Assembly (NCBI GenBank): GCA_015064255.1
Contig: SVSP01000002.1
Span: 127,462 to 191,461 of the forward strand
DNA: 64,000 nucleotides
Source of the DNA: Oscillospiraceae bacterium
Lineage (GTDB): Bacteria; Bacillota; Clostridia; Oscillospirales; CAG-272
Direction: 5' to 3'
Below are positions 1 to 64,000 of the stretch, in pieces (position 1 is the stretch's first letter; every line of letters begins with the position of its first letter). Position numbers and translations under genes: made by a program. The notes under the pieces were generated by a model that was given only the letters and a program-made list of their open reading frames with translations, was not told where the DNA came from and did no database searches.

Positions 1-43
1 TGTACTCCTCTTGAGTATAGAAAAAAGTATTTGTGATTTTTTT

Positions 44-96
44 GGAACCCTTTTTTGTAAAAAGGGTTCCAAACCTCCCAAAAAACTTTACTTAAA
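44..96 (+). repeat. Modular hairpin element unit (hp2 palindrome + conserved box)
   Basis: Palindrome ggaaccc-ttttttgtaaaaa-gggttcc at 44-70, then tcccaaaaaactttacttaaa at 76-96. Same layout as the units at 3728, 20257, 28191, 38439 and 40559. Confidence 0.8.
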
Positions 97-138
97 TAGA
101 AGGACTAACTTGTTTCAGTAAAGCTTTTGAAAATTAAA

Positions 139-199
139 GAAACTTTTTTCAAAAAGGTTTCCCGAGACCCTTCCAAAAACTTTGCTTAAAGGGGGTCTC
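139..199 (+). repeat. Modular hairpin element unit (hp2 + box enclosed by gagaccc/gggtctc stem)
   Basis: gaaacttttttcaaaaaggtttc at 139-161. Box ttccaaaaactttgcttaaag lies inside the gagaccc...gggtctc stem at 164-199. Confidence 0.75.
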
Positions 200-317
200 T
201 ACAAACGTATTTTCTGTGTTAGCACAGCATAAATTCTTTTGTTTGTCTGAAAAACGGGATTTGATCTTTTCTGATCCCGTTTCACATACTTATTTTGCTT
301 CAAACAGGCTTTTTGCC

Positions 318-346
318 TTGACAAGCATAAAAATCTGTTATATAAT
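318..346 (+). promoter_or_regulatory. Consensus sigma-A type promoter for the ATP-grasp gene
   Basis: TTGACA at 318-323, 17-nt spacer, TATAAT at 341-346, about 70 nt upstream of the ATG at 414. Confidence 0.6.
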
Positions 347-413
347 CAATTTGTTATACAATAATATTATTGCGGAACGCGGAAGATGTTTCGCGGTAAG
401 GAGAAATTATAAT

Positions 414-1424
414 ATGTCAAAACTCGGATATGTTTTGCGCTGCGTGCGTAAAATGAACTATAAGAATATGCTGAATACGGTAAATACCGTGCATAAAAAG
501 TCGGGAAAGAACAGAGTAGGGCTTTTCTGCGATATGGTGTGGTGCGGATTTAAGTACGGAACGGGCCATAGAGATTATGACCTTAACGAGTGGTGGACGC
601 TGAATAAAGCGCAGAGAGCTACCTATATTACAAGAGGAATAAATAACTCTATCGTTACAAGACTCAACGATTCGTCGTATTACCATATTCTCGATAATAA
701 GATACATTTTAACGAGCATTTTTCCGATTGCCTCGGCAGAAAGTGGATAAATCTCGAAAACGCTTCGCTTGAAGAATTTGAGAGCTTTATGGAAAACACC
801 GAAAGCGTAATTGCAAAGCCGATAGACGCGACCTGCGGACAGGGCGTGGTGAAGCTTGTTAAGAGTAATTTCGAGTCGGTTGAAGCTATGTATAATCATA
901 TTAAAGAAGCGAGAGCGTTTCTTGTTGAAGAATACGTTGTTCAGCATAGCGAGATTTCAAAGCTTTATCCGCTGTCGGTAAACACTTTGCGTATCGTTAC
1001 CGTAACCTCGGACGACGGAACACCGCACGTCCTTTATGCGTTTATAAGAATGGGAAACGGCGGAAGAGTTGTGGATAATATAAACGCAGGCGGAATGGCT
1101 GCGCCTATCGACCTTGAAACAGGCAAAATCAGCGGAGTCGCTTTTGATAAGGATTACTCTTATTACGATACTCACCCATATACAGGCACACCGATAGTCG
1201 GACATCAGATACCGTTCTGGAAGGAGTCCTGCGATTTTGCGCTCGAAGCGTGTAAGCGCATTCCTCAGCTTCGTTATATCGGCTGGGACGTTGCGGTTAC
1301 AGAAAACGGACCGACCTTTATAGAGGGTAATCAGCACCCCGGACACGACTTCTTGCAGATGCCCCCGCACGTGCCCGATAAGATCGGAATACTTCCGAGA
1401 TTCAGACAGTTTGTGAATATATAA
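414..1424 (+). CDS. ATP-grasp fold protein (sugar-transfer-associated ATP-grasp-like)
   Basis: ORF 216..1424. The internal ATG at 414 is preceded by AAGGAGA. The C-terminal half resembles ATP-grasp ligases (KP.D...GQGV, NAGGMAAPID, WDVAVTENGP.FIEGN). Confidence 0.55.
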   Translation: MSKLGYVLRCVRKMNYKNMLNTVNTVHKKSGKNRVGLFCDMVWCGFKYGTGHRDYDLNEWWTLNKAQRATYITRGINNSIVTRLNDSSYYHILDNKIHFNEHFSDCLGRKWINLENASLEEFESFMENTESVIAKPIDATCGQGVVKLVKSNFESVEAMYNHIKEARAFLVEEYVVQHSEISKLYPLSVNTLRIVTVTSDDGTPHVLYAFIRMGNGGRVVDNINAGGMAAPIDLETGKISGVAFDKDYSYYDTHPYTGTPIVGHQIPFWKESCDFALEACKRIPQLRYIGWDVAVTENGPTFIEGNQHPGHDFLQMPPHVPDKIGILPRFRQFVNI

Positions 1425-1447
1425 ACTAAGTGAATGTGATTGTGCAT

Positions 1448-1897
1448 ATGAAATTTACAACAATTGAATCTAAAACATCTCCACAGGAGTTAAAAGCGAT
1501 TTTTGACAGAAAAGTGCCTAAAAAATTTTGGGAGATTGATAACGATCAAATTTACGGATATATGAATGATAACAGATTCATATTGGGTGTGAAACTGCAT
1601 TCGCGTAGCGTAAAACAACTGTTTAACGATGAATTGTCAGGATATGTTGAAGATGATGGTACTGTCCGTTATCGTTTTCAGCGCACATTTTTATCTGTGG
1701 CGGCAACTTGTATAGTTCCGCTATTGATTGTCGCTATATGCCTAGTTTTTGGGTGTCTGATATTGCAAACGTACGGAATGTTAATAGGTCTGCCGGCGGC
1801 TCTGCTATTATTTTCGTGTAACTTTGTCAGGTTATCACGCAATAGACGTGATTTAGAAAACTTTTTGATCAATCTTATTAAAAACGAAAAAATATAA
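1448..1897 (+). CDS. Hypothetical small membrane protein (two C-terminal TM segments)
   Basis: ORF 1430..1897; first ATG at 1448. Hydrophobic stretch VAATCIVPLLIVAICLVFGCLILQTYGMLIGLPAALLLF. AT-richer than its neighbours. Confidence 0.45.
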   Translation: MKFTTIESKTSPQELKAIFDRKVPKKFWEIDNDQIYGYMNDNRFILGVKLHSRSVKQLFNDELSGYVEDDGTVRYRFQRTFLSVAATCIVPLLIVAICLVFGCLILQTYGMLIGLPAALLLFSCNFVRLSRNRRDLENFLINLIKNEKI

Positions 1898-1925
1898 AAT
1901 ATCTAAATATAAGGAGAAAAACACA

Positions 1926-3698
1926 ATGAACAAATGGGATCTTTCCTATTTCTTCGCAAATGACGAAGAATTTGAAAAAGCACTTGAAGGCTTAAACGAT
2001 TACCTTCCCAAACTTTCGTCCTACAAGGGACAGCTTTCCGATGAGGCGAAACTCAAAGAATACCTTCTTCTCTCGGACGAGCTTGAAACAAAGCTTTACA
2101 AGGTGTATCAGTACGCTCATCTGAAGAGCGACCTCAACAAAAAGAACGTTGAAAACGCTTCGAAGATGAGTAAAGTAACGATGTTCCTCGCTCTTCTCGG
2201 ACAGACAACATCCTTTGAATCTCCCGAGATTCTTTCGCTCGGAAAGAAAAAGGTAACAGAGTTTATCGACAATAACCCCGAATTTGAAGCGTACCGCTTC
2301 CTTATGGAAAAGCTTTTCAGAGGAAACAAGCACGTTCTCAAAGAAAGAGAAGAAAAGCTTCTTTCTTACTATTCTCCCGTTATGCGTGAAGGCTCGGAGC
2401 TTTATTCCAAGCTTGCGGTAGCAGACGGCAAGGTCAAGACGGTCAAGCTTTCAAACGGCGAAAAGGTTGCAGTAACACAGGGCAACTGGAGATCTCTCAT
2501 CGCAGACGTTCCCACAGCGGCAGACAGAAAGAAAGTATTTGAAGCAATATTTGGCGCATACGAAGAAAATAAGAATACTTACGCCGAAATATACAACCTC
2601 GTAATGAAGAGCGAAATGGCGTCCGTTCAGGCAAGAAATTACTCTTCTATCCTTGAATCCCACCTTTTCGGCAACAATATTCCCACAACCGTGTTCACAA
2701 ATCTCGTAGACGTTGCAGGCAAGCATAATAAGTCTGTTAAGAAGTATTACAAGCTCAGAAAGAAGTATCTCGGACTTAAATCGCACTATTCTTACGACAG
2801 ATTCCTCCAGCTCGCTCACTCGGATAAGAAGTATTCCTACGAAGAAGGAAAGGAACTTTTCTTTAAGTCTATCGAAAATACTCCCGCAGACTTTCAGGCA
2901 AAGGCGCGCGAGGTTCTCAGAGACGGCTTCGTTGACGTTTACGAGCAGGACGGAAAGAGAAGCGGCGCATATTCTTCAAGCGTTTCCGATTCTCACCCCT
3001 TCATTCTTCTCAACTACACAGACACTCTTGACGACGTATTCACACTCGCTCACGAGGCGGGACACTCGATGCACTCGCTCTATTCGCAGGAAGCACAGCC
3101 CGCAAAGCTTCAGCATTATACAATTTTCGTAGCTGAGATCGCTTCTACGTTCAACGAGCATATGCTTCTCGATTACCTCATCAAATCGGGCAATACCACA
3201 AAGAGCGAAAAGATAATGCTTCTCCAAAAGGCAATCGATGAGATCCTCTCTACGTTCTACCGTCAGACACTCTTTGCAAACTATGAGTACACGGTAAGCA
3301 AGATGGTAGAAGAAAACAAGCCTATCAATCACGAGATCCTTTCGGGCATTATGGTAGATCTCTACAAGCAGTACTACGGCATTGATATTACAAAGGAAAA
3401 GGTAAAGCAGTACGTTTGGGCGTATATTCCCCATATGTTCTACACACCTTTCTACGTATATCAGTACGCAACAAGCTTCGCGGCAAGCTTTGCGCTCTAT
3501 TCTGCAGTTAAGGAAAACAAGCCTAACGCATTTGAGAATTATATAAACCTTCTCAAATCGGGCGGAAGCAAGTATCCTATGGAGCAGGCTCGCCTTGCAG
3601 GTATCGACTTCAACAAGAAGGAAACCTTTATGGCAGTTGTACGCAGACTCGACGAGCTTGTTAAGATTCTTGAAGAAACTTTGGCAGAAGAGGAGTAA
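1926..3698 (+). CDS. pepF: Oligoendopeptidase F (M3B zinc metallopeptidase)
   Basis: 590 aa with the HExxH motif TLAHEAGHSMH. Length and overall pattern are typical of PepF. RBS AGGAGAAA lies upstream. Confidence 0.85.
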   Translation: MNKWDLSYFFANDEEFEKALEGLNDYLPKLSSYKGQLSDEAKLKEYLLLSDELETKLYKVYQYAHLKSDLNKKNVENASKMSKVTMFLALLGQTTSFESPEILSLGKKKVTEFIDNNPEFEAYRFLMEKLFRGNKHVLKEREEKLLSYYSPVMREGSELYSKLAVADGKVKTVKLSNGEKVAVTQGNWRSLIADVPTAADRKKVFEAIFGAYEENKNTYAEIYNLVMKSEMASVQARNYSSILESHLFGNNIPTTVFTNLVDVAGKHNKSVKKYYKLRKKYLGLKSHYSYDRFLQLAHSDKKYSYEEGKELFFKSIENTPADFQAKAREVLRDGFVDVYEQDGKRSGAYSSSVSDSHPFILLNYTDTLDDVFTLAHEAGHSMHSLYSQEAQPAKLQHYTIFVAEIASTFNEHMLLDYLIKSGNTTKSEKIMLLQKAIDEILSTFYRQTLFANYEYTVSKMVEENKPINHEILSGIMVDLYKQYYGIDITKEKVKQYVWAYIPHMFYTPFYVYQYATSFAASFALYSAVKENKPNAFENYINLLKSGGSKYPMEQARLAGIDFNKKETFMAVVRRLDELVKILEETLAEEE

Positions 3699-3701
3699 TT
3701 T

Positions 3702-3780
3702 CTCGGGGCTTTGCCCCGAGCCCCCCACCAAACCCCTTTTTGAAAAAAGGGGTTGGATCCCCAAAAACTTTTCTGAAAAG
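3702..3780 (+). repeat. Modular hairpin element, forward unit (hp1 + hp2 + box)
   Basis: hp1 ctcggggctttgccccgag at 3702-3720; hp2 ccaaacccctttttgaaaaaaggggttgg at 3728-3756; box ccccaaaaacttttctgaaaag at 3759-3780. Starts 4 nt after the pepF stop. Confidence 0.85.
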
Positions 3781-3794
3781 GTAAGAATAAAAAT

Positions 3795-3830
3795 AACCCC
3801 GACAGATTTCTGTCGGGGTTATGTGTTTTT
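3795..3830. terminator. Bidirectional intrinsic terminator (pepF / TPR gene)
   Basis: aaccccgacagatttctgtcggggtt stem-loop with a T-run on the + strand and an A-run upstream. Lies between convergent genes. Confidence 0.7.
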
Positions 3831-4636
3831 TAAATATTTTCAAGCATTTTCTTTGCCTGCTCGACCATATAAAGCTTGTTTCCGTTTTCGACGATGAAAT
3901 CAAGCTTTTCCTTTGCTTTTTCTTTTTCACCGAGTCCGATATAGACCTTCGCATATACCATAGATGCGCAAACGCTGTCGAGTAGAGTTTTTCCTTTGAA
4001 GCTTTCAAGTGTTTCGAGTGCGGCTTTGAACTCTTTTTTTCTTAAATTTTCCAAAGCTTTTGCGAGAATTATCTCTTTGGAGTTTGACATACCCAGCTTT
4101 TTTGCGGAAATCATTGTTTTTTCGTGCCATAGAGACGCGTTTTCGAAGTCTCCGAGCTCGTCATACGCATCGGACATATTGTTGTAGTATATCATATTGA
4201 TAAATCCGCGGTAAGGTGAGAGAAACTTGTATTTGTCGGTGTCAAAAGTTTCAAGTGTTTCAATTACCCCGGAATATTCTCCCATATACCCGAGCGCGAC
4301 CGTGTAGTTGAGCAGAACGAGCTGATTTGCCACGCCGTGCTTTACGTACTTTAACTGCTCTTTTGTTTCGCTGAGCAGAGGAGTCGGGTCGCAGCCTTCG
4401 CTAAGTGCTTTTGACGCGGTCCGCATCAGCCTGTCCGAGGATGATTCTACAAAGCCGAATGATAAAACCGCAAAAAAGAGATAAAAGATAGCGTATATCC
4501 ACGCATCTGATCGTATTTTCCACAGAAAAGGTGAAATTGCCGCGCACAAAACGGCGGTTATTATTACAGTTGAAATGAGTTTGTGTTTTAGAAGTAACCG
4601 GTACATTTTAAGCCTCTGAATAACGTCTCTCGGCAA
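3830..4636 (-). CDS. Hypothetical membrane protein with TPR-like C-terminal repeats
   Basis: 268 aa with two N-terminal TM helices followed by helical-repeat-like sequence. No recognisable catalytic motif. Confidence 0.4.
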   Translation of the reverse strand: MPRDVIQRLKMYRLLLKHKLISTVIITAVLCAAISPFLWKIRSDAWIYAIFYLFFAVLSFGFVESSSDRLMRTASKALSEGCDPTPLLSETKEQLKYVKHGVANQLVLLNYTVALGYMGEYSGVIETLETFDTDKYKFLSPYRGFINMIYYNNMSDAYDELGDFENASLWHEKTMISAKKLGMSNSKEIILAKALENLRKKEFKAALETLESFKGKTLLDSVCASMVYAKVYIGLGEKEKAKEKLDFIVENGNKLYMVEQAKKMLENI

Positions 4637-4726
4637 CTGCCTTGCTGCCGAGCGAAAGTAAGATATATTTTAACACAAATCCGTGAAAAAATCAATAACA
4701 AATGTTACAGATATTGTTATTTGTCG

Positions 4727-4763
4727 AAAAAAACGGTTTCGAATTCCGAAACCGTTTTTTGTT
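4727..4763. terminator. Intrinsic terminator downstream of the GH2 gene
   Basis: aacggtttcgaattccgaaaccgtt at 4732-4756, flanked by an A-run and a T-run, immediately after the GH2 stop at 4764-4766. Confidence 0.75.
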
Positions 4764-7544
4764 TTACAGAATACTGAACGAAAACTCCTTTTCTCCGCCG
4801 TAAATACCTGCTTTTCCCGCATTTGCGCGGATAATAATAGTGATTTCAAAGCTGTCATCGCCGCAGGTGTCGAAATATATCTTTCGTCTTGTCGGCCAAG
4901 GATTCTGACTTCCCGTGTAATCTGACAGGTCGCTGTCAACAAGCCTTCCGTTTATCCAGACCTCATATTCGAGATAAACGATATGTCCGATACTGAGAAG
5001 TGCCTTTTTGTTTTCGCCCCTGATGGTCGGAATTTTCACCGTGTGACGGTAGAATTTCCAACCCTTGTCGAAATCCTGGAAGCTTCGAACCTCCATCTTC
5101 CACGAAACGAAGTTGTTCATATCGGTATCGGAAAGAACCATATTCGGGTCGGGCTTCTCGGGGAAGGTTACGTTTGAAACGGTTATCTCGTCTATCTTTC
5201 TTCCGTAGCTTTCGGGAAGATAAATATCCTGCTTCGCGTTTACAATGTCGAAGGTTATCGTTTCATCGGCGCATCCTTCACAGGAGATTACAACCGAAGC
5301 TTTCTCGGCACGGTCTTTTACCTGCATTATAGCCTGACATCTTCCTGCAAAAAGGTATCTTTCGCTTGCTTTTTCGGCTTCGTGGCTGTTTGGATTGCCG
5401 TTTCCGACGCCGATTATCTCACAGTCCCCTATAGCCTTGAATTTTATAAGATTGTCTGCATTGTGAACTACGCTTCCTGATGCATCGGTGAGGTAAACGT
5501 CTATGGCAGAAGCGTCCTTTCCGCTGTTGTCAAGCACTGCTTTGTGAGCCGTTGCAATAATTCTTGAGGGTGCGGACGGTGTTCTGAGTGTGTCCTCGCA
5601 GACTATTTCTCCGTCCTTGTATCCGATAGCGTTAAGTACGCCCGGAACAAATTCGATCTCCCAGTAGCACTGCGATGAGAGCTTGGACTCGCGTCTTCCG
5701 AGCGACTCCCCGTTGAGATAAAGCTCTACCTCGTCTGCGTTTGTTACGGTCATTATCTTGACCTTTTCGCCCTCTTTGTGATTCCAGTGGTGGAGTATTT
5801 TCATCATAGGCTCGTCTGTGAAGCAAGCGCGCATTACGTGTGCAGATGCTTTAGGGTATCCGCAGAGATCGAAAACTCCGAAAAGGGAAACAACCGTCGG
5901 GTACTTGAAGGGAGTGGGCTCTCCGCGGTAGTCAAATCCGGTCCAGATGAAGAGTCCTGCGATCCACTCACGCTCGGAAAGTACCTTCCACGCATCCTGC
6001 ATAGTGCAGCCCCACGGCACCGTATAGCTGTCAAAATCTTCGATGAGATTGTTGTCGAGATCTCTTGTCTGCTGTCCGCGGATCGCAAGTGCCGAAAGAT
6101 TTTCGCTTCCCGTTGTGGGTATGTTCGGATATTCGGCGCGGATCTTATCTACCGAAGCGTGGTTGTAATTTACGCCGAAAACGTCCATTTCGTATATTGC
6201 GCCCGTGCCTGTGTAGAAATTCGTGTTTTGCGCGGCAGTTGTCGGACGCGTAGGATCGAGCTTTTTTATCGCACTCTTGAGTCGTGCGTAAAGAGTACTC
6301 GATTCCTCGCTGCCCTGTATTGCCTCTTCGTTGAATATCGACCACATAATAACGCTCGGATGGTTGCGGTCGCGCTTTACCATAGTGCGGATGTTGAGAA
6401 GAGTATCGTCGTTTGCTTCAAATCGGCGGTTTTCGTCCATAACGAGTATTCCGTATTTGTCGCACGCGTCTAAAATTTCGCGCGCGGGAATATTGTGAGC
6501 ACATCTGTAGGCATTTACTCCCCACTCCTTGAGGATCTGTATTCTCATATCCTGAATGGAATCGGGGACGGCTACGCCGACACCCGCGTGGTCCTGATGA
6601 CAGCAAACGCCCTTGAGAAGAATATGTCTGCCGTTTAAGAAAAATCCCTTTTCGTTGTCAAAATAGAACGTTCTGAAGCCGAAATTCGTACTGTCCTCGT
6701 CAAGAAGCTCGTTTTCGCGGTAGATGCGGGCAAATGCCTTGTAGAGATTCGGCTCGTTAATATCCCAAATATCGGGGTCTTCGACGGTCATTTCAAGCTT
6801 TACAGTCTTTGTTTCGTCGAAATCCATAGAGTTGTTCTTTTTCGCTACGGCAACGCTTTCACCGTATCTGTCGAAAAGCTCTACCTCGACAGTAAACTCT
6901 CCGCTTGGCGTGTATGCGCTGTTTTCGACCTCAATTTCGGCAAATACACTCCATTTGTTGCCGTCGCCCTTGACAGGATTTATCCACAATCCGTTGTGCG
7001 CGATGTGGAGAAGCTCTTTCGCGTAGAGCTTTACGTGTCTGTAAATTCCCGTGCCTTCGTACCACCATCCTTCACAGCTTTTGCCGTCTACCTCTACAGA
7101 GATCAGGTTCGCGCTTTTGCCGAATTTGACACGGGGTGTGATGTCAAGAACGGTTTCGCTGTACGCGCTCGTAGAGCGTCCCGCGAGCGAACCGTTGAAA
7201 TATATATTGGAAAAAACCGAAATTCCTTCAAAAACGAGGGTAAAATGCTTGTTTATGTATTCAGTAGGCATTTCAAAGCTTTTTCTGTACCATACGTTTT
7301 CTCTTATCTTCGAGCCGTGAGAGGGCGGTGTGCTGTCATCGAATCCGACCTCGACTCTTCGGTCGTGAGGAAGATCAACTATGCGCCAATCGTCGTCGTT
7401 GTATTTGAAGCCCGCTTCGCCGTGTGCTGCACCCGTCTTAACGCTTGAATATATTTCGGCGTGGCTGTTCGCACCGTTTTCGATGTTGGTATCGTCCACA
7501 GCCTTGAATTTCCAGTTTTTATCTGCGTTAAATAAAGTTCTCAT
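4764..7544 (-). CDS. Glycoside hydrolase family 2 (beta-galactosidase/beta-glucuronidase-like)
   Basis: ORF 4764..7676; start set at the ATG at 7544 (MRTLFNADKNWKF) with GGAG upstream. Shows a GH2 sugar-binding/TIM-barrel pattern (NAYRCAHN, HPSVIMWSIFNE). Confidence 0.8.
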   Translation of the reverse strand: MRTLFNADKNWKFKAVDDTNIENGANSHAEIYSSVKTGAAHGEAGFKYNDDDWRIVDLPHDRRVEVGFDDSTPPSHGSKIRENVWYRKSFEMPTEYINKHFTLVFEGISVFSNIYFNGSLAGRSTSAYSETVLDITPRVKFGKSANLISVEVDGKSCEGWWYEGTGIYRHVKLYAKELLHIAHNGLWINPVKGDGNKWSVFAEIEVENSAYTPSGEFTVEVELFDRYGESVAVAKKNNSMDFDETKTVKLEMTVEDPDIWDINEPNLYKAFARIYRENELLDEDSTNFGFRTFYFDNEKGFFLNGRHILLKGVCCHQDHAGVGVAVPDSIQDMRIQILKEWGVNAYRCAHNIPAREILDACDKYGILVMDENRRFEANDDTLLNIRTMVKRDRNHPSVIMWSIFNEEAIQGSEESSTLYARLKSAIKKLDPTRPTTAAQNTNFYTGTGAIYEMDVFGVNYNHASVDKIRAEYPNIPTTGSENLSALAIRGQQTRDLDNNLIEDFDSYTVPWGCTMQDAWKVLSEREWIAGLFIWTGFDYRGEPTPFKYPTVVSLFGVFDLCGYPKASAHVMRACFTDEPMMKILHHWNHKEGEKVKIMTVTNADEVELYLNGESLGRRESKLSSQCYWEIEFVPGVLNAIGYKDGEIVCEDTLRTPSAPSRIIATAHKAVLDNSGKDASAIDVYLTDASGSVVHNADNLIKFKAIGDCEIIGVGNGNPNSHEAEKASERYLFAGRCQAIMQVKDRAEKASVVISCEGCADETITFDIVNAKQDIYLPESYGRKIDEITVSNVTFPEKPDPNMVLSDTDMNNFVSWKMEVRSFQDFDKGWKFYRHTVKIPTIRGENKKALLSIGHIVYLEYEVWINGRLVDSDLSDYTGSQNPWPTRRKIYFDTCGDDSFEITIIIRANAGKAGIYGGEKEFSFSIL

Positions 7545-7676
7545 AGTGTGAAAAATCTCCTTTACTTTATCGTTCCATCGATTGTAGCATATTTTGGGGG
7601 CTTTGTCAACAAGAAAGCAAGTGAAGGTATTAATTGATAAAAATGACAAAAATTCAAATAAATTTTCAAATCCCAC

Positions 7677-7704
7677 TTGTATTTTTTTGAAATTGTGGTA
7701 TAAT
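7677..7704 (+). promoter_or_regulatory. Extended -10 promoter for the decarboxylase cluster
   Basis: TTGTAT at 7677-7682, 16-nt spacer, TGgTATAAT ending at 7704. Followed by a leader of about 200 nt before the ATG at 7909. Confidence 0.5.
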
Positions 7705-7908
7705 CAATTTTAGAATGGGGTAGGATGTTGGTTTTGTGTAAAATATACCCGAGCAGAGCATCCGAAGTCTGTTCTGTGTGTATGAGAATTTCGGTAAAAA
7801 GATATTCTTATATACAAAAAAGTACTTATCAGCCTCGGGCTGAAACAATAAAAAGTGAGAAAGGGTTTTGTTCACTGAAAAAAGTGGACAGCAAGGTAAG
7901 TTGGTTCT

Positions 7909-9273
7909 ATGAGCAACACAAACAAAAGCATATCCCTGCTCTTCGACGAAGGTACGTTTGTTGAAACCGGAGCCTATATCACAGTAGGAAATGACGACTC
8001 CAAGAAGTCGGGCGCTACTTGTGGCTACGGTGCTATAAACGGTGCTCTGGTCTTTGCGTTTGCACAGGACTTTTCTGTCGAAAAGGGCGCGCTCGGAAGA
8101 GCACAGGCTGAAAAAATTTGCGCACTTTACGATATGGCACTTAAAAACGGAGCTCCCGTTATAGGAGTATTCAGCAGTGCCGGCGTAAGAGTTAAGGAAG
8201 GAAGCGCAGTTCTCGGAGCATACGGTAAGCTTCTCGCAAAGATAAACGCGGCTTCCGGAGTTATTCCGCAGATCGCAGTTGTTGATGAAGTTTGTTCCGG
8301 TCTTTCGGCAACAGCGGCATCTATGTTCGATATCGTTATAGCGGACAGCGCATCTAAATTCTACATTACACCTCCCGGTGTTGCAAAGGTAAACGGTGTT
8401 TCCGAAGCGGGAAGCGCGGCATATGCCTTTGAAAACGGAAATATTGATATAGTTTGCGAAGGTAAGGAAGATTCTCTCGCAAAGGCACGCGATATCGTAT
8501 CCGTGCTTCCTCAGAATTCTGCTCAGGGCTATGCGTATGCGGAAGCAGATGACGACGCTTGCAGAGTAACTGCAGAGCTTGAAAACGCAAAGGACGTACG
8601 CGAAGCGGCAGCAATTATTGCAGATAACGGTCATTATACCGAGCTTAAGGCTGATTTTGCACCGAACGCTCTTACGGCTATCGCATCTCTCGGTCAGATC
8701 ACAGTAGGTATCTGCGGTCTCGGCGGAGCACTCGGCGCACCTGAAGCGAAGAAGATCTCTTCTTTCATTTCCTTCTGCGATAACTTCTCTATGCCTGTAA
8801 TTACAGTTCTCGACAGCTGCGGTGCAGATCACGAATCGGGCGATGAAATTCTCCCCGGAGAATTTGCAAAGCTTGCTTCGGCTTATGCAGGCGCAAACTG
8901 TCCTAAGATCACATATATTCTCGGTAAGGCTTACGGTGCGGCATTCACTCTCGTTGGCTCGAAGGCACTCGGCGCAGATATGGTTTACGCTGCTCCCAAG
9001 GCTGAAATCAGTGTGCTTTCTCCCGAAGCTTCGGTACAGTTTATGTTTGCAGACGAGATAAAGGCTGCTGACGACAGTGCCGCAAAGCGTGCAGAGCTTC
9101 TTAAGAAGTGGAAGAGCGAAGAAGCGCTTCCCGAAAAGGCTGCAGCAAACGGCTCTATCGATGACGTTGTTGCGTACGCAGAAACAAGAGCAAGAATTAT
9201 CTCTGCTGTTGAAATGCTCTTTGCAAAAATCTCGGGAAATCCCGCAAAGAAGCATTCAAAGCTTCCTTTCTGA
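7909..9273 (+). CDS. Acyl-CoA carboxyltransferase (12S / MmdA / PccB-like), short and divergent
   Basis: 454 aa with a two-lobed carboxyltransferase pattern (LLFDEGTFVE, GYGAINGALVFAFAQDF, NGAPVIGVFSSAGVRVKEG). An in-frame stop 12 nt upstream fixes the N-terminus. Confidence 0.7.
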   Translation: MSNTNKSISLLFDEGTFVETGAYITVGNDDSKKSGATCGYGAINGALVFAFAQDFSVEKGALGRAQAEKICALYDMALKNGAPVIGVFSSAGVRVKEGSAVLGAYGKLLAKINAASGVIPQIAVVDEVCSGLSATAASMFDIVIADSASKFYITPPGVAKVNGVSEAGSAAYAFENGNIDIVCEGKEDSLAKARDIVSVLPQNSAQGYAYAEADDDACRVTAELENAKDVREAAAIIADNGHYTELKADFAPNALTAIASLGQITVGICGLGGALGAPEAKKISSFISFCDNFSMPVITVLDSCGADHESGDEILPGEFAKLASAYAGANCPKITYILGKAYGAAFTLVGSKALGADMVYAAPKAEISVLSPEASVQFMFADEIKAADDSAAKRAELLKKWKSEEALPEKAAANGSIDDVVAYAETRARIISAVEMLFAKISGNPAKKHSKLPF

Positions 9274-9328
9274 GTTTAAAACTCGGAAACTAAAATTAAA
9301 CTAATGATGAAAGGGGAAAATTTACGAT

Positions 9329-9745
9329 ATGTATATTCCCGTACTCGTAGATCTGACATCGGCGGACGTAACAAAGCCTATTGAAAATATGGCTGACCGT
9401 CTTTCGGCAGCAGGACAGACAATCGTTCTCGGAATGCTTGCGGTATTTTCGGTTCTTGCGATACTTTGGCTCGTTCTTTCTATTATGGGTAAGTTCTTTA
9501 CAACAGAAGTTAAAGCTCCCAAGGAAGAAAAGAAAGAAGAACCTGTAGCTCCGGCAGCACCCGCAGCACCCGCAGCTCCCGTGGCACAAGCACCTGCTCC
9601 CGTTGCAAACGATGAGGAGATCGTTGCCGCTATCACCGCGGCAATCTCGCTTATGCTTGATAAGCCGCAGACAGCTTTCCGCGTAGTTTCCTTCAGACAG
9701 GCATCGCGTGAGGCTTTCCGCAGAAACAATATTAACAGAAACTAA
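9329..9745 (+). CDS. OadG/MmdD-family small membrane subunit of Na+-translocating decarboxylase
   Basis: One TM helix (IVLGMLAVFSVLAILWLVLSI), an Ala/Pro linker, and the DEEIVAAITAAI motif typical of the OadG family. The start could instead be the internal Met. Confidence 0.65.
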   Translation: MYIPVLVDLTSADVTKPIENMADRLSAAGQTIVLGMLAVFSVLAILWLVLSIMGKFFTTEVKAPKEEKKEEPVAPAAPAAPAAPVAQAPAPVANDEEIVAAITAAISLMLDKPQTAFRVVSFRQASREAFRRNNINRN

Positions 9746-9786
9746 CCTTATTAATAAATAATCCAAGAAAGAGAAGGTTTTATACA

Positions 9787-10185
9787 ATGAGAAAATTCAG
9801 CGTTACAGTAAACGGTACAGTATATGAAGTTGAAGTAGAGGAAATCGGCGCAAACGAATCTGCTCCCGTAGCAGCTCCCAAGGCAGCTCCCGCACCCGCA
9901 GCGGCTCCTAAGGCAGCTCCCGCACCTGCAGCGGCTCCTGCAGCAGCTTCCAAGGCGGCAGCTCCCACATCGGGAACACCCGTTAAGGCTCCGATGCCCG
10001 GTACGATAGTTAAGGTAAAGGTATCCGAAGGTCAGGCAGTTAAGAACGGCGACGTTGTCTGCGTTATCGAGGCTATGAAGATGGAAAGCGATATTTGCGC
10101 TCCCTGCGACGGAACGGTTGGAACTATCGTTACCAAGAGCGGCGCATCGGTCAACACAGACGATCTTCTTCTCACTATTGCTTAA
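9787..10185 (+). CDS. Biotin carboxyl carrier protein (1.3S / MmdC-like)
   Basis: 132 aa with an Ala/Pro-rich linker and the biotinyl-lysine motif VIEAMKMES. Confidence 0.85.
   Translation: MRKFSVTVNGTVYEVEVEEIGANESAPVAAPKAAPAPAAAPKAAPAPAAAPAAASKAAAPTSGTPVKAPMPGTIVKVKVSEGQAVKNGDVVCVIEAMKMESDICAPCDGTVGTIVTKSGASVNTDDLLLTIA
9880..9939 (+). repeat. In-frame 30-nt tandem duplication in the BCCP linker
   Basis: aaggcagctcccgcacc[c/t]gcagcggctcct occurs twice (KAAPAPAAAP x2) with one mismatch. Confidence 0.8.
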
Positions 10186-10227
10186 ATCAGAGCACATCCT
10201 TAAACTTAACGAAAGGACTTTGCAAAA

Positions 10228-11427
10228 ATGCTTCAAAGTATCTTAAATTTTGTGGAAACAACGGGTATTGCAAGACTTTTTGAAACCGACGGTTGGTGGA
10301 AAACGCTTGTAATGATCGGTCTTTCCTTCGTGCTCATATATTTTGCAATAGTAAAAAAATACGAGCCGCTTCTTTTGCTTCCGATAGCTATCGGAATGCT
10401 TCTTACAAATCTTCCCGGTGCGGGTCTTTTCCACCTCGAAATGTGGATAGACGAAACCGGAACAATGAAAGTTGCCGAATCTATTAAGATGGTTCTCAAC
10501 AAGGGCGGATTCCTTGACCTCTTATACATAGGAGTTAAGCTCGGAATCTATCCCTGTATAATCTTTATGGGTATCGGTGCTATGACAGACTTTGCACCCC
10601 TTATCTCGAATCCGAAGAGCCTTCTTATCGGCGCGGGCGCACAGCTCGGTGTATTTGTTGCCTTTTCGGGTGCACTTATTTCGGGTGTGTTTTCTCTCGC
10701 AGAGGCTGCTTCTATCGGTATCATAGGCGGTGCGGACGGCCCTACTGCAATTCTTGTAACAAAAACACTTGCTCCTTCGCTTCTCGGAGCAATAGCAATA
10801 GCTGCATATAGCTATATGGCGCTTATCCCGATGATACAGCCGACATTTATGAGACTCCTTACCACAAAGAAGGAGCGAATGATAAGAATGTCAACACTGC
10901 GTCAGGTATCAAAGACAGAGAAGATACTCTTCCCGATAATCGTAACAGCAGTCGTAGGACTTATCATTCCCGATGCACTTGCACTTATCGGATGTCTTAT
11001 GTTCGGTAACCTTCTTAACGTTTGCGGAGTAACAGAACGTCTTTCCAAGACGGCGCAGAACGAGCTTATGAATATCGTTACGATATTCCTCGGTATCAGC
11101 GTAGGTGCTACCGCAAGTGCGGAAAACTTCCTGCGACTCGAAACACTTCTTATAATCGGTCTTGGACTCGTGGCATTCGCTATTTCGACCTGCGGCGGAC
11201 TTATTACCGCAAAGGTTATGAACTGGATCTCGGGCGGAAAGATCAACCCCCTTATCGGTTCGGCAGGCGTTTCCGCAGTTCCTATGGCGGCACGTGTTGC
11301 TCAGCTTGAGGGACAGAAGGCAGACCCCTCTAACTTCTTACTTATGCACGCAATGGGACCTAACGTTGCCGGAGTTATCGGCTCTGCGGTCGCAGCGGGT
11401 GTATTCCTCTCTATGTTCGTTCGATAA
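10228..11427 (+). CDS. Na+-translocating decarboxylase beta subunit (OadB/MmdB/GcdB family)
   Basis: 399 aa polytopic membrane protein with motifs typical of the family (GGADGPT, IGSAGVSAVPMAARV). Confidence 0.85.
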   Translation: MLQSILNFVETTGIARLFETDGWWKTLVMIGLSFVLIYFAIVKKYEPLLLLPIAIGMLLTNLPGAGLFHLEMWIDETGTMKVAESIKMVLNKGGFLDLLYIGVKLGIYPCIIFMGIGAMTDFAPLISNPKSLLIGAGAQLGVFVAFSGALISGVFSLAEAASIGIIGGADGPTAILVTKTLAPSLLGAIAIAAYSYMALIPMIQPTFMRLLTTKKERMIRMSTLRQVSKTEKILFPIIVTAVVGLIIPDALALIGCLMFGNLLNVCGVTERLSKTAQNELMNIVTIFLGISVGATASAENFLRLETLLIIGLGLVAFAISTCGGLITAKVMNWISGGKINPLIGSAGVSAVPMAARVAQLEGQKADPSNFLLMHAMGPNVAGVIGSAVAAGVFLSMFVR

Positions 11428-11467
11428 TTAGTCAGATTCAAATAAGAATCGGAAAGTGAGATAAAAA

Positions 11468-12865
11468 ATGGCAAAAGTAAAAATTTGTGAAACAGTTCTC
11501 CGTGACTCACACCAGTCCCTTGTTGCGACTCGTATGACCACAGAAGAAATGCTCCCTATACTCAAAGCGCTTGATGAAGTTGGATATCACTCTCTCGAAG
11601 CTTGGGGCGGCGCGACATTCGACTCCTGTCTCCGCTTCCTCAACGAAGACCCTTGGCAGCGCCTGCGAGTTATCCGCGATAACGTAAAGAATACAAAGCT
11701 TCAGATGCTTTTCAGAGGTCAGAATATCCTCGGATACCGCCACTACGCTGACGACGTTGTTGAATACTTCGTACAGAAGTCGATAGCAAACGGTATCGAT
11801 ATCATCCGTATTTTCGACGCTCTTAACGACGAAAGAAACCTTCGCACAGCTATAAACGCTACAAAGAAGGAAAAGGGACACGTTCAGGTTGCATTCTCCT
11901 ACACAACAGGTCCTTGCTACACAACAGAGTATTTCGTAGATTATACCAAGCGTCTTGTTGAAATGGGCGTTGACTCTATCTGTATCAAGGATATGGCAGG
12001 TCTTCTTAAGCCTTATGCGGCAGAAGAGCTCGTTAAGGCTCTCAAGACAGAGATCCCCAATCTCCCCGTAGAGCTTCACACACACTACACAGCAGGTCTT
12101 GCATCTATGACAGCTCTCAAGGCTATCGAAGCAGGATGCGACATCATCGACACGGCAATTTCTCCTCTCGCACTCGGAACCTCCCAGCCGCCTACAGAGC
12201 CTATCGTAGCGGCACTTCAGGGAACACCTTACGATACAGGTCTTGATCTTGAAAAGCTTAACGTAGTAGGAAAGCACTTCGAAACTCTCCGTGAAAAGTA
12301 TCTCGAAAACGGTCTTCTTAACCCGAAGGTACTCAAGGTTGACGTTAACGCGCTTCTTTACCAGGTTCCCGGCGGAATGCTCTCCAACCTTATTTCTCAG
12401 CTCAAGAACCTCGGCAAGAGCGATAAGCTCACAGAAGTTCTCGAGGAAGTACCGAGAGTTCGTGCAGATGCAGGATATCCTCCGCTCGTAACACCCTCTT
12501 CTCAGATCGTTGGTACACAGGCTGTGTTTAACGTAATCAACGGACGTTACAAGACTGTAACCAAGGAATTCAAGGGACTTATCAAGGGTGAATACGGTCA
12601 GGCTCCGATGGAGATCGATCCCGAATTCAGAAAGCAGATCATCGGAAACGAAGAGCCCATTACCTGCCGTCCCGCAGATAATATCGCTCCCGAGCTTGAA
12701 ACACTCAAGAAGAAGGCTGCTGATTACATTCAGCAGGAAGAAGACGTTCTTTCTTATGCACTCTTCGAACAGGTTGCAGAAAAGTTCTTCGAAAAGCGCC
12801 GCGAAACACAGCTCGCTCTCGACTCCGAGAATGCTGATCCCGACGCAAAGATTCACAGCGTATAA
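11468..12865 (+). CDS. Oxaloacetate decarboxylase alpha / transcarboxylase 5S-like carboxyltransferase (no biotinyl domain)
   Basis: 465 aa with the pattern TVLRDSHQSL...EAWGGATFD...KDMAGLL...HTHYTAGL, typical of OadA/PycB/5S. It ends before any AMKM biotin domain. Confidence 0.85.
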   Translation: MAKVKICETVLRDSHQSLVATRMTTEEMLPILKALDEVGYHSLEAWGGATFDSCLRFLNEDPWQRLRVIRDNVKNTKLQMLFRGQNILGYRHYADDVVEYFVQKSIANGIDIIRIFDALNDERNLRTAINATKKEKGHVQVAFSYTTGPCYTTEYFVDYTKRLVEMGVDSICIKDMAGLLKPYAAEELVKALKTEIPNLPVELHTHYTAGLASMTALKAIEAGCDIIDTAISPLALGTSQPPTEPIVAALQGTPYDTGLDLEKLNVVGKHFETLREKYLENGLLNPKVLKVDVNALLYQVPGGMLSNLISQLKNLGKSDKLTEVLEEVPRVRADAGYPPLVTPSSQIVGTQAVFNVINGRYKTVTKEFKGLIKGEYGQAPMEIDPEFRKQIIGNEEPITCRPADNIAPELETLKKKAADYIQQEEDVLSYALFEQVAEKFFEKRRETQLALDSENADPDAKIHSV

Positions 12866-12879
12866 CTTATAAAATAAAA

Positions 12880-12916
12880 ATACCAACGGATTTTTATAGT
12901 CCGTTGGTATTTTTTG
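12880..12916 (+). terminator. Intrinsic terminator after the decarboxylase cluster
   Basis: ataccaacgga-tttttatag-tccgttggtat followed by tttttt. Confidence 0.8.
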
Positions 12917-12920
12917 TTGT

Positions 12921-13005
12921 TCAGTAAAGTTTTTGCCTTAAGGGACGCTGTTCCTTAAGAAACCCTGCGGGCGTTTGAAAAAGCTCGACCAAAACTTTTA
13001 AAAAC
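12921..13005. repeat. Degenerate modular hairpin element copy
   Basis: Box-rc tcagtaaagtttttg at 12921-12935; hp1-like cttaagg...ccttaag at 12937-12959; linker-like aaccc; decayed hp2 (gtttgaaaaagc); decayed box accaaaacttttaaaaac. Confidence 0.55.
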
Positions 13006-13284
13006 AAATTGTTATTTTGGGTGCTGTGAGCAAAGGAAAGTAAGTTCCTAATGTATAAAAAAGGTTTTGTGCTGTGCGAACACATCTAAAACGCGATTGA
13101 GTGTCTTTTCGTTCATTTCTGTGTCGACAGAAACGAACCAAAGAACGATATAAGGAAGGGAGGAATCCCTTCCTTATAAATCCAACCCTCTTTTACCGCC
13201 GCGGGGAAACGCGGCGGCAGTATAGTTTACTTTGTACGGAATTTTCGAAGATGTGATAATACATAGAAAAATGTTTTTTATTTT

Positions 13285-13311
13285 CTTTTCAGAAAAGTTC
13301 TTGGCGGGTAC
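13285..13311 (-). repeat. Truncated modular hairpin element, minus orientation
   Basis: The minus strand reads gtacccgccaagaacttttctgaaaag (linker, hp2 left arm fused to box). It begins 2 nt after the stop of the minus-strand gene 13314..14141. Confidence 0.6.
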
Positions 13312-13313
13312 TC

Positions 13314-14141
13314 TTATAAAGCGATAACCTTGCAAGCTCTCTCGTAAGCGAGAGCGAGGAAAGCCTCGTGATCGAGTCCGTTGTAGATGTCGTGCGTAGT
13401 TTTGTTGGGCTTGTTGTGACGAGTAAGCTCAAAGGTGATTATTCCGTTGTAATTTTCACGCTCGATACGGCGCATAATACCTGCCCAATCGGCAATTCCG
13501 TCGAAAGGAAGAAGATGCGCATCGTCGTGCCAAGTTACGTTTTCGGGATCGGTGATACCGAGATTGTCATTGAAATGTGTGCAAATAAGCTTGCCGTGGA
13601 AGCGTCCGGGGATGTCCTTGTGGAAGTTGTAGCACATTTCGTGACCGGTATCCCAGCAAAGACCAACAGACGAAGAATTTCCGAGACCTTCAAAAATTTT
13701 GTCAAGATATTCGAGATTTTCTACGTTTTCGAAAGCGAGCTTGACGTCCGTTTTTTCGGCGGCTTCAACAAGGCGGGCAAAACGCTTGATTCCGAGATCG
13801 TTCGGAGTGTGCCTGTCCATTCCGATGATCGGATGCACTATCATGATCGGAACGCCTGCGCTCTGACAAGCGTTTACACAGCTTATGAGAAGGTCGGTCT
13901 GATGCTCGCCTTCGTCGCCTTCCTCCCAAATATGATGAACCTTTCCGAACGGAGAGTGGACGGACTGATAAATAAGACCGTTTTTGGCGATGATCTCTGC
14001 TTTTTCGAGAATATCGGAGCCGTTTTCGGTGCATCCGGTAAAGCAGCCGTCAAATCCGACCGATTTTGTGAGTTTCACGGTATCTTCAAAAGAATCCTGA
14101 TATCCGAGACCGATGTTGATTGCAAGCTTGCGACTGTTCAT
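13314..14141 (-). CDS. Sugar phosphate isomerase/epimerase (xylose-isomerase-like TIM barrel)
   Basis: 275 aa with an AP_endonuc_2/TIM-barrel-like pattern (VHSPF, IMIVHP, LAFEN, CWDTGHE). Confidence 0.65.
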   Translation of the reverse strand: MNSRKLAINIGLGYQDSFEDTVKLTKSVGFDGCFTGCTENGSDILEKAEIIAKNGLIYQSVHSPFGKVHHIWEEGDEGEHQTDLLISCVNACQSAGVPIMIVHPIIGMDRHTPNDLGIKRFARLVEAAEKTDVKLAFENVENLEYLDKIFEGLGNSSSVGLCWDTGHEMCYNFHKDIPGRFHGKLICTHFNDNLGITDPENVTWHDDAHLLPFDGIADWAGIMRRIERENYNGIITFELTRHNKPNKTTHDIYNGLDHEAFLALAYERACKVIAL

Positions 14142-14219
14142 ATTTTCTGTTTCCTTTCTTAAAAAAGATTTTTTCGTGTAAAAAAATCTTTGAACTGTTT
14201 ATTTAAAGCGTGCGGCTTT

Positions 14220-14714
14220 TTATTCCGCAGAGTCGGGAAGAACCTCAAGCCCTTCGGATGCGCGGTATGCAGTTGCCGAAAGATAGAGCATCCATACGTG
14301 CGCGAAGATGTTTATTATAAAAAACGCCTGAAATCCACTAATAAGAGTACCGGAAATGCCGATATAAATGAGCATTATCATATCGATCGATGCAGTTGCC
14401 GTGACGATATTCATAAGCTTGTAATTCTTGCGGGCAAAAATAAGTGAGAATACAAGAAGAATAAGAACTGCAAAGGAAAGTACCGTCAAAAAATAAATTA
14501 GTGTGCGGCTATTTTCTGCTGTCGATGAAAAATTTGCGTAATATGCGAAAAACTGCGGAAGATAGAAGGAAACGGGCAGAACAAGCTGAGGGAGTATAAG
14601 CTCGGCAACACAGTTGAATGCAGTTATAATCCAAACGGCGTAAAGCTGTATCATACTTGTTCTGAAGCGCTTTTTCAGTAATTTCCGTCTTTGTGTGAGA
14701 AGTTCGTTTGTCAT
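14220..14714 (-). CDS. Hypothetical polytopic membrane protein
   Basis: 164 aa with about 4 TM helices, 20 nt downstream of the CPBP gene on the same strand. Confidence 0.4.
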   Translation of the reverse strand: MTNELLTQRRKLLKKRFRTSMIQLYAVWIITAFNCVAELILPQLVLPVSFYLPQFFAYYANFSSTAENSRTLIYFLTVLSFAVLILLVFSLIFARKNYKLMNIVTATASIDMIMLIYIGISGTLISGFQAFFIINIFAHVWMLYLSATAYRASEGLEVLPDSAE

Positions 14715-14734
14715 AAAAGACTCCCTTTCGTGCG

Positions 14735-15616
14735 TTATTCTTCGTTAAAGCCGACGGGCATTCTGCTTGACGTGTCGGCGGTTTCGTGAAAGAGGATAAT
14801 TATAAATGCTATCGAAATCGGTACGGATAAGCTGTAACAGAGAGAAAGAAGCGTCTGATATAACATCTGATATGTTTGCGGCATAGACTCAATATCGATA
14901 TAAGAAAGAAGGGATACCAGATTGAATCCGAAATGGGTTATTATACTTGCTTTTACAGAGCGTGTGCGTACGAATACCGTTCCGAGAAAAGCACCGAGAA
15001 CGAAAGCGTAGGTCGACCATACGATATGCCCATGAACGACACCGAAAATGACGGAAGAAAGTATAATTGCAATAACGTTTCCGGTGGCTGTGGAAATGCG
15101 CGAAAGCATCATCGCACGGAAAATGACTTCTTCAAGTATGGGCGCCATAATGACGGCAGCAAAAATGTACCACACAGTATGACCTTGCATCGCACCTGAA
15201 GAAGCGTCGCTGTAGGATTCAAGCAGACTTTCGGGAAGATATGAAATTATGAGCGTGGTCATAAAGTTAAGGAATATTCCCGTGAAAAAGCAGATAAGAG
15301 CCGTCGAAGCGCGTGTTTTGTTAAGATAAAAGGCTTGTGAAAGCTTTTTCTTGCGAAAAGAGAAAAATACGGCGAGAAATGCGAGAATGATTATTCCGGA
15401 AAGGAAAGCGATCATATTTGCGCTTTCGTAGTACATTTCTGCGGCTGCTTCAATGTTTCCTGCATTTGCCGAAAGAAAATAAATATACGCGCATCTGTAA
15501 ATGAGAGTTCTTACAAGATAATAGAAAAGAAAATAGCAGAGAGCATACAGAAGTGCGGGCAAAAGCGGAGCCTTCGGATAATAATATTTGTCTACGTCAA
15601 AACGGTTTGGTGTCAT
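14735..15616 (-). CDS. CPBP family intramembrane glutamic endopeptidase (CAAX protease-like)
   Basis: Motifs PILEEVIFRAMM, FGVVHG and THFGFN in a polytopic membrane protein. Confidence 0.8.
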   Translation of the reverse strand: MTPNRFDVDKYYYPKAPLLPALLYALCYFLFYYLVRTLIYRCAYIYFLSANAGNIEAAAEMYYESANMIAFLSGIIILAFLAVFFSFRKKKLSQAFYLNKTRASTALICFFTGIFLNFMTTLIISYLPESLLESYSDASSGAMQGHTVWYIFAAVIMAPILEEVIFRAMMLSRISTATGNVIAIILSSVIFGVVHGHIVWSTYAFVLGAFLGTVFVRTRSVKASIITHFGFNLVSLLSYIDIESMPQTYQMLYQTLLSLCYSLSVPISIAFIIILFHETADTSSRMPVGFNEE

Positions 15617-15788
15617 ATAGTTCTCCGGGTGATTTTATATAAATAACTGAGTATATATTACCTCTTGTGTATGAACGGCATATTAACAATTTTGAGTGTT
15701 TTTCGCAATTTTTATTATATTTTTTCAATAAATAAACAGCTTTGGCGTAAAACGAATGAAAAAAAGAAAATATTTGTTAAAATTATAT

Positions 15789-15817
15789 TTGACAAAAGCT
15801 GTATAGTGAGTTATAAT
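15789..15817 (+). promoter_or_regulatory. Consensus promoter of rnpB
   Basis: TTGACA at 15789-15794, 17-nt spacer, TATAAT at 15812-15817, about 8 nt upstream of the RNA start. Confidence 0.7.
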
Positions 15818-15824
15818 GTAAGAT

Positions 15825-16215
15825 GGAACCGAGCTGTGCTGTCGCGCGGTATGTCGCCGAAAGGTATTACCGTGAGGAAAGTCCGGGCACCGTAGTGCAG
15901 GATAACGGATAACGTCCGCCGAGGGTGACCTCAGGGAAAGTGCAACAGAAATAAACCGCCCGCCCGTTTTCGGGAAGGTAAGGATGGAAAGGCGAGGTAA
16001 GAGCTCACCGGCACATTGGTAACTTTGTGCGTCACTGTAAACCCTATCCGGTGCAACACCTATGCAAACCGGCAGAAATGCCGATGCCTGCACGGCATTT
16101 GTTTTGTCAGGTGGCACAGAGCCGTACGGCAACGTACGGACAAGATAGATGACAGCTCAAGGTCGGCAAAGCTTCCGCCGACCCCGACAGAACCCGGCTT
16201 ACAGGCTCGGTTTCG
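15825..16215 (+). ncRNA. rnpB: RNase P RNA, bacterial type A
   Basis: P4 signature GAGGAAAGTCCGGGC near the 5' end and ACAGAACCCGGCTTAC near the 3' end. P1 pairing is aaccgagc (15827-15834) with gctcggtt (16205-16212). Confidence 0.9.
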
Positions 16216-16249
16216 GACATTTTATTAAATTGTTTGTGGAGGCATAGAT

Positions 16250-18307
16250 ATGCTTGATTTTTCACAAAATGGTATCAATTTAATATTTGAAACCAAAGAA
16301 GATAAAACGGTCGTTTTGTGGGAATTTTCCAAAAACGCTTGCGAAAATGAAGTTAAAAAGGAAGGTCCGCATTTTTCGCCCGTACAGCTTCAGCTTACGG
16401 GAGTGAACAACTGCGACCATAGCTACGGAAAGCATAACGGTACGTCGGGAAGTCGCGATCTCAAGTACGTTTCACATAACTACTTCGAAAACGAAAACGG
16501 AAACAAGCTCGAAATGCTTCTTTCGGACGGAATTGTAAACGTTACGCTTCATTATCAGTTCTATACGGGCGTTTGTGCTGTAAGAGCTTGGACTACGGTC
16601 GAGAATATTTCGGACGAGGTTGTTGGACTTGAATACGTTTCTTCCTTTGTTTATAACGGATTTGATAACGGAGTTAAGCCGCTTGACGAAAAGATCAGCG
16701 TTATGATGGCTCATAATGCGTGGTGCAAAGAGGTCAACTGGAAGACCTACACACTCTCCGAGCTTGGCTATGAGAGATGCGGCGGTATATCCTGGAAAAA
16801 GATATCGGTATCGAATGCGGGCACGTGGTCGGCAAAGGACGTTATCCCGATGGGAGCCGTTTCTAACAGCGAAACGAAAAACACATTCCTTTGGCAGATA
16901 GAAAGCAACGGCTCGTGGCAGTGGGAAATAAGTGACGCAGTAAATATGATGTATTTCTGCCTTAACGGACCGACAGAGCAGGAGCATCAGTGGTATAAAA
17001 AGCTCGAAAAGGGTGAAAGCTTCGAAAGCGTAAAGGTGTGCGTAGCTCTCGGCGAGGATTTTGACGCGGCACTTGAAGAGCTTACAAAATACCGCAGAAA
17101 AATAATAAATAAGAGCGAAACCGATAAAAAGCTTCCCATAATATTCAACGACTATATGAACTGCCTTATGGGAGATCCTACCGAGGAAAATGAGATCCCG
17201 ATAATAGATCTTGCAGCCGAAATGGGTGCGGAATACTACTGCATAGATGCCGGATGGTATGCAGACGGAGCGTGGTGGGATTCGGTAGGCGAGTGGGAAG
17301 AAAGTAAAAAGCGTTTCCCGAACGGACTTAAAAAGATCTTCGATTATATCCGCGAGAAGGGAATGATCCCCGGAATATGGCTCGAAATTGAGGTTATGGG
17401 TATAAACTGTCCGCTTGCAAAGGTCTTTGAAGACGATTACTTCTTTATGCGCCACGGAAAGAGAGTCATCGACAGCGGAAGATATCAGCTCGATTTCAGA
17501 AATCCCAAGGTAAGAGATTACGCAACCAAAGTGCTCGACCGAATCGTACGCGATTACGGCGCACAGTATATAAAGAACGACTACAATATAGAGGCGGGAC
17601 TCGGAACCGAGCTTTATGCGGACAGTTTCGGAGACGGACTTCTCGGACATAACCGCGCATACAGAGCGTGGATAGAAGAAATGAAGACACGCCATCCCTC
17701 TCTCGTATGGGAAAACTGCTCAAGCGGCGGTATGAGAATGGATTACTGCCAGCTTTCGATCGCAGATATACAGTCTACGAGCGACCAGCAGGATTATAAG
17801 ATCACATCCCACGTTGCATCGGCAGCGGCGACGGCTGTGCTTCCCGAGCAGGCGGCTGTCTGGGCTTATCCCGTGCTTTCCAATGATAACAATACCTTTG
17901 TTGTCAATATGGTAAACGCGCTTCCTCTCAGAATACATCTTTCGGGGCAGATTCAAGGATGGTCAGATGAGCAGAAGGCTCTTGTAAAAGAAGCTGTTGA
18001 GTGCTATAAGGCAACGCGCGACGGTATAGACGAAGCGATACCCTTCTATCCACTCGGCATACCGCAGTATTCGGATAAAAACTTCTGCTGCGCATACCGT
18101 ATAGGCGATATTATAAGAATAGCCGTCTGGAGAATAGATTCGGACAAGGCAGAGCTTGATATACCGATCGCAAACGCGGATAAGATGAGCCTTAAAGTGC
18201 TCTATCCGTCAAATACAAAGGCAACTGCCGAAATAACAGACGGCGCTGTAAAAGTTGTCCTCCCCGAAAATAACAGCGCAGTTTATCTTGAACTCAGATA
18301 TATCTGA
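16250..18307 (+). CDS. Alpha-galactosidase, glycoside hydrolase family 36
   Basis: 685 aa with KNDYN and WENCSSGGMRMD catalytic-region motifs typical of GH36. GGAGG RBS. Confidence 0.85.
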   Translation: MLDFSQNGINLIFETKEDKTVVLWEFSKNACENEVKKEGPHFSPVQLQLTGVNNCDHSYGKHNGTSGSRDLKYVSHNYFENENGNKLEMLLSDGIVNVTLHYQFYTGVCAVRAWTTVENISDEVVGLEYVSSFVYNGFDNGVKPLDEKISVMMAHNAWCKEVNWKTYTLSELGYERCGGISWKKISVSNAGTWSAKDVIPMGAVSNSETKNTFLWQIESNGSWQWEISDAVNMMYFCLNGPTEQEHQWYKKLEKGESFESVKVCVALGEDFDAALEELTKYRRKIINKSETDKKLPIIFNDYMNCLMGDPTEENEIPIIDLAAEMGAEYYCIDAGWYADGAWWDSVGEWEESKKRFPNGLKKIFDYIREKGMIPGIWLEIEVMGINCPLAKVFEDDYFFMRHGKRVIDSGRYQLDFRNPKVRDYATKVLDRIVRDYGAQYIKNDYNIEAGLGTELYADSFGDGLLGHNRAYRAWIEEMKTRHPSLVWENCSSGGMRMDYCQLSIADIQSTSDQQDYKITSHVASAAATAVLPEQAAVWAYPVLSNDNNTFVVNMVNALPLRIHLSGQIQGWSDEQKALVKEAVECYKATRDGIDEAIPFYPLGIPQYSDKNFCCAYRIGDIIRIAVWRIDSDKAELDIPIANADKMSLKVLYPSNTKATAEITDGAVKVVLPENNSAVYLELRYI

Positions 18308-18343
18308 TTCTTATATTACTTTTTTGAAAGGAATAAAATAAAA

Positions 18344-19189
18344 ATGAAAAAATTCGTTTTAAGTGCATTTGCAGATGAAGCAAGCGAGCTTCTTCACGAG
18401 CAGATTGACGCGATGAATGAAAACGGCGTTGAAATGCTTGAAATAAGAGGTGTAAACGGAAGAAATATCTCCGATATGACAAAGGGCGAGGTCAAAGCCG
18501 CAAAATATCTGCTCGATAAAGGCGGAATAAAGGTATGGTCGATCGGCTCTCCGATAGGAAAAGTGAAGATCACAGACGATTTCGATAAGCATTTCGATAA
18601 ATTCAAGAAAACGATGGAATATGCGGACATTCTCGAGGCAAAATCCTTCAGACTTTTCAGCTTCTTCGAGGTTGATACGGAAGAAAAGGAAAACGAAGCT
18701 ATTGAACGCCTCGGAAAATTCTGCGAATATGCAAAGGGTTCGGGCGTAGCCATCTGCCACGAAAACGAAAAGGGAATTTTCGGAGATACTGCACCGCGCT
18801 GTCTTAAGATACACAAGGCTCTTCCCGAGCTTCCCGCAATATTTGACCCCGCAAACTTCGTTCAGGTTGGTCAGGACACACTTGAAGCGTGGGAAATGCT
18901 CGGAAAATACGTTAAGTATATGCACATAAAGGACGCTCTTGAAAACGGAAGCATCGTTCCTGCAGGCAAGGGAACAGGACATATTCCCGAAATACTCGGA
19001 ATGTTTGCAAGTGAGAGCGAAACAAAGGTGCTCACACTTGAGCCTCACCTCAAGGTCTTCTCCGGTCTTGCGGGACTTGAGGGCAAGCAGGAAGGGCTTT
19101 CCGAGCATTACGAATACGGATATCCCGATAACCGTACCGCATTTTCCGCGGCTGTAAGCGCACTCAAAGACGTAATAAATAATATTTAA
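18344..19189 (+). CDS. Sugar phosphate isomerase/epimerase family TIM-barrel protein
   Basis: 281 aa with a TIM-barrel AP_endonuc_2-like pattern (CHENEKGIFG, HIKDA, LEPHL). Confidence 0.6.
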   Translation: MKKFVLSAFADEASELLHEQIDAMNENGVEMLEIRGVNGRNISDMTKGEVKAAKYLLDKGGIKVWSIGSPIGKVKITDDFDKHFDKFKKTMEYADILEAKSFRLFSFFEVDTEEKENEAIERLGKFCEYAKGSGVAICHENEKGIFGDTAPRCLKIHKALPELPAIFDPANFVQVGQDTLEAWEMLGKYVKYMHIKDALENGSIVPAGKGTGHIPEILGMFASESETKVLTLEPHLKVFSGLAGLEGKQEGLSEHYEYGYPDNRTAFSAAVSALKDVINNI

Positions 19190-19223
19190 AAATAAATTAT
19201 CTGAAACGAAAGGAATAAACAAA

Positions 19224-20222
19224 ATGAAAATTCTTGTAACAGGCGGAACCGGATATATCGGTTCTCACACAGTCGTAGAGCTTGTAAAAAACGGATACGA
19301 GCCCATTATCGTTGACAACCTTATCAACTCCAAGGAAAGCGTACTCGGAAAGATCGAAGAGATCTGCGGAGTATATCCGAAATTCTACAACGCAGACGTT
19401 TGCGATGAAGAAGCACTCGAAAAGATCTTCAGCGAAAACGAGATCGAAGCAGTTATCCATTTCGCAGGACTCAAGGCAGTTGGCGAAAGCGTATCAAAGC
19501 CTCTCGAATATTACTCCAACAACATTTTCGGAACGCTCATTCTCTGCAAGGTTATGAAGAAGTACGGATGCAATAAGATCGTATTCTCTTCTTCCGCAAC
19601 AGTTTACGGAATGAACAACACAGCTCCTTACACCGAAGAAATGCCCACATCTGCAACAAACCCTTACGGACAGACCAAGTTTATGCAGGAAATTATGCTT
19701 AAGGATATTGCGTTTGCAAATCCCGAAATGTCTGTAGCACTTCTTCGTTACTTCAACCCGATCGGTGCGCACGAAAGCGGACTTCTCGGCGAAGACCCCA
19801 ACGGAATCCCGAACAACCTCATGCCCTACATCTGCCGCGTTGCAGACGGACGTCTTGCTTGCCTCACGGTTTACGGAAGTGACTATGACACTCCCGACGG
19901 AACAGGCGTACGCGACTACATCCACGTAGTTGACCTTGCAGAAGGACACATTTCCGCGCTCAAGTATCTCGAAGCAAACAAGGGCGTTCTCACAGTCAAC
20001 CTCGGAACAGGTAAGGGAAGCAGCGTTCTTGACGTTGTAAACGCATTCGAGCGTGTAAACGGTGTTAAGGTAAATCACAAGATCGGCGACCGCCGTCCCG
20101 GTGACATCGCTACCTGCTACGCTTCTACCGACAAGGCAAAGGAAGTTCTCGGCTGGGAAGCAAAGCTTGACCTCGACGAAATGTGCCGCGACAGCTGGAA
20201 TTTTATCGTTAAGAACAGATAA
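19224..20222 (+). CDS. galE: UDP-glucose 4-epimerase
   Basis: MKILVTGGTGYIGSHT Rossmann motif and YGQTK active-site region; 332 aa. Confidence 0.9.
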   Translation: MKILVTGGTGYIGSHTVVELVKNGYEPIIVDNLINSKESVLGKIEEICGVYPKFYNADVCDEEALEKIFSENEIEAVIHFAGLKAVGESVSKPLEYYSNNIFGTLILCKVMKKYGCNKIVFSSSATVYGMNNTAPYTEEMPTSATNPYGQTKFMQEIMLKDIAFANPEMSVALLRYFNPIGAHESGLLGEDPNGIPNNLMPYICRVADGRLACLTVYGSDYDTPDGTGVRDYIHVVDLAEGHISALKYLEANKGVLTVNLGTGKGSSVLDVVNAFERVNGVKVNHKIGDRRPGDIATCYASTDKAKEVLGWEAKLDLDEMCRDSWNFIVKNR

Positions 20223-20231
20223 GAAGGTTTG

Positions 20232-20306
20232 CCAAGGACTCTGTCCTTGGATCCTGCTTAAACCCTTTTTGAAAAAAGGGTTTAAGAATCCCAAAAACTT
20301 TTCTGG
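20232..20306 (+). repeat. Modular hairpin element, forward unit (hp1 + hp2 + box)
   Basis: hp1 ccaaggactctgtccttgg at 20232-20250; hp2 cttaaaccctttttgaaaaaagggtttaag at 20257-20286; box cccaaaaacttttctg at 20290-20305. Starts 10 nt after the galE stop. Confidence 0.85.
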
Positions 20307-20356
20307 GAATATACAAAATTCAACTGTAAAATCACTACAAACGGAGGAGGATAACT

Positions 20357-20809
20357 ATGCGTAAGAAAGTAATAAAGAATATTCTACTAATATTTTTACT
20401 TTTGCTTTTGTGTGTTCTTTCTCTGCTTGTTCTCGTCAAAATGATGGACGATCTGACTTTTAGCTCCAAATACAGAGACGCCGAAAGAATCCAAGAGCGT
20501 CTTGAAGACGGTAAGACATATACCAAAGAAGATATTTTTAAAAAGTTTGGAACTCCGCATGATTATTATGACGATACTGAACATTATTCTCGGTATTATA
20601 TCTATAAAGGTGATCCGAATTTGGGTAATCGAGAAGGTCGATACACTCAAGAAGAATATGACGAGATGGCATATCGAAAAGACGTAACAAGTTGGCATTA
20701 TAGTATTTACAGATATTCAGATGGAAGCGATCCGCACTCTATTTCCATTAAGTTTAACGAAGACGGAAAAGTTGTAAGCTTTAAAATGGAACGCATGGGT
20801 GGCGGTTAA
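20357..20809 (+). CDS. Hypothetical membrane-anchored/secreted protein
   Basis: 150 aa with an N-terminal hydrophobic anchor and a Tyr/Asp-rich body. AT-rich codon usage unlike its neighbours. Confidence 0.4.
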   Translation: MRKKVIKNILLIFLLLLLCVLSLLVLVKMMDDLTFSSKYRDAERIQERLEDGKTYTKEDIFKKFGTPHDYYDDTEHYSRYYIYKGDPNLGNREGRYTQEEYDEMAYRKDVTSWHYSIYRYSDGSDPHSISIKFNEDGKVVSFKMERMGGG

Positions 20810-20825
20810 AACAAAATTATAATTG

Positions 20826-20867
20826 AAAATCGGCAGAGAAACAATTTCTCTGCCGATTTTGTGTTTT
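20826..20867. terminator. Bidirectional intrinsic terminator (hypothetical gene / rnj)
   Basis: aaaatcggcagagaa-acaa-tttctctgccgatttt followed by a T-run. Lies between convergent genes. Confidence 0.75.
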
Positions 20868-22541
20868 TTAAACATCTAAAATTATGGGAAGGATCATTGG
20901 GCGGCGCTTGGTCCTTGAGTAAATGTAACGCGCAAGGTCGTCCTTGATGGCGTTTTTGAGCTGTGCCCAATCGATGTAATCGCGGTCGAGCCCGTCGTAG
21001 ATGGATTCGTACGCGATGCGTCGGAGCTCGGTTATAAGCTCTTCCGATTCGCGCATATATACAAATCCGCGGGTAATAACTTCGGGTCCGGATATGAGAA
21101 GACCTTCGTCAAGCGAAACCGATGCAACAACGACGATAATACCTTCTTCGGAAAGGTGCTTTCTGTCGCGCAGAACGATGTTTCCTACGTCGCCGACACC
21201 TGCACCGTCAACAAAGAGCACTCCGCTGGGAATAGTTCCGTTGAATTTCGCACTCTTTGAGGATATTTCGAGAACTTTTCCGTTTTCTCCGATGAAGATC
21301 GTTGACGGATCCTGCCCCATGGATTTTGCAATATCGCGGTTTGCGGCAAGATGCTTGTGCTCACCGTGTACGGGCATAAAATACTTCGGCTTTACAAGAG
21401 CCTGAAGAAGCTTTATCTCGCCTTGACAAGCGTGTCCCGAAACGTGAATTTCAACCGAAGAATCGCGGAAAACGGTGACGTTGTTTTTGGTAAATTCGTT
21501 TATGAGTCTGTCAACAAGCTTTTCGTTGCCAGGAATCGGGTTTGCGCTGATTACGACAAGGTCATCGTTGCCGAGGTTTAATTTTGCGTGATCGGAAAAC
21601 GCCATACGGTAGAGCGCGGACATAGGCTCACCCTGACTTCCCGTGGTTATGACGGTTACGTTTTCGGGATTGTAATTTTTGATGTCGCCGATATCAATGA
21701 TCGCGCCTTCGGGCACGTGCATATATCCGAGCTCGATAGCGGCGCTGACGATGTTCTGCATACTTCTTCCGATAACGGCAACCTTTCTCTTGTGAGCAAC
21801 GCTTATGTCGATTATCTGCTGTACGCGGTGAACGTTAGAGGAAAAGGTCGTTATTACAATACGCTTTTTGGGGTGGCGCATAAATACCGATTTGAGAGAG
21901 TCGCCGACGGTCTTTTCGGACGGCGTAAATCCGGGACGCTCTGCGTTTGTCGATTCGCACATAAGAAGGAGCACGCCTTCTTTTCCGAGTTCGCCGAAGC
22001 GGGTGAGGTCCATTACCTCGCCGTCGATAGGAGTAAGGTCGATCTTGAAGTCGCCTGTGTGAATAACAGTTCCGAGCGGTGTGAATATCGCAAGCGCACA
22101 GGCGTCTGCAATAGAGTGGTTGACGTGTATAAATTCAACGAACATTTCGCCCGCTTCGATAACGTCGCCTGCTTCCACCGAGAAAAGGCGGGGCTTGAAG
22201 GGAATCTTGTGCTCTTCGAGCTTGTATTTTATTATTCCTATGGTGAGTCTTGTTCCGTATATCGGTACGTCGATCTCGCTGAGAAGATAGGGAATAGATC
22301 CGATGTGGTCCTCGTGACCGTGAGTCAGGAAAACACCGCGAATGCGGTCAACGTTCTTTTTAAGGTATGAAAAATCGGGGATAACGAGGTCAACACCGAG
22401 CATATCGTCATCGGGAAAGCCCATACCGCAGTCTATTATGATTATGTCTTCGTCGTATTCAAGCACGGTGAGATTCTTTCCGATCTCGCCGAGACCGCCA
22501 AGACATGCAACCTTGAGTTTTTTTGCAGCTTTTTTTGCCAT
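20868..22541 (-). CDS. rnj: Ribonuclease J
   Basis: ORF 20868..22634; start set at the ATG at 22541 (MAKKAAKKLKV). Has the metallo-beta-lactamase motif HGHEDHIG and a beta-CASP layout. Confidence 0.9.
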   Translation of the reverse strand: MAKKAAKKLKVACLGGLGEIGKNLTVLEYDEDIIIIDCGMGFPDDDMLGVDLVIPDFSYLKKNVDRIRGVFLTHGHEDHIGSIPYLLSEIDVPIYGTRLTIGIIKYKLEEHKIPFKPRLFSVEAGDVIEAGEMFVEFIHVNHSIADACALAIFTPLGTVIHTGDFKIDLTPIDGEVMDLTRFGELGKEGVLLLMCESTNAERPGFTPSEKTVGDSLKSVFMRHPKKRIVITTFSSNVHRVQQIIDISVAHKRKVAVIGRSMQNIVSAAIELGYMHVPEGAIIDIGDIKNYNPENVTVITTGSQGEPMSALYRMAFSDHAKLNLGNDDLVVISANPIPGNEKLVDRLINEFTKNNVTVFRDSSVEIHVSGHACQGEIKLLQALVKPKYFMPVHGEHKHLAANRDIAKSMGQDPSTIFIGENGKVLEISSKSAKFNGTIPSGVLFVDGAGVGDVGNIVLRDRKHLSEEGIIVVVASVSLDEGLLISGPEVITRGFVYMRESEELITELRRIAYESIYDGLDRDYIDWAQLKNAIKDDLARYIYSRTKRRPMILPIILDV

Positions 22542-22882
22542 ATAATATCCTTTCTTTAATATAAAATTTGAAAACAGAGTTCGCAAAACGCGTCTGTCGG
22601 CACCAAAAAAGACCGTGCAGACAGACTTGTACACGGGAAAAAGAGAGAAAGCGTAAAATTTAACGTATTTTCGGATAAAACCCCATCTTCTACCCGAGAA
22701 ATACCGAAAAGTTACGGCTTAATAAAAATATGTATTTGACAGGCGCGAGAATCATACACAAAACGTCCCGTGTATGTCGGCACCCGTCTTTTTACACGTA
22801 CAAAATATATCACTTTATATTACCATTTATTAATGAACAATAAAATGATTGATTTTTGCTTATCTGTAAACATTTTCTCTGC

Positions 22883-23140
22883 TTATGAGAAAAATATTAC
22901 GATAACGGTGAAAAGCACCGAGCATATCGCGCATCCGAGGGAAAATGAGAAAAAACGCTTAAGCGATGCGGGACACTCGTCCTCGGCTGTCTTTTCTCTT
23001 ATGATTTTCGATGCCTCTTTTATCATATCGCGTATGCTGTGTTTGTCGGTATTTTCGCGTAAGACGAAATACGCACTTTCGAAAAGAGAACTTTTTGTGT
23101 CGCGTATAACCACCACTCTGCGTCTGTAACCCTTGTACAT
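22883..23140 (-). CDS. Hypothetical small protein with C-terminal TM anchor
   Basis: 85 aa with the C-terminal segment LGCAICSVLFTVIVIFF. No recognisable family. Confidence 0.35.
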   Translation of the reverse strand: MYKGYRRRVVVIRDTKSSLFESAYFVLRENTDKHSIRDMIKEASKIIREKTAEDECPASLKRFFSFSLGCAICSVLFTVIVIFFS

Positions 23141-23185
23141 TTTATTCGGCTCCTCCCTTTAAAATTATAGGTTTGTAATTTTTTC

Positions 23186-23404
23186 TTAATTTTCGAATAC
23201 GCTTATAATTTCTTCGGCTATTTTACTTGATATTTCGCTGTCTTCTTCGTCTGTGCCTGTCATTTCGTATATTTGCGAAGCTGAAAACGATATGCCCGAT
23301 GCTTCGCTGCTGTGCGCGAGAAAACAGAGCGAGAGTGTTATGATGAGCAGGGAAAGAAGTACGGCATACATACACCGTGAATACTGCTTTATAATTTTTA
23401 TCAT
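23186..23404 (-). CDS. Hypothetical small secreted protein
   Basis: 72 aa with a signal-peptide-like N-terminus (AVLLSLLIITLSLCFLAHS) and an acidic tail. Confidence 0.3.
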   Translation of the reverse strand: MIKIIKQYSRCMYAVLLSLLIITLSLCFLAHSSEASGISFSASQIYEMTGTDEEDSEISSKIAEEIISVFEN

Positions 23405-23543
23405 TTTGAAATATCCTTTCTGTTTGTGAATCGTATTTGTGTGCTGATATATTTTTACCGTTAAAACAGAGTATTATGCGAATTTTGGGAAATAAGATAC
23501 AAAAAGAATTTAAAAGAAATCTTATGATAGTACATATTTAGCA

Positions 23544-23572
23544 TTGACATATTGAAAAAAAAGTGGTATAAT
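23544..23572 (+). promoter_or_regulatory. Consensus extended -10 promoter of the pyr operon
   Basis: TTGACA at 23544-23549, 17-nt spacer, TGgTATAAT ending at 23572. Confidence 0.65.
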
Positions 23573-23623
23573 TTTTGGAAGAAAAAAACAGAAGACAATA
23601 TGTGCAAAAAGGAGTGGGAAAAA

Positions 23624-24901
23624 GTGCGCTGCAAACTTGAAAAAGCATATATATACGGACTTAAAGAAAACAATTATACAGATATTCTCATTTCATCTGA
23701 CGTGATCGGTCAGGCACGTATTTCCGATAATTCTGCAGACTTCTCCTCTATGGGAGAAGAGTTTTCCGTTTTAAAAAATTGTGCTGTATTTCCCGGTTTC
23801 GTTGATGTGCATACACACCTCAGAGAGCCGGGTTTTTCTTATAAAGAAACGGTAAAAAGCGGAACTGCGGCGGCTGCAGCAGGCGGATGTACGGTGATTT
23901 GCTCGATGCCTAACCTTGTTCCTTCGCCGTTCAGCAGGGAAAATCTCGACAGACAGCTTGAGATAATAGAACGCGATGCGAAAATAAAGGTAATACCCTA
24001 CGGAAGAATAACAAAAGACGGTGAAGATCTCGCCGATATGGAAGATATGGCAGACAGCGTTATAGCTTTTTCGGACGACGGCATCGGAGTTCAGATCGAA
24101 GAGGTTATGAGAAAGGCTATGACAGAGGCGGCAAGACTCGGAAAGATAATCGCCGCACACTGCGAGGACGATCTGCTGAGAGCAGGTGGAGCTATTCACG
24201 CAGGAAAGTTTGCAAAAGAGCATAATATTCCCGGAATTTCGTCCGAATCCGAATGGAAACAGATAGAAAGAGATATAAAGCTTGCAGAAGAAACAGGATG
24301 TGCTTATCACGTTTGTCATATATCGACAAAGGAGAGCGTACAGCTTATACGCGAGGCAAAAGCAAGAGGCGTAAACATCACCTGCGAAACGGGACCGCAC
24401 TATCTCGTAATGGACGAGGGTGACCTTGTCGACCACGGAAACTATAAGATGAATCCTCCGCTTCGTTCAAAAGAAGACAGAGAGGCGCTCATAGAAGGCG
24501 TGCGCGACGGAACTGTTGATATGATAGCGACAGACCACGCACCTCACAGCGAGGAAGAAAAATCAAAGGGACTTGAAAAGAGCCTTATGGGTATAGTCGG
24601 ACTTGAAACGGCTTTCCCGATACTCTACACAGAGCTTGTTAAAAAGGGTGTTATCACGCTGGAGAGGCTTGTCGATATGATGAGTACTATTCCGAATGAA
24701 AGATTTTCGGCGGGCAGAGGTGATATGTTTGGAGAAAAGGGAAGCTTCACGGTATTTTCTCTTGACAGCGAGTACGAAATAGACCCCGAAAAATTCCTCT
24801 CGATGGGAAGAAATACTCCGTTTGGCGGAAGAAAAGTGTTCGGAAAATGCCTTATGACGGTATGCGACGGAAAAATCGTATATAATTCAATTGAAAAATA
24901 A
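23624..24901 (+). CDS. pyrC: Dihydroorotase
   Basis: DVHTHLREPG metal-binding motif, HVCHIST and ATDHAPH. The GTG at 23624 has GGAG 9 nt upstream. Alternative starts are the ATG at 23600 and the ORF-track start at 23552. Confidence 0.85.
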   Translation: MRCKLEKAYIYGLKENNYTDILISSDVIGQARISDNSADFSSMGEEFSVLKNCAVFPGFVDVHTHLREPGFSYKETVKSGTAAAAAGGCTVICSMPNLVPSPFSRENLDRQLEIIERDAKIKVIPYGRITKDGEDLADMEDMADSVIAFSDDGIGVQIEEVMRKAMTEAARLGKIIAAHCEDDLLRAGGAIHAGKFAKEHNIPGISSESEWKQIERDIKLAEETGCAYHVCHISTKESVQLIREAKARGVNITCETGPHYLVMDEGDLVDHGNYKMNPPLRSKEDREALIEGVRDGTVDMIATDHAPHSEEEKSKGLEKSLMGIVGLETAFPILYTELVKKGVITLERLVDMMSTIPNERFSAGRGDMFGEKGSFTVFSLDSEYEIDPEKFLSMGRNTPFGGRKVFGKCLMTVCDGKIVYNSIEK

Positions 24902-24991
24902 GTTAATAATAAGAAAATCAATATAGATAAAGGACAAAACGCTCGCGCTCGCTCGTTGAGTCGTTTGTAACAGAAAGGAAATTAAACAGCT

Positions 24992-27900
24992 ATGCCGAAG
25001 AGAACAGACATTCACAAGATAATGATAATTGGCTCCGGTCCGATAGTAATCGGTCAGGCTGCCGAATTCGACTATGCAGGTACACAGGCTTGTATCGCGC
25101 TTAAAGAAGAAGGCTACGAGGTAGTTCTTGCAAACTCCAACCCCGCAACGATAATGACAGATACATCTATTGCAGATAAGGTGTATATGGAGCCGCTTAC
25201 TCTTGAGTATGTGTCACGAATCATTAGATACGAGCGACCCGACGCAATTATCCCCGGTATCGGCGGTCAGACAGGTCTTAACCTCGCGATGCAGCTCGAA
25301 AAGAAGGGAATACTCGCAGAATGCGGAGTAGAGCTTCTCGGAACGTCGGGCGAAAGTATCGAAAGAGCAGAAGACAGAGAGCTTTTCAAGGAGCTTTGTA
25401 CATCTATCGGCGAGCCTGTAATTCCCTCGGAAATAACATACTCGGTTGAAGAAGCAAAAAAGGCGGCTGAAAGAATAGGATATCCCGTAGTACTTCGTCC
25501 CGCATTTACACTCGGCGGTACAGGCGGCGGATTTGCAGGTGACGAAAAGGAGCTTGAAGAGGTTGCTATCAACGCTTTCAGACTCTCTCCCGTTCATCAG
25601 GTTCTTATCGAAAAGAGCGTTAAGGGATACAAAGAAATTGAATTTGAAGTTATGCGCGACGGCACCGGACACGCTATCACCATCTGCGGTATGGAAAACG
25701 TTGACCCTGTCGGCGTTCATACGGGCGACTCGGTCGTTGTTGCTCCGATTATGAGCCTTTCAAAGGAAGACGAAAAGATGCTCAACGATAGTGCAATCAA
25801 GCTTATCAAGGAGCTTAAGATAGAAGGCGGATGCAACGTACAGTTTGCACTTCACCCTACAACTTCTCAGTATTATCTTATCGAGGTAAACCCGAGAGTT
25901 TCCCGTTCTTCTGCGCTCGCATCCAAGGCAAGCGGATATCCGATAGCAAGAGTTACGGCAAAGATCGCTGTCGGTATGACTCTTGAAGATATCAAGCTCG
26001 GAAATACTACCGCGGCATACGAGCCCTCTCTTGACTATATAATCGCGAAGCTTCCGAGATTCCCGTTTGATAAATTTGCGGCAGCTACGAACAAGCTCGG
26101 CACACAGATGAAGGCAACAGGTGAGGTTATGGGTATCGGCTCAAACCTTGAAGAATGTCTTCTCAAATCGGTACGTTCACTTGAGATCGGAGTTTGCCAC
26201 TTCCATATGCCTAAGTTCGATAATATGGCTACCGAAGAAATAATTGAGTATATGTCTGATTTCAGAGATGATACTCTCTTTACGGTATGCGAGCTTCTCC
26301 GCCGCGGAGTTACGATCGAAAAGCTTCACGAGATCACGATGATAACTCCCCTTTTCCTCGAAGCTCTTAAGCGTATAACCGACTGCGAAGCAGTACTCAA
26401 GGATAACGTTATGAACGAGGAAGTGCTTAAAGAAGCAAAGAAGCTCGGTTTCTCGGATAAATATATCGCAAAGCTCTGGAACACACGCGAAATTGACGTA
26501 TGGAAGTTCCGTACAGGCAAGAATATTTATCCTATCTACAAAATGGTAGATACAGCGCACACGGGACACTATATTCCTTACTTCTATTCGAGCTATACAG
26601 GCGAAAACAAGTCGATAGTTACGGATAAGGAAAAGAAGCTGGTTCTCGGTGCAGGTCCTATCCGTATCGGTCAGGGCGTGGAATTTGACTACTCATCGGT
26701 TCACGCAGTTCAGACGATACGTAGCGCAGGATACGAGGCTATTATAATAAACAACAACCCCGAAACAGTTTCGACAGACTATACAACTGCCGATAAGCTC
26801 TATTTCGAGCCTCTCACAGTAGAGGACGTTATGAACATCGTCCACTTTGAAAATCCCGACGGAGTTATCGCATCTCTTGGCGGACAGACGGCAATCAATC
26901 TTGCACAGCCCCTACACGATCTCGGAGTCAAGCTCATCGGTACAGACTGCGAGGCAATCGATAAGGCAGAGGACAGAAACGCATTTGAAAATCTTCTCAA
27001 CGACCTTAATATCCCGAGAGCAAAGGGAAAGGCTGTTACAAATATTGAGGACGGAATTAAAGCGGCAGCAGAGATCGGATACCCCGTGCTCGTTCGTCCG
27101 AGCTTCGTTCTTGGCGGACGCGCTATGCAGATCGTAGGTAACGAGGAGCAGCTCCGTCAGTACCTTAAAACCGCCGTTGAGATCGACGAGGACAAGCCCG
27201 TTCTCGTAGATAAGTATATTATCGGTAAAGAGGTCGAGGTCGATGCTATTTGCGACGGTCGCGACGTGTTCGTGCCCGGTATAATGGAGCTTGTTGAGCG
27301 TACAGGTGTACACTCGGGAGACTCTATCAGCGTATATCCCACCTTCAGCATTTCCAACAAAGTAAAGGGAACGATCCTTCAGTACGCAAAGAAGCTCGGT
27401 CTTGGAATCGGCATCAAGGGACTTTACAACATTCAGTTTATCGTCGATAAGGACGAGAACGTATATATCATCGAGGTAAACCCCCGTTCTTCCAGAACGG
27501 TACCCTTCCTCTCTAAAGCAACAGGCTACAGCCTTGCTGACATCGCAACAGAGGTAATTCTCGGTAAGAGCCTCAAGGAACAGGGAATTTTTGATATTTA
27601 CCCCGAGGAAAAGAAGCGTTATTACGTTAAGGTGCCGGTATTCTCCTTCAATAAGATAAGCGGACTTGACGCATATCTCTCCCCTGAGATGAAGTCAACA
27701 GGTGAGGCTATCGGTTACGATGACAAGCTCTCCCGCGCAATGCAAAAGGCACTTATTGCAGGAGGAGTAACCCTTCAAAACTACGGAACTATTATAGTAA
27801 CCCTCGCAGACGAGGACAAGGAGGAGGCGCTCCCCTTGGTTCGCCGCTTCTACGATATGGGATTCAATATTGAAGCAACGATAGGTACTGCGAACTTCTT

Positions 27901-28165
27901 AAAGGAGCACGGAATCCGTACAAGAGTGCGCAAGAAGCTTCTTGAGGGCAGTGAGGAGATATTTGACTCTATTCGTGCAGGATACGTAAGCTACGTTATC
28001 AACACCCGCGCGATCTTGTCGGGCATACATTACAATGACGGTATTGAGATACGCCGCTGCGCGGTTGAGAACGGTGTAACACTTTTCTCGAGTCTTGATA
28101 CTGTGAGAATCGTTCTTGACGTTCTTGACGAAATCACCAACAGAGTATCTACCATAGATTCGTAA
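24992..28165 (+). CDS. carB: Carbamoyl-phosphate synthase large subunit
   Basis: 1057 aa with duplicated ATP-grasp halves (IMIIGSGPIVIGQAAEFDYAGTQA and LVLGAGPIRIGQGVEFDYSSV) and an MGS-like C-terminus. Confidence 0.95.
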   Translation: MPKRTDIHKIMIIGSGPIVIGQAAEFDYAGTQACIALKEEGYEVVLANSNPATIMTDTSIADKVYMEPLTLEYVSRIIRYERPDAIIPGIGGQTGLNLAMQLEKKGILAECGVELLGTSGESIERAEDRELFKELCTSIGEPVIPSEITYSVEEAKKAAERIGYPVVLRPAFTLGGTGGGFAGDEKELEEVAINAFRLSPVHQVLIEKSVKGYKEIEFEVMRDGTGHAITICGMENVDPVGVHTGDSVVVAPIMSLSKEDEKMLNDSAIKLIKELKIEGGCNVQFALHPTTSQYYLIEVNPRVSRSSALASKASGYPIARVTAKIAVGMTLEDIKLGNTTAAYEPSLDYIIAKLPRFPFDKFAAATNKLGTQMKATGEVMGIGSNLEECLLKSVRSLEIGVCHFHMPKFDNMATEEIIEYMSDFRDDTLFTVCELLRRGVTIEKLHEITMITPLFLEALKRITDCEAVLKDNVMNEEVLKEAKKLGFSDKYIAKLWNTREIDVWKFRTGKNIYPIYKMVDTAHTGHYIPYFYSSYTGENKSIVTDKEKKLVLGAGPIRIGQGVEFDYSSVHAVQTIRSAGYEAIIINNNPETVSTDYTTADKLYFEPLTVEDVMNIVHFENPDGVIASLGGQTAINLAQPLHDLGVKLIGTDCEAIDKAEDRNAFENLLNDLNIPRAKGKAVTNIEDGIKAAAEIGYPVLVRPSFVLGGRAMQIVGNEEQLRQYLKTAVEIDEDKPVLVDKYIIGKEVEVDAICDGRDVFVPGIMELVERTGVHSGDSISVYPTFSISNKVKGTILQYAKKLGLGIGIKGLYNIQFIVDKDENVYIIEVNPRSSRTVPFLSKATGYSLADIATEVILGKSLKEQGIFDIYPEEKKRYYVKVPVFSFNKISGLDAYLSPEMKSTGEAIGYDDKLSRAMQKALIAGGVTLQNYGTIIVTLADEDKEEALPLVRRFYDMGFNIEATIGTANFLKEHGIRTRVRKKLLEGSEEIFDSIRAGYVSYVINTRAILSGIHYNDGIEIRRCAVENGVTLFSSLDTVRIVLDVLDEITNRVSTIDS

Positions 28166-28590
28166 CCAAGGGCGTTGCCCTTGGAACCCGCTTAGAAACT
28201 TTTTGAAAAAAGTTTCTAAGAACTTCAAAAACTTTGCTGAAAAAGAGCAAGATTCGGAGGAGGCAGTTTTTGCGTCAGCAAAACTGCCAAGCGATGACGA
28301 AGTCATCGGTTTTCCCTTATGGAAACCCTGCCAAAACCCTTTTTGAAAAAAGGTTTTGGATTCCCAAAAACTTTACTGAAAAGAAAAAATAATAGTCGAA
28401 GCGACACGAAGTGTCGGTTTGGGCGCGTAATTTGCGGTTTTTGCTTACTCATAGTTTATCAGGGGTACGGACCGTCGAGGACGCCGGTCCCTACAATGGA
28501 TTTAATATTATAAACTAAAACAAATTCCTTCCCCCTTTAAGAAAAGTTTTTGGGAAGGTGCGGAAACCCTTTTTTCAAAAAGGGTTTCTG
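28166..28590. repeat. Array of modular hairpin element units and accessory hairpins
   Basis: Forward unit 28166-28245; hairpins 28262-28288 and 28292-28308; forward unit 28331-28383; hairpin 28402-28416; hp4 28469-28495; reverse unit 28527-28590. Fills the carB-pyrK spacer. Confidence 0.85.
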
Positions 28591-28610
28591 AGTAAAAGAA
28601 AGGCAGAGAA

Positions 28611-29354
28611 ATGAAGCAATCTATTTTTATTGTGATTTCCAACCGAAAGGTTGCAAAAAACACATTTGAAATGAAGCTTTCGGGCGATATTTCACATATT
28701 ACTGCACCCGGTCAGTTTGTCAATATTCAGCTTGACGGATTCTATCTCCGCAGACCTATTTCGGTTTGCGATGCAGAAAACGGAGTGCTGACACTTGTAT
28801 ATAAAGTGGTCGGCAAGGGAACGGAAAAGATGGCTGAAATGACAGGCGGAGAAGAGCTTGATATACTTACAGGCCTTGGTAACGGATATGACCTCACAAA
28901 ATGCGGAGATAACCCTCTGCTTGTGGGCGGCGGCGTAGGACTTCCTCCGATGTTTCTGCTCGCAAAAGAGCTTGTAAAAGCGGGTAAAAAGGTTAAGGTC
29001 ATAGCAGGATTCGGAAGCGCAGACGAGGTTTTCTATAAAGAAGAGTTCGAAAATATAGGCGCAGAGTTTACCGTAACCACCGTTGACGGAAGCTGCGGAA
29101 TCAAGGGTTTTGTAACAAACGCTCTTGAAACTGTCGGAGAATATTCCTCAATATGCTCGTGCGGTCCCGAGCCGATGCTCAAAGCGCTTTACAGCGCAAC
29201 AAGCGCTCCCGCGCAGTTCAGCTTTGAGGAACGTATGGGCTGCGGATTCGGCGCTTGTATGGGTTGCTCGTGCAAGACAGTTACAGGATATAAACGTATT
29301 TGCAAGGACGGCCCCGTTCTTTGCAGAGAGGAGATATTATGGGAAAAGCAGTAG
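28611..29354 (+). CDS. pyrK: Dihydroorotate dehydrogenase electron-transfer subunit
   Basis: 247 aa with an FAD/NAD-binding pattern and the C-terminal 2Fe-2S cysteines CGFGACMGCSC. Confidence 0.85.
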   Translation: MKQSIFIVISNRKVAKNTFEMKLSGDISHITAPGQFVNIQLDGFYLRRPISVCDAENGVLTLVYKVVGKGTEKMAEMTGGEELDILTGLGNGYDLTKCGDNPLLVGGGVGLPPMFLLAKELVKAGKKVKVIAGFGSADEVFYKEEFENIGAEFTVTTVDGSCGIKGFVTNALETVGEYSSICSCGPEPMLKALYSATSAPAQFSFEERMGCGFGACMGCSCKTVTGYKRICKDGPVLCREEILWEKQ

Positions 29355-30259
29355 AAACTAAAGTAACGCTTTGCGGAATAGAGCTTGATAATCCCGTGAT
29401 CCCCGCAAGCGGAACGTATGGATTCGGATATGAATTTGCAGAGCTTTACGATATAAATATCCTCGGAACATTCTCGTTCAAGGGAACGACAAAGGATCCG
29501 AGATTCGGAAATCCCACTCCGAGAATCGCAGAATGCCCGATGGGAATGATAAATTCGGTCGGACTTCAGAATCCGGGTGTTGAAAAGGTTATTTCCGAAG
29601 AGCTTCCGAAGCTCAAAAAGTGCTTTAATAAGCCCGTAATGGCTAACGTTTCTGGATTTTCGGTTGAAGAATACGTTTACACCTGCGAAAAGCTCGATAA
29701 ATGCGATCAGGTTGGCTGGCTTGAAGTAAACGTAAGCTGTCCTAACGTTCACGGAGGCGGTATGTCCTTCGGTACGTCACCCGAAGCTGCCGCAGAGGTA
29801 ACACGCGCGGTAAAGGCAGTTACGACGAAGCCTGTTATAATAAAGCTTTCGCCAAACGTCACAGATATTGTTTCGATAGCAAAGGCTTGTGAAGAAGCGG
29901 GTGCGGACGGTATCAGCCTTATAAATACTCTTCTCGGAATGAGGATCGACCTTCGTACCAAAAAGCCTGTAATCGCCAATAAAATGGGCGGATTTTCGGG
30001 AAGCGCGATATTCCCCGTAGCCGTCAGAATGGTTTATCAGGTGGCGGGCGCTGTTAAAATTCCTGTTGTAGGAATGGGCGGTGTTTCGAGTGCCGAGGAC
30101 GTTGTGGAAATGATGCTCGCAGGGGCAACCGCAGTAGAGGTCGGTGCGGCAAACCTTATAAATCCTTACGCTTGCCGCGATATTATAAACGATCTGCCGA
30201 GAGTAATGGAAAAATACGGAATAAAAAATTTAAATGAAATTATAGGAGGAGCACACTAA
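29339..30259 (+). CDS. pyrD: Dihydroorotate dehydrogenase catalytic subunit (class 1B)
   Basis: ORF 29300..30259; the ATG at 29339 (MGKAVETKVTLCGIELDNPVIPASGT) has GAGAGGAG upstream. Overlaps the pyrK end by 16 nt. Confidence 0.9.
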   Translation: MGKAVETKVTLCGIELDNPVIPASGTYGFGYEFAELYDINILGTFSFKGTTKDPRFGNPTPRIAECPMGMINSVGLQNPGVEKVISEELPKLKKCFNKPVMANVSGFSVEEYVYTCEKLDKCDQVGWLEVNVSCPNVHGGGMSFGTSPEAAAEVTRAVKAVTTKPVIIKLSPNVTDIVSIAKACEEAGADGISLINTLLGMRIDLRTKKPVIANKMGGFSGSAIFPVAVRMVYQVAGAVKIPVVGMGGVSSAEDVVEMMLAGATAVEVGAANLINPYACRDIINDLPRVMEKYGIKNLNEIIGGAH

Positions 30260-30957
30260 TGGGAAAGGACGTAATTATTGCGTGCGATTTTGACAGCGCA
30301 GAAAAAACATTCGCATTCCTTGACAAGTTTACAGGCAGAAAGCCTTTTGTTAAGATAGGAATGGAACTTTACTATGCAGAAGGACCTTCGATAGTAAAGG
30401 AAATAAAGAAGAGAGGACACAAGATATTTCTTGACCTCAAGCTTCACGATATTCCCAACACAGTTAAGAAGTCAATGGCTGTTCTTTCAAGACTCGACGT
30501 TGATATGACAAACCTTCACGCAGGCGGAACCATCCGTATGATGGAGGCTGCAATCGAGGGTCTTACAAGAGAAGACGGCACAAGACCGATGCTTATCGCT
30601 GTAACACAGCTCACATCTACCGATCAGGAAAGTATGGAAAATGACCTTCTGATCAAAGAGCCTATCGATAAGGTAGTTATGCACTATGCTCACAATGCAA
30701 AAGTGGCAGGACTTGACGGCGTTGTATGCTCACCCCTTGAAGCAGGCAAGGTACACGATACCTGCGGTAAGGATTTCGTTACGGTTACTCCCGGTGTAAG
30801 ATTTGCAGACGGAGATATCGGCGACCAGAAGAGAGTTATGACTCCCGCAGAAGCTAAGAAGATCGGATCTGACTACATCGTTGTAGGCCGTCCGATAACT
30901 GCTGCCGCTGATCCCGTTGCCGCATACGAAAGATGTATTGCAGAGTTTGTTGACTGA
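30259..30957 (+). CDS. pyrF: Orotidine 5'-phosphate decarboxylase
   Basis: DLKLHDIPNT motif; TAATG overlap with the pyrD stop. Confidence 0.9.
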   Translation: MGKDVIIACDFDSAEKTFAFLDKFTGRKPFVKIGMELYYAEGPSIVKEIKKRGHKIFLDLKLHDIPNTVKKSMAVLSRLDVDMTNLHAGGTIRMMEAAIEGLTREDGTRPMLIAVTQLTSTDQESMENDLLIKEPIDKVVMHYAHNAKVAGLDGVVCSPLEAGKVHDTCGKDFVTVTPGVRFADGDIGDQKRVMTPAEAKKIGSDYIVVGRPITAAADPVAAYERCIAEFVD

Positions 30958-30986
30958 TATAAATTTATATAAAACGTGAGGTTCAT

Positions 30987-31790
30987 ATGAGATATACGTT
31001 TGACCACGACTATCATATTCACTCAAGGCTTTCGACCTGCTCAAGAGTCGAAGCGCAAAATAAGGAGCGCATACTTAAATATGCCCTCGATAACGGACTT
31101 AAGAGAATCTGTGTTACCGATCATTTCTGGGACAGAACTGTTCCGGGAGCGATAGATTGGTACAAACCGCAGGATTTCGAGTGGATATCGCAGATACTTC
31201 CTCTTCCACAGGCGGAAAACGTTGAGTTTATGTTCGGTGCGGAAACCGAAATGACAAAGGATTTCGTAGTCGGAATGGAAAGAGCGACTTACGATAAGCT
31301 TGACTTTATCATTATCCCAACAACGCACCTCAATAATAAGGGCTTCGGACTTTCCGAAAAGGATGCCGAAAGCGTAGAGGGAAGAGCAAAGGTCTGGCTT
31401 GAAAAATTCGACGCGCTTCTTCATATGGATATTCCTTATCACAAGGTAGGCGCGGCTCATCTTGCGTGCGGTCTTATTGCACCCGGCAAGAGAAACGATT
31501 ATCTTGCAATTCTCGATATGCTGCCCGAAAAAGAGCTTACAACACTCTTTACAAGAGCCGCTGATGTCGGAATCGGAATCGAGCTTAACTCAAGCGATAT
31601 GAATTTCAAGGACGAAGAAGCCAAAACCGTGCTTCGTATGTTTGAAATAGCGAAAAAATGCGGATGCAAGTTCTATATGGGAAGTGATGCACACAGCCCT
31701 GCTGACCTTGACCGTGCAAAAGCTATTTTTGAGCGCGCGATAGATTATCTCGAGCTTAAAGAAACAGATAAATTTTATATAGAAAAATAA
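30987..31790 (+). CDS. PHP-domain metal-dependent phosphoesterase (function unknown)
   Basis: N-terminal DYHIHS and C-terminal GSDAHS, typical of the PHP/histidinol-phosphatase superfamily. Embedded between pyrF and pyrE. Confidence 0.6.
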   Translation: MRYTFDHDYHIHSRLSTCSRVEAQNKERILKYALDNGLKRICVTDHFWDRTVPGAIDWYKPQDFEWISQILPLPQAENVEFMFGAETEMTKDFVVGMERATYDKLDFIIIPTTHLNNKGFGLSEKDAESVEGRAKVWLEKFDALLHMDIPYHKVGAAHLACGLIAPGKRNDYLAILDMLPEKELTTLFTRAADVGIGIELNSSDMNFKDEEAKTVLRMFEIAKKCGCKFYMGSDAHSPADLDRAKAIFERAIDYLELKETDKFYIEK

Positions 31791-31818
31791 CAAGATAAAG
31801 AAAGGTTTATTTACAGAT

Positions 31819-32472
31819 ATGGAAAGCTATAAGAGAGAGTTTATACAGTTCCTGCAGGGCGCAGGCGTACTTAAATTCGGTGATTTCACCGCAAAAAGCG
31901 GAAGAAAGATTCCCTATTTTATCAATGCGGGAATGATAAAGACAGGCGACGATATCGCAAAGCTCGGCGAGTTCTATGCGAAGGCATATTTTGAAAAGCT
32001 CGGAGCAAAGAAGGCAGTTCTTTACGGACCTGCATACAAGGGAATATCCCTTGCGGTATCTGCGGCAGTAGCACTTTCAAAGAAAGAGCTTAACGTTCCT
32101 TTCTTCTTCAACCGTAAAGAAGTCAAGGACCACGGCGAAGGCGGCGTATTCGTAGGATACGTTCCCACAGCAGGTGAAGAAGTTGTTATTATCGAAGACG
32201 TTATCACAGCAGGAACAGCTATCCGTGAAAGTATGGAGATCCTTTCGCATCTTGAAGACGTAAAGGTTGCCGCTACCTTCATTATGGTTGACCGTAAAGA
32301 AAAGGGTCAGACCGAAAAGGGCGCTATGCAGGAGATAGAAGAGCAGTTCGGCTTCCCCGTATATTCTATCGTTGACGTTTACGACATTATCGAGTATCTC
32401 GAAGAGGACGAAGCTAACAGAGAGAACGTTGAGAGAATCAAGAACTATCTTGCTGTAAATGGCGCCAAGTAA
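31819..32472 (+). CDS. pyrE: Orotate phosphoribosyltransferase
   Basis: 217 aa with the PRPP-binding motif VVIIEDVITAGTA. Confidence 0.9.
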   Translation: MESYKREFIQFLQGAGVLKFGDFTAKSGRKIPYFINAGMIKTGDDIAKLGEFYAKAYFEKLGAKKAVLYGPAYKGISLAVSAAVALSKKELNVPFFFNRKEVKDHGEGGVFVGYVPTAGEEVVIIEDVITAGTAIRESMEILSHLEDVKVAATFIMVDRKEKGQTEKGAMQEIEEQFGFPVYSIVDVYDIIEYLEEDEANRENVERIKNYLAVNGAK

Positions 32473-32671
32473 GCGCATAAAATAAGCACAAACACAGAAG
32501 GCGCTTACTCACGATTTTGGCTGTGCCAAAATCTCAAAATAAGAATATACGATATTTTTTGCACCTTTTTGCATTTTTTGCTAAGGTGCAAAAGGCGTAT
32601 ATATAAGGAAATGAAAAATATATTTTAATTTGCTTATTTGTGCCGTTTTGGCACGGAAATGGGAGAATAAA

Positions 32672-33595
32672 ATGAGAAGTCTTATTGATATAAAAGATTT
32701 GTCACTTGCCGAGATCGACGAGCTTATCGCGACTGCAGAGGACATAATGGCAAATCCCGAAAAATATGCGGAGGCGTGCAAGGGTAAAAGACTTGCAACA
32801 CTCTTCTTTGAGCCGTCCACGAGAACAAGACTGAGCTTTGAGTCTGCGATGTATCAGCTCGGCGGAAGCGTTCTCGGCTTTTCGGAAGCGCAGAGCAGCT
32901 CAACGGCAAAGGGTGAAAGCCTTTCCGATACCATAAGAACTGTTTCAAATTACGTTAATATAATCGCGATGCGTCATCCCAAGGAGGGTGCGGCTCTTGC
33001 GGCTACGATGCGTTCTGAGGTGCCGATCATAAACGCGGGTGACGGCGGTCATAACCACCCGACACAGACTCTTACCGACCTTATTACGATAAAGCTTGAA
33101 AAGGGCGGCTTCGACGGACTTACCGTCGGTCTTTGCGGCGACCTTAAATTCGGACGTACCGTTCATTCGCTTATTTCGGCGATGTCAAGATACAAGAATG
33201 TAAAATTCGTGCTTATTTCTCCCGAAGAGCTTAAAGTTCCCGACTATATCAGAGATGAAGTTATCATTCCGTCGGGCGCACAGTTTGAGGAAACGACCGA
33301 CCTCGTCGGTTCTATCGACAAGCTTGACATACTCTATATGACGAGAGTTCAGAAGGAGCGTTTCTTTAACGAGGCGGACTATATAAGACTTAAAGATATA
33401 TACATTCTTAATCCCGATAAGCTCGCGAATGCTAAGAAGGATCTTGCTATTCTTCATCCGCTTCCGAGAGTTAACGAAATTTCGGTCGCAGTTGATGATG
33501 ACTCCCGTGCCTGCTATTTCAAGCAGGTAAAATACAGCGTATATATCCGTATGGCTCTTATTCTTATGCTGCTAAAGGAGGCTGAAAGCAAATGA
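32672..33595 (+). CDS. pyrB: Aspartate carbamoyltransferase catalytic subunit
   Basis: ORF 32630..33595; the ATG at 32672 has GGGAG upstream. Motifs STRTR, HPTQ and HPLP. Confidence 0.9.
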
Positions 33596-34020
33596 TTATA
33601 GGACAGATCAAAAACGGAATAGTTATTGACCATATAAGCGCGGGAAAGGGAATGTATATCTACAACGTTCTCGGTCTTGATAAGCTTGATTGCACGGTTG
33701 CTATGATAAAAAATGCGGACAGTACAAAAATGGGCAAGAAGGATATAATCAAGATAGGTGAAGTGATCGATCTTGATTTTGATCTGCTCGGATTTATCGA
33801 TCCCGGTATTACCGTCAATATGATCGAGAACGGCAGACTTGCAAAGAGGGAAAGACTCACTCTTCCCGAAAGAGTTTCCGGTATTATAAGATGCAAGAAT
33901 CCTCGATGTATTACGTCGGTTGAACCCGAGCTGAAACAGGAATTCAGACTCAGTGACAGCGAAAAAAGAATCTATCGCTGCATCTACTGCGAGCACGCGG
34001 CACAGATAGAAAATATCTGA
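33592..34020 (+). CDS. pyrI: Aspartate carbamoyltransferase regulatory subunit
   Basis: 142 aa with zinc cysteines CKNPRC...YRCIYC. ATGA overlap with pyrB. Confidence 0.85.
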
Positions 34021-34084
34021 ATTTGATTTGCTGTTTTATAACAGTTGACCATATAAATATTAAAATTTTTGTGCAATATCTCTA

Positions 34085-34113
34085 TTGACTTTAGCACTTT
34101 AAAGTGGTAAAAT
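34085..34113 (+). promoter_or_regulatory. Promoter of the his operon
   Basis: TTGACT at 34085-34090, 17-nt spacer, TAAAAT at 34108-34113. Leader of about 35 nt to the hisZ ATG. Confidence 0.55.
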
Positions 34114-34150
34114 CATATCTATCGATCCTACCAGAAAGGCAGAAACAAAT

Positions 34151-35278
34151 ATGAACGGCGGTTTTGCTGCAGATAAGAATATATTTAAAACAGAAGAAAG
34201 AGTGACCTTTGCTCTGCGCGGACTTTACCGTGCATTCGGCTATAAGCCGTATAAAATGAGCAAATTCGAGGAATACGACCTTTACGTGCGCAATAAGGAC
34301 TTCCTTATAAGTGACAGAGTTATCACGTTCACAGGGGAAAGCGGCAAGCTTCTTGCGCTTAAACCCGACGTAACTCTTTCGATAATAAAAAATACTCCCG
34401 AATCTTCCTCGGGTATAAACAAAATATACTATAACGAAACCGTTTACCGTTCATCGGGCGCAAGCGGCTCGAAGGAGTTTTCCGAAATAATGCAGACAGG
34501 TCTTGAATGCTTCGGAAAGCTTGACAGCTACAACGTTTGCGAGGTGATTATGCTTGCCATTCGCAGTCTTGCGACCGTAAGCGACAAATACATACTTGAT
34601 ATTTCTCATATGGGAATACTTTCCGCGCTTCTTGATGAGGCAGGTCTTTCGGGCGAGCTCAGACAGAAGATGCTTCTTTGCATAAGCGAAAAGAACCGTT
34701 CGGGCGTAGCTATCGTATGCGACGAAGCAGGACTCAACGGTGAAATGAGCGAATGCTTTGCAAAGCTCGTTTCGGCATACGGCAAGATAGACGAAGTTGT
34801 TTCGCTCCTCGGAGAGATATGCCGCACACCCAAGGCGCGTGAGGCTCTTGACGAGCTTGTTCTCGTTTGCGAAATGACGAAGAAATGCGGAGTATCCGAA
34901 CACGTTTGGATAGATTTCTCGGTAGTGAACGATATGCGCTATTACAGCGGTATAGTTTTCAGAGGATTTATCGACAATATTCCGACGGGCGTTCTTTCGG
35001 GCGGAAGATATGACAATCTTCTTTCGAAAATGGGACGCGAGGGCGGAGCTATCGGCTTTGCGGTATATCTTGATCTGCTTGAGCGTCTTGACAGAAGCTC
35101 GGCAGACTGCGATGCGGATATTTTCCTTATTTACGGCGAAAATAACTCTCCCGCAGACGTGTTTGCTATGACCGAAAAGCTTACTGCAAACGGCGAAAGT
35201 CTTATGTCGGGCAGAGAAGTTCCCGAAAATATGACGTTTAAGAAGATCGTTGATATGAGAAATGGCGGTGAGGTCTGA
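34151..35278 (+). CDS. hisZ: ATP phosphoribosyltransferase regulatory subunit
   Basis: 375 aa HisRS-like paralog located directly upstream of a short-form hisG. Confidence 0.85.
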   Translation: MNGGFAADKNIFKTEERVTFALRGLYRAFGYKPYKMSKFEEYDLYVRNKDFLISDRVITFTGESGKLLALKPDVTLSIIKNTPESSSGINKIYYNETVYRSSGASGSKEFSEIMQTGLECFGKLDSYNVCEVIMLAIRSLATVSDKYILDISHMGILSALLDEAGLSGELRQKMLLCISEKNRSGVAIVCDEAGLNGEMSECFAKLVSAYGKIDEVVSLLGEICRTPKAREALDELVLVCEMTKKCGVSEHVWIDFSVVNDMRYYSGIVFRGFIDNIPTGVLSGGRYDNLLSKMGREGGAIGFAVYLDLLERLDRSSADCDADIFLIYGENNSPADVFAMTEKLTANGESLMSGREVPENMTFKKIVDMRNGGEV

Positions 35279-35280
35279 TT

Positions 35281-35910
35281 ATGGCTGATTTTGTAAATAT
35301 TGCGCTTCCCAAAGGAAGACTTGGAGAAAAGGTCTATTCTATGTTCGAAGCGGCAGGTTATCCTTGTCCTTCGATCAAAGAAAACAACAGAAAGCTCATA
35401 TACGAAAATCCCGAGGTCGGAGTCAGATATTTTTGGGTAAAGCCGTCCGACGTATCGATATACGTTGAAAGAGGTGCGGCTGATATCGGAGTTGCGGGCA
35501 AGGATATTCTTCTTGAATATACGCCCGACGTTTACGAGCTTCTCGATCTCAAAACAGGCGTGTGCCGTATGATGGTTGCCGCTATGCAGGACTACCGAAG
35601 CGATCCCGATAAAACGCTCCGCGTGGCAACGAAATTCCCGAATATTGCGCGCAGTTACTACGACAGACAGCGCAGAGAGATAGATATTATCACTCTTAAC
35701 GGCTCAATAGAGCTTGCTCCCATTCTCGGACTTTCGGACGTTATCGTTGATATAGTGGAAACGGGAAAAACACTTTATGAAAACAATCTTGCACCGTTTG
35801 AAAAGATAGTTGATATAAGTGCTCGCCTTATTGCAAACAAGGCAAGCTTTAAATTCAAAAATGCGGCGATAGAAGAGATATATTCTTCGCTTGCAAAAAT
35901 CGTAGAGTGA
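35281..35910 (+). CDS. hisG: ATP phosphoribosyltransferase (short form)
   Basis: 209 aa; ALPKGRL N-terminus and DIVETGKTL motif. Confidence 0.9.
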   Translation: MADFVNIALPKGRLGEKVYSMFEAAGYPCPSIKENNRKLIYENPEVGVRYFWVKPSDVSIYVERGAADIGVAGKDILLEYTPDVYELLDLKTGVCRMMVAAMQDYRSDPDKTLRVATKFPNIARSYYDRQRREIDIITLNGSIELAPILGLSDVIVDIVETGKTLYENNLAPFEKIVDISARLIANKASFKFKNAAIEEIYSSLAKIVE

Positions 35911-35922
35911 GAGGGAATATAA

Positions 35923-37197
35923 ATGATAAAAATATTTGAAGATATAAAAAATATAGATAAAACTCTCCTTTTTAACCGTTCGCTTTCGGCATCGGGTGTT
36001 GAGGATATCGTAAGTGATATAATTTCAAACGTGCGCAGCCGCGGCGACGAGGCACTTTTTGAATACACAGAGCGTTTCGACAGAGCAAAGCTGACATCTC
36101 TTGAGGTATCAAAGGAAGAAATCGAAAAGGCTGTCAGCGAGATCGGCGAAGAATTTATGGGAGTTTTGCGCCGTGCGGCTGAAAATATTGAAGCATTCCA
36201 CAAAAGACAGGTAAGAAACAGCTTTATTATAAACGAGAAAAACGGCGTGGTTACCGGACAAAAGGTGATTCCTCTTGCCAAGGTCGGAATTTACGTTCCG
36301 GGTGGCACGGCGGCTTATCCGTCCTCCGTGCTTATGAATGCAATTCCCGCGAAGCTCGCAGGAGTAGGCGAGATCATTATGGTTTCACCCGCAAGCGGAG
36401 GAAAGATTGCTCCCGCTATTCTTGCGGCGGCATACGTGGCAGGAGTTGACCGCGTGTTCGCTCTCGGCGGAGCGCAGGCTGTTGCAGCACTCGCATACGG
36501 AACAAAGAGTGTTCCTATGGTTGACAAGATAGTCGGACCGGGTAACGCGTTTGTTGCAGAGGCGAAGCGTCAGGTTTACGGTCAGGTTGCGATAGATATG
36601 ATCGCAGGGCCGAGCGAAATTCTCGTAATTGCAGATAAAAATTCAAATCCCTCTTACGTTGCCGCCGATATGCTTTCGCAGGCAGAGCACGACAAAAATT
36701 CGACCGCGGTTCTTATTACCGACAGCATTGAGCTTGCTGAAAAGGTTTCGGACGAGCTTGAACGTATGATCCCTCTTCTTCCGAGAGCCGAGATCGCCCG
36801 CGCTTCTGTCGATAACAACGGAAAGATCATCGTTACCGACGATCTCCTCGAAGCGATTGAGCTTTCAAACGATATCGCTCCCGAGCATCTTGAGCTTTGT
36901 CTTGACGATCCTTTTGCTGTTCTTGACCGTGTGAAGAATGCAGGATCGGTATTTATGGGAAGATATTGTCCCGAAGCTCTCGGCGACTACTTCGCAGGAC
37001 CCAATCACACACTTCCCACCAGCGGAACTGCAAGATTCTCAAGCCCTCTTTCTGTTGACGACTTCGTTAAGAAAATGCAGTACACCTACTTCACCAAGGA
37101 AGCGCTCGGCGAGGTTGCAGACGACGTTATGGCTTTTGCCGAAAAAGAAGGTCTCTCCGCACACGCACGCAGCGTAGGAGTACGCAAAGGGACTTAG
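35923..37197 (+). CDS. hisD: Histidinol dehydrogenase
   Basis: 424 aa; QAEHD motif and GDYFAGPNHTLPT. The stop TAG lies inside repeat hairpin 37193-37211. Confidence 0.95.
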   Translation: MIKIFEDIKNIDKTLLFNRSLSASGVEDIVSDIISNVRSRGDEALFEYTERFDRAKLTSLEVSKEEIEKAVSEIGEEFMGVLRRAAENIEAFHKRQVRNSFIINEKNGVVTGQKVIPLAKVGIYVPGGTAAYPSSVLMNAIPAKLAGVGEIIMVSPASGGKIAPAILAAAYVAGVDRVFALGGAQAVAALAYGTKSVPMVDKIVGPGNAFVAEAKRQVYGQVAIDMIAGPSEILVIADKNSNPSYVAADMLSQAEHDKNSTAVLITDSIELAEKVSDELERMIPLLPRAEIARASVDNNGKIIVTDDLLEAIELSNDIAPEHLELCLDDPFAVLDRVKNAGSVFMGRYCPEALGDYFAGPNHTLPTSGTARFSSPLSVDDFVKKMQYTYFTKEALGEVADDVMAFAEKEGLSAHARSVGVRKGT

Positions 37198-37336
37198 GGT
37201 TCTGCCCTAAGAACCCGCCAAAACCCTTTTTGTAAAGAAGGTTAAAACGATTTGCGCGCAAATCGTTTAAGAATTCCCAAAAACTTTACTAAAAGGGGGA
37301 ATTATAATTGTAGGGACAGGCGTCCTCGACTGTCCG
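37193..37336 (+). repeat. Modular hairpin element copy (hp1 + interrupted hp2 + box + hp4)
   Basis: hp1 cttagggttctgccctaag at 37193-37211. hp2 is interrupted by the perfect 24-nt palindrome aaacgatttgcgcgcaaatcgttt at 37245-37268. Box at 37275-37295; hp4 tgtagggacaggcgtcctcgactgtcc at 37309-37335. Confidence 0.85.
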
Positions 37337-37360
37337 CTTGAAGAAATACAGGTTAATATT

Positions 37361-38440
37361 ATGAGTAAATATATGAACAAAAAATACGCCGAGCTTACGG
37401 CGTACACACCCGGCGAACAACCGCTTGGTGTCAAATACATAAAGCTTAATACAAACGAGTCCCCCTTTCCGCCCTCTCCCGACGTGCTCGTGTCGATAGG
37501 CTACGGCGAGCTTTCCGATCTTCGTCTTTACTCCGACCCCGATTGCCGCGGACTTCGCAAGGCGCTCGGAGAGTTCTACGGACGCGAAACCGACGAGATT
37601 TTCGTTTCAAACGGCTCGGACGACATTCTGAACTTCGCATTTATGGCGTTTTCCGAAAGGGGCGTTGTCTTTCCCGATATAACCTACGGTTTTTACGAGG
37701 TCTATGCGAAGCTGCACGGTGTAAATTACGAAAAAAAGCCTCTTTGCGATGATTTCACCATAAAAACCGAAGATTATCTTAACGAAAACGGCAAACTTAT
37801 AGTTATCGCAAATCCAAATGCACCGACCGGAATTTTTAAACCGCTTGGCGAAATCGAGCGTATACTTAAGGCAAATCCCGACAGCGTTGTGCTTGTCGAT
37901 GAAGCGTACATTGATTTCGGCGGCGAAAGCGCCCTGAAACTGCTTGACAGCTACAAAAATCTGCTTGTCGTACGTACTTATTCCAAGTCAAGAAGCCTTG
38001 CGGGAGCGCGTCTTGGATTCGCTTTCGCGGATAAAGAAATTATTGCCGATCTTAATAAGCTGAAATTCTCGACCAATCCGTACAGCATCAACCGACTTAC
38101 ATTAATTGCGGGCGAAGCGGCTCTTCGGAACGGAAAATATTATGAGGACAACGCGAAAAAGATCATCGAAACACGAGAATACGTTACAGAAAAACTACGC
38201 GAAATGGGCTTTGAGGTTATAGAGTCTGCGGCAAATTTCGTTCTTGCAGGACACGACGCGATTTCCGGCTCGCTTTTTGCTGAAGAAATGAAAAAACGCG
38301 GTATTCTGATAAGACATTTCTCGGGCGTACGTCTTGAAAAATATAACCGCATAACGATAGGAACTCGCGCCGAAATGGACGCTTTCCTCTTCGCCGCTGA
38401 GAAGATTATAGCCAAGGGCGCTGCCCTTGGAACCCGCTAA
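37361..38440 (+). CDS. hisC: Histidinol-phosphate aminotransferase
   Basis: 359 aa class-II aminotransferase with the PLP lysine region RTYSKSRSLAG. The last 9 codons are encoded by repeat hp1 and linker. Confidence 0.9.
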   Translation: MSKYMNKKYAELTAYTPGEQPLGVKYIKLNTNESPFPPSPDVLVSIGYGELSDLRLYSDPDCRGLRKALGEFYGRETDEIFVSNGSDDILNFAFMAFSERGVVFPDITYGFYEVYAKLHGVNYEKKPLCDDFTIKTEDYLNENGKLIVIANPNAPTGIFKPLGEIERILKANPDSVVLVDEAYIDFGGESALKLLDSYKNLLVVRTYSKSRSLAGARLGFAFADKEIIADLNKLKFSTNPYSINRLTLIAGEAALRNGKYYEDNAKKIIETREYVTEKLREMGFEVIESAANFVLAGHDAISGSLFAEEMKKRGILIRHFSGVRLEKYNRITIGTRAEMDAFLFAAEKIIAKGAALGTR

Positions 38441-38567
38441 AGAACTTTTTGAAAAAAGTTCTTTGGAATCTCAAAAACTTTGCTGAAAAAATTAGTAAGA
38501 ATCCAACCCCTTTTAAGAAAAGTTTTTGAAAGGGCTTGTGGAAACTTTTTTCAAAAAGTTTCCACAA
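38412..38567. repeat. Composite modular hairpin element (forward + reverse units, inverted-repeat structure)
   Basis: hp1 at 38412-38430; hp2 at 38439-38464; box at 38469-38490; box-rc at 38507-38534; hp2 ttgtggaaacttttttcaaaaagtttccacaa at 38536-38567. Confidence 0.9.
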
Positions 38568-38586
38568 AGAGAAAGGAAATAAAATA

Positions 38587-39174
38587 ATGAGAAACAGTGA
38601 AATTTTGCGCAAAACCGCAGAAACAGATATTGAACTGAAGCTTGACCTTGACGGCAAGGGCGAGAGCGATATTGATACGTCCTGTCCGTTTCTTGACCAT
38701 ATGCTGACACTCTTTGCAAAGCACTCAAGATGTATGCTCTACGTAAGATGCAAGGGCGATACAGAGGTTGATTATCATCACACGGTCGAGGATATCGGAA
38801 TTTGCCTCGGCGACGCGATAAAGGAATCACTCGGTAATAAAATGGGAATCGCACGTTACGGAAATGCGATAATTCCGATGGACGAGGCACTTCTTCTCGT
38901 GTCTATCGATCTTTCGGGCAGAGCAACGCTTGCATTTTCGACCGAAGGACTCACCGAAAAGGTGGGAGATTTCGATACAGAGCTTGTTAAGGAATTTTTC
39001 GCGGCGCTTGTCAGAAAATCGGAAATGACACTCCATATAAGACAGCTTGCAGGTGAAAATACACACCATATCATCGAAGGCATTTTCAAGGCATTCGCGG
39101 CGGCTCTCCGCGCGGCAGTAGCACTTGACTCGGCAAGAGCAGGTGAGATTCCTTCTACAAAGGGCGTGCTCTGA
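38587..39174 (+). CDS. hisB: Imidazoleglycerol-phosphate dehydratase
   Basis: ORF 38536..39174 starts inside the repeat, so the ATG at 38587 (MRNSEILRKTAETDIEL) is used. Motifs HHTVED and HHIIEG. Confidence 0.9.
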   Translation: MRNSEILRKTAETDIELKLDLDGKGESDIDTSCPFLDHMLTLFAKHSRCMLYVRCKGDTEVDYHHTVEDIGICLGDAIKESLGNKMGIARYGNAIIPMDEALLLVSIDLSGRATLAFSTEGLTEKVGDFDTELVKEFFAALVRKSEMTLHIRQLAGENTHHIIEGIFKAFAAALRAAVALDSARAGEIPSTKGVL

Positions 39175-39791
39175 TGATAGCGATAATTGACTACGGAGTG
39201 GGAAATCTTTTCTCGCTCGGCTCGTCGCTTGCCGCACTCGGCATAGATTCGGTAGTTACGGATGACGAAGCAGTAATAAGAAACGCGGATAAAATAATTT
39301 TGCCCGGAGTCGGCGCGTTCAGAGATGCGTCCGAAAAGCTCGCCGAGCGCGGATTTGATAAGCTTCTCAAAGAGCTCGCGGCGCGGGGCAAGCCGATTAT
39401 GGGAATTTGCCTCGGTATGCAGCTTCTTTTCGATGAAAGCTATGAGTTCGGCAGATATAAAGGTCTCGGACTTATAAAAGGCAGCGTTAAGCCGATAGCG
39501 GACATTATTCCCGCAGACCTTAAAATCCCTCATATCGGTTGGAACGGACTGATTTTCCCCGAAAATAAGGATAAAAACGAGATATTTAAATACATTAACG
39601 AGGGCGACTGCGTTTATTTCGTTCACTCATACTACGCAACCGATTGCGATGATGCGGTAATTGCAAACACCTCGTACGGTGCGCCCCTTACAGCCGCAGT
39701 TGCTTCGGGAAATGTTTACGGCTGTCAGTTCCACCCCGAAAAAAGCGGAAACGTGGGACTTTCGATAATAAAGGCATTTGCCGAGCTTTAA
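39174..39791 (+). CDS. hisH: Imidazole glycerol phosphate synthase, glutamine amidotransferase subunit
   Basis: 205 aa with the catalytic GICLGMQ motif and C-terminal QFHPEKS. Confidence 0.9.
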   Translation: MIAIIDYGVGNLFSLGSSLAALGIDSVVTDDEAVIRNADKIILPGVGAFRDASEKLAERGFDKLLKELAARGKPIMGICLGMQLLFDESYEFGRYKGLGLIKGSVKPIADIIPADLKIPHIGWNGLIFPENKDKNEIFKYINEGDCVYFVHSYYATDCDDAVIANTSYGAPLTAAVASGNVYGCQFHPEKSGNVGLSIIKAFAEL

Positions 39792-39812
39792 TTACATTAA
39801 AAGGACAAAACT

Positions 39813-40526
39813 ATGATAATTTTTCCTGCAATAGATCTTTACGAGGGCAAGGCGGTGCGTCTTTACAAGGGCGACTATGCACAGCTCACGGTTTATGATG
39901 AAAATCCGATAAATACGGCAAAAAAATTTGTAGCAGAAGGCGCGACACATATCCATATGGTTGACCTTGAGGGCGCGCGTGACGGCAACACCCCGAATTT
40001 CGAAACAGTAAAACAGATAGTTACTTCGACCGATCTTTTTGTTGAGATCGGAGGCGGAATACGCGATATGGAAACTATCGACAAATATCTTTCTATCGGT
40101 GTTGGACGTGTTATTCTCGGTACGGCGGCTGTTTCAAGCGAGGGATTTGTAGAGCGTGCCGTAGCTAAATATGGCGACAAAATAGCAGTCGGGGCAGATA
40201 TAAAGGACGGCGAGATAGCCGTTAAAGGCTGGGTAGAAAAAAGCGGTGTCAAGAGCGACGATTTCTTTGAAAAAATGCAGAAGATCGGCGTAAAAACTGT
40301 TATTTGCACCGATATCTCGCGCGACGGAGCTATGCGCGGTACAAATCTTGAGCTTTACAAGTCGCTTTCTGAAAAATATGATATGAACATAATTGCTTCG
40401 GGCGGTGTTTCTTCGATGGACGACGTTATCGCACTTCGCAAAATGAACGTTTACGGCGCGATAATCGGCAAGGCTTATTACACCGGCGCTATCAAGCTCT
40501 CGGATGCGCTTAGGGCTCTGCCCTAA
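39813..40526 (+). CDS. hisA: ProFAR isomerase
   Basis: 237 aa; MIIFPAIDL N-terminus and (beta/alpha)8 HisA pattern. The last codons and the stop lie in repeat hairpin 40509-40527. Confidence 0.9.
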   Translation: MIIFPAIDLYEGKAVRLYKGDYAQLTVYDENPINTAKKFVAEGATHIHMVDLEGARDGNTPNFETVKQIVTSTDLFVEIGGGIRDMETIDKYLSIGVGRVILGTAAVSSEGFVERAVAKYGDKIAVGADIKDGEIAVKGWVEKSGVKSDDFFEKMQKIGVKTVICTDISRDGAMRGTNLELYKSLSEKYDMNIIASGGVSSMDDVIALRKMNVYGAIIGKAYYTGAIKLSDALRALP

Positions 40527-40732
40527 GAACCCGCCAAGGGCGCTGCCCTTGGAACTCGCCAAAGAACTTTTTGTAAAAAGTTCTTTGGAATCTCAAAAAC
40601 TTTACTGAAGGAAATATTATTATTTCTTTTTAAGAAAAGTTTTTGAATGGGTTTGGGAAAACTTTTTTCAAAAAGTTTTCCCAAGAGAACGTTTTAGAAA
40701 GGCATGGAAAACCTTTTATTAAAAGGTTTTCC
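40509..40732. repeat. Composite modular hairpin element (two hp1, forward unit, reverse unit, extra hp2)
   Basis: hp1a at 40509-40527; hp1b at 40534-40552; hp2 at 40559-40588; box at 40591-40610; box-rc at 40627-40650; hp2 at 40653-40684; hp2-like ggaaaaccttttattaaaaggttttcc at 40706-40732. Confidence 0.9.
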
Positions 40733-40740
40733 GATTAATT

Positions 40741-41499
40741 ATGATAACAAAAAGAATAATACCGTGTCTTGACGTAAGGGACGGGCGAGTAGTAAAGGGA
40801 GTAAACTTTCTCGGACTTTCGGACGTATCATCTCCGGTCGAGCTTGCGCAGTTTTATAGCGAAAACGGAGCAGACGAGCTTGTTTTTTATGATATAACGG
40901 CATCGGCGGAAGGACGTGCGCTTTTTACGGACATTCTCTGCGAAACGGCACGAAAGGTATTCATACCGCTGACGGTAGGCGGGGGGATAAACACACTTGC
41001 AGACTTTGACCGCGTGCTCAAATGCGGTGCGGATAAGGTCAGCGTCAATTCGGGCGCAATAAGAAACCCGATGCTGATAAAAGAAGGCGCAGAAAAATAC
41101 GGAAGCCAGTGCGTAGTGCTTTCGGTTGATATAAAAAGAGTCGACGGAGTTTTCTGCGTTTTTGCCAAAGGCGGCAGAGAAAACACAGGAATCGAGGCTA
41201 TTTCGTGGATAAAGCGCGGAGTTGAGCTCGGTGCGGGCGAAATCGTTGTAAACTCGATTGACACGGACGGAGTCAAAGGCGGATTCGATATCGAAATGCT
41301 CGACGCTGTTTGCGAGGCGGTAAACGTTCCCGTTATTGCATCGGGCGGTGCGGGTTCGCGTGAGGACTTTGCGACTCTGTTCGAAACGCTTCCCAAGATC
41401 GATGCAGGACTTGCCGCATCTGTTTTCCATTTCGGACAGATAAAAATTCCCGAGCTGAAAAAATATCTCGCGGATAAAGGCATAAGTATGCGACTTTAA
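40741..41499 (+). CDS. hisF: Imidazole glycerol phosphate synthase cyclase subunit
   Basis: 252 aa; KRIIPCLDV N-terminus, typical HisF. Confidence 0.95.
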   Translation: MITKRIIPCLDVRDGRVVKGVNFLGLSDVSSPVELAQFYSENGADELVFYDITASAEGRALFTDILCETARKVFIPLTVGGGINTLADFDRVLKCGADKVSVNSGAIRNPMLIKEGAEKYGSQCVVLSVDIKRVDGVFCVFAKGGRENTGIEAISWIKRGVELGAGEIVVNSIDTDGVKGGFDIEMLDAVCEAVNVPVIASGGAGSREDFATLFETLPKIDAGLAASVFHFGQIKIPELKKYLADKGISMRL

Positions 41500-41527
41500 A
41501 ACTTAAGATAAGAAAGGTGAAAATAAA

Positions 41528-42193
41528 ATGCTTGATATAAATAAACTTAAATTTGATGAAAAGGGACTCATTCCCGCGATAGTTATCGATGCCGAAACAA
41601 AAAAACTGCTCACCCTTGCATATATGTCAAAGGAAAGCCTTCAGATATCTATGGAAAAGGGACTCACCTGCTTTTACAGCCGTTCACGTCAGGAGCTTTG
41701 GCTTAAAGGTGAAACATCGGGAAATTATCAGCATATTGTGAGCATTACAGCAGACTGCGACGGAGATGCACTTGAGGTGCTCGTTCTTAAGGACGGACCC
41801 GCTTGTCATACGGGAAGCGAATCCTGCTTCAACGATAAGGTTTACGAAAACGAAGAAAATCTTGCAGAGCTTGAGAGCAAATTCTCGTATACCGGTCTTA
41901 TGAAGCTTATCGAGGGCAGAAAGATAGAGAAAAAAGAAGGCTCTTATACAACCTATCTCTTTGAAAAGGGAATTGATAAGATACTCAAAAAGGTCGGCGA
42001 GGAGTGTACAGAGGTAATTATCGCAGGCAAGGCAAACGATAAAAAGGAAACAATATACGAAATTTCCGACCTTGTTTATCACGTTATGGTAATGATGATA
42101 GAAATGGGAATTTCTCTTGACGATATTCACGACGAGCTTGCTTCGCGTCACGTTATAGACAAAAAAGTCAAGCAGGAAAAAATGACAAAGTAA
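41528..42193 (+). CDS. hisIE: Bifunctional phosphoribosyl-AMP cyclohydrolase / phosphoribosyl-ATP pyrophosphatase
   Basis: 221 aa; HisI region ([16 protein letters not shown]...CDGDAL) fused to a HisE region (EECTEVIIA). Confidence 0.9.
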
Positions 42194-42217
42194 GGTATAT
42201 CTTAAGGAAAAACGTGT

Positions 42218-43003
42218 ATGAGAAACGAAATAAAAAAGCTGCTTGACGATTTTTCATCAAGCGGCAAACAGAAATTTGACCTTCATATGCACACGACCTT
42301 TTGCGACGGTAAAAATACGCCCGAGGAAATGGTGCTTTCTGCGATAGAAAAAGGACTCACCACGGTCGGAATTTCAGGTCACGCACTTACCTGTTTTGAT
42401 AAAAGCTACTGTATGAGCGATGAAAGACTTTCGGAATATTTTGCGGAGGTTGAAAGGGTCAAAGAAAAGTATTCTGATAAGATAAAGGTCCTTTGCGGAC
42501 TTGAGGTCGATTATTATTCCAAAGTACCCGAAGAATATCTCAAAAGAGCAGACTATATAATAGGCTCGGTACACTACATCTGCAAAGACGGAGAATATGC
42601 GGTTGTGGACAGCAGCGCGAAAAAGATAAGAGATGCCGCAGAGCGTCTTTGGGGCGGTGACGTTTACGCTATGATAGAAGACTATTATAAAACGGTTGCG
42701 GACGTTGTGAACAAGCTTGATCCCGACGTAATAGGTCATATTGACCTCATCACGAAATTTATTGAGGTCGATGATTATTTTGATACTTTGAACCCGAGAT
42801 ATATCGAAGCCTCTCGCAACGCCGTAAAAGCTCTCATTCCGTACGCAGTTCCTTTTGAAATAAATTACGGAGCTATCTCGCGCGGATACCGAACTCTGCC
42901 GTATCCCGAAAAATCGCTTCTTGATTTTATAATCGAAAACGGCGGAAGAACTGTAAAATCGAGCGACGCGCATTCGAAAGAGAATATCTTGACAGCTGAA
43001 TAA
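42218..43003 (+). CDS. hisK: Histidinol-phosphatase, PHP family
   Basis: 261 aa; DLHMHT N-terminus and SDAHS C-terminus. Last gene of the his operon. Confidence 0.8.
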   Translation: MRNEIKKLLDDFSSSGKQKFDLHMHTTFCDGKNTPEEMVLSAIEKGLTTVGISGHALTCFDKSYCMSDERLSEYFAEVERVKEKYSDKIKVLCGLEVDYYSKVPEEYLKRADYIIGSVHYICKDGEYAVVDSSAKKIRDAAERLWGGDVYAMIEDYYKTVADVVNKLDPDVIGHIDLITKFIEVDDYFDTLNPRYIEASRNAVKALIPYAVPFEINYGAISRGYRTLPYPEKSLLDFIIENGGRTVKSSDAHSKENILTAE

Positions 43004-43058
43004 ACACGCGAGAGCGCGAGGCTTACGGCAAGTAGAACGATAGTTTGGAGATGATTTA

Positions 43059-43403
43059 TTGAACCCGGCAATATATATACCGATAATTGTGCTGTGGATT
43101 ATAATATTTACGACGCACAATCATAAGCGAAAAGTTGCAACTATAAGAAAAATTATCGGAAAAAGGAAAACGGAAGGAAATGCCGAAATGAAAGAACTTG
43201 CAGAAAAATTTATTGAGAAAGAATGTGTAGCATCCTCTTTTGACGGAAACCAATACGTAGGCATCATCAAGGAAGTTACAGACAGAGCGATTCTGTTTGA
43301 AAAGGACGGAAAGCTTGAAGTAATAAATCTTGACTTTATCATCCGCATCAGAGAATATCCGCGAAATAAAAAGGGAAAGAAAAAATCCGTACTGTTTGAC
43401 TAA
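43059..43403 (+). CDS. Hypothetical small membrane-anchored protein
   Basis: 114 aa with a non-ATG start in the ORF track, an N-terminal TM helix and a Lys-rich tail. Confidence 0.3.
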   Translation: MNPAIYIPIIVLWIIIFTTHNHKRKVATIRKIIGKRKTEGNAEMKELAEKFIEKECVASSFDGNQYVGIIKEVTDRAILFEKDGKLEVINLDFIIRIREYPRNKKGKKKSVLFD

Positions 43404-43431
43404 TAAAATCAAGATTACAACCACAACAAAA

Positions 43432-43475
43432 CACCCCGACAGATTTCAAAATCTGTCGGGGTGAATTTTTGTTTT
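43432..43475 (+). terminator. Intrinsic terminator ending the his region
   Basis: caccccgacagat-ttcaaa-atctgtcggggtg followed by aatttttgtttt. Confidence 0.8.
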
Positions 43476-43576
43476 ATGTGAAGTAATTATGTGTGCGGGT
43501 CACCGAGAACGCAGACACCAACGTTTTTATGAGAAAAAGCTTTTCTTCTTGCGCGTTTTGTTATATATTAAATGAT

Positions 43577-44299
43577 TCATAGTAATGTATACTCTTTTTT
43601 TACAATCACAGGATATATAAGTGCGGCTAACATACTGCCTATAATAGGTCCTGCGAAGAATACCCACACAGTTTTGATGTACTCACCACCTGCAAATATT
43701 GCCGGACCAAGACTGCGAGCGGGATTGACAGAGGTGCCTGTCAATGCAATTCCTAAAATGTGTACAAGTGTCAAAGACAAGCCAAGTAAGATATGTGACG
43801 CAAATCCGAGAGATGGATTTGCTGTTATTTTAAGTACTGCCATAACAAAGACAAAAGTCAGTAAAACTTCTACTATGATTGCAACCCAAGGATTGTTTGA
43901 AAGATTAGATATACTGTTTGCACCCAAAGCAGATGTTCCTTCAAGATAATCACCTGAAAGATCAGCGACTCCTCCGGCTTCAACTATGAGGAATAGAATT
44001 GCACCTCCCAAAATACCACCGAGATACTGTGAAACTGTGTATCCGATGAAAGTGGTAAATTTTATTCTTCCGTCAATCAGCATTGCAAGTGATATTACAG
44101 GATTTATGTGACATCCCGAAATGTCAATTAAAATATACGAGAGAACGGTAAGTGTCAAACCGAATGCCAAAGCAGTAATAAGATATCCGCTTCCGATTGA
44201 ACTGTTATATCCGACAGAAATTGCTGTTCCGCAACCGAAAACTACGAAAAAAGCAGTTCCTAAAAACTCACAGATGTATTTTACAATGTTTTTTTGCAT
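43577..44299 (-). CDS. MIP/aquaporin family channel
   Basis: 240 aa with six TM helices and two half-helix motifs, HINPVISL (NPV variant) and SVNPARSLGP. AT-rich codon usage. Confidence 0.85.
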   Translation of the reverse strand: MQKNIVKYICEFLGTAFFVVFGCGTAISVGYNSSIGSGYLITALAFGLTLTVLSYILIDISGCHINPVISLAMLIDGRIKFTTFIGYTVSQYLGGILGGAILFLIVEAGGVADLSGDYLEGTSALGANSISNLSNNPWVAIIVEVLLTFVFVMAVLKITANPSLGFASHILLGLSLTLVHILGIALTGTSVNPARSLGPAIFAGGEYIKTVWVFFAGPIIGSMLAALIYPVIVKKEYTLL

Positions 44300-44443
44300 A
44301 AAAATGTCCTTTCAAATTAAATTTCTATTTTAAGTAATAAATTTAACAACTATAAATATAATTATAACATACTTCTAAATGATATTCAAGACAATTTAGG
44401 ATTTTTATATAAAATATTGTAAAAGTTTAAATCGGAGTAAAAT

Positions 44444-44938
44444 ATGCGAAAAATTATAATACTGTTTTTGATCTGTACACTTCTTTTTTTATCGTGCGAG
44501 AAAGAAACAAAATATATACCGCTTCCCGGTGAATACACGTTAAAATGCCAAATATCCGATGTTGAATACGACGTGAAGATCACACTTGACGAGGCTCTTT
44601 CGGGAAAGCTTACCTTTTCGTCTGCGAGTGAAATGTGTGACTGGGAATTTTACTACTCATCGGAGGATAAGAGCATAAAATATTTTACCTCGCTCGGAGA
44701 GGTGAGCGAGGCGAAATTGGCGAAAAACGAAAACGTAAAATATCTTTTCAAATTTGTTCTCTGTGATTTTGACAATATCTCCGACGTTTCGCATAATAAG
44801 ATAAGCGGTATAGACGTGAGCGTCCTCAAAACGACAGATGGGGTTACGGTATATACAGACTCGGCAAGCGGAAGACCCCTACGCATTGAAACAGAGCGAA
44901 TGACAGCCGATATTATTTCGCACCCTCAAGGTCAGTAG
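44444..44938 (+). CDS. Hypothetical lipoprotein
   Basis: Signal peptide with lipobox LFLSC. The 3' end overlaps the convergent MFS gene by 26 nt. Confidence 0.45.
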   Translation: MRKIIILFLICTLLFLSCEKETKYIPLPGEYTLKCQISDVEYDVKITLDEALSGKLTFSSASEMCDWEFYYSSEDKSIKYFTSLGEVSEAKLAKNENVKYLFKFVLCDFDNISDVSHNKISGIDVSVLKTTDGVTVYTDSASGRPLRIETERMTADIISHPQGQ

Positions 44939-46172
44939 CCTTGCCTTTTGTGAAGAAGACTTTTGATATTCTTATAAGCGTGAATATCATAATCACGGAA
45001 AATACCGAAGTTATGGCAAATCCGAGGCGGAGCGCTGCCTGATCGGGTGAAATATTAAGAATATCAGCGAAAAATTCGGTAATCGGAGTGCCTGTCAGCA
45101 TATCTGAAATAAGACCGTTTGCACTCGGACCGAGTGTACAGCCAATATCTCCCGCGAGTGAGAGAAGCGAAAATGCCGTTGTACCGCATACGAATGCCGA
45201 CGAAGCAAGATCAAGAGATGCGGGCCACATTATGCTTACGGCAAAGCCCGAAAGTGCGCACGCGGCAAGCGAAAGGAACGGAGAGGGAAGAAAAGCAATT
45301 GCAAGATAGCATACGCTTGATAAAACTGCGGAAACTGTGAGGATTTTTTGCAAATTTATCTTGTTTCCCATAATTCCCATAAGTGTTCGCCCAATTGCCA
45401 TAAAAAATGCGAACAGACAAGGTCCGAGCAGATTTCCGAGAAGCTTTGCCGAGCCGAGACCCTTTTCGGCAAAGTAAGATGCCCACTGCGCGACACCCTG
45501 CTCGGCTGCACCCGCACATATCATAACTACGATGAAGAGAAGGAAACCCCTGCCGAGCCTTTTGTGCTTTGGATTTTCATCGGCGCTTACAGTGTTTTCC
45601 GAAACATTTTCGGGAATGGGAAGAAAGAAAAAGAGGATCATAAGTGCGGTCGGAAGTACTGCCCAGCATATCGGAATAAATTTCCAAGCTCCGTTTGAGA
45701 TCGCGAGGAGCAGGGAGCTTATCAGAATTACGCCCATCTGACCCCAACAGTAAAACGAGTGTGCAAAAACGAAGCCGACTCCGTCTTTTTTCGGAAGGCG
45801 GTCGAATATCGGGTTTATAACGACCTCAAGAAGTGCGCTTCCTACCGAATAAAGTACGACCGAGACAATTATTCCGGAAAAAGGATCGATCATACCGGGA
45901 AGGAGTCCGAGAGATATAAGTCCTGCGGCAGAGGTCGCGTGCGAAAGAATTATAATAAAACGGAGATTGACTCTTTCGCCTAAGTAAGCGATAAAAGAGT
46001 CTATTGCTATCTGCAAAAAGAATGTAATAAATATTATTGCGGAAAGCTTTGTCGTGGAAATTTCGTAATCGTTTTGGAAAATAACGAAAAACAGAGGAAT
46101 AAGATTCAAATTAATTGCCTGCGTCACATAACTGAGATAGCAGGCAATTTCGGTATATTGAGTTTTTTTCAT
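44913..46172 (-). CDS. MFS transporter
   Basis: 419 aa with about 12 TM helices in a typical MFS arrangement. Confidence 0.7.
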   Translation of the reverse strand: MKKTQYTEIACYLSYVTQAINLNLIPLFFVIFQNDYEISTTKLSAIIFITFFLQIAIDSFIAYLGERVNLRFIIILSHATSAAGLISLGLLPGMIDPFSGIIVSVVLYSVGSALLEVVINPIFDRLPKKDGVGFVFAHSFYCWGQMGVILISSLLLAISNGAWKFIPICWAVLPTALMILFFFLPIPENVSENTVSADENPKHKRLGRGFLLFIVVMICAGAAEQGVAQWASYFAEKGLGSAKLLGNLLGPCLFAFFMAIGRTLMGIMGNKINLQKILTVSAVLSSVCYLAIAFLPSPFLSLAACALSGFAVSIMWPASLDLASSAFVCGTTAFSLLSLAGDIGCTLGPSANGLISDMLTGTPITEFFADILNISPDQAALRLGFAITSVFSVIMIFTLIRISKVFFTKGKATDLEGAK

Positions 46173-46190
46173 AGATACTATAAAACCGTC

Positions 46191-47231
46191 TTATTTTGCG
46201 AGTTCAACGAGCGAGGTTATGAGCTCTGTGAATGACATGCCCTCGTGCATCATAAGCTTGGGGTACATACTTATAGAGGTGAATCCGGGGAGTGTGTTGA
46301 TCTCGTTGAAGAATATCTCTTCGCTGTCGGTTACGAAGAAGTCAACGCGCGAAAGACCTCTGCAACCGAGAGTTTTGTAAATTTTTTCAGCATATGTACG
46401 GATCTTTTCAGAAGTTTCTGCCGAAAGTCTTGCGGGAATGTAGTAGGATGCGGTGTCGTTTTTGTATTTTGTGTCGTAATCGTAGAATTCAAATCCGGGA
46501 TCGATCTCTCCGCACGCAGATACCGTAAGATCATCGTTTCCGAGGACAGCGACCTCGATCTCACGGCCCTTGATGTATTCCTCTATAAGTGCTTTTCCGC
46601 CGTAAACGAGTGCGTTGTCAAGTGCTGTAGCAAGTTCTTCCTTCGAAGAAACCTTTGCACTTCCGACCGACGAGCCTGCTGATGTAGGCTTTACAAATAT
46701 CGGATATCCGACCTTTTCCGCCCATACGAAAGCGTCTTTGTAGCCGTTTTCCCTACTAAAATCGTTTACTACGATAGCTTTTGCCTGCGGAATGTTTATT
46801 TCGTTGAGAATTGATTTTGTTACGCTTTTGTCCATACAAACAGCGGATGCAAGGCTGCCCGGACCTACGAAGGGGATTCCGACAAGCTCGAAAAGCCCCT
46901 GAAGTCTGCCATCTTCGCAGTTTTCACCGTGAACGGCGGGGTACATAACGTCAACGGCTATCTTTCTTCCGTCTGCAAGAATGAGAGCTTTTTCTCCGAA
47001 AGCGGGCGAAAGGGTTGCTTTTGTAAGGTTTTCGCTGTCGTATATCCAGCTTCCGTCTTTTATTTTTGCGGGATCACCCTCGTAAACGTACCATTTTCCG
47101 TCCTTGGTGATTCCGAGAAGTACGGTTTCATATTTTGCAGTGTCTATTCCACTGAGAATTGCACTCGCGCTTCTGAGCGAAACCTCGTGTTCGGATGATT
47201 TTCCGCCGAAAATAAGGCATATTTTTTTCAT
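46191..47231 (-). CDS. ddl: D-alanine--D-alanine ligase
   Basis: 346 aa; GGKSSEHEVSL N-terminus and an ATP-grasp C-terminus (EINTLPGFT). Confidence 0.9.
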   Translation of the reverse strand: MKKICLIFGGKSSEHEVSLRSASAILSGIDTAKYETVLLGITKDGKWYVYEGDPAKIKDGSWIYDSENLTKATLSPAFGEKALILADGRKIAVDVMYPAVHGENCEDGRLQGLFELVGIPFVGPGSLASAVCMDKSVTKSILNEINIPQAKAIVVNDFSRENGYKDAFVWAEKVGYPIFVKPTSAGSSVGSAKVSSKEELATALDNALVYGGKALIEEYIKGREIEVAVLGNDDLTVSACGEIDPGFEFYDYDTKYKNDTASYYIPARLSAETSEKIRTYAEKIYKTLGCRGLSRVDFFVTDSEEIFFNEINTLPGFTSISMYPKLMMHEGMSFTELITSLVELAK

Positions 47232-47258
47232 TTATTATATTTCCTTTCCTGAGATGAT

Positions 47259-47987
47259 TTATTTGATTTTGAGGAGGGCGGCGCGGTCGTTTCCGCCGTA
47301 ATCCTTGGTTATTTTACATTCAAAGCCGCAGCTTTTTGCAAGATCTTCGATTTCAGAGGCTTGGTCGAAGCCGATTTCGAATATAAACGGTGCGCTCTCG
47401 GCAAGATTTTTTGAAAACTTTGACACGAAATGCCTGTAAAAGACAAGCCCGTCCTCGCCTCCGTCGAGCGCGATGTGCGGCTCGTATGAAAGGTCGGGAT
47501 AATCGGATATCACGTCGGTGCGTATATAAGGCGGATTTGAAACTATCGCGCCGAAAAGCCTTCCGCCGAGAGAGCTTTCTTTTAACAAATCGCAGCAGGT
47601 AAACTCTATTCTGTCCGAAACGCCGATGGCTTTCGCGTTTTCTTTTGCCGCTTCGAGCGCTTCTTCGGATATATCGTAGGCGACGGCACGAAGATCGGGA
47701 CGCTCGCCGAGGATAGAGAGTGCAATACAGCCGCTGCCCGTGCAAAGATCGGCAAAGACCGAATTTTTCGGTATCTCGCTGATAGCTTTTTCCACTATAA
47801 TTTCCGTGTCGGGACGGGGAATAAGACAGCTTTTGTTAAGCTTAAAGGTGTATCGCCAAAAATACCACTCGCCTATTATGTATGCGGCAGGCTCTCCCGA
47901 ATCAAGACGGCTGAGCGCTTCCGAGATCAGCTTTTCGCTGTTTTTTTCGTTTTTGTAAAAATCTTTTATAATATCTTTGTCATTCAT
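47259..47987 (-). CDS. prmC: Release factor glutamine N5-methyltransferase
   Basis: LIPRPDTE, DLCTGSGCIA SAM motif and NPPY motif (VSNPPYI). Short, at 242 aa. Confidence 0.8.
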   Translation of the reverse strand: MNDKDIIKDFYKNEKNSEKLISEALSRLDSGEPAAYIIGEWYFWRYTFKLNKSCLIPRPDTEIIVEKAISEIPKNSVFADLCTGSGCIALSILGERPDLRAVAYDISEEALEAAKENAKAIGVSDRIEFTCCDLLKESSLGGRLFGAIVSNPPYIRTDVISDYPDLSYEPHIALDGGEDGLVFYRHFVSKFSKNLAESAPFIFEIGFDQASEIEDLAKSCGFECKITKDYGGNDRAALLKIK

Positions 47988-48541
47988 ATCTCGTTTACTT
48001 TGTCGGTGGCAAGATTTATTATACCGAGTCCCGAAGACTTTGCATAGTTCATAGTATAATATGATCCGCCGCTGTTTTGTGTTACGTAACAGATGCAGTA
48101 CGCGCTGTTATCTACCATATATCTGTTTCTTTTGAACATACAGTCGGATGTGTATTTTTCGCTTATAAGCACCACTTCGTCCGCGGATTTAAGGATGCTG
48201 TTGTACATAGTTTTGTTTGCAAAAGACCATTGACTGCTTTGCGTAGGGCAGGGCACGGCGACCGTGAGCGTGATATCTGCCTCTTTTCCGTTACCGTCTG
48301 TAAGCCTGTCGTTGTCGCGCATATTTATTACCGTTGCGGCGGCAACCGTGTCAAATCCGAGCGCACCACCGGTGATAAAGTGGCGCACCCCCTTTTTAAC
48401 AAGTGCCCGTACGGTAACACGAATGTCTGCGGAAGCTTTGTTTTTTTCTTCGTACGACATTGTTCTGTGACCTGTGAAGCAACAGGTTGCAGATCTTGGA
48501 TTGTCTGTTTCTTTCTCAAACGTATCGGTCATCTTTAACAC
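47984..48541 (-). CDS. DUF1273/SLOG-family protein
   Basis: 185 aa; CCFTGHR and ITGGALGFD motifs resemble the DUF1273 (YpsA-like) family. 4-nt overlap with prmC. Confidence 0.5.
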   Translation of the reverse strand: MLKMTDTFEKETDNPRSATCCFTGHRTMSYEEKNKASADIRVTVRALVKKGVRHFITGGALGFDTVAAATVINMRDNDRLTDGNGKEADITLTVAVPCPTQSSQWSFANKTMYNSILKSADEVVLISEKYTSDCMFKRNRYMVDNSAYCICYVTQNSGGSYYTMNYAKSSGLGIINLATDKVNEI

Positions 48542-48657
48542 CCAAATCCAAACAAGCTATACTTGCGGCGGAAAATCAATAATGTATTTTAATAAAAATC
48601 AATTTTACAAACTCTATCTACTTATTATATCAAATACTTTTCGTTTATGCAAGAGGC

Positions 48658-48686
48658 TTGACAAATATATTATCTTGTGATATTAT
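48658..48686 (+). promoter_or_regulatory. Promoter of recG
   Basis: TTGACA at 48658-48663, 17-nt spacer, TATTAT at 48681-48686. AGGAGG RBS before the ATG at 48745. Confidence 0.55.
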
Positions 48687-48744
48687 TTTTTTACGGTTTA
48701 ATGCTGTTTTGATATCGTTTTGATAAAAGGAAGGAGGAAAATAT

Positions 48745-50829
48745 ATGTCCGATAAGATAAAAAACAAAACTGTCACTATGACTTCGCCTATCACGGTGCT
48801 TGCGGGCGTGGGTGAAAAAAGAGCAGAGCTTTTCGCAAATCTCGGAGTTTTCACCGTAAGCGATCTTCTCAGATATTTTCCGAGAGCCTATCAGAACAGA
48901 GGAGATATAAAAACGCTCTGCGAGGCGGCTTTGTCGGGTGAAACCTCTTCGATGATACTGACGGTTGGGTGTGAGCCGAAATCTGTTACCGTAAAGCGCG
49001 GAATGAACCTCACAAAATTCACGGCTTTTGACGAAAGCGGCAAATGTCAGATCACTTTCTTTAACCAGCCGTACGTGAAACAGCTTTTCCACGAGGGCGA
49101 GATATACCGTTTTTACGGAAAGGTTATGCGCAGTAAAAATCTTTGGACGATGGCATCTCCGGATTTTGAGCCTACCGTTATAGCGCGCTCGCTCCCCGAT
49201 TTTTATGCAGTTTACAGTCTTACTGCGGGACTTTCTCAAAAGATCATAAGAAATACGGTATCTCTTGCGCTTGCAAGCGTGGTTATAGACGACGAGCCGA
49301 TTCCTGAATATATAAGGAGGGAGAACTCGCTTATCAGCTTTGCCGAAGCGGTAAATATTATACACAATCCGCAAAATCTCAAAAGGCTCGACGATGCAAG
49401 ACGGTATTTCGTGTTCGAGGAGCTTTTCGCGTTTGCGCTTAAGATAACAAAGGACGCAAAAGAACGCGAAGGAATTCCGGGAATACCGCTTAATATCAGC
49501 GATGCGGACAAACGTGATTTCGTAAAAGCACTTCCGTTTACTCTTACAGAGGCGCAGGCAAGGGTAATAAGAGAAATATACGCCGATATGTCATCGGGCA
49601 GAGCTATGAGCAGGCTTGTTTCGGGTGACGTTGGCAGCGGTAAGACGGTCTGCGCGGCGGCTTCCCTTTACCTCGCGGCAAAAACGGGACATCAAGGTGC
49701 GCTTATGGCACCCACCGAAATTCTTGCCGTACAGCATTTTCACGATCTTTCGGAGCTTTTTAAGAATCTCGAAGTAAAATGTACTCTCCTTGTCGGAAGT
49801 ATGAAAAGATCCGATAAAATCAAAGCACTTTCCGAAATTGCCTCGGGTGAAAGCGATATTGTCATCGGAACTCACGCGCTTCTTTCCGAAAACGTTAAAT
49901 TTGCCGATCTCGTGCTTGCAGTTACAGATGAACAGCACCGTTTCGGCGTAAATCAGAGAGACGCACTTGCATCAAAAGGCAAAAATATGCACGTTCTCGT
50001 GATGAGCGCGACTCCTATCCCGCGTACGCTTGCGATGTCTATGTACGGTGATCTTGATCATTCTGCTGTCGATATGCTTCCGCCGGGTAGACAAAAGGTA
50101 TCTACCTTCCTTGTGGATGAGGGCTACAGAGAAAGACTTAACGGCTTTGTTTATAAGCAGGCACTCGAAGGACATCAGGTTTATATAGTTTGCCCGTCAA
50201 TAGAAGGCAGTGCTTACGATATCAGGGACGACGAAACAGACACAAGCGGACTTGTTGACTTCTTCGGAAACAAGATAGAAATATCGTCTTCGCGTCTGAA
50301 AAACGCCGTTGAGTATGCAGAGAAGCTTTCCGCAAAGTTTCCCGATATAAACGTCGGATGTCTTCACGGAAAGCTGCCGGCGAGTGAAAAGGAAGCCGTT
50401 ATGGCAGACTTCGTTTCGGGTAAAATAAACGTGCTTGTTTCGACGACCGTAATAGAGGTCGGCGTGAACGTGCCGAACGCGACTCTTATGGTCATAGAAA
50501 ATGCCGAAAGATTCGGACTTTCTCAGCTTCATCAGCTGAGAGGTCGTGTCGGAAGAGGCAAAGATAAATCCTGGTGCATACTCGTGGGCGATAATATCGG
50601 TGAACACTCGAAAAAGCGGCTTGATTCGTTTTGCGCAACTACCGACGGATATCGCATAGCAGAAGCAGATCTTGCTATACGCGGTCCGGGAGATTTTCTT
50701 TCATCGTCGGGCAGAGATCTACGTCAGCACGGCGCGCTTGAATTCAGAATGGCTGATCTTTGTGATGATATGGATCTGCTTTATAGGGCGTTCGATGCGG
50801 CGCGGCACGAGCTTGAAAAAGAAAAGTAA
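48745..50829 (+). CDS. recG: ATP-dependent DNA helicase RecG
   Basis: 694 aa with a wedge domain and SF2 helicase motifs (GDVGSGKT, DEQHRFG, SATPIPRT, QLRGRVGRG). Confidence 0.95.
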   Translation: MSDKIKNKTVTMTSPITVLAGVGEKRAELFANLGVFTVSDLLRYFPRAYQNRGDIKTLCEAALSGETSSMILTVGCEPKSVTVKRGMNLTKFTAFDESGKCQITFFNQPYVKQLFHEGEIYRFYGKVMRSKNLWTMASPDFEPTVIARSLPDFYAVYSLTAGLSQKIIRNTVSLALASVVIDDEPIPEYIRRENSLISFAEAVNIIHNPQNLKRLDDARRYFVFEELFAFALKITKDAKEREGIPGIPLNISDADKRDFVKALPFTLTEAQARVIREIYADMSSGRAMSRLVSGDVGSGKTVCAAASLYLAAKTGHQGALMAPTEILAVQHFHDLSELFKNLEVKCTLLVGSMKRSDKIKALSEIASGESDIVIGTHALLSENVKFADLVLAVTDEQHRFGVNQRDALASKGKNMHVLVMSATPIPRTLAMSMYGDLDHSAVDMLPPGRQKVSTFLVDEGYRERLNGFVYKQALEGHQVYIVCPSIEGSAYDIRDDETDTSGLVDFFGNKIEISSSRLKNAVEYAEKLSAKFPDINVGCLHGKLPASEKEAVMADFVSGKINVLVSTTVIEVGVNVPNATLMVIENAERFGLSQLHQLRGRVGRGKDKSWCILVGDNIGEHSKKRLDSFCATTDGYRIAEADLAIRGPGDFLSSSGRDLRQHGALEFRMADLCDDMDLLYRAFDAARHELEKEK

Positions 50830-50938
50830 TTTTTCGTTTTGCATAAAAAGCGCTCTTGCTTTTTGTGCAAAATAGAGATAGAATGTTTGCATCTTGTGTG
50901 ATATACTGAAATAAACTTAACAGAACCTAAAGAAAGGA

Positions 50939-51730
50939 ATGGACATAATTATGAGAATAGGACGAATAAATAAGTATTCGCAGGAAAATTTTGACCGTAC
51001 AAAGGAAAGCGGACTCAGCTTTATTGAGATCTGCTGCAATAATGCTGAGGAGGCAGAGCAGTTTATAAACGCTAAAGACGAGGTAAAAAAGCAGGTACTC
51101 CGTACGGGAATCGATATTTCGAGTGTTGGCAGATGGAATCACGATCTTAACGAAAACGGAAAGGTCAACGAAGAAAAAGCGGCGCAGTATTTCGCGCTTA
51201 TGGACGTAGCTGTCGAGCTTGGCGCAAAGACATTTGTCTGCGGAATCAACAGAGATAACAGCATCAGTCTGTACAGAAACTATATAAACGCAGTGGAATT
51301 CTTCGGAAAGCTTATTGAACACGCGGACGGAAGAATAAAGGTTGCCATTCAGAACTGCAACTGGAATAACTTCGTTGTATCTCCCGAAGAATGGAAGGTG
51401 GTTTTGGGTGAATTGCCCGATCTTTATATAAAGTACGATCCGTCGCACGCATATAACAGAAACGCAGACTATCTTGCAGAACTTTCGGATTGGGGCGACC
51501 GTATTGCACACTTTCACGTCAAGGGAACAACGCACGCGGGAAGCCGCGGAGTTGATGATCCGCCTGCAGGAATGGACGATATTAAGTGGGGCTCGGTATT
51601 TGCTATACTGTATGCAAGAAAATATAACGGTGACCTCAGTATAGAGCCGCATTCGGGTACTTGGCTTGGCGAACTCGGTAATTTCGGTGTTGAGTTCACA
51701 CGCGATTATATTAAAAAGTTCGTTTTTTGA
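50939..51730 (+). CDS. Sugar phosphate isomerase/epimerase family TIM-barrel protein
   Basis: 263 aa; third paralog-like TIM-barrel protein in the window (HFHVKG, SIEPH). Confidence 0.55.
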   Translation: MDIIMRIGRINKYSQENFDRTKESGLSFIEICCNNAEEAEQFINAKDEVKKQVLRTGIDISSVGRWNHDLNENGKVNEEKAAQYFALMDVAVELGAKTFVCGINRDNSISLYRNYINAVEFFGKLIEHADGRIKVAIQNCNWNNFVVSPEEWKVVLGELPDLYIKYDPSHAYNRNADYLAELSDWGDRIAHFHVKGTTHAGSRGVDDPPAGMDDIKWGSVFAILYARKYNGDLSIEPHSGTWLGELGNFGVEFTRDYIKKFVF

Positions 51731-51759
51731 TTTAAACTGAATAATTTCTGACAAAAATA

Positions 51760-51795
51760 AAGCGTATCGGTTACCCCGATACGCTTGTTTTATCA
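51760..51795. terminator. Bidirectional terminator hairpin
   Basis: aagcgtatcgg-ttacc-ccgatacgctt followed by gttttat. Lies between convergent genes. Confidence 0.6.
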
Positions 51796-52581
51796 TTTTA
51801 CGGTAAATTCGCCTTCCTCGTATTCGCTTGCCGAATAGGGAGCGTCGAGTGCGAAATAGTTTCCGGGATTTACAACCTCGTATGCGAACGATATTGTTTC
51901 TGTTGTTTCCACGCCCGAAACTGTACCCGTCGTTGTAAAGAGTGCCGTGCAAGTTGATATAAATCCGTCGTTTGTGGATTTGACAGCTACGTCCAAATCA
52001 CCGTAAGTGTAATTTCCGCCATCGTATTTGACTTCGCTGTAAAGATTTATTATTTGGTCGAGCTGCTCTTTAAGGTCGTCGGTTATGTTTTTGGAAGAAA
52101 CGGTCAGCTCAAAGCTGCTTACCTTCTTCTTGGTTTCGACTTTGACATCGGTAAGAAGCTCGGAAGGAAGCTTCAGTATAAGGGTTTCGGCGTTATTGTT
52201 GCCTTCCCAAAGCTTTTCTGCGGAAAGCTCGTGCTTCATTTTTACGTCGCCTGCCGACTGATAGAGGATACCGTCCTTGTAATAATGCTGAAGAGTTACA
52301 CGCGCCATTTTATCTTCTATCATAAAACGTAAGGCAGAGGTTGAAAGGTAGGTTATTTTTCCGTCTTGATTTATGATTTTGATTTCGGAGTCGGTGGGGA
52401 TAGTCAAAGTGCTGTTTTCAGAGGTGACTGTCGATTTTACCGAGAGATTGAATTTGATGTACTCAAGCGCAAGTGTGTTTTTGGCGATTTCGGAGTATAA
52501 ACTGTCTGCGCCCACTTTTTTGCAGGAAACAAGTCCCGGGAGCATAAGAAGAATGAGAAATATAATAAGTATCTTTTTCAT
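51793..52581 (-). CDS. Hypothetical lipoprotein
   Basis: ORF 51793..52602; start set at MKKILIIFLILLMLPGLVSC (lipobox LVSC). Confidence 0.45.
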   Translation of the reverse strand: MKKILIIFLILLMLPGLVSCKKVGADSLYSEIAKNTLALEYIKFNLSVKSTVTSENSTLTIPTDSEIKIINQDGKITYLSTSALRFMIEDKMARVTLQHYYKDGILYQSAGDVKMKHELSAEKLWEGNNNAETLILKLPSELLTDVKVETKKKVSSFELTVSSKNITDDLKEQLDQIINLYSEVKYDGGNYTYGDLDVAVKSTNDGFISTCTALFTTTGTVSGVETTETISFAYEVVNPGNYFALDAPYSASEYEEGEFTVK

Positions 52582-52814
52582 ATGAAAAAAAGTTCCTTTC
52601 AAACGAGGGTGTTTTATATAGATTTGACACTATATTACCACTTTGCGTGTCAAAAGTCAACAGAAAAACCGCATCTGAATAAGATTTAACATTTAGATAA
52701 TACGTCAAATATGTATAAGATGTTACAAAATCACCTATATTTTTTTGTTTTCGGGTGATTTGCTGTATAAATTGCCGTTTTTTTATATAAAAACTCGTAA
52801 TTTTCAAAAATATC

Positions 52815-52843
52815 TTGATTTTTTAGATGTTTTCCTGTATAAT
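52815..52843 (+). promoter_or_regulatory. Promoter of xpt
   Basis: TTGATT at 52815-52820, 17-nt spacer, TATAAT at 52838-52843, only about 25 nt before the start codon. Confidence 0.5.
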
Positions 52844-52866
52844 AACTATATATTTTTGAAAGATGG

Positions 52867-53448
52867 GTGACTTTTTTGGAACTTCTCGAAAAAAGAATTC
52901 TTGCCGACGGAAAAACAGCCGCGGGTGATATTCTTAAGGTTGATAATTTTGTAAATCATCTGATAGACGTTGAATTTATAAATGAATGCGGCAAAGAGTT
53001 TTACCGTCTTTTCGGCGACTGTAACGTTACTAAAATACTTACTATCGAAGCATCGGGTATCGGTATCGCCTGTGTTACCGCACTTAGCTTCGGTGTGCCT
53101 GTCCTTTTTGCGAAAAAAGCCAAATCGGCTAACGTTACCGGTCGTGTTTATTCTTCAAACGTACATTCCTATACACACGGCACGGATAATAACGTTTTCG
53201 TTTCACAGGATTATCTTCTTCCTACCGACAGAGTTCTTATAATAGACGATTTTCTTGCAAAGGGAAGCGCACTTGAAGGACTTATTGATATTGTCAGTCA
53301 GTCGGGCGCTGCTCTCGTCGGCGCGGGTATCCTTATCGAAAAGGAATATCAGGGAGGCGGAAATATAATCAGAGAGCGCGGCATCAGAGTCGAATCTCTT
53401 GCCAAGATCGCTTCTCTCGACGAAAACGGAATCACTTTTTGCAGATGA
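52867..53448 (+). CDS. xpt: Xanthine phosphoribosyltransferase
   Basis: 193 aa; LLEKRILADG...LKVDNFVNH N-terminus and the PRPP motif VLIIDDFLAKGSA. GTG start in the ORF track. Confidence 0.85.
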   Translation: MTFLELLEKRILADGKTAAGDILKVDNFVNHLIDVEFINECGKEFYRLFGDCNVTKILTIEASGIGIACVTALSFGVPVLFAKKAKSANVTGRVYSSNVHSYTHGTDNNVFVSQDYLLPTDRVLIIDDFLAKGSALEGLIDIVSQSGAALVGAGILIEKEYQGGGNIIRERGIRVESLAKIASLDENGITFCR

Positions 53449-53531
53449 TTTCTGTGAAAAGCCAAACTAATTGAAATTAACGGAAAATTTCCGCTGATTT
53501 AATAAAAAATATTTTTTGGAGGAACAGAAAA

Positions 53532-54737
53532 ATGTTCAAGAAAGCTTTGTCTCTTGTTCTCGCAGCAGTTATGGTCCTTTCTCTCGGACTTGTTTTCACA
53601 TCCTGCTCTGACAGCAAAGACGATTTTAAACTCGGTGTAATTCTTCTCCACGACGAATTCTCCACCTACGACCTCAACTTTATGAACGGTATCAATGCCG
53701 CTGCTGAAGCTCTCGGTCTCGACGAAACACAGGTTATCTACAAGAAGGGTATTCCCGAATCCAACGCTTGCTACGAAGCAGCTTGCGACCTCGTTGACGA
53801 AGGATGCGACGTTATCTTCGCTGACTCTTTCGGCCACGAAACCTACCTCATCAAGGCAGCCAAGGAATTCAAGGACGTTCAGTTCTGCCACGCTACAGGT
53901 ACAATGGCTCACACAGAAGGTCTTGACAACTACCACAACGCTTTCGCTTCTATCTACGAAGGTAGATTCCTTGCAGGTGTTGCTGCAGGTATGAAGCTCA
54001 ACGAGCTCATCGCTAACGGAACTATTCCCGAAGGCACAACTCCTAAGATGGGTTATGTTGGTGCGTTCACATACGCAGAAGTTATCTCCGGTTACACATC
54101 TTTCTACCTCGGCGCAAAGTCTGTTTGCCCCGACGTAATTATGGACGTTCAGTTCACAGGCTCTTGGTATGACGAAACTGCTGAAAAGAACACAGCTCTC
54201 GCTCTTATCAACAGCGGATGCCACCTCATCAGCCAGCACGCTGACTCTATGGGTGCTCCCACAGTTTGCGAAGAAAAGGGTATTCCCAACGTTTCCTACA
54301 ACGGAAGCACAGTTTCCACATGCCCCAACACATTCATCGTTTCTTCCAGAATTGACTGGGCTCCTTATATCAAGTATATCTGCGAGCAGACAATGAACGG
54401 CGAAAAGATCGACGTTGACTGGACAGGTACTATCAGCACAGGCTCTGTTGTACTCACAGACGTTAACACAAAGGCAGCAGCTCCCGGAACAGTTGAAAAG
54501 ATCGCTGACGTTAAGGCTAAGCTTCTCGACGGTACTCTCCACGTATTCGACACAGACACATTCACAGTAGGCGGCGCTAAGCTCGACTCCTACAAGGCTG
54601 ACGTTGATACAGATAAGGACTACACACCTGATACAGAAGTTATTAAGGACGGCTACTTCCACGAATCCGAATTCCGTAGCGCTCCTTACTTCGATCTCAG
54701 AATCGACGGAATTAAACTCGTAAACGAAGAGTACTAA
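53532..54737 (+). CDS. BMP-family ABC transporter substrate-binding lipoprotein (nucleoside-type)
   Basis: Lipobox VFTSC; 401 aa with a Bmp/PnrA-like pattern. Followed by its own ATPase and two permease genes. Confidence 0.75.
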   Translation: MFKKALSLVLAAVMVLSLGLVFTSCSDSKDDFKLGVILLHDEFSTYDLNFMNGINAAAEALGLDETQVIYKKGIPESNACYEAACDLVDEGCDVIFADSFGHETYLIKAAKEFKDVQFCHATGTMAHTEGLDNYHNAFASIYEGRFLAGVAAGMKLNELIANGTIPEGTTPKMGYVGAFTYAEVISGYTSFYLGAKSVCPDVIMDVQFTGSWYDETAEKNTALALINSGCHLISQHADSMGAPTVCEEKGIPNVSYNGSTVSTCPNTFIVSSRIDWAPYIKYICEQTMNGEKIDVDWTGTISTGSVVLTDVNTKAAAPGTVEKIADVKAKLLDGTLHVFDTDTFTVGGAKLDSYKADVDTDKDYTPDTEVIKDGYFHESEFRSAPYFDLRIDGIKLVNEEY

Positions 54738-54762
54738 TATAGTTAAATTTTAAATTCTACGC

Positions 54763-54791
54763 TTTTGGGCGGAGCATCGCTCCGCCCAAAA
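54763..54791 (+). terminator. Intra-operon GC-rich hairpin after the binding-protein gene
   Basis: ttttgggcggagc-atc-gctccgcccaaaa. No strong T-run, so it is more likely an attenuating or stabilising hairpin than a full terminator. Confidence 0.5.
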
Positions 54792-54841
54792 TGCACTTTT
54801 CGGGATAAAAGACCCGAATATTAAAAATCGGAGGAAACACG

Positions 54842-56422
54842 GTGAAAACACAGCTTGCACTTGAACTGCATAAGGTTACAAAAACCTTTGGAAGCGTCGT
54901 TGCAAACAAGGACGTAGATCTTTCCCTTAGAAAAGGCGAAATTTTGGCTCTGCTCGGCGAAAACGGAAGCGGAAAAACCACACTTATGAATATGATCGCA
55001 GGTATATACTATCCGGACGAGGGAGAAATACGCGTAAACGGAGAAGTTGCACACATCAGATCTCCCAAAGACGCGTTTGAATACGGTATCGGAATGATAC
55101 ATCAGCACTTCAAGCTCGTCGATGTTTTCTCTGCAAGTGAAAATATCATACTCGGTATGAAGGACAGCGGAAGATATAAGCTTTCCGAGGTTCACAAGAA
55201 AGTTTCGGAAATAACCGAGCTTTACGGATTCCATCTTGATCCTAAAAAGAAGATACACGAAATGGCGGTTTCTGAAAAGCAGACCGTTGAAATAATAAAG
55301 GTGCTCTACCGCGGAGCAGATATACTTATTCTTGACGAGCCGACAGCAGTTCTTGCTCCTCAGGAAACAGAAAGACTCTTCAGCGTCCTGCGACGTATGA
55401 GAGACAGCGGAAAATCTATCATTATTATCACTCACAAAATGAACGAGGTGCTCTCAATTTCGGACAGAGTCGCCGTTCTCAGAAAGGGTGAGCATATCGC
55501 TACGGTAAATACAGCCGAAACAAACGAGGGCGAGCTTACCGAAATGATGATAGGTAAAAAAGTAACTTTGAACATAAAACGCTCAGATCCGCAGAACGTA
55601 TGCGACCGTCTTTGCGTTTCAAATATAAACAGCACGAATGCCGACGGTGTCAAGGTGCTCGATAATATTTCATTTACTGCGCGTGCGGGCGAAATACTCG
55701 GTATCGCGGGTATCGCGGGAAGCGGTCAAAGAGAGCTTCTCGAATCTATCGCGGGACTTCATCACCTTGATAGCGGCGAGATCGTTTATCACGACCCGAA
55801 AAACGGAAAAGAAGAAAATCTCCGCGATAAAAATCCTCTTCAGATAAGAGATCTCGGTGTAAGGCTTTCCTTTGTCCCCGAGGACAGACTCGGAATGGGA
55901 CTTGTAGGTAATATGGATATTACCGATAATATGATGCTCAGAAGCTATGGTAAAGGTCATTCGGCTTTCGTTGACAGAAAGAAGCCGAGAGACCTTGCAA
56001 AACGTATAATAGAAGACCTTGAAGTCGTTACTCCGGGCGTTGATACTCCTGTAAGACGTCTTTCGGGCGGTAACGTGCAGAAGGTACTTGTAGGACGTGA
56101 AATTTCGACGGCTCCGACCGTTCTTATGGCGGCATATCCGGTAAGAGGACTTGATATTAACTCGTCTTATACGATATACAATCTTCTCAATAAGCAAAAA
56201 GAAAACGGAGTTTCCGTAATATTCGTAGGTGAAGACCTTGACGTACTTATCGAGCTTTGCGACAGAATTATCGTTATGAACTCGGGTAAGATCACGGGTG
56301 AGGTTGACGGACGTCTTGCTAAGCGCGAAGAGATAGGAATAATGATGACAAAGGATACGTCGGTTTCCGAGGATAAAAACACAGAAATAAACAAGGATAC
56401 GGAGGAAAAGGACAGTGAATAA
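54842..56422 (+). CDS. ABC transporter ATP-binding protein (duplicated ATPase)
   Basis: 526 aa; Walker A GENGSGKTT and two LSGG-type signature regions (VSEKQ / LSGGNVQK). GTG start after GGAGGA. Confidence 0.85.
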   Translation: MKTQLALELHKVTKTFGSVVANKDVDLSLRKGEILALLGENGSGKTTLMNMIAGIYYPDEGEIRVNGEVAHIRSPKDAFEYGIGMIHQHFKLVDVFSASENIILGMKDSGRYKLSEVHKKVSEITELYGFHLDPKKKIHEMAVSEKQTVEIIKVLYRGADILILDEPTAVLAPQETERLFSVLRRMRDSGKSIIIITHKMNEVLSISDRVAVLRKGEHIATVNTAETNEGELTEMMIGKKVTLNIKRSDPQNVCDRLCVSNINSTNADGVKVLDNISFTARAGEILGIAGIAGSGQRELLESIAGLHHLDSGEIVYHDPKNGKEENLRDKNPLQIRDLGVRLSFVPEDRLGMGLVGNMDITDNMMLRSYGKGHSAFVDRKKPRDLAKRIIEDLEVVTPGVDTPVRRLSGGNVQKVLVGREISTAPTVLMAAYPVRGLDINSSYTIYNLLNKQKENGVSVIFVGEDLDVLIELCDRIIVMNSGKITGEVDGRLAKREEIGIMMTKDTSVSEDKNTEINKDTEEKDSE

Positions 56423-57503
56423 AGCGGAAAAACATATAAAAGAGCCTTTTATGCGTGTTATTAAGCGCGACTCCATATCGTGGCAGAAAGCAATTCTTGT
56501 CCGCGCTCTCGCTATAATCGGATCACTGCTTTTCAGCGGAATAATATGCTATCTTCTCATAGGTGCAAATCCTCTGAAGCTGTATATCACACTTTTTGAG
56601 GGTGCTTTCGGAACCAAAAGAAGAATATGGAAGCTTGCCAAAGACCTTGCGCTTCTTCTTTGTATTTCACTTGCGATAACCCCTGCGTTTAAAATGCGAT
56701 TCTGGAATATAGGTGCAGAGGGACAGACGCTTATCGGATGTCTTGCAAGCGTTGCTTGTATATATTATCTCGGTAAGGGTATGCCTAACTGGCTGCTCAT
56801 TATCCTGATGTTTGTTGCGGCACTTGTTGCAAGTGCTCTTTGGGCGGTTATTCCCGCAATATTCAAGGCAAAGTGGAATACAAACGAAACGCTGTTTACA
56901 CTTATGATGAACTACGTTGCGATAAATCTCGTTGCGTATTATCTTCTCAAGTGGACTCCAAGCGGATCGAGCACGCTCGGTATGCTCTCCGAGGGACATC
57001 TGCCCAAGCTTATGAATAACGAATATCTTCTCCTTATACTCGTCGTACTCGCGCTTACCGTGGCTATGTATATCTATCTTAAATACAGTAAGCACGGCTA
57101 TGAAATAGCGGTCGTCGGCGAAAGTGAAAATACTGCAAAGTATATCGGTATAAACGTAAAGAAGGTTATTATAAGAACGATGGTGCTTTCGGGCGCTCTT
57201 TGCGGACTTGCGGGATTTTTGATAGTCGGTGCGCTTGACCATTCGGTTACAACGGCGAGTGCGGGCGGACTCGGATTTACTGCGATAATGGTTTCCTGGC
57301 TCGGAAAGTTCAATCCCTTTACGATGATACTTACATCTCTTCTCGTAGTTTTCCTCGAAAACGGTGCGGACAGAATAGTAACGGTTTTTAATATCAATGA
57401 CGCTTTCCCGAGTATCGTTACGGGAATAGTGCTTTTCTTCATTATAGGATGCGAATTCTTTATCAACTATAAGGTAATATTCCGTAAAAAGGAGGCTAAA
57501 TAA
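56415..57503 (+). CDS. ABC transporter permease
   Basis: 362 aa polytopic protein; overlaps the ATPase gene by 8 nt. Confidence 0.8.
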   Translation: MNKAEKHIKEPFMRVIKRDSISWQKAILVRALAIIGSLLFSGIICYLLIGANPLKLYITLFEGAFGTKRRIWKLAKDLALLLCISLAITPAFKMRFWNIGAEGQTLIGCLASVACIYYLGKGMPNWLLIILMFVAALVASALWAVIPAIFKAKWNTNETLFTLMMNYVAINLVAYYLLKWTPSGSSTLGMLSEGHLPKLMNNEYLLLILVVLALTVAMYIYLKYSKHGYEIAVVGESENTAKYIGINVKKVIIRTMVLSGALCGLAGFLIVGALDHSVTTASAGGLGFTAIMVSWLGKFNPFTMILTSLLVVFLENGADRIVTVFNINDAFPSIVTGIVLFFIIGCEFFINYKVIFRKKEAK

Positions 57504-58468
57504 TGATTATTTTAGAATATCTGCTCAGTGCGATAGCACTTGGAATGACCTTCCTTTACGGCTCGACAGGTGAAATAATCACCGAAAAAACGGGACACCT
57601 TAACCTCGGTATTCCCGGAATTATGTGTGTTGGTGCGGCAAGCGGCTGTCTTGCACTTCACCATATGATAATGGCAAATATAACAAACGGATTTTTGCTC
57701 GTGCTTGTCGGAATTATTGCCGCTTTCATAGGCTCGGCGCTTATGGGACTTATATACAGCTTCCTCGCCGTGACCCTCCACGCAAATCAGAACGTTACTG
57801 GACTTGCTCTTACGACCTTTGGCGTGGGTGTTATGAAGTTCATAATATTCGGACTCAGAGTAGGCAACGACGTTCCGTATCTCAAAGCACTCAATGCTTT
57901 TCGTTTTCCGTTCGCTTCGCAGGATAATGCGCTTAAATATTGCGGAGTTATGGTATTTTTGGCAATTATAATCGCACTTCTCACATCGTGGGTGCTTTTC
58001 GGTACAAAGGTTGGACTTAACCTTCGTGCAGTCGGTGAAAACCCCGCTACAGCAGATGCGGTCGGTATAAACGTTACGGCATATAAATACTTTGCAACCT
58101 GCATAGGAAGCGGAATTGCCGGTCTTGGCGGACTTTGCTACGTTATGGACTATGCCGGCTCACAGGAGGCTTATCTCAGCGTAGAGGCGCTTGGATGGCT
58201 TGCGATCGCGCTTGTAATATTTGCTCTTTGGAGACCGCATATCAGTATATTCGGTTCGGTAGTTTTCGGAGCACTCTTTATCGCAGGTGCATTCATTCCG
58301 ACTATTATACCACTTCCTTTCCTTCAAAAGATGCAGACGGTACCGCTGCTCAAGATGCTTCCTTACGTTGTTACGATAATCGTACTTATAGTTACGAGTA
58401 TCCGCGATAAAAAGGAAAATCAGCCGCCCGCGGCACTCGGACTCCCTTACTTCAGAGAAGAAAGATAA
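57503..58468 (+). CDS. ABC transporter permease
   Basis: 321 aa polytopic protein; TAATG junction with the preceding permease. Confidence 0.8.
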   Translation: MIILEYLLSAIALGMTFLYGSTGEIITEKTGHLNLGIPGIMCVGAASGCLALHHMIMANITNGFLLVLVGIIAAFIGSALMGLIYSFLAVTLHANQNVTGLALTTFGVGVMKFIIFGLRVGNDVPYLKALNAFRFPFASQDNALKYCGVMVFLAIIIALLTSWVLFGTKVGLNLRAVGENPATADAVGINVTAYKYFATCIGSGIAGLGGLCYVMDYAGSQEAYLSVEALGWLAIALVIFALWRPHISIFGSVVFGALFIAGAFIPTIIPLPFLQKMQTVPLLKMLPYVVTIIVLIVTSIRDKKENQPPAALGLPYFREER

Positions 58469-58486
58469 TCCCGAAAAACAAAAACA

Positions 58487-58529
58487 CGGCGTGATGCTTA
58501 TAAGTAAGTATCACGCCGATTTTGTTTTG
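58487..58529 (+). terminator. Intrinsic terminator after the ABC transporter operon
   Basis: cggcgtgat...atcacgccg stem followed by attttgtttt. Confidence 0.7.
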
Positions 58530-58534
58530 CCGTG

Positions 58535-58562
58535 TTGACAAATCATTTTTATTTGGTATAAT
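58535..58562 (+). promoter_or_regulatory. Extended -10 promoter
   Basis: TTGACA at 58535-58540, 16-nt spacer, TGgTATAAT ending at 58562. Confidence 0.55.
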
Positions 58563-58589
58563 AAATTTGTATAAACGGTAAAAAGGAAG

Positions 58590-59837
58590 GTGACAGATTT
58601 GAAAAACACAAGACTGACTCTTGATGAACTTATGCACTCCGTAAATTCTCAAAGATGGCCGAAGCGCTGGGAAGAATTTTACGATAGGGTAATGGATGAA
58701 TACGAAAAAAACGGATGTCCTTTTGCGGATCCGAATTATTACAGTGCGCTGAACGATAAATACGATATGTTTCCGAATTTTCTTGAGGATTATAAGGCTG
58801 CGGCGAAGGCTGTGTCGGAAGATGATGCGCTCTGCCGTGTGCTGATGCTCATTTGCGAGTCGGTAAAGGACAGGAAAAATATTGCACAGGACATAAAAGA
58901 GCTTGAGCTTCCGCACAGTGCCGACGGAACGTATCAGATAAAATACGATATGCTTACCGCGCTCGTAATGGCTTCTGCCGCCGAATATCAGCATTCTCTT
59001 TATGCGGCGAGAAATCTTCCCGATGATCATATAAAGTACGGTATGCGGCATATGGAAGGAATGGTGCGAAATTATAAATCGCGAAACAACGGCCGCACGG
59101 GAGCTATGTCGTGGGAATGGTATCAGCTCAGCATTGATGCAAGGCTCTACAGAATCGGACGCCTCGAAATAGAGATCTTCGCAAAATTTACACCTAATGC
59201 TACCGTTTTTGAGAGTGAAAACGGGGAAATTATCGCTCTTGCAAACAACGTCACTTTACATAAATCCGGCTATATGCTCGGATGCGCGAGCTACAAGGAC
59301 GAGGAAAGTTCATTCAGGGCCGAGATCGAGGAGAATGAGCTTTCATATATCGGATATCCGTATATCCGCCGCGGAGTCGTCGGAAATGACAAAATAAAGC
59401 TACCGAAAAGCTCCTGGAAGAAAATAATCGAGCCGGGAGATCCTGTTGTGTCGCTGCATATTCCCGCAGGAAGCGGTTTTAATGACGAAGCAATAAACAA
59501 GTGCTTCGCGGATTCAAAGGAATTTCTCGCGAAATACTTCCCCGATTTTGATTATAAGGCATTCGTTTGCAGCAGCTGGCTTATGGACGATATGCTGATC
59601 GATCTGCTCGGAGAGGAAAAGAATATTTCGAAATTCTGCGGAAGATTTTTGAAGATCGGGCAGAGAAGTGCGGGAAGGGCGGTATTTTCGTTTGTGTTTC
59701 TGCAACCCGACGTAAATAACGTCGACTACAGCACGCTCCCTGAAAATACGACGCTTGAAAAACTTCTGAAAAAGCATTATATCGACGGTAACGCGATATA
59801 TGAATGTTACGGATACATTCCTAAGAGTAAAATATAA
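58590..59837 (+). CDS. Hypothetical protein, possibly acyltransferase-domain (DUF5596/GNAT-C-like) family
   Basis: 415 aa. The C-terminal pattern (VSLHIPAG...FVCSSWLMD) recalls an uncharacterised clostridial acyltransferase-like family; this assignment is from memory only. The start may be the TTG at 58599. Confidence 0.35.
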   Translation: MTDLKNTRLTLDELMHSVNSQRWPKRWEEFYDRVMDEYEKNGCPFADPNYYSALNDKYDMFPNFLEDYKAAAKAVSEDDALCRVLMLICESVKDRKNIAQDIKELELPHSADGTYQIKYDMLTALVMASAAEYQHSLYAARNLPDDHIKYGMRHMEGMVRNYKSRNNGRTGAMSWEWYQLSIDARLYRIGRLEIEIFAKFTPNATVFESENGEIIALANNVTLHKSGYMLGCASYKDEESSFRAEIEENELSYIGYPYIRRGVVGNDKIKLPKSSWKKIIEPGDPVVSLHIPAGSGFNDEAINKCFADSKEFLAKYFPDFDYKAFVCSSWLMDDMLIDLLGEEKNISKFCGRFLKIGQRSAGRAVFSFVFLQPDVNNVDYSTLPENTTLEKLLKKHYIDGNAIYECYGYIPKSKI

Positions 59838-59840
59838 TAT

Positions 59841-59872
59841 AAAAAGAGTAGGATTTTCACCCTACTCTTTTT
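59841..59872. terminator. Bidirectional intrinsic terminator
   Basis: aaaaagagtagg-attttcac-cctactcttttt between convergent genes. Confidence 0.75.
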
Positions 59873-59886
59873 ATGTACAATATTAT

Positions 59887-60828
59887 TTATTTTTGACTCA
59901 GCAGAGTTCCATAGTCGATAATTTCCTTGTCGCCGTATTCTTCAAGATAGCTTTCATTCATAAAAGCACCAAATGTTTTGATGGCGCGCACACCGAGTGA
60001 GGAGTAAAAATCAAAATCGGCGGAAAGCACGTTTTCGTGGTAGGGCACTTTTATGAGAGGCAGGCGTCCCCATTTGGTATAAAAGGAAACGTCGAGCCAA
60101 TATTCGAGAATTTCGGCATTCTTTGGGTCGAAAACCTCAAGCAGCTTCTCAATATTTTCCGCGTGTGTTTGGTTTTCGCCTTCGGTAACAGGTGTGAACA
60201 TATCTCTGTGAATAGGCGCGTACTCGACGAAAATTCCTTCCGTAATGGGTTCTGTGGGCGGTGTGACAGTGTTGTGATATGCGAGATATGAAAGCTCGGC
60301 TTCGGGATCGTAGCGGCGAAGTCCCTTAAGAATACTCTTGACTATACGAAGATTCTGGTCGGACGGGGAGATATCCTTGCACTTTTCGCAGTGACACCAA
60401 GCGTCAATCGCATCGTCCGTCCAAAGATAGTAGCGGTGTCCCGACTGTCTGAATTCCTTTGCAAGACCGTAGGCACGCTCACTGATTATGGAGAGCGCTT
60501 CTTCGGACTGAACGCAAAGATTATGGTCGCCCGAGCGCTTTCCGTTCGTGTTTACGCGGAAATATTCGGGATGCTCGTCGAAAAGATTTCTCGGAAGAAG
60601 GTATCTCAGCGCGTGAAGCTCATGTTCGACCTCTATTCCTGCATCCTCGACCTTTTTTATCATTTCGCGGCCGCCGTTATTCAGCCAATCGATATAATCT
60701 TCGACCGTGTTTTTGGTAGTTATAAAATGTAGCCCAAGGGTAGTAAATTTGCCTTGCTTTAAAATGTCTATCCATTTGTCACAGAGATCTATATTTCGTA
60801 TGACGATACTTCTTTTAAGAGAACTCAT
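59887..60828 (-). CDS. Putative glycan-active protein, DUF4838-like
   Basis: 313 aa with the WCHCEKC cysteine motif and a TIM-barrel-like pattern. Family recalled from memory, not verified. Confidence 0.4.
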   Translation of the reverse strand: MSSLKRSIVIRNIDLCDKWIDILKQGKFTTLGLHFITTKNTVEDYIDWLNNGGREMIKKVEDAGIEVEHELHALRYLLPRNLFDEHPEYFRVNTNGKRSGDHNLCVQSEEALSIISERAYGLAKEFRQSGHRYYLWTDDAIDAWCHCEKCKDISPSDQNLRIVKSILKGLRRYDPEAELSYLAYHNTVTPPTEPITEGIFVEYAPIHRDMFTPVTEGENQTHAENIEKLLEVFDPKNAEILEYWLDVSFYTKWGRLPLIKVPYHENVLSADFDFYSSLGVRAIKTFGAFMNESYLEEYGDKEIIDYGTLLSQK

Positions 60829-60857
60829 AGCTTTTCTCCTTTGTGATTTTTAAGCTC

Positions 60858-61664
60858 TCAGAGCCCTTTTATCCAATCGACAGAAAGTGATACCCAAGAG
60901 GATACACGTGACTCTATGTTTGGGTTTCCGTGGCTTGTGGCACGATTTGCGAGTGCAAGTCCGTGGGGTCCTTGCGGGAAAACGTGAAGCTCAAAGGGAA
61001 GTCCCGCTTTTGCATATGCAAGCGCGAGAAGAAGAGGACTTGCAACGGGAACTACGGGGTCTGTGGCTGTATGGAAGGCGAACATAGGAGCAGCTGTTTC
61101 GGCTTTTACGTGGTTTTCGAGAGAATAGAGCTCAAGCTCTTCGTCGGTCGGGTCGTTTTTGCCGAGCAGGCGCTGGAATGAACCGAGATGAGTTGCGCAT
61201 CTCTTTCCTGAAACAACGGGATAACCGAGGACAACACCGTTTGGCTTGTTCGAACCAGGCTCGATTCCCGTGATCTCACAGATCTCCGGGATGTCCCACA
61301 TTACGCCGAGTGAGCCTGCGAGGTGTCCGCCTGCTGAAAATCCTACGACGAAGATTCGGTCGGGATTGATGTTGAATTCTTCTGCGTGAGCGCGTATATA
61401 GCTGAGTGCGAGAGATGCATCACAAAGCGAGCGCGGGAAAACGGCTTTTTCTTTTACCGAATAGTGGAGAACGAAAGCGTTGAATCCTGCGGTCATATAT
61501 GCGAGTGCGATAGGCTCGCCTTCGCGATCTGCGCAAACGTCATAGTATCCGCCACCGGGGATCACGAGCATAGCATCATACGGTGTGCTTTTAAGCTCGG
61601 AAAGGTAGGTAGTCATATAAATATCGGGATCGTCTTCTCTGAGATTAATTTTTTTCTGTATCAT
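60858..61664 (-). CDS. Alpha/beta hydrolase (esterase)
   Basis: ORF 60858..61682; start set at MIQKKINL. Nucleophile elbow GFSAGGH and VIPGGGY oxyanion region. Confidence 0.75.
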   Translation of the reverse strand: MIQKKINLREDDPDIYMTTYLSELKSTPYDAMLVIPGGGYYDVCADREGEPIALAYMTAGFNAFVLHYSVKEKAVFPRSLCDASLALSYIRAHAEEFNINPDRIFVVGFSAGGHLAGSLGVMWDIPEICEITGIEPGSNKPNGVVLGYPVVSGKRCATHLGSFQRLLGKNDPTDEELELYSLENHVKAETAAPMFAFHTATDPVVPVASPLLLALAYAKAGLPFELHVFPQGPHGLALANRATSHGNPNIESRVSSWVSLSVDWIKGL

Positions 61665-61747
61665 AGCATAAATTCCTTTCAAATAGGTTCTCTTAAATTC
61701 ATTATAACACTTAATTTTTTCAAAATCAATAATTTTTGAAATAAAAT

Positions 61748-61775
61748 AAAAAACTGCTGTGCAAACGCATAGCAG
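61748..61775 (-). terminator. Intrinsic terminator of secG
   Basis: ctgctgtgc-aaac-gcatagcag hairpin. The A-run on the + strand is a T-run on the transcript strand. Confidence 0.65.
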
Positions 61776-61797
61776 TTTTCGGTTTTAAGATTAAATT

Positions 61798-62169
61798 TTA
61801 TTCTTTAGCAGAATCTTCGTGATCGTGCTCGTCTTCTTCCTCTTCCTCGGTAACGGTAACTGTGATAGAGCCGTCTTCTACACCTGCGATGTAGTCCTTA
61901 AGAGCGTCATAATCGTACGTGATCTTTGCCTTACCGGGCTGGATAGCGTAGATGGCGAGAATAACGATAGTGAAAACGATACTTACAATGATTGTGAACT
62001 TGTTAAGCTTCTTGTCGATCGTCTTGCCCTTGGACTTGCCGAAGAAGGTTTCAGCACTGCCGGCAATAGCACCCGAAAGACGAGCGTTTTTGCTGCTCTG
62101 GAAAAGAACTGCAACGATAAGAAAGATAGAAACGAGAATAAGTAAAACTCCGATAATAATTTCAAGCAT
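61798..62169 (-). CDS. secG: Preprotein translocase subunit SecG with extended acidic C-terminus
   Basis: The N-terminal about 75 aa match the SecG pattern (LLILVSIFLIVAVLFQSSK...GSAETFFG). An extra TM helix and the tail EEEEEDEHDHED follow. Confidence 0.75.
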   Translation of the reverse strand: MLEIIIGVLLILVSIFLIVAVLFQSSKNARLSGAIAGSAETFFGKSKGKTIDKKLNKFTIIVSIVFTIVILAIYAIQPGKAKITYDYDALKDYIAGVEDGSITVTVTEEEEEDEHDHEDSAKE

Positions 62170-62275
62170 TTTATAAGTCCTCCGTAAACACCCTGTGCAA
62201 GGGCTTTATAACTTTTGATACGAGATTTAAGTAATTACACAATGACCGCTTGCGTGTTGCAAGCGGTCATTGTAA

Positions 62276-62349
62276 TGGGCCATCAGGGATTCGAACCCCG
62301 GACCAACCGGTTATGAGCCGGTAGCTCTGACCAACTGAGCTAATGGCCC
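62276..62349 (-). tRNA. tRNA with CAT anticodon (elongator Met or lysidine-modified Ile2); no encoded CCA
   Basis: The reverse complement folds as a cloverleaf: acceptor GGGCCAT/ATGGCCC, D stem GCTC/GAGC, anticodon stem ACCGG/CCGGT with loop CTCATAA, and T arm CGGGG-TTCGAAT-CCCTG. Confidence 0.9.
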
Positions 62350-62379
62350 TTTTAAAGGGAATATTTCCGCGCGCTTCAT

Positions 62380-62408
62380 AGTATAACATACTTTTACTGT
62401 TTTGTCAA
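62380..62408 (-). promoter_or_regulatory. Consensus promoter of the tRNA gene
   Basis: The minus strand reads TTGACA (62408-62403), a 17-nt spacer and TATACT (62385-62380), about 30 nt upstream of the tRNA 5' end. Confidence 0.6.
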
Positions 62409-62511
62409 TATGTAAAATGCAATTTTATTAAATTTTTCCGTAAAAATATTGAAGTTTTTGAAGCCTTATTCTTGATATGCGCAAATATCCGATTTATGAG
62501 CTGATTTTTTA

Positions 62512-63309
62512 TCAACCGAAAAGCTTTCTGAAATTGTTGTAAAGCACGTCCTCAAGGTCTTGTCCCGAAAGGTCAAGCTTCATAAAGCGCGCAAGCTCTT
62601 CTTCGGCGTCCCACATAGGGAAGTCTGTGCCGAACATAAACTTGTCCGGCCCGAAATGATGAAGGATGCGGTTTGCCTCGTCTATGGGCAGAAAATCAAG
62701 CGAGCTGGATGTGTCAAAGAATATGCGGCCATTTACGGGCAGACATTTGAACTCGTGCCATCTGCGGTATCCGCCGAAGTGCGAAACGATAACCTTAAGA
62801 TCGGGCACCTGCCTCATCAGATTTGCGACTCTTTGCGGCGAAGAATAGTCGTAGCGGTTGTCACCCACGTGGAAAAGTACGGGCATACCGCGTTTTGCTA
62901 TTTCGCGATACATAGAAATGGTGTGCTCATCGTCGATATCGAATTTCTGAAAATCGTTGTGGAATTTAACTCCCACGAGCCCGAGCTCTTTTGCGCGGTC
63001 AAGCTCTTCGGCAATGCCTGTAAACTCGGGATGCATAGCGGCAAATCCGACAAGGATAAGACCGCCGCGCTTTTTAGCATCGGCACAGCTTGAGGAAATA
63101 AAATCGTTTATACTTGTGACCTGCGCGGCAGTAACTGCGGCAGAGCAGACAAGACAGCGCTCCGTTCCTATCTTTTTCTCGTTTTCACGGAGAATTTCAA
63201 TATCTGCGGGGTAAGACATACCGATCTCATAGAAATCACCTATGGATTTCGAAGCTTTTGCCGATATCTTTGAAGGAAATATGTGAGTGTGTGCGTCTGC
63301 AATCTTCAT
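62512..63309 (-). CDS. Amidohydrolase-family metal-dependent hydrolase (TIM barrel)
   Basis: 265 aa; DAHTHIF N-terminus, VKFH, FHVGD and FGTDFP motifs. Confidence 0.7.
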   Translation of the reverse strand: MKIADAHTHIFPSKISAKASKSIGDFYEIGMSYPADIEILRENEKKIGTERCLVCSAAVTAAQVTSINDFISSSCADAKKRGGLILVGFAAMHPEFTGIAEELDRAKELGLVGVKFHNDFQKFDIDDEHTISMYREIAKRGMPVLFHVGDNRYDYSSPQRVANLMRQVPDLKVIVSHFGGYRRWHEFKCLPVNGRIFFDTSSSLDFLPIDEANRILHHFGPDKFMFGTDFPMWDAEEELARFMKLDLSGQDLEDVLYNNFRKLFG

Positions 63310-63444
63310 TGTGTTTTGCCTTTCTGAAATAAACGATAGGTATATAATATCACAAAAAATTTGATTTGTAAAGTATAAAAAGAAAACAGCTTATAAATAA
63401 TATTATTCTTTTTATAAAAGTCTTCCTCGCTCCGTGATTTTTTG

Positions 63445-63476
63445 AAAAAACAATCGGCAGACTGACGTCTGCCGAT
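63445..63476 (-). terminator. Intrinsic terminator of the ACP gene
   Basis: atcggcagac-tgac-gtctgccgat hairpin with an A-run on the + strand (T-run on the transcript). Confidence 0.7.
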
Positions 63477-63484
63477 CATTTGGT

Positions 63485-63715
63485 TTAAGTATTGTTTTCA
63501 ATATAGTCGCACAAATCGCTTACTGTACGGAGATTCGGAAATTCTTCTTCGGGAATTGCAAGACCGAACTGCTCTTCAACTGTCATAAGAATTTCAACGA
63601 CATCGAGAGAGTCTGCACCGAGGTCTTCCATAATATCAGCAGACTTGTCGATTTTTTCGACATCTACGCGCAGCTGTCTTGAAAGTATCTGCGTGAGTTC
63701 TTCGAAAATATTCAT
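63485..63715 (-). CDS. Acyl carrier protein
   Basis: ORF 63485..63775; start set at MNIFEEL. Phosphopantetheine attachment motif DLGADSLD. Confidence 0.85.
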   Translation of the reverse strand: MNIFEELTQILSRQLRVDVEKIDKSADIMEDLGADSLDVVEILMTVEEQFGLAIPEEEFPNLRTVSDLCDYIENNT

Positions 63716-63904
63716 AAATATAACGTATCCTTCCGATTGTTTATTTGAGTCACACGTTTGGTATCTGCATAACATACAGACCTGTATATTATATATGAAG
63801 TTGATCTAAAAATCAATAGTAAATTCACGGAAAATCTCTAATATTAACACAATATTCACAATTTTGCTGAATAACTCAAAGGTTTTACGTCAAAAATACT
63901 TGAT

Positions 63905-64000
63905 TTAATCCAAAACGAGGTCAAACTGCGAGTTGTAGAGAGCTGCGTAGTTGCCGTTTTTAGCGATAAGCTCGTCGTGACTGCCCTCTTCAAGAATTCT
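63905..64000 (-). CDS. C-terminal fragment of an ABC transporter ATP-binding (exporter-type) protein, truncated by the window edge
   Basis: The reverse strand translates to RILEEGSHDELIAKNGNYAALYNSQFDLVLD-stop, a typical MsbA-like ABC exporter C-terminus. Absent from the ORF track because it is under 60 aa. Confidence 0.65.
   Translation of the reverse strand, partial: RILEEGSHDELIAKNGNYAALYNSQFDLVLD

Follow-up and report, generated by a model that had tools for sequence, protein, structure and literature searches.

The 3' ends of hisD, hisC and hisA in the window analysed here, a stretch of 64,000 nucleotides of DNA from an uncultured gut bacterium (Clostridia, Oscillospiraceae), are rewritten by palindromic repeats, a clear case of the behaviour known for REP- and MITE-type repeats, with precedents in the QMITEs of Coxiella and the REPs located near stop codons in E. 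coli. We consider it highly probable that the repeats rewriting these gene ends are high-copy, non-autonomous palindromic elements of the REP/REPIN or MITE kind. The element is modular: an AT-loop hairpin (hp2) and its conserved box can be joined by a GC hairpin with linker, and many copies have another unit in inverted orientation. In the basic unit, GAAYCC..CAAAAACTTTnCTGAAAA comes directly after a hairpin. The GC-rich hairpin (hp1) is short-looped, has the linker AACCCGCC on its 3' side and may be present as tandem copies. Full copies measure 130-215 nt and carry the second unit inverted (L and R units, ~55 nt each and 20-35 nt apart), solo units being also common; in every arrangement it is the hairpin side that is turned towards the adjacent gene end. 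The features of the his region are:

35923-37197, plus strand: hisD, ending in ..VRKGT, with its stop TAG (37195-37197) inside the 5' arm of hp1
37193-37211, plus strand: hp1 variant A, CTTAGGGTTCTGCCCTAAG, a 7-bp GC hairpin at the hisD end
37212-37295, plus strand: remainder of the hisD-hisC element, with linker AACCCGCC, a degenerate hp2 carrying the nested hairpin AAAACGATTTGCGCGCAAATCGTTT, and box CCCAAAAACTTTACTAAAA (CM match at 37241-37295, 33.8 bits)
37310-37335, plus strand: second associated repeat of canonical REP form (GTAG foot and hairpin), GTAGGGACAGGCGTCCTCGACTGTCC
37361-38440, plus strand: hisC, whose last nine codons, AKGAALGTR, are gCCAAGGGCGCTGCCCTTGG (hp1, 38412-38430) followed by the linker AACCCGC; its stop TAA (38438-38440) opens the hp2 stem
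38412-38437, plus strand: hp1 variant B, CCAAGGGCGCTGCCCTTGG, and linker AACCCGC at the hisC end
38435-38489, plus strand: L unit of hisC-hisB, with hp2 AAAGAAC-TTTTTGAAAAAA-GTTCTTT and box GGAATCTCAAAAACTTTGCTGAAAA (67.2 bits)
38511-38568, minus strand: R unit, an inverted copy that stops just 5' of the hisB ribosome-binding site (73.6 bits)
39813-40526, plus strand: hisA, which takes its tail LRALP and its stop TAA (40524-40526) from hp1
40509-40527, plus strand: hp1 variant A, CTTAGGGCTCTGCCCTAAG, at the hisA end
40534-40552, plus strand: tandem second hp1, variant B, with its own linker AACTCGCC (family D6, spacing 25)
40557-40611, plus strand: L unit (hp2 and box) of hisA-hisF (63.7 bits)
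40628-40685, minus strand: R unit of hisA-hisF, its box pairing with that of the L unit in the predicted fold (73.1 bits)
40705-40733, plus strand: extra AT-rich hairpin directly 5' of the hisF start (40741)

The identities of hisD, hisC and hisA pass the NCBIfam cut-offs, and the positions given in the initial annotation hold for all three: the hisD TAG lies within the cttaggg of hp1, the hisA frame continues through hp1 to the taa of ccctaag, and hisC takes its last residues from hp1 and linker and its stop from the taa that opens hp2. Because the domain models end before the tails (at residue 421 of 424 in HisD, 348 of 359 in HisC and 231 of 237 in HisA), the element-encoded residues lie outside the conserved cores. 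The downstream starts of hisC, hisB and hisF are native, 20-60 nt past the element. Chance alone would give 0.11 matches to the exact hairpin pattern, which is present at 2 loci.

Comparison with element-free orthologs, which the initial annotation had called for, revealed about 70 loci with different C-termini. Without the element, HisA ends in ..DLKEAIEVAK or ..DALEAAK, with a five-residue tail in 67 of 71 outgroup cluster representatives and ten variants in all; outgroup cores are 82% identical and their tails 67%. In the element-bearing clade, HisA cores are 90.5% identical and tails 31%, with variants of 5-21 residues that can all be read as hairpin, linker or hp2-loop sequence. HisC without the element ends in ..EILEE.., and HisD in ..IRFEDEK, or in SVGVRKKDI at the nearest empty site (locus L137); only about the last two residues and the stop of HisD are new. 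Among element-bearing relatives the tail differs wherever hp1 differs: AKGAAL corresponds to hp1 variant B, AQGLCP to variant B or C, and ..QETF to read-through as far as the TGA of the hp2 loop, and a compensatory stem change from C-G to T-A turns LRALP into LRVSP. Identical module variants were found at non-orthologous sites, and on unrelated metagenome contigs the loop TGA serves as the stop codon for GH127, CinA, a RecX-like protein and a radical SAM enzyme.

That the tails are ancestral protein sequence merely resembling the repeat, or an assembly artefact, is scarcely credible. Aside from its prior plausibility, this reading can draw on the HisD residues up to VRK, which are native, but outgroup tails differ and are themselves conserved, and LRAL[PI], hp1 variant A in one and the same frame, ends HisA in the window (LRALP) and HisD in L003 (LRALI). 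An assembly artefact is excluded, since the sequence of the region is 99.8-100% identical across four independent metagenome assemblies. The repeat family can make the C-termini of housekeeping enzymes evolve by hairpin rules rather than by selection at the protein level, as illustrated by 14 HisA tails on ~90%-identical cores and by a tail change that is itself a compensatory stem substitution. As regards annotation, odd or variable C-termini and enlarged intercistronic gaps in metagenome-assembled genomes can be repeat-derived and not errors.

Element-free junctions are 4-nt ATGA overlaps or gaps of ≤30 nt, the overlaps being present at hisA/hisF in 61 of 68 outgroup loci, at hisC/hisB in 49 of 76 and at hisD/hisC in 41 of 69; spacers with repeats separate the genes by 110-270 nt. 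These altered junctions, together with the non-ancestral tails, support the earlier proposal that insertion occurred at or into the extreme 3' ends of genes. Occupancy of orthologous junctions varies between relatives: L137 has an empty ATGA overlap at hisD/hisC and is alone in carrying insertions at hisH-hisA and hisF-hisIE, and hisG-hisD is occupied solely in L001. This last insertion was rejected as a boundary marker, as it is degenerate, of different sequence, and does not define the element boundaries. Locus P0021/L135 was likewise rejected as a close-relative empty site, being a probable chimera in which identity to the window ends at 40492 and the hisF part is of different composition, with 1.6x coverage. 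Occupied and empty junctions were also compared for a target-site duplication, at a divergence too high to see or exclude one. Tight operon overlaps can evidently be broken by repeats with the genes retained, and the broken overlaps constitute a natural test of the cost of lost translational coupling and of a stable hairpin at a stop codon.

In the mechanism that we propose, the repeats, spreading by transposition or recombination, would in this lineage have settled in the short interval that separates a stop codon from the ribosome-binding site after it. Such an interval would have been missing in the his operon because the ancestral junctions were ATGA overlaps; since the native TGA was part of the downstream ATG, an insertion keeping that ATG would lose the upstream TGA, and the upstream stop needed replacing. 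The his insertions may have kept the downstream start while removing the upstream stop and a few terminal codons, and the upstream frame would then continue through hairpin sequence to the nearest TAG, TAA or TGA in frame, whether in an arm of hp1, where hp1 meets the linker, or in the loop of hp2. HisA has lost its last 4-5 native codons and does not merely extend past them, which requires assuming either a deletion or an insertion that lay upstream of the junction. Later, hairpin modules would have been duplicated, deleted or replaced and stems altered by compensatory changes, with the C-terminal residues following this turnover passively.

The hp2 stem is hypervariable yet always complementary, and its loop, TTTTTGAAAAAAG, is invariant. 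Pairing holds in 90% of the cells of the stem alignment (60% in shuffles) and double changes number 218 (75 in shuffles), a covariation that none of 500 shuffles reaches. Predicted folds are very stable (z = -8.0 and -9.7), with the L and R boxes paired. The stems differ between orthologous copies of close relatives, whereas loop and box are invariant across distant contigs, a combination which copy-and-paste spread alone does not predict and which suggests selection on structure or an arm-to-arm correction process. The arms of hp1 carry stops in variants A (TAG/TAA) and C (TGA). The proposal that arm-borne stops replace the original ones stands insofar as the his stops are supplied by the element; such stops are not enriched, and variant B has none. 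Only 2 of 58 units have stops in all three frames, against 33% expected from shuffled sequence. A selected safety feature was rejected, the units having fewer stop-containing frames than shuffles; the stop codons in the hp1 arms are incidental and not designed.

On an alternative reading, the hairpins would be host regulatory structures kept by selection for a role at the RNA level, for example in intercistronic mRNA processing or stabilisation, rather than selfish mobile DNA. The stem formed by the L and R boxes would then be a double-strand-specific cleavage site, hp2 and hp3 protective end hairpins, and the altered tails a tolerated side effect. The strong covariation, the invariant loop and box, the stable folds and the consistent orientation of the hairpin side agree with this, as does the position of the units inside operons, where a scan for promoters and terminators gave no signal at them and co-transcription with the operon is expected. 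The same scan found no excess of terminator-like sites (10 found, 11.7 expected) and called neither hp1 nor hp2, and ordinary terminators are present elsewhere in the window. Nevertheless, we regard such a role as quite unlikely to account for the repeats: units are found in either orientation, relatives differ in whether a given junction is occupied, the distribution is patchy (3 of 77 outgroup his loci have units), partial and degenerate copies exist, and no Rfam family matches the units at gathering and E-value thresholds, the only matches of the window at the gathering score being RNase P RNA and one tRNA, and sub-threshold matches being chance hairpins. A regulatory role would moreover leave mobility possible, the REPs of E. 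coli being both mobile and functional.

About 14 units lie within the window, in its first 41 kb, all intergenic or overlapping gene ends and next to unrelated housekeeping genes, so the pattern extends past the his operon:

16-191, both orientations: cluster of four overlapping units 5' of the gene at 216
3702-3779, plus strand: hp1 variant C (3702-3720) and L unit, 3 nt past the pepF stop and 5' of an ordinary terminator
13287-13310, minus strand: partial copy, linker ACCCGCC and box without hairpin, 4 nt past the stop of a minus-strand gene (13314-14141)
20232-20309, plus strand: hp1 (20232-20250) and L unit, 9 nt past the galE stop
28166-28243, plus strand: hp1 variant B (28166-28184) and L unit, abutting the carB stop (28163-28165) (68.3 bits)
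28329-28382, plus strand: second L unit, in the carB-pyrK spacer (60.2 bits)
28535-28592, minus strand: R unit 5' of the pyrK-like gene (28611) (67.1 bits)

The distances to the carB, pepF and galE stops are those first noted. In nearly every independent case the hairpin side lies 0-10 nt from a stop or overlaps it, including these non-operon copies (pepF +3, galE +9, carB 0) and the diverged L137 subfamily, which could point to an insertion machinery that targets stop codons or gene 3' ends, such as a single-strand transposase that recognises a sequence or structure. The same spacers also contain a canonical GTAG-foot REP family, a hint of a RAYT transposase in these genomes. We nonetheless hold such targeting to be very improbable, as the 5' flanks of 19 hp1 copies are unrelated, with no conserved 5' target motif before hp1, and both orientations occur in one region, unlike the strictly strand-specific IS200/IS605. 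Selective filtering is the probable cause instead: because only a few to ~30 nt of neutral sequence separate a stop from the ribosome-binding site or terminator that follows, filtering alone predicts proximity to stops.

The 121 ORFs that flank units include no recurrent transposase family, the GTAG doublets of locus L021 enclose no transposase, and neither the 54 metagenome loci nor the 80 genome loci examined contained an autonomous copy with matching ends. Also discarded, for want of their core motifs and because the flanking genes are housekeeping, were integron attC, dif/Xer sites and DGR hairpins. The likeness of the box to a CodY box, an IHF site or a sigma-factor site, judged by eye, was also set aside, since the matches are partial and leave the conserved CAAAAACTTT core uncovered.

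Among known repeats, MIRU are reportedly intercistronic operon repeats with ends overlapping the stop of the upstream gene, and are said to be tandem direct repeats whose small ORFs also overlap the downstream start, with coupling kept. The repeats described here are palindromic, place genes 110-270 nt apart and supply no start codon, the downstream starts being native, and have no MIRU-type ORF that extends over upstream stop and downstream start alike. Rickettsia palindromic elements (RPE) reportedly lie in frame inside genes and add internal peptide segments; they too are palindromic repeats translated within protein-coding sequence, but here only the extreme C-terminus and stop are affected.

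REP/REPIN sequences are short (21-65 nt), high-copy and mostly intergenic hairpins, and the repeats agree with this, their hairpins being confirmed by folding and covariation; the inverted L and R units, with boxes that pair in the predicted fold, likewise resemble the REPIN doublets that form a long hairpin. The hairpin of REP/REPIN sequences has a conserved guide tetranucleotide, GT[AG]G, as its 5' foot (PMC6006769); this foot is absent from hp1 and hp2, the latter preceded by ..CCGCC, and occurs only in a separate repeat of the same spacers, GTAGGGACnGGCGTCCTCGACnGTCC, to which the E. coli REP is better likened. A MITE has terminal inverted repeats, a length of 50-500 bp and no coding capacity, and the full copies, of 130-215 nt with inverted units, agree with this, although their outermost ends are variable stems, which is atypical. 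The REP/BIME (REPIN) sequences of E. coli, too, are small palindromes of high copy number that lie between genes, also inside operons, and form mosaics and inverted doublets; here, in contrast, loop and 3' box are conserved and stems hypervariable, copies enter the reading frame, and no RAYT is known to accompany the repeats. Many E. coli REPs lie 1-20 nt from the upstream stop, REPs within 15 nt of it being the closest parallel, and can stall terminating ribosomes, as PMC12306157 reports in summarising Liang et al. (2015), and they have been linked to mRNA stability (PMC6006769). The QMITEs of Coxiella burnetii are also non-autonomous repeats at gene 3' ends: QMITE1 and QMITE2 share 1-50 bp with the 3' ends of functional genes, among them ubiB, pntAA, mutT, nagZ, recN and ruvB, in one strain QMITEs supply 33 C-terminal residues and the next stop of EnhC, and an indel between strains decides whether an ORF reads into the QMITE (PMC5896051). 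QMITEs belong to another organism, are unrelated in sequence and have defined terminal inverted and direct repeats, and turnover of many tail variants at one gene is undescribed for them.

The repeat family, with its conserved loop and box and hypervariable stems, is absent from Rfam and from the literature searched, where sequence strings returned only primers and work on Clostridia REPs contained no report of it. A more speculative reading, which we regard as unlikely, is that the hairpin-plus-box unit is an undescribed cross-lineage element of gut Clostridia, whose loop TTTTTGAAAAAAG and 3' box CAAAAACTTTnCT would be recognised in trans, be it by a new hairpin-specific transposase or by a protein that binds or processes RNA, and active arm-to-arm correction would keep the stems complementary. 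If so, the units would divide operon mRNAs into segments and modulate termination at the stops that lie within them, and the hairpin, not the protein, would dictate the C-terminal residues.

The AT-rich hairpin 5' of hisF, which holds the sole AAGG upstream of the hisF ATG, is kept in L002, L003 and L142.

Reading the window directly, we found every coordinate of the initial annotation to be correct; it had proposed that copies of a repeated element supply stop codons and C-terminal residues of his genes. The hisD stop lies in hp1, a GC-rich short-loop hairpin of the element, within CTTAGGGTTCTGCCCTAAG (37193-37211). The hisC tail is translated from gCCAAGGGCGCTGCCCTTGG plus AACCCGC, so that its last residues are hairpin and linker, and its stop is the start of the next hairpin; the hisA tail is translated from CTTAGGGCTCTGCCCTAAG (40509-40527). 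The carB stop stands directly against its hairpin, and hairpins follow the stops of pepF and galE at 3 nt and 9 nt, respectively.

Ends of three his genes in the window
35923-37197: hisD, C-terminus ..SVGVRKGT, stop TAG at 37195-37197
37361-38440: hisC, C-terminus AKGAALGTR, stop TAA at 38438-38440
39813-40526: hisA, C-terminus LRALP, stop TAA at 40524-40526

The identities of hisG, D, C, B, H, A, F, carB, pepF and galE were all above the NCBIfam cut-offs. Since the NCBIfam models stop before the protein ends (HisD 421/424, HisC 348/359, HisA 231/237), the element-encoded residues lie outside the conserved cores. An assembly artefact was ruled out, because window positions 36313-44026 recur at 99.8-100% identity in four independent metagenome assemblies.

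The element, dissected by repeat finding, pattern searches and a covariance model, is a modular repeat. Its core unit comprises hp2, a hairpin with a variable stem and the invariant AT-rich loop TTTTTGAAAAAAG, followed on the 3' side by the conserved box, GGAAYCC-CAAAAACTTTnCTGAAAA. The GC-rich hp1 is an optional module upstream of hp2, present in one or two copies, each followed by a linker, (G)AACCCGCC.

Variants of hp1
A: CTTAGGGyTCTGCCCTAAG
B: CCAAGGGCGCTGCCCTTGG
C: CTCrGGGGCTTTGCCCCyGAG

Compared with metagenome copies of the form CTTAGGGGCC-TTTTTGAAAAAA-GGCCCCTAAG-AACCCC, hp1 and its linker resemble hp2 plus box with a shortened loop. Full copies carry an additional inverted unit that ends just 5' of the ribosome-binding site of the next gene, and, whichever its orientation, a unit has its hairpin towards the gene and its box away from it. 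The predicted folds are much more stable than those of shuffled sequences (z = -8.0 and -9.7), with the boxes of the two inverted units paired. About 14 units occur in the window, all within the first 41 kb, next to pepF, galE, carB/pyrK, hisD, hisC, hisA, an AP-endonuclease-family gene and an ATP-grasp gene. A promoter and terminator scan found neither terminator nor sigma-70 promoter signatures in the units. An ordinary terminator, two partial units (-) and a number of unrelated GC-rich hairpins lie in the 448-nt convergent intergenic region at 12866-13313.

To assess whether the C-terminal tails are ancestral, his loci (n=80) were collected by a HisB scan of the genome collection. Three of them (L001-L003) encode his proteins 88-97% identical to those of the window and have copies of the element at the junctions occupied in the window, with different hp1 modules, which give rise to different tails. 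In the remaining, more distant loci (outgroups) the element is mostly absent, and the ends are conserved and different.

C-terminal tails
HisD, window and L001-L003: VRKGT, VRKGTPSL, LRALI
HisC, window and L001-L003: AKGAALGTR, KK (without hp1), KGAAL, KETALS
HisA, window and L001-L003: LRALP, IAQGLCP, ISQGLRP, IARARA
Outgroups: HisA ..EAIEVAK, HisC ..EILEE.., HisD ..IRFEDEK

A protein database search with HisA retrieved 46 cluster representatives from the clade of element-bearing close relatives and 71 from outgroups. Among the former, the 232-residue cores are 90.5% identical and the tails 31%, with 14 tail variants of 5-21 residues; among the latter, core identity is 82% and tail identity 67%, with a 5-residue tail almost fixed. 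Element sequence accounts for every clade tail: AKG.. derives from hp1 variant B, AQGLCP from variant B or C, LRAL[PI] from one frame of variant A (window HisA and L003 HisD), and ..PHQETF or ..PCQETF from read-through of hp1, linker and hp2 5' arm to the loop TGA. In L142, a relative with 86% DNA identity, the hairpin is CTTAGGGTTTCACCCTAAG, and a compensatory C-G to T-A stem change turns LRALP into LRVSP. Given the outgroup ends and the element-readable clade tails, we therefore conclude that element-free orthologs do not share these tails, as they would if the tails were ancestral protein sequence. One further locus (L135, protein P0021) encodes a HisA 94% identical to that of the window; its tail is the ancestral IEVAK, and its gene overlaps hisF in an ATGA. 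This contig (1066 nt, coverage 1.6x) loses similarity to the window at 40492, its hisF part differs in composition, and it is probably a chimera or recombinant.

The architecture of the outgroup operons explains why a new stop was needed. There, hisA/hisF overlap in 61/68 loci, hisC/hisB in 49/76 (26 more are ≤30 nt apart) and hisD/hisC in 41/69 (19 more ≤30 nt apart); the clade gaps at his junctions are 111-269 nt. Where genes meet in an ATGA, the TGA of the first and the ATG of the second have bases in common, so any insertion that keeps the start of the second gene leaves the first without its stop, and the open frame has to end within the inserted sequence. At the nearest empty site (L137, HisA 82% identical), hisD/hisC form an ATGA junction and HisD ends in ..SVGVRKKDI. 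In the window HisD, no more than the final two residues and the stop codon are new. The units are not enriched in stop codons: all three frames are closed in 2/58 units vs 33% of shuffles, the stops on offer being the loop TGA, TGA or TAA of the box and some stem bases.

Selection can account for the proximity of the element to stops, since very little neutral sequence separates a stop from the ribosome-binding site or terminator that follows. Active targeting of stops could also be the cause. The stems differ between orthologous copies of close relatives with complementarity kept (the pepF copy in the window and L126; the hisC-hisB copy in the window and L001-L003); loop and box, meanwhile, stay unchanged even in distant contigs. 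Searching metagenomes for the loop together with the box gave 54 contigs, whose hp2 stems are all different and all complementary, with pairing in 90% of cells vs 60% in shuffles and 218 double changes vs 75 (0/500 shuffles as high). Both selection on structure and intramolecular arm-to-arm correction fit these stems. In these contigs the loop TGA ends genes for GH127, CinA, a radical SAM enzyme and a RecX-like protein, and a TAG in the stem is the stop of a CoA-enzyme activase.

Occupancy varies among relatives. The hisD-hisC junction of L137 lacks the element, hisG-hisD is occupied in L001 only, and L137 alone has copies at hisH-hisA and hisF-hisIE, which belong to a diverged subfamily right at the stops. 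This subfamily (GGGAACGG..TCGCT..AAAAGCTCCGCAAAACTTTnCTGACGAAAAAG; L137 positions 5700-6000, 6720-6900 and 7660-7910) abuts the stops of hisH, hisA and hisF. Variant A occurs at non-orthologous sites (hisD and hisA in the window, hisC and hisD in L003), and a nested hairpin, AAAACGATTTGCnnGCAAATCGTTT, is found in the window hisD-hisC copy, inside a degenerate hp2 loop (37240-37270), and in the L142 hisA-hisF copy (about 1965-2019). With the covariance model, units were detected in only 3/77 outgroup loci (L017, L021 and L026), a patchy distribution; HisD of L026 has an independent end, ..GDAQGLCP, in a variant-B hairpin. No transposase family was recurrent among 121 ORFs flanking the units.

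MIRU and RPE are partial analogues of this repeat, which matches no Rfam family and is absent from the literature searched. Element-derived gene ends are a known kind of phenomenon, documented here with unusual clarity: the initial observation is confirmed, and its interpretation is supported with the corrections described. In Coxiella, many functional genes share 1-50 bp at their 3' ends with QMITE1 and QMITE2, and in one strain QMITEs are the source of 33 C-terminal residues of EnhC (PMC5896051). In E. coli, a significant proportion of REPs are found 1-20 nt from the upstream stop, and those <16 nt away can lower translation (PMC12306157). REPs are defined by a GT[AG]G foot and a cognate RAYT gene (PMC6006769); hp1 and hp2 lack this foot. 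The same spacers also contain a second repeat, GTAGGGACnGGCGTCCTCGACnGTCC, which has a GTAG foot and a hairpin, the canonical REP form; its two n positions covary, and it is exactly conserved in distant outgroup genomes. Its copies in L017 and L021 are arranged as REPIN-like inverted doublets with a spacing of about 75 nt; apart from these two, just one outgroup locus has hairpin-box units.

Occurrences of the second repeat
Window 37310-37335 (+) and 28469-28494 (-)
L017 8447-8575
L021 4884-4909, 9472-9595 and 11530-11652

The best sigma-70-like promoter of the region (34085-34113; TTGACT, 17-nt spacer, TAAAAT, upstream TG) precedes hisZ (34151) and is likely the his operon promoter. This would fit a single transcript running through the elements, with the units expected to be transcribed together with the operon. 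A stable AT-rich hairpin at 40705-40733, immediately 5' of the hisF start, is kept in L002, L003 and L142. Because the only AAGG upstream of the hisF ATG falls inside it, this predicted structure may sequester the hisF ribosome-binding site.

Elsewhere in the window we identified the following features.

15826-16217 (+): RNase P RNA class A, 261.8 bits
15725-16132 (-): ORF rejected as spurious, overlapping the RNase P RNA
62276-62349 (-): tRNA-Met gene
9787-10185 (+): biotin carrier protein (AMKM motif), in a decarboxylase operon with PYC_OADA (11468-12865)

The Ala/Pro-rich 30-nt direct repeats at 9850-9963 encode the linker of the biotin carrier protein and are ordinary.
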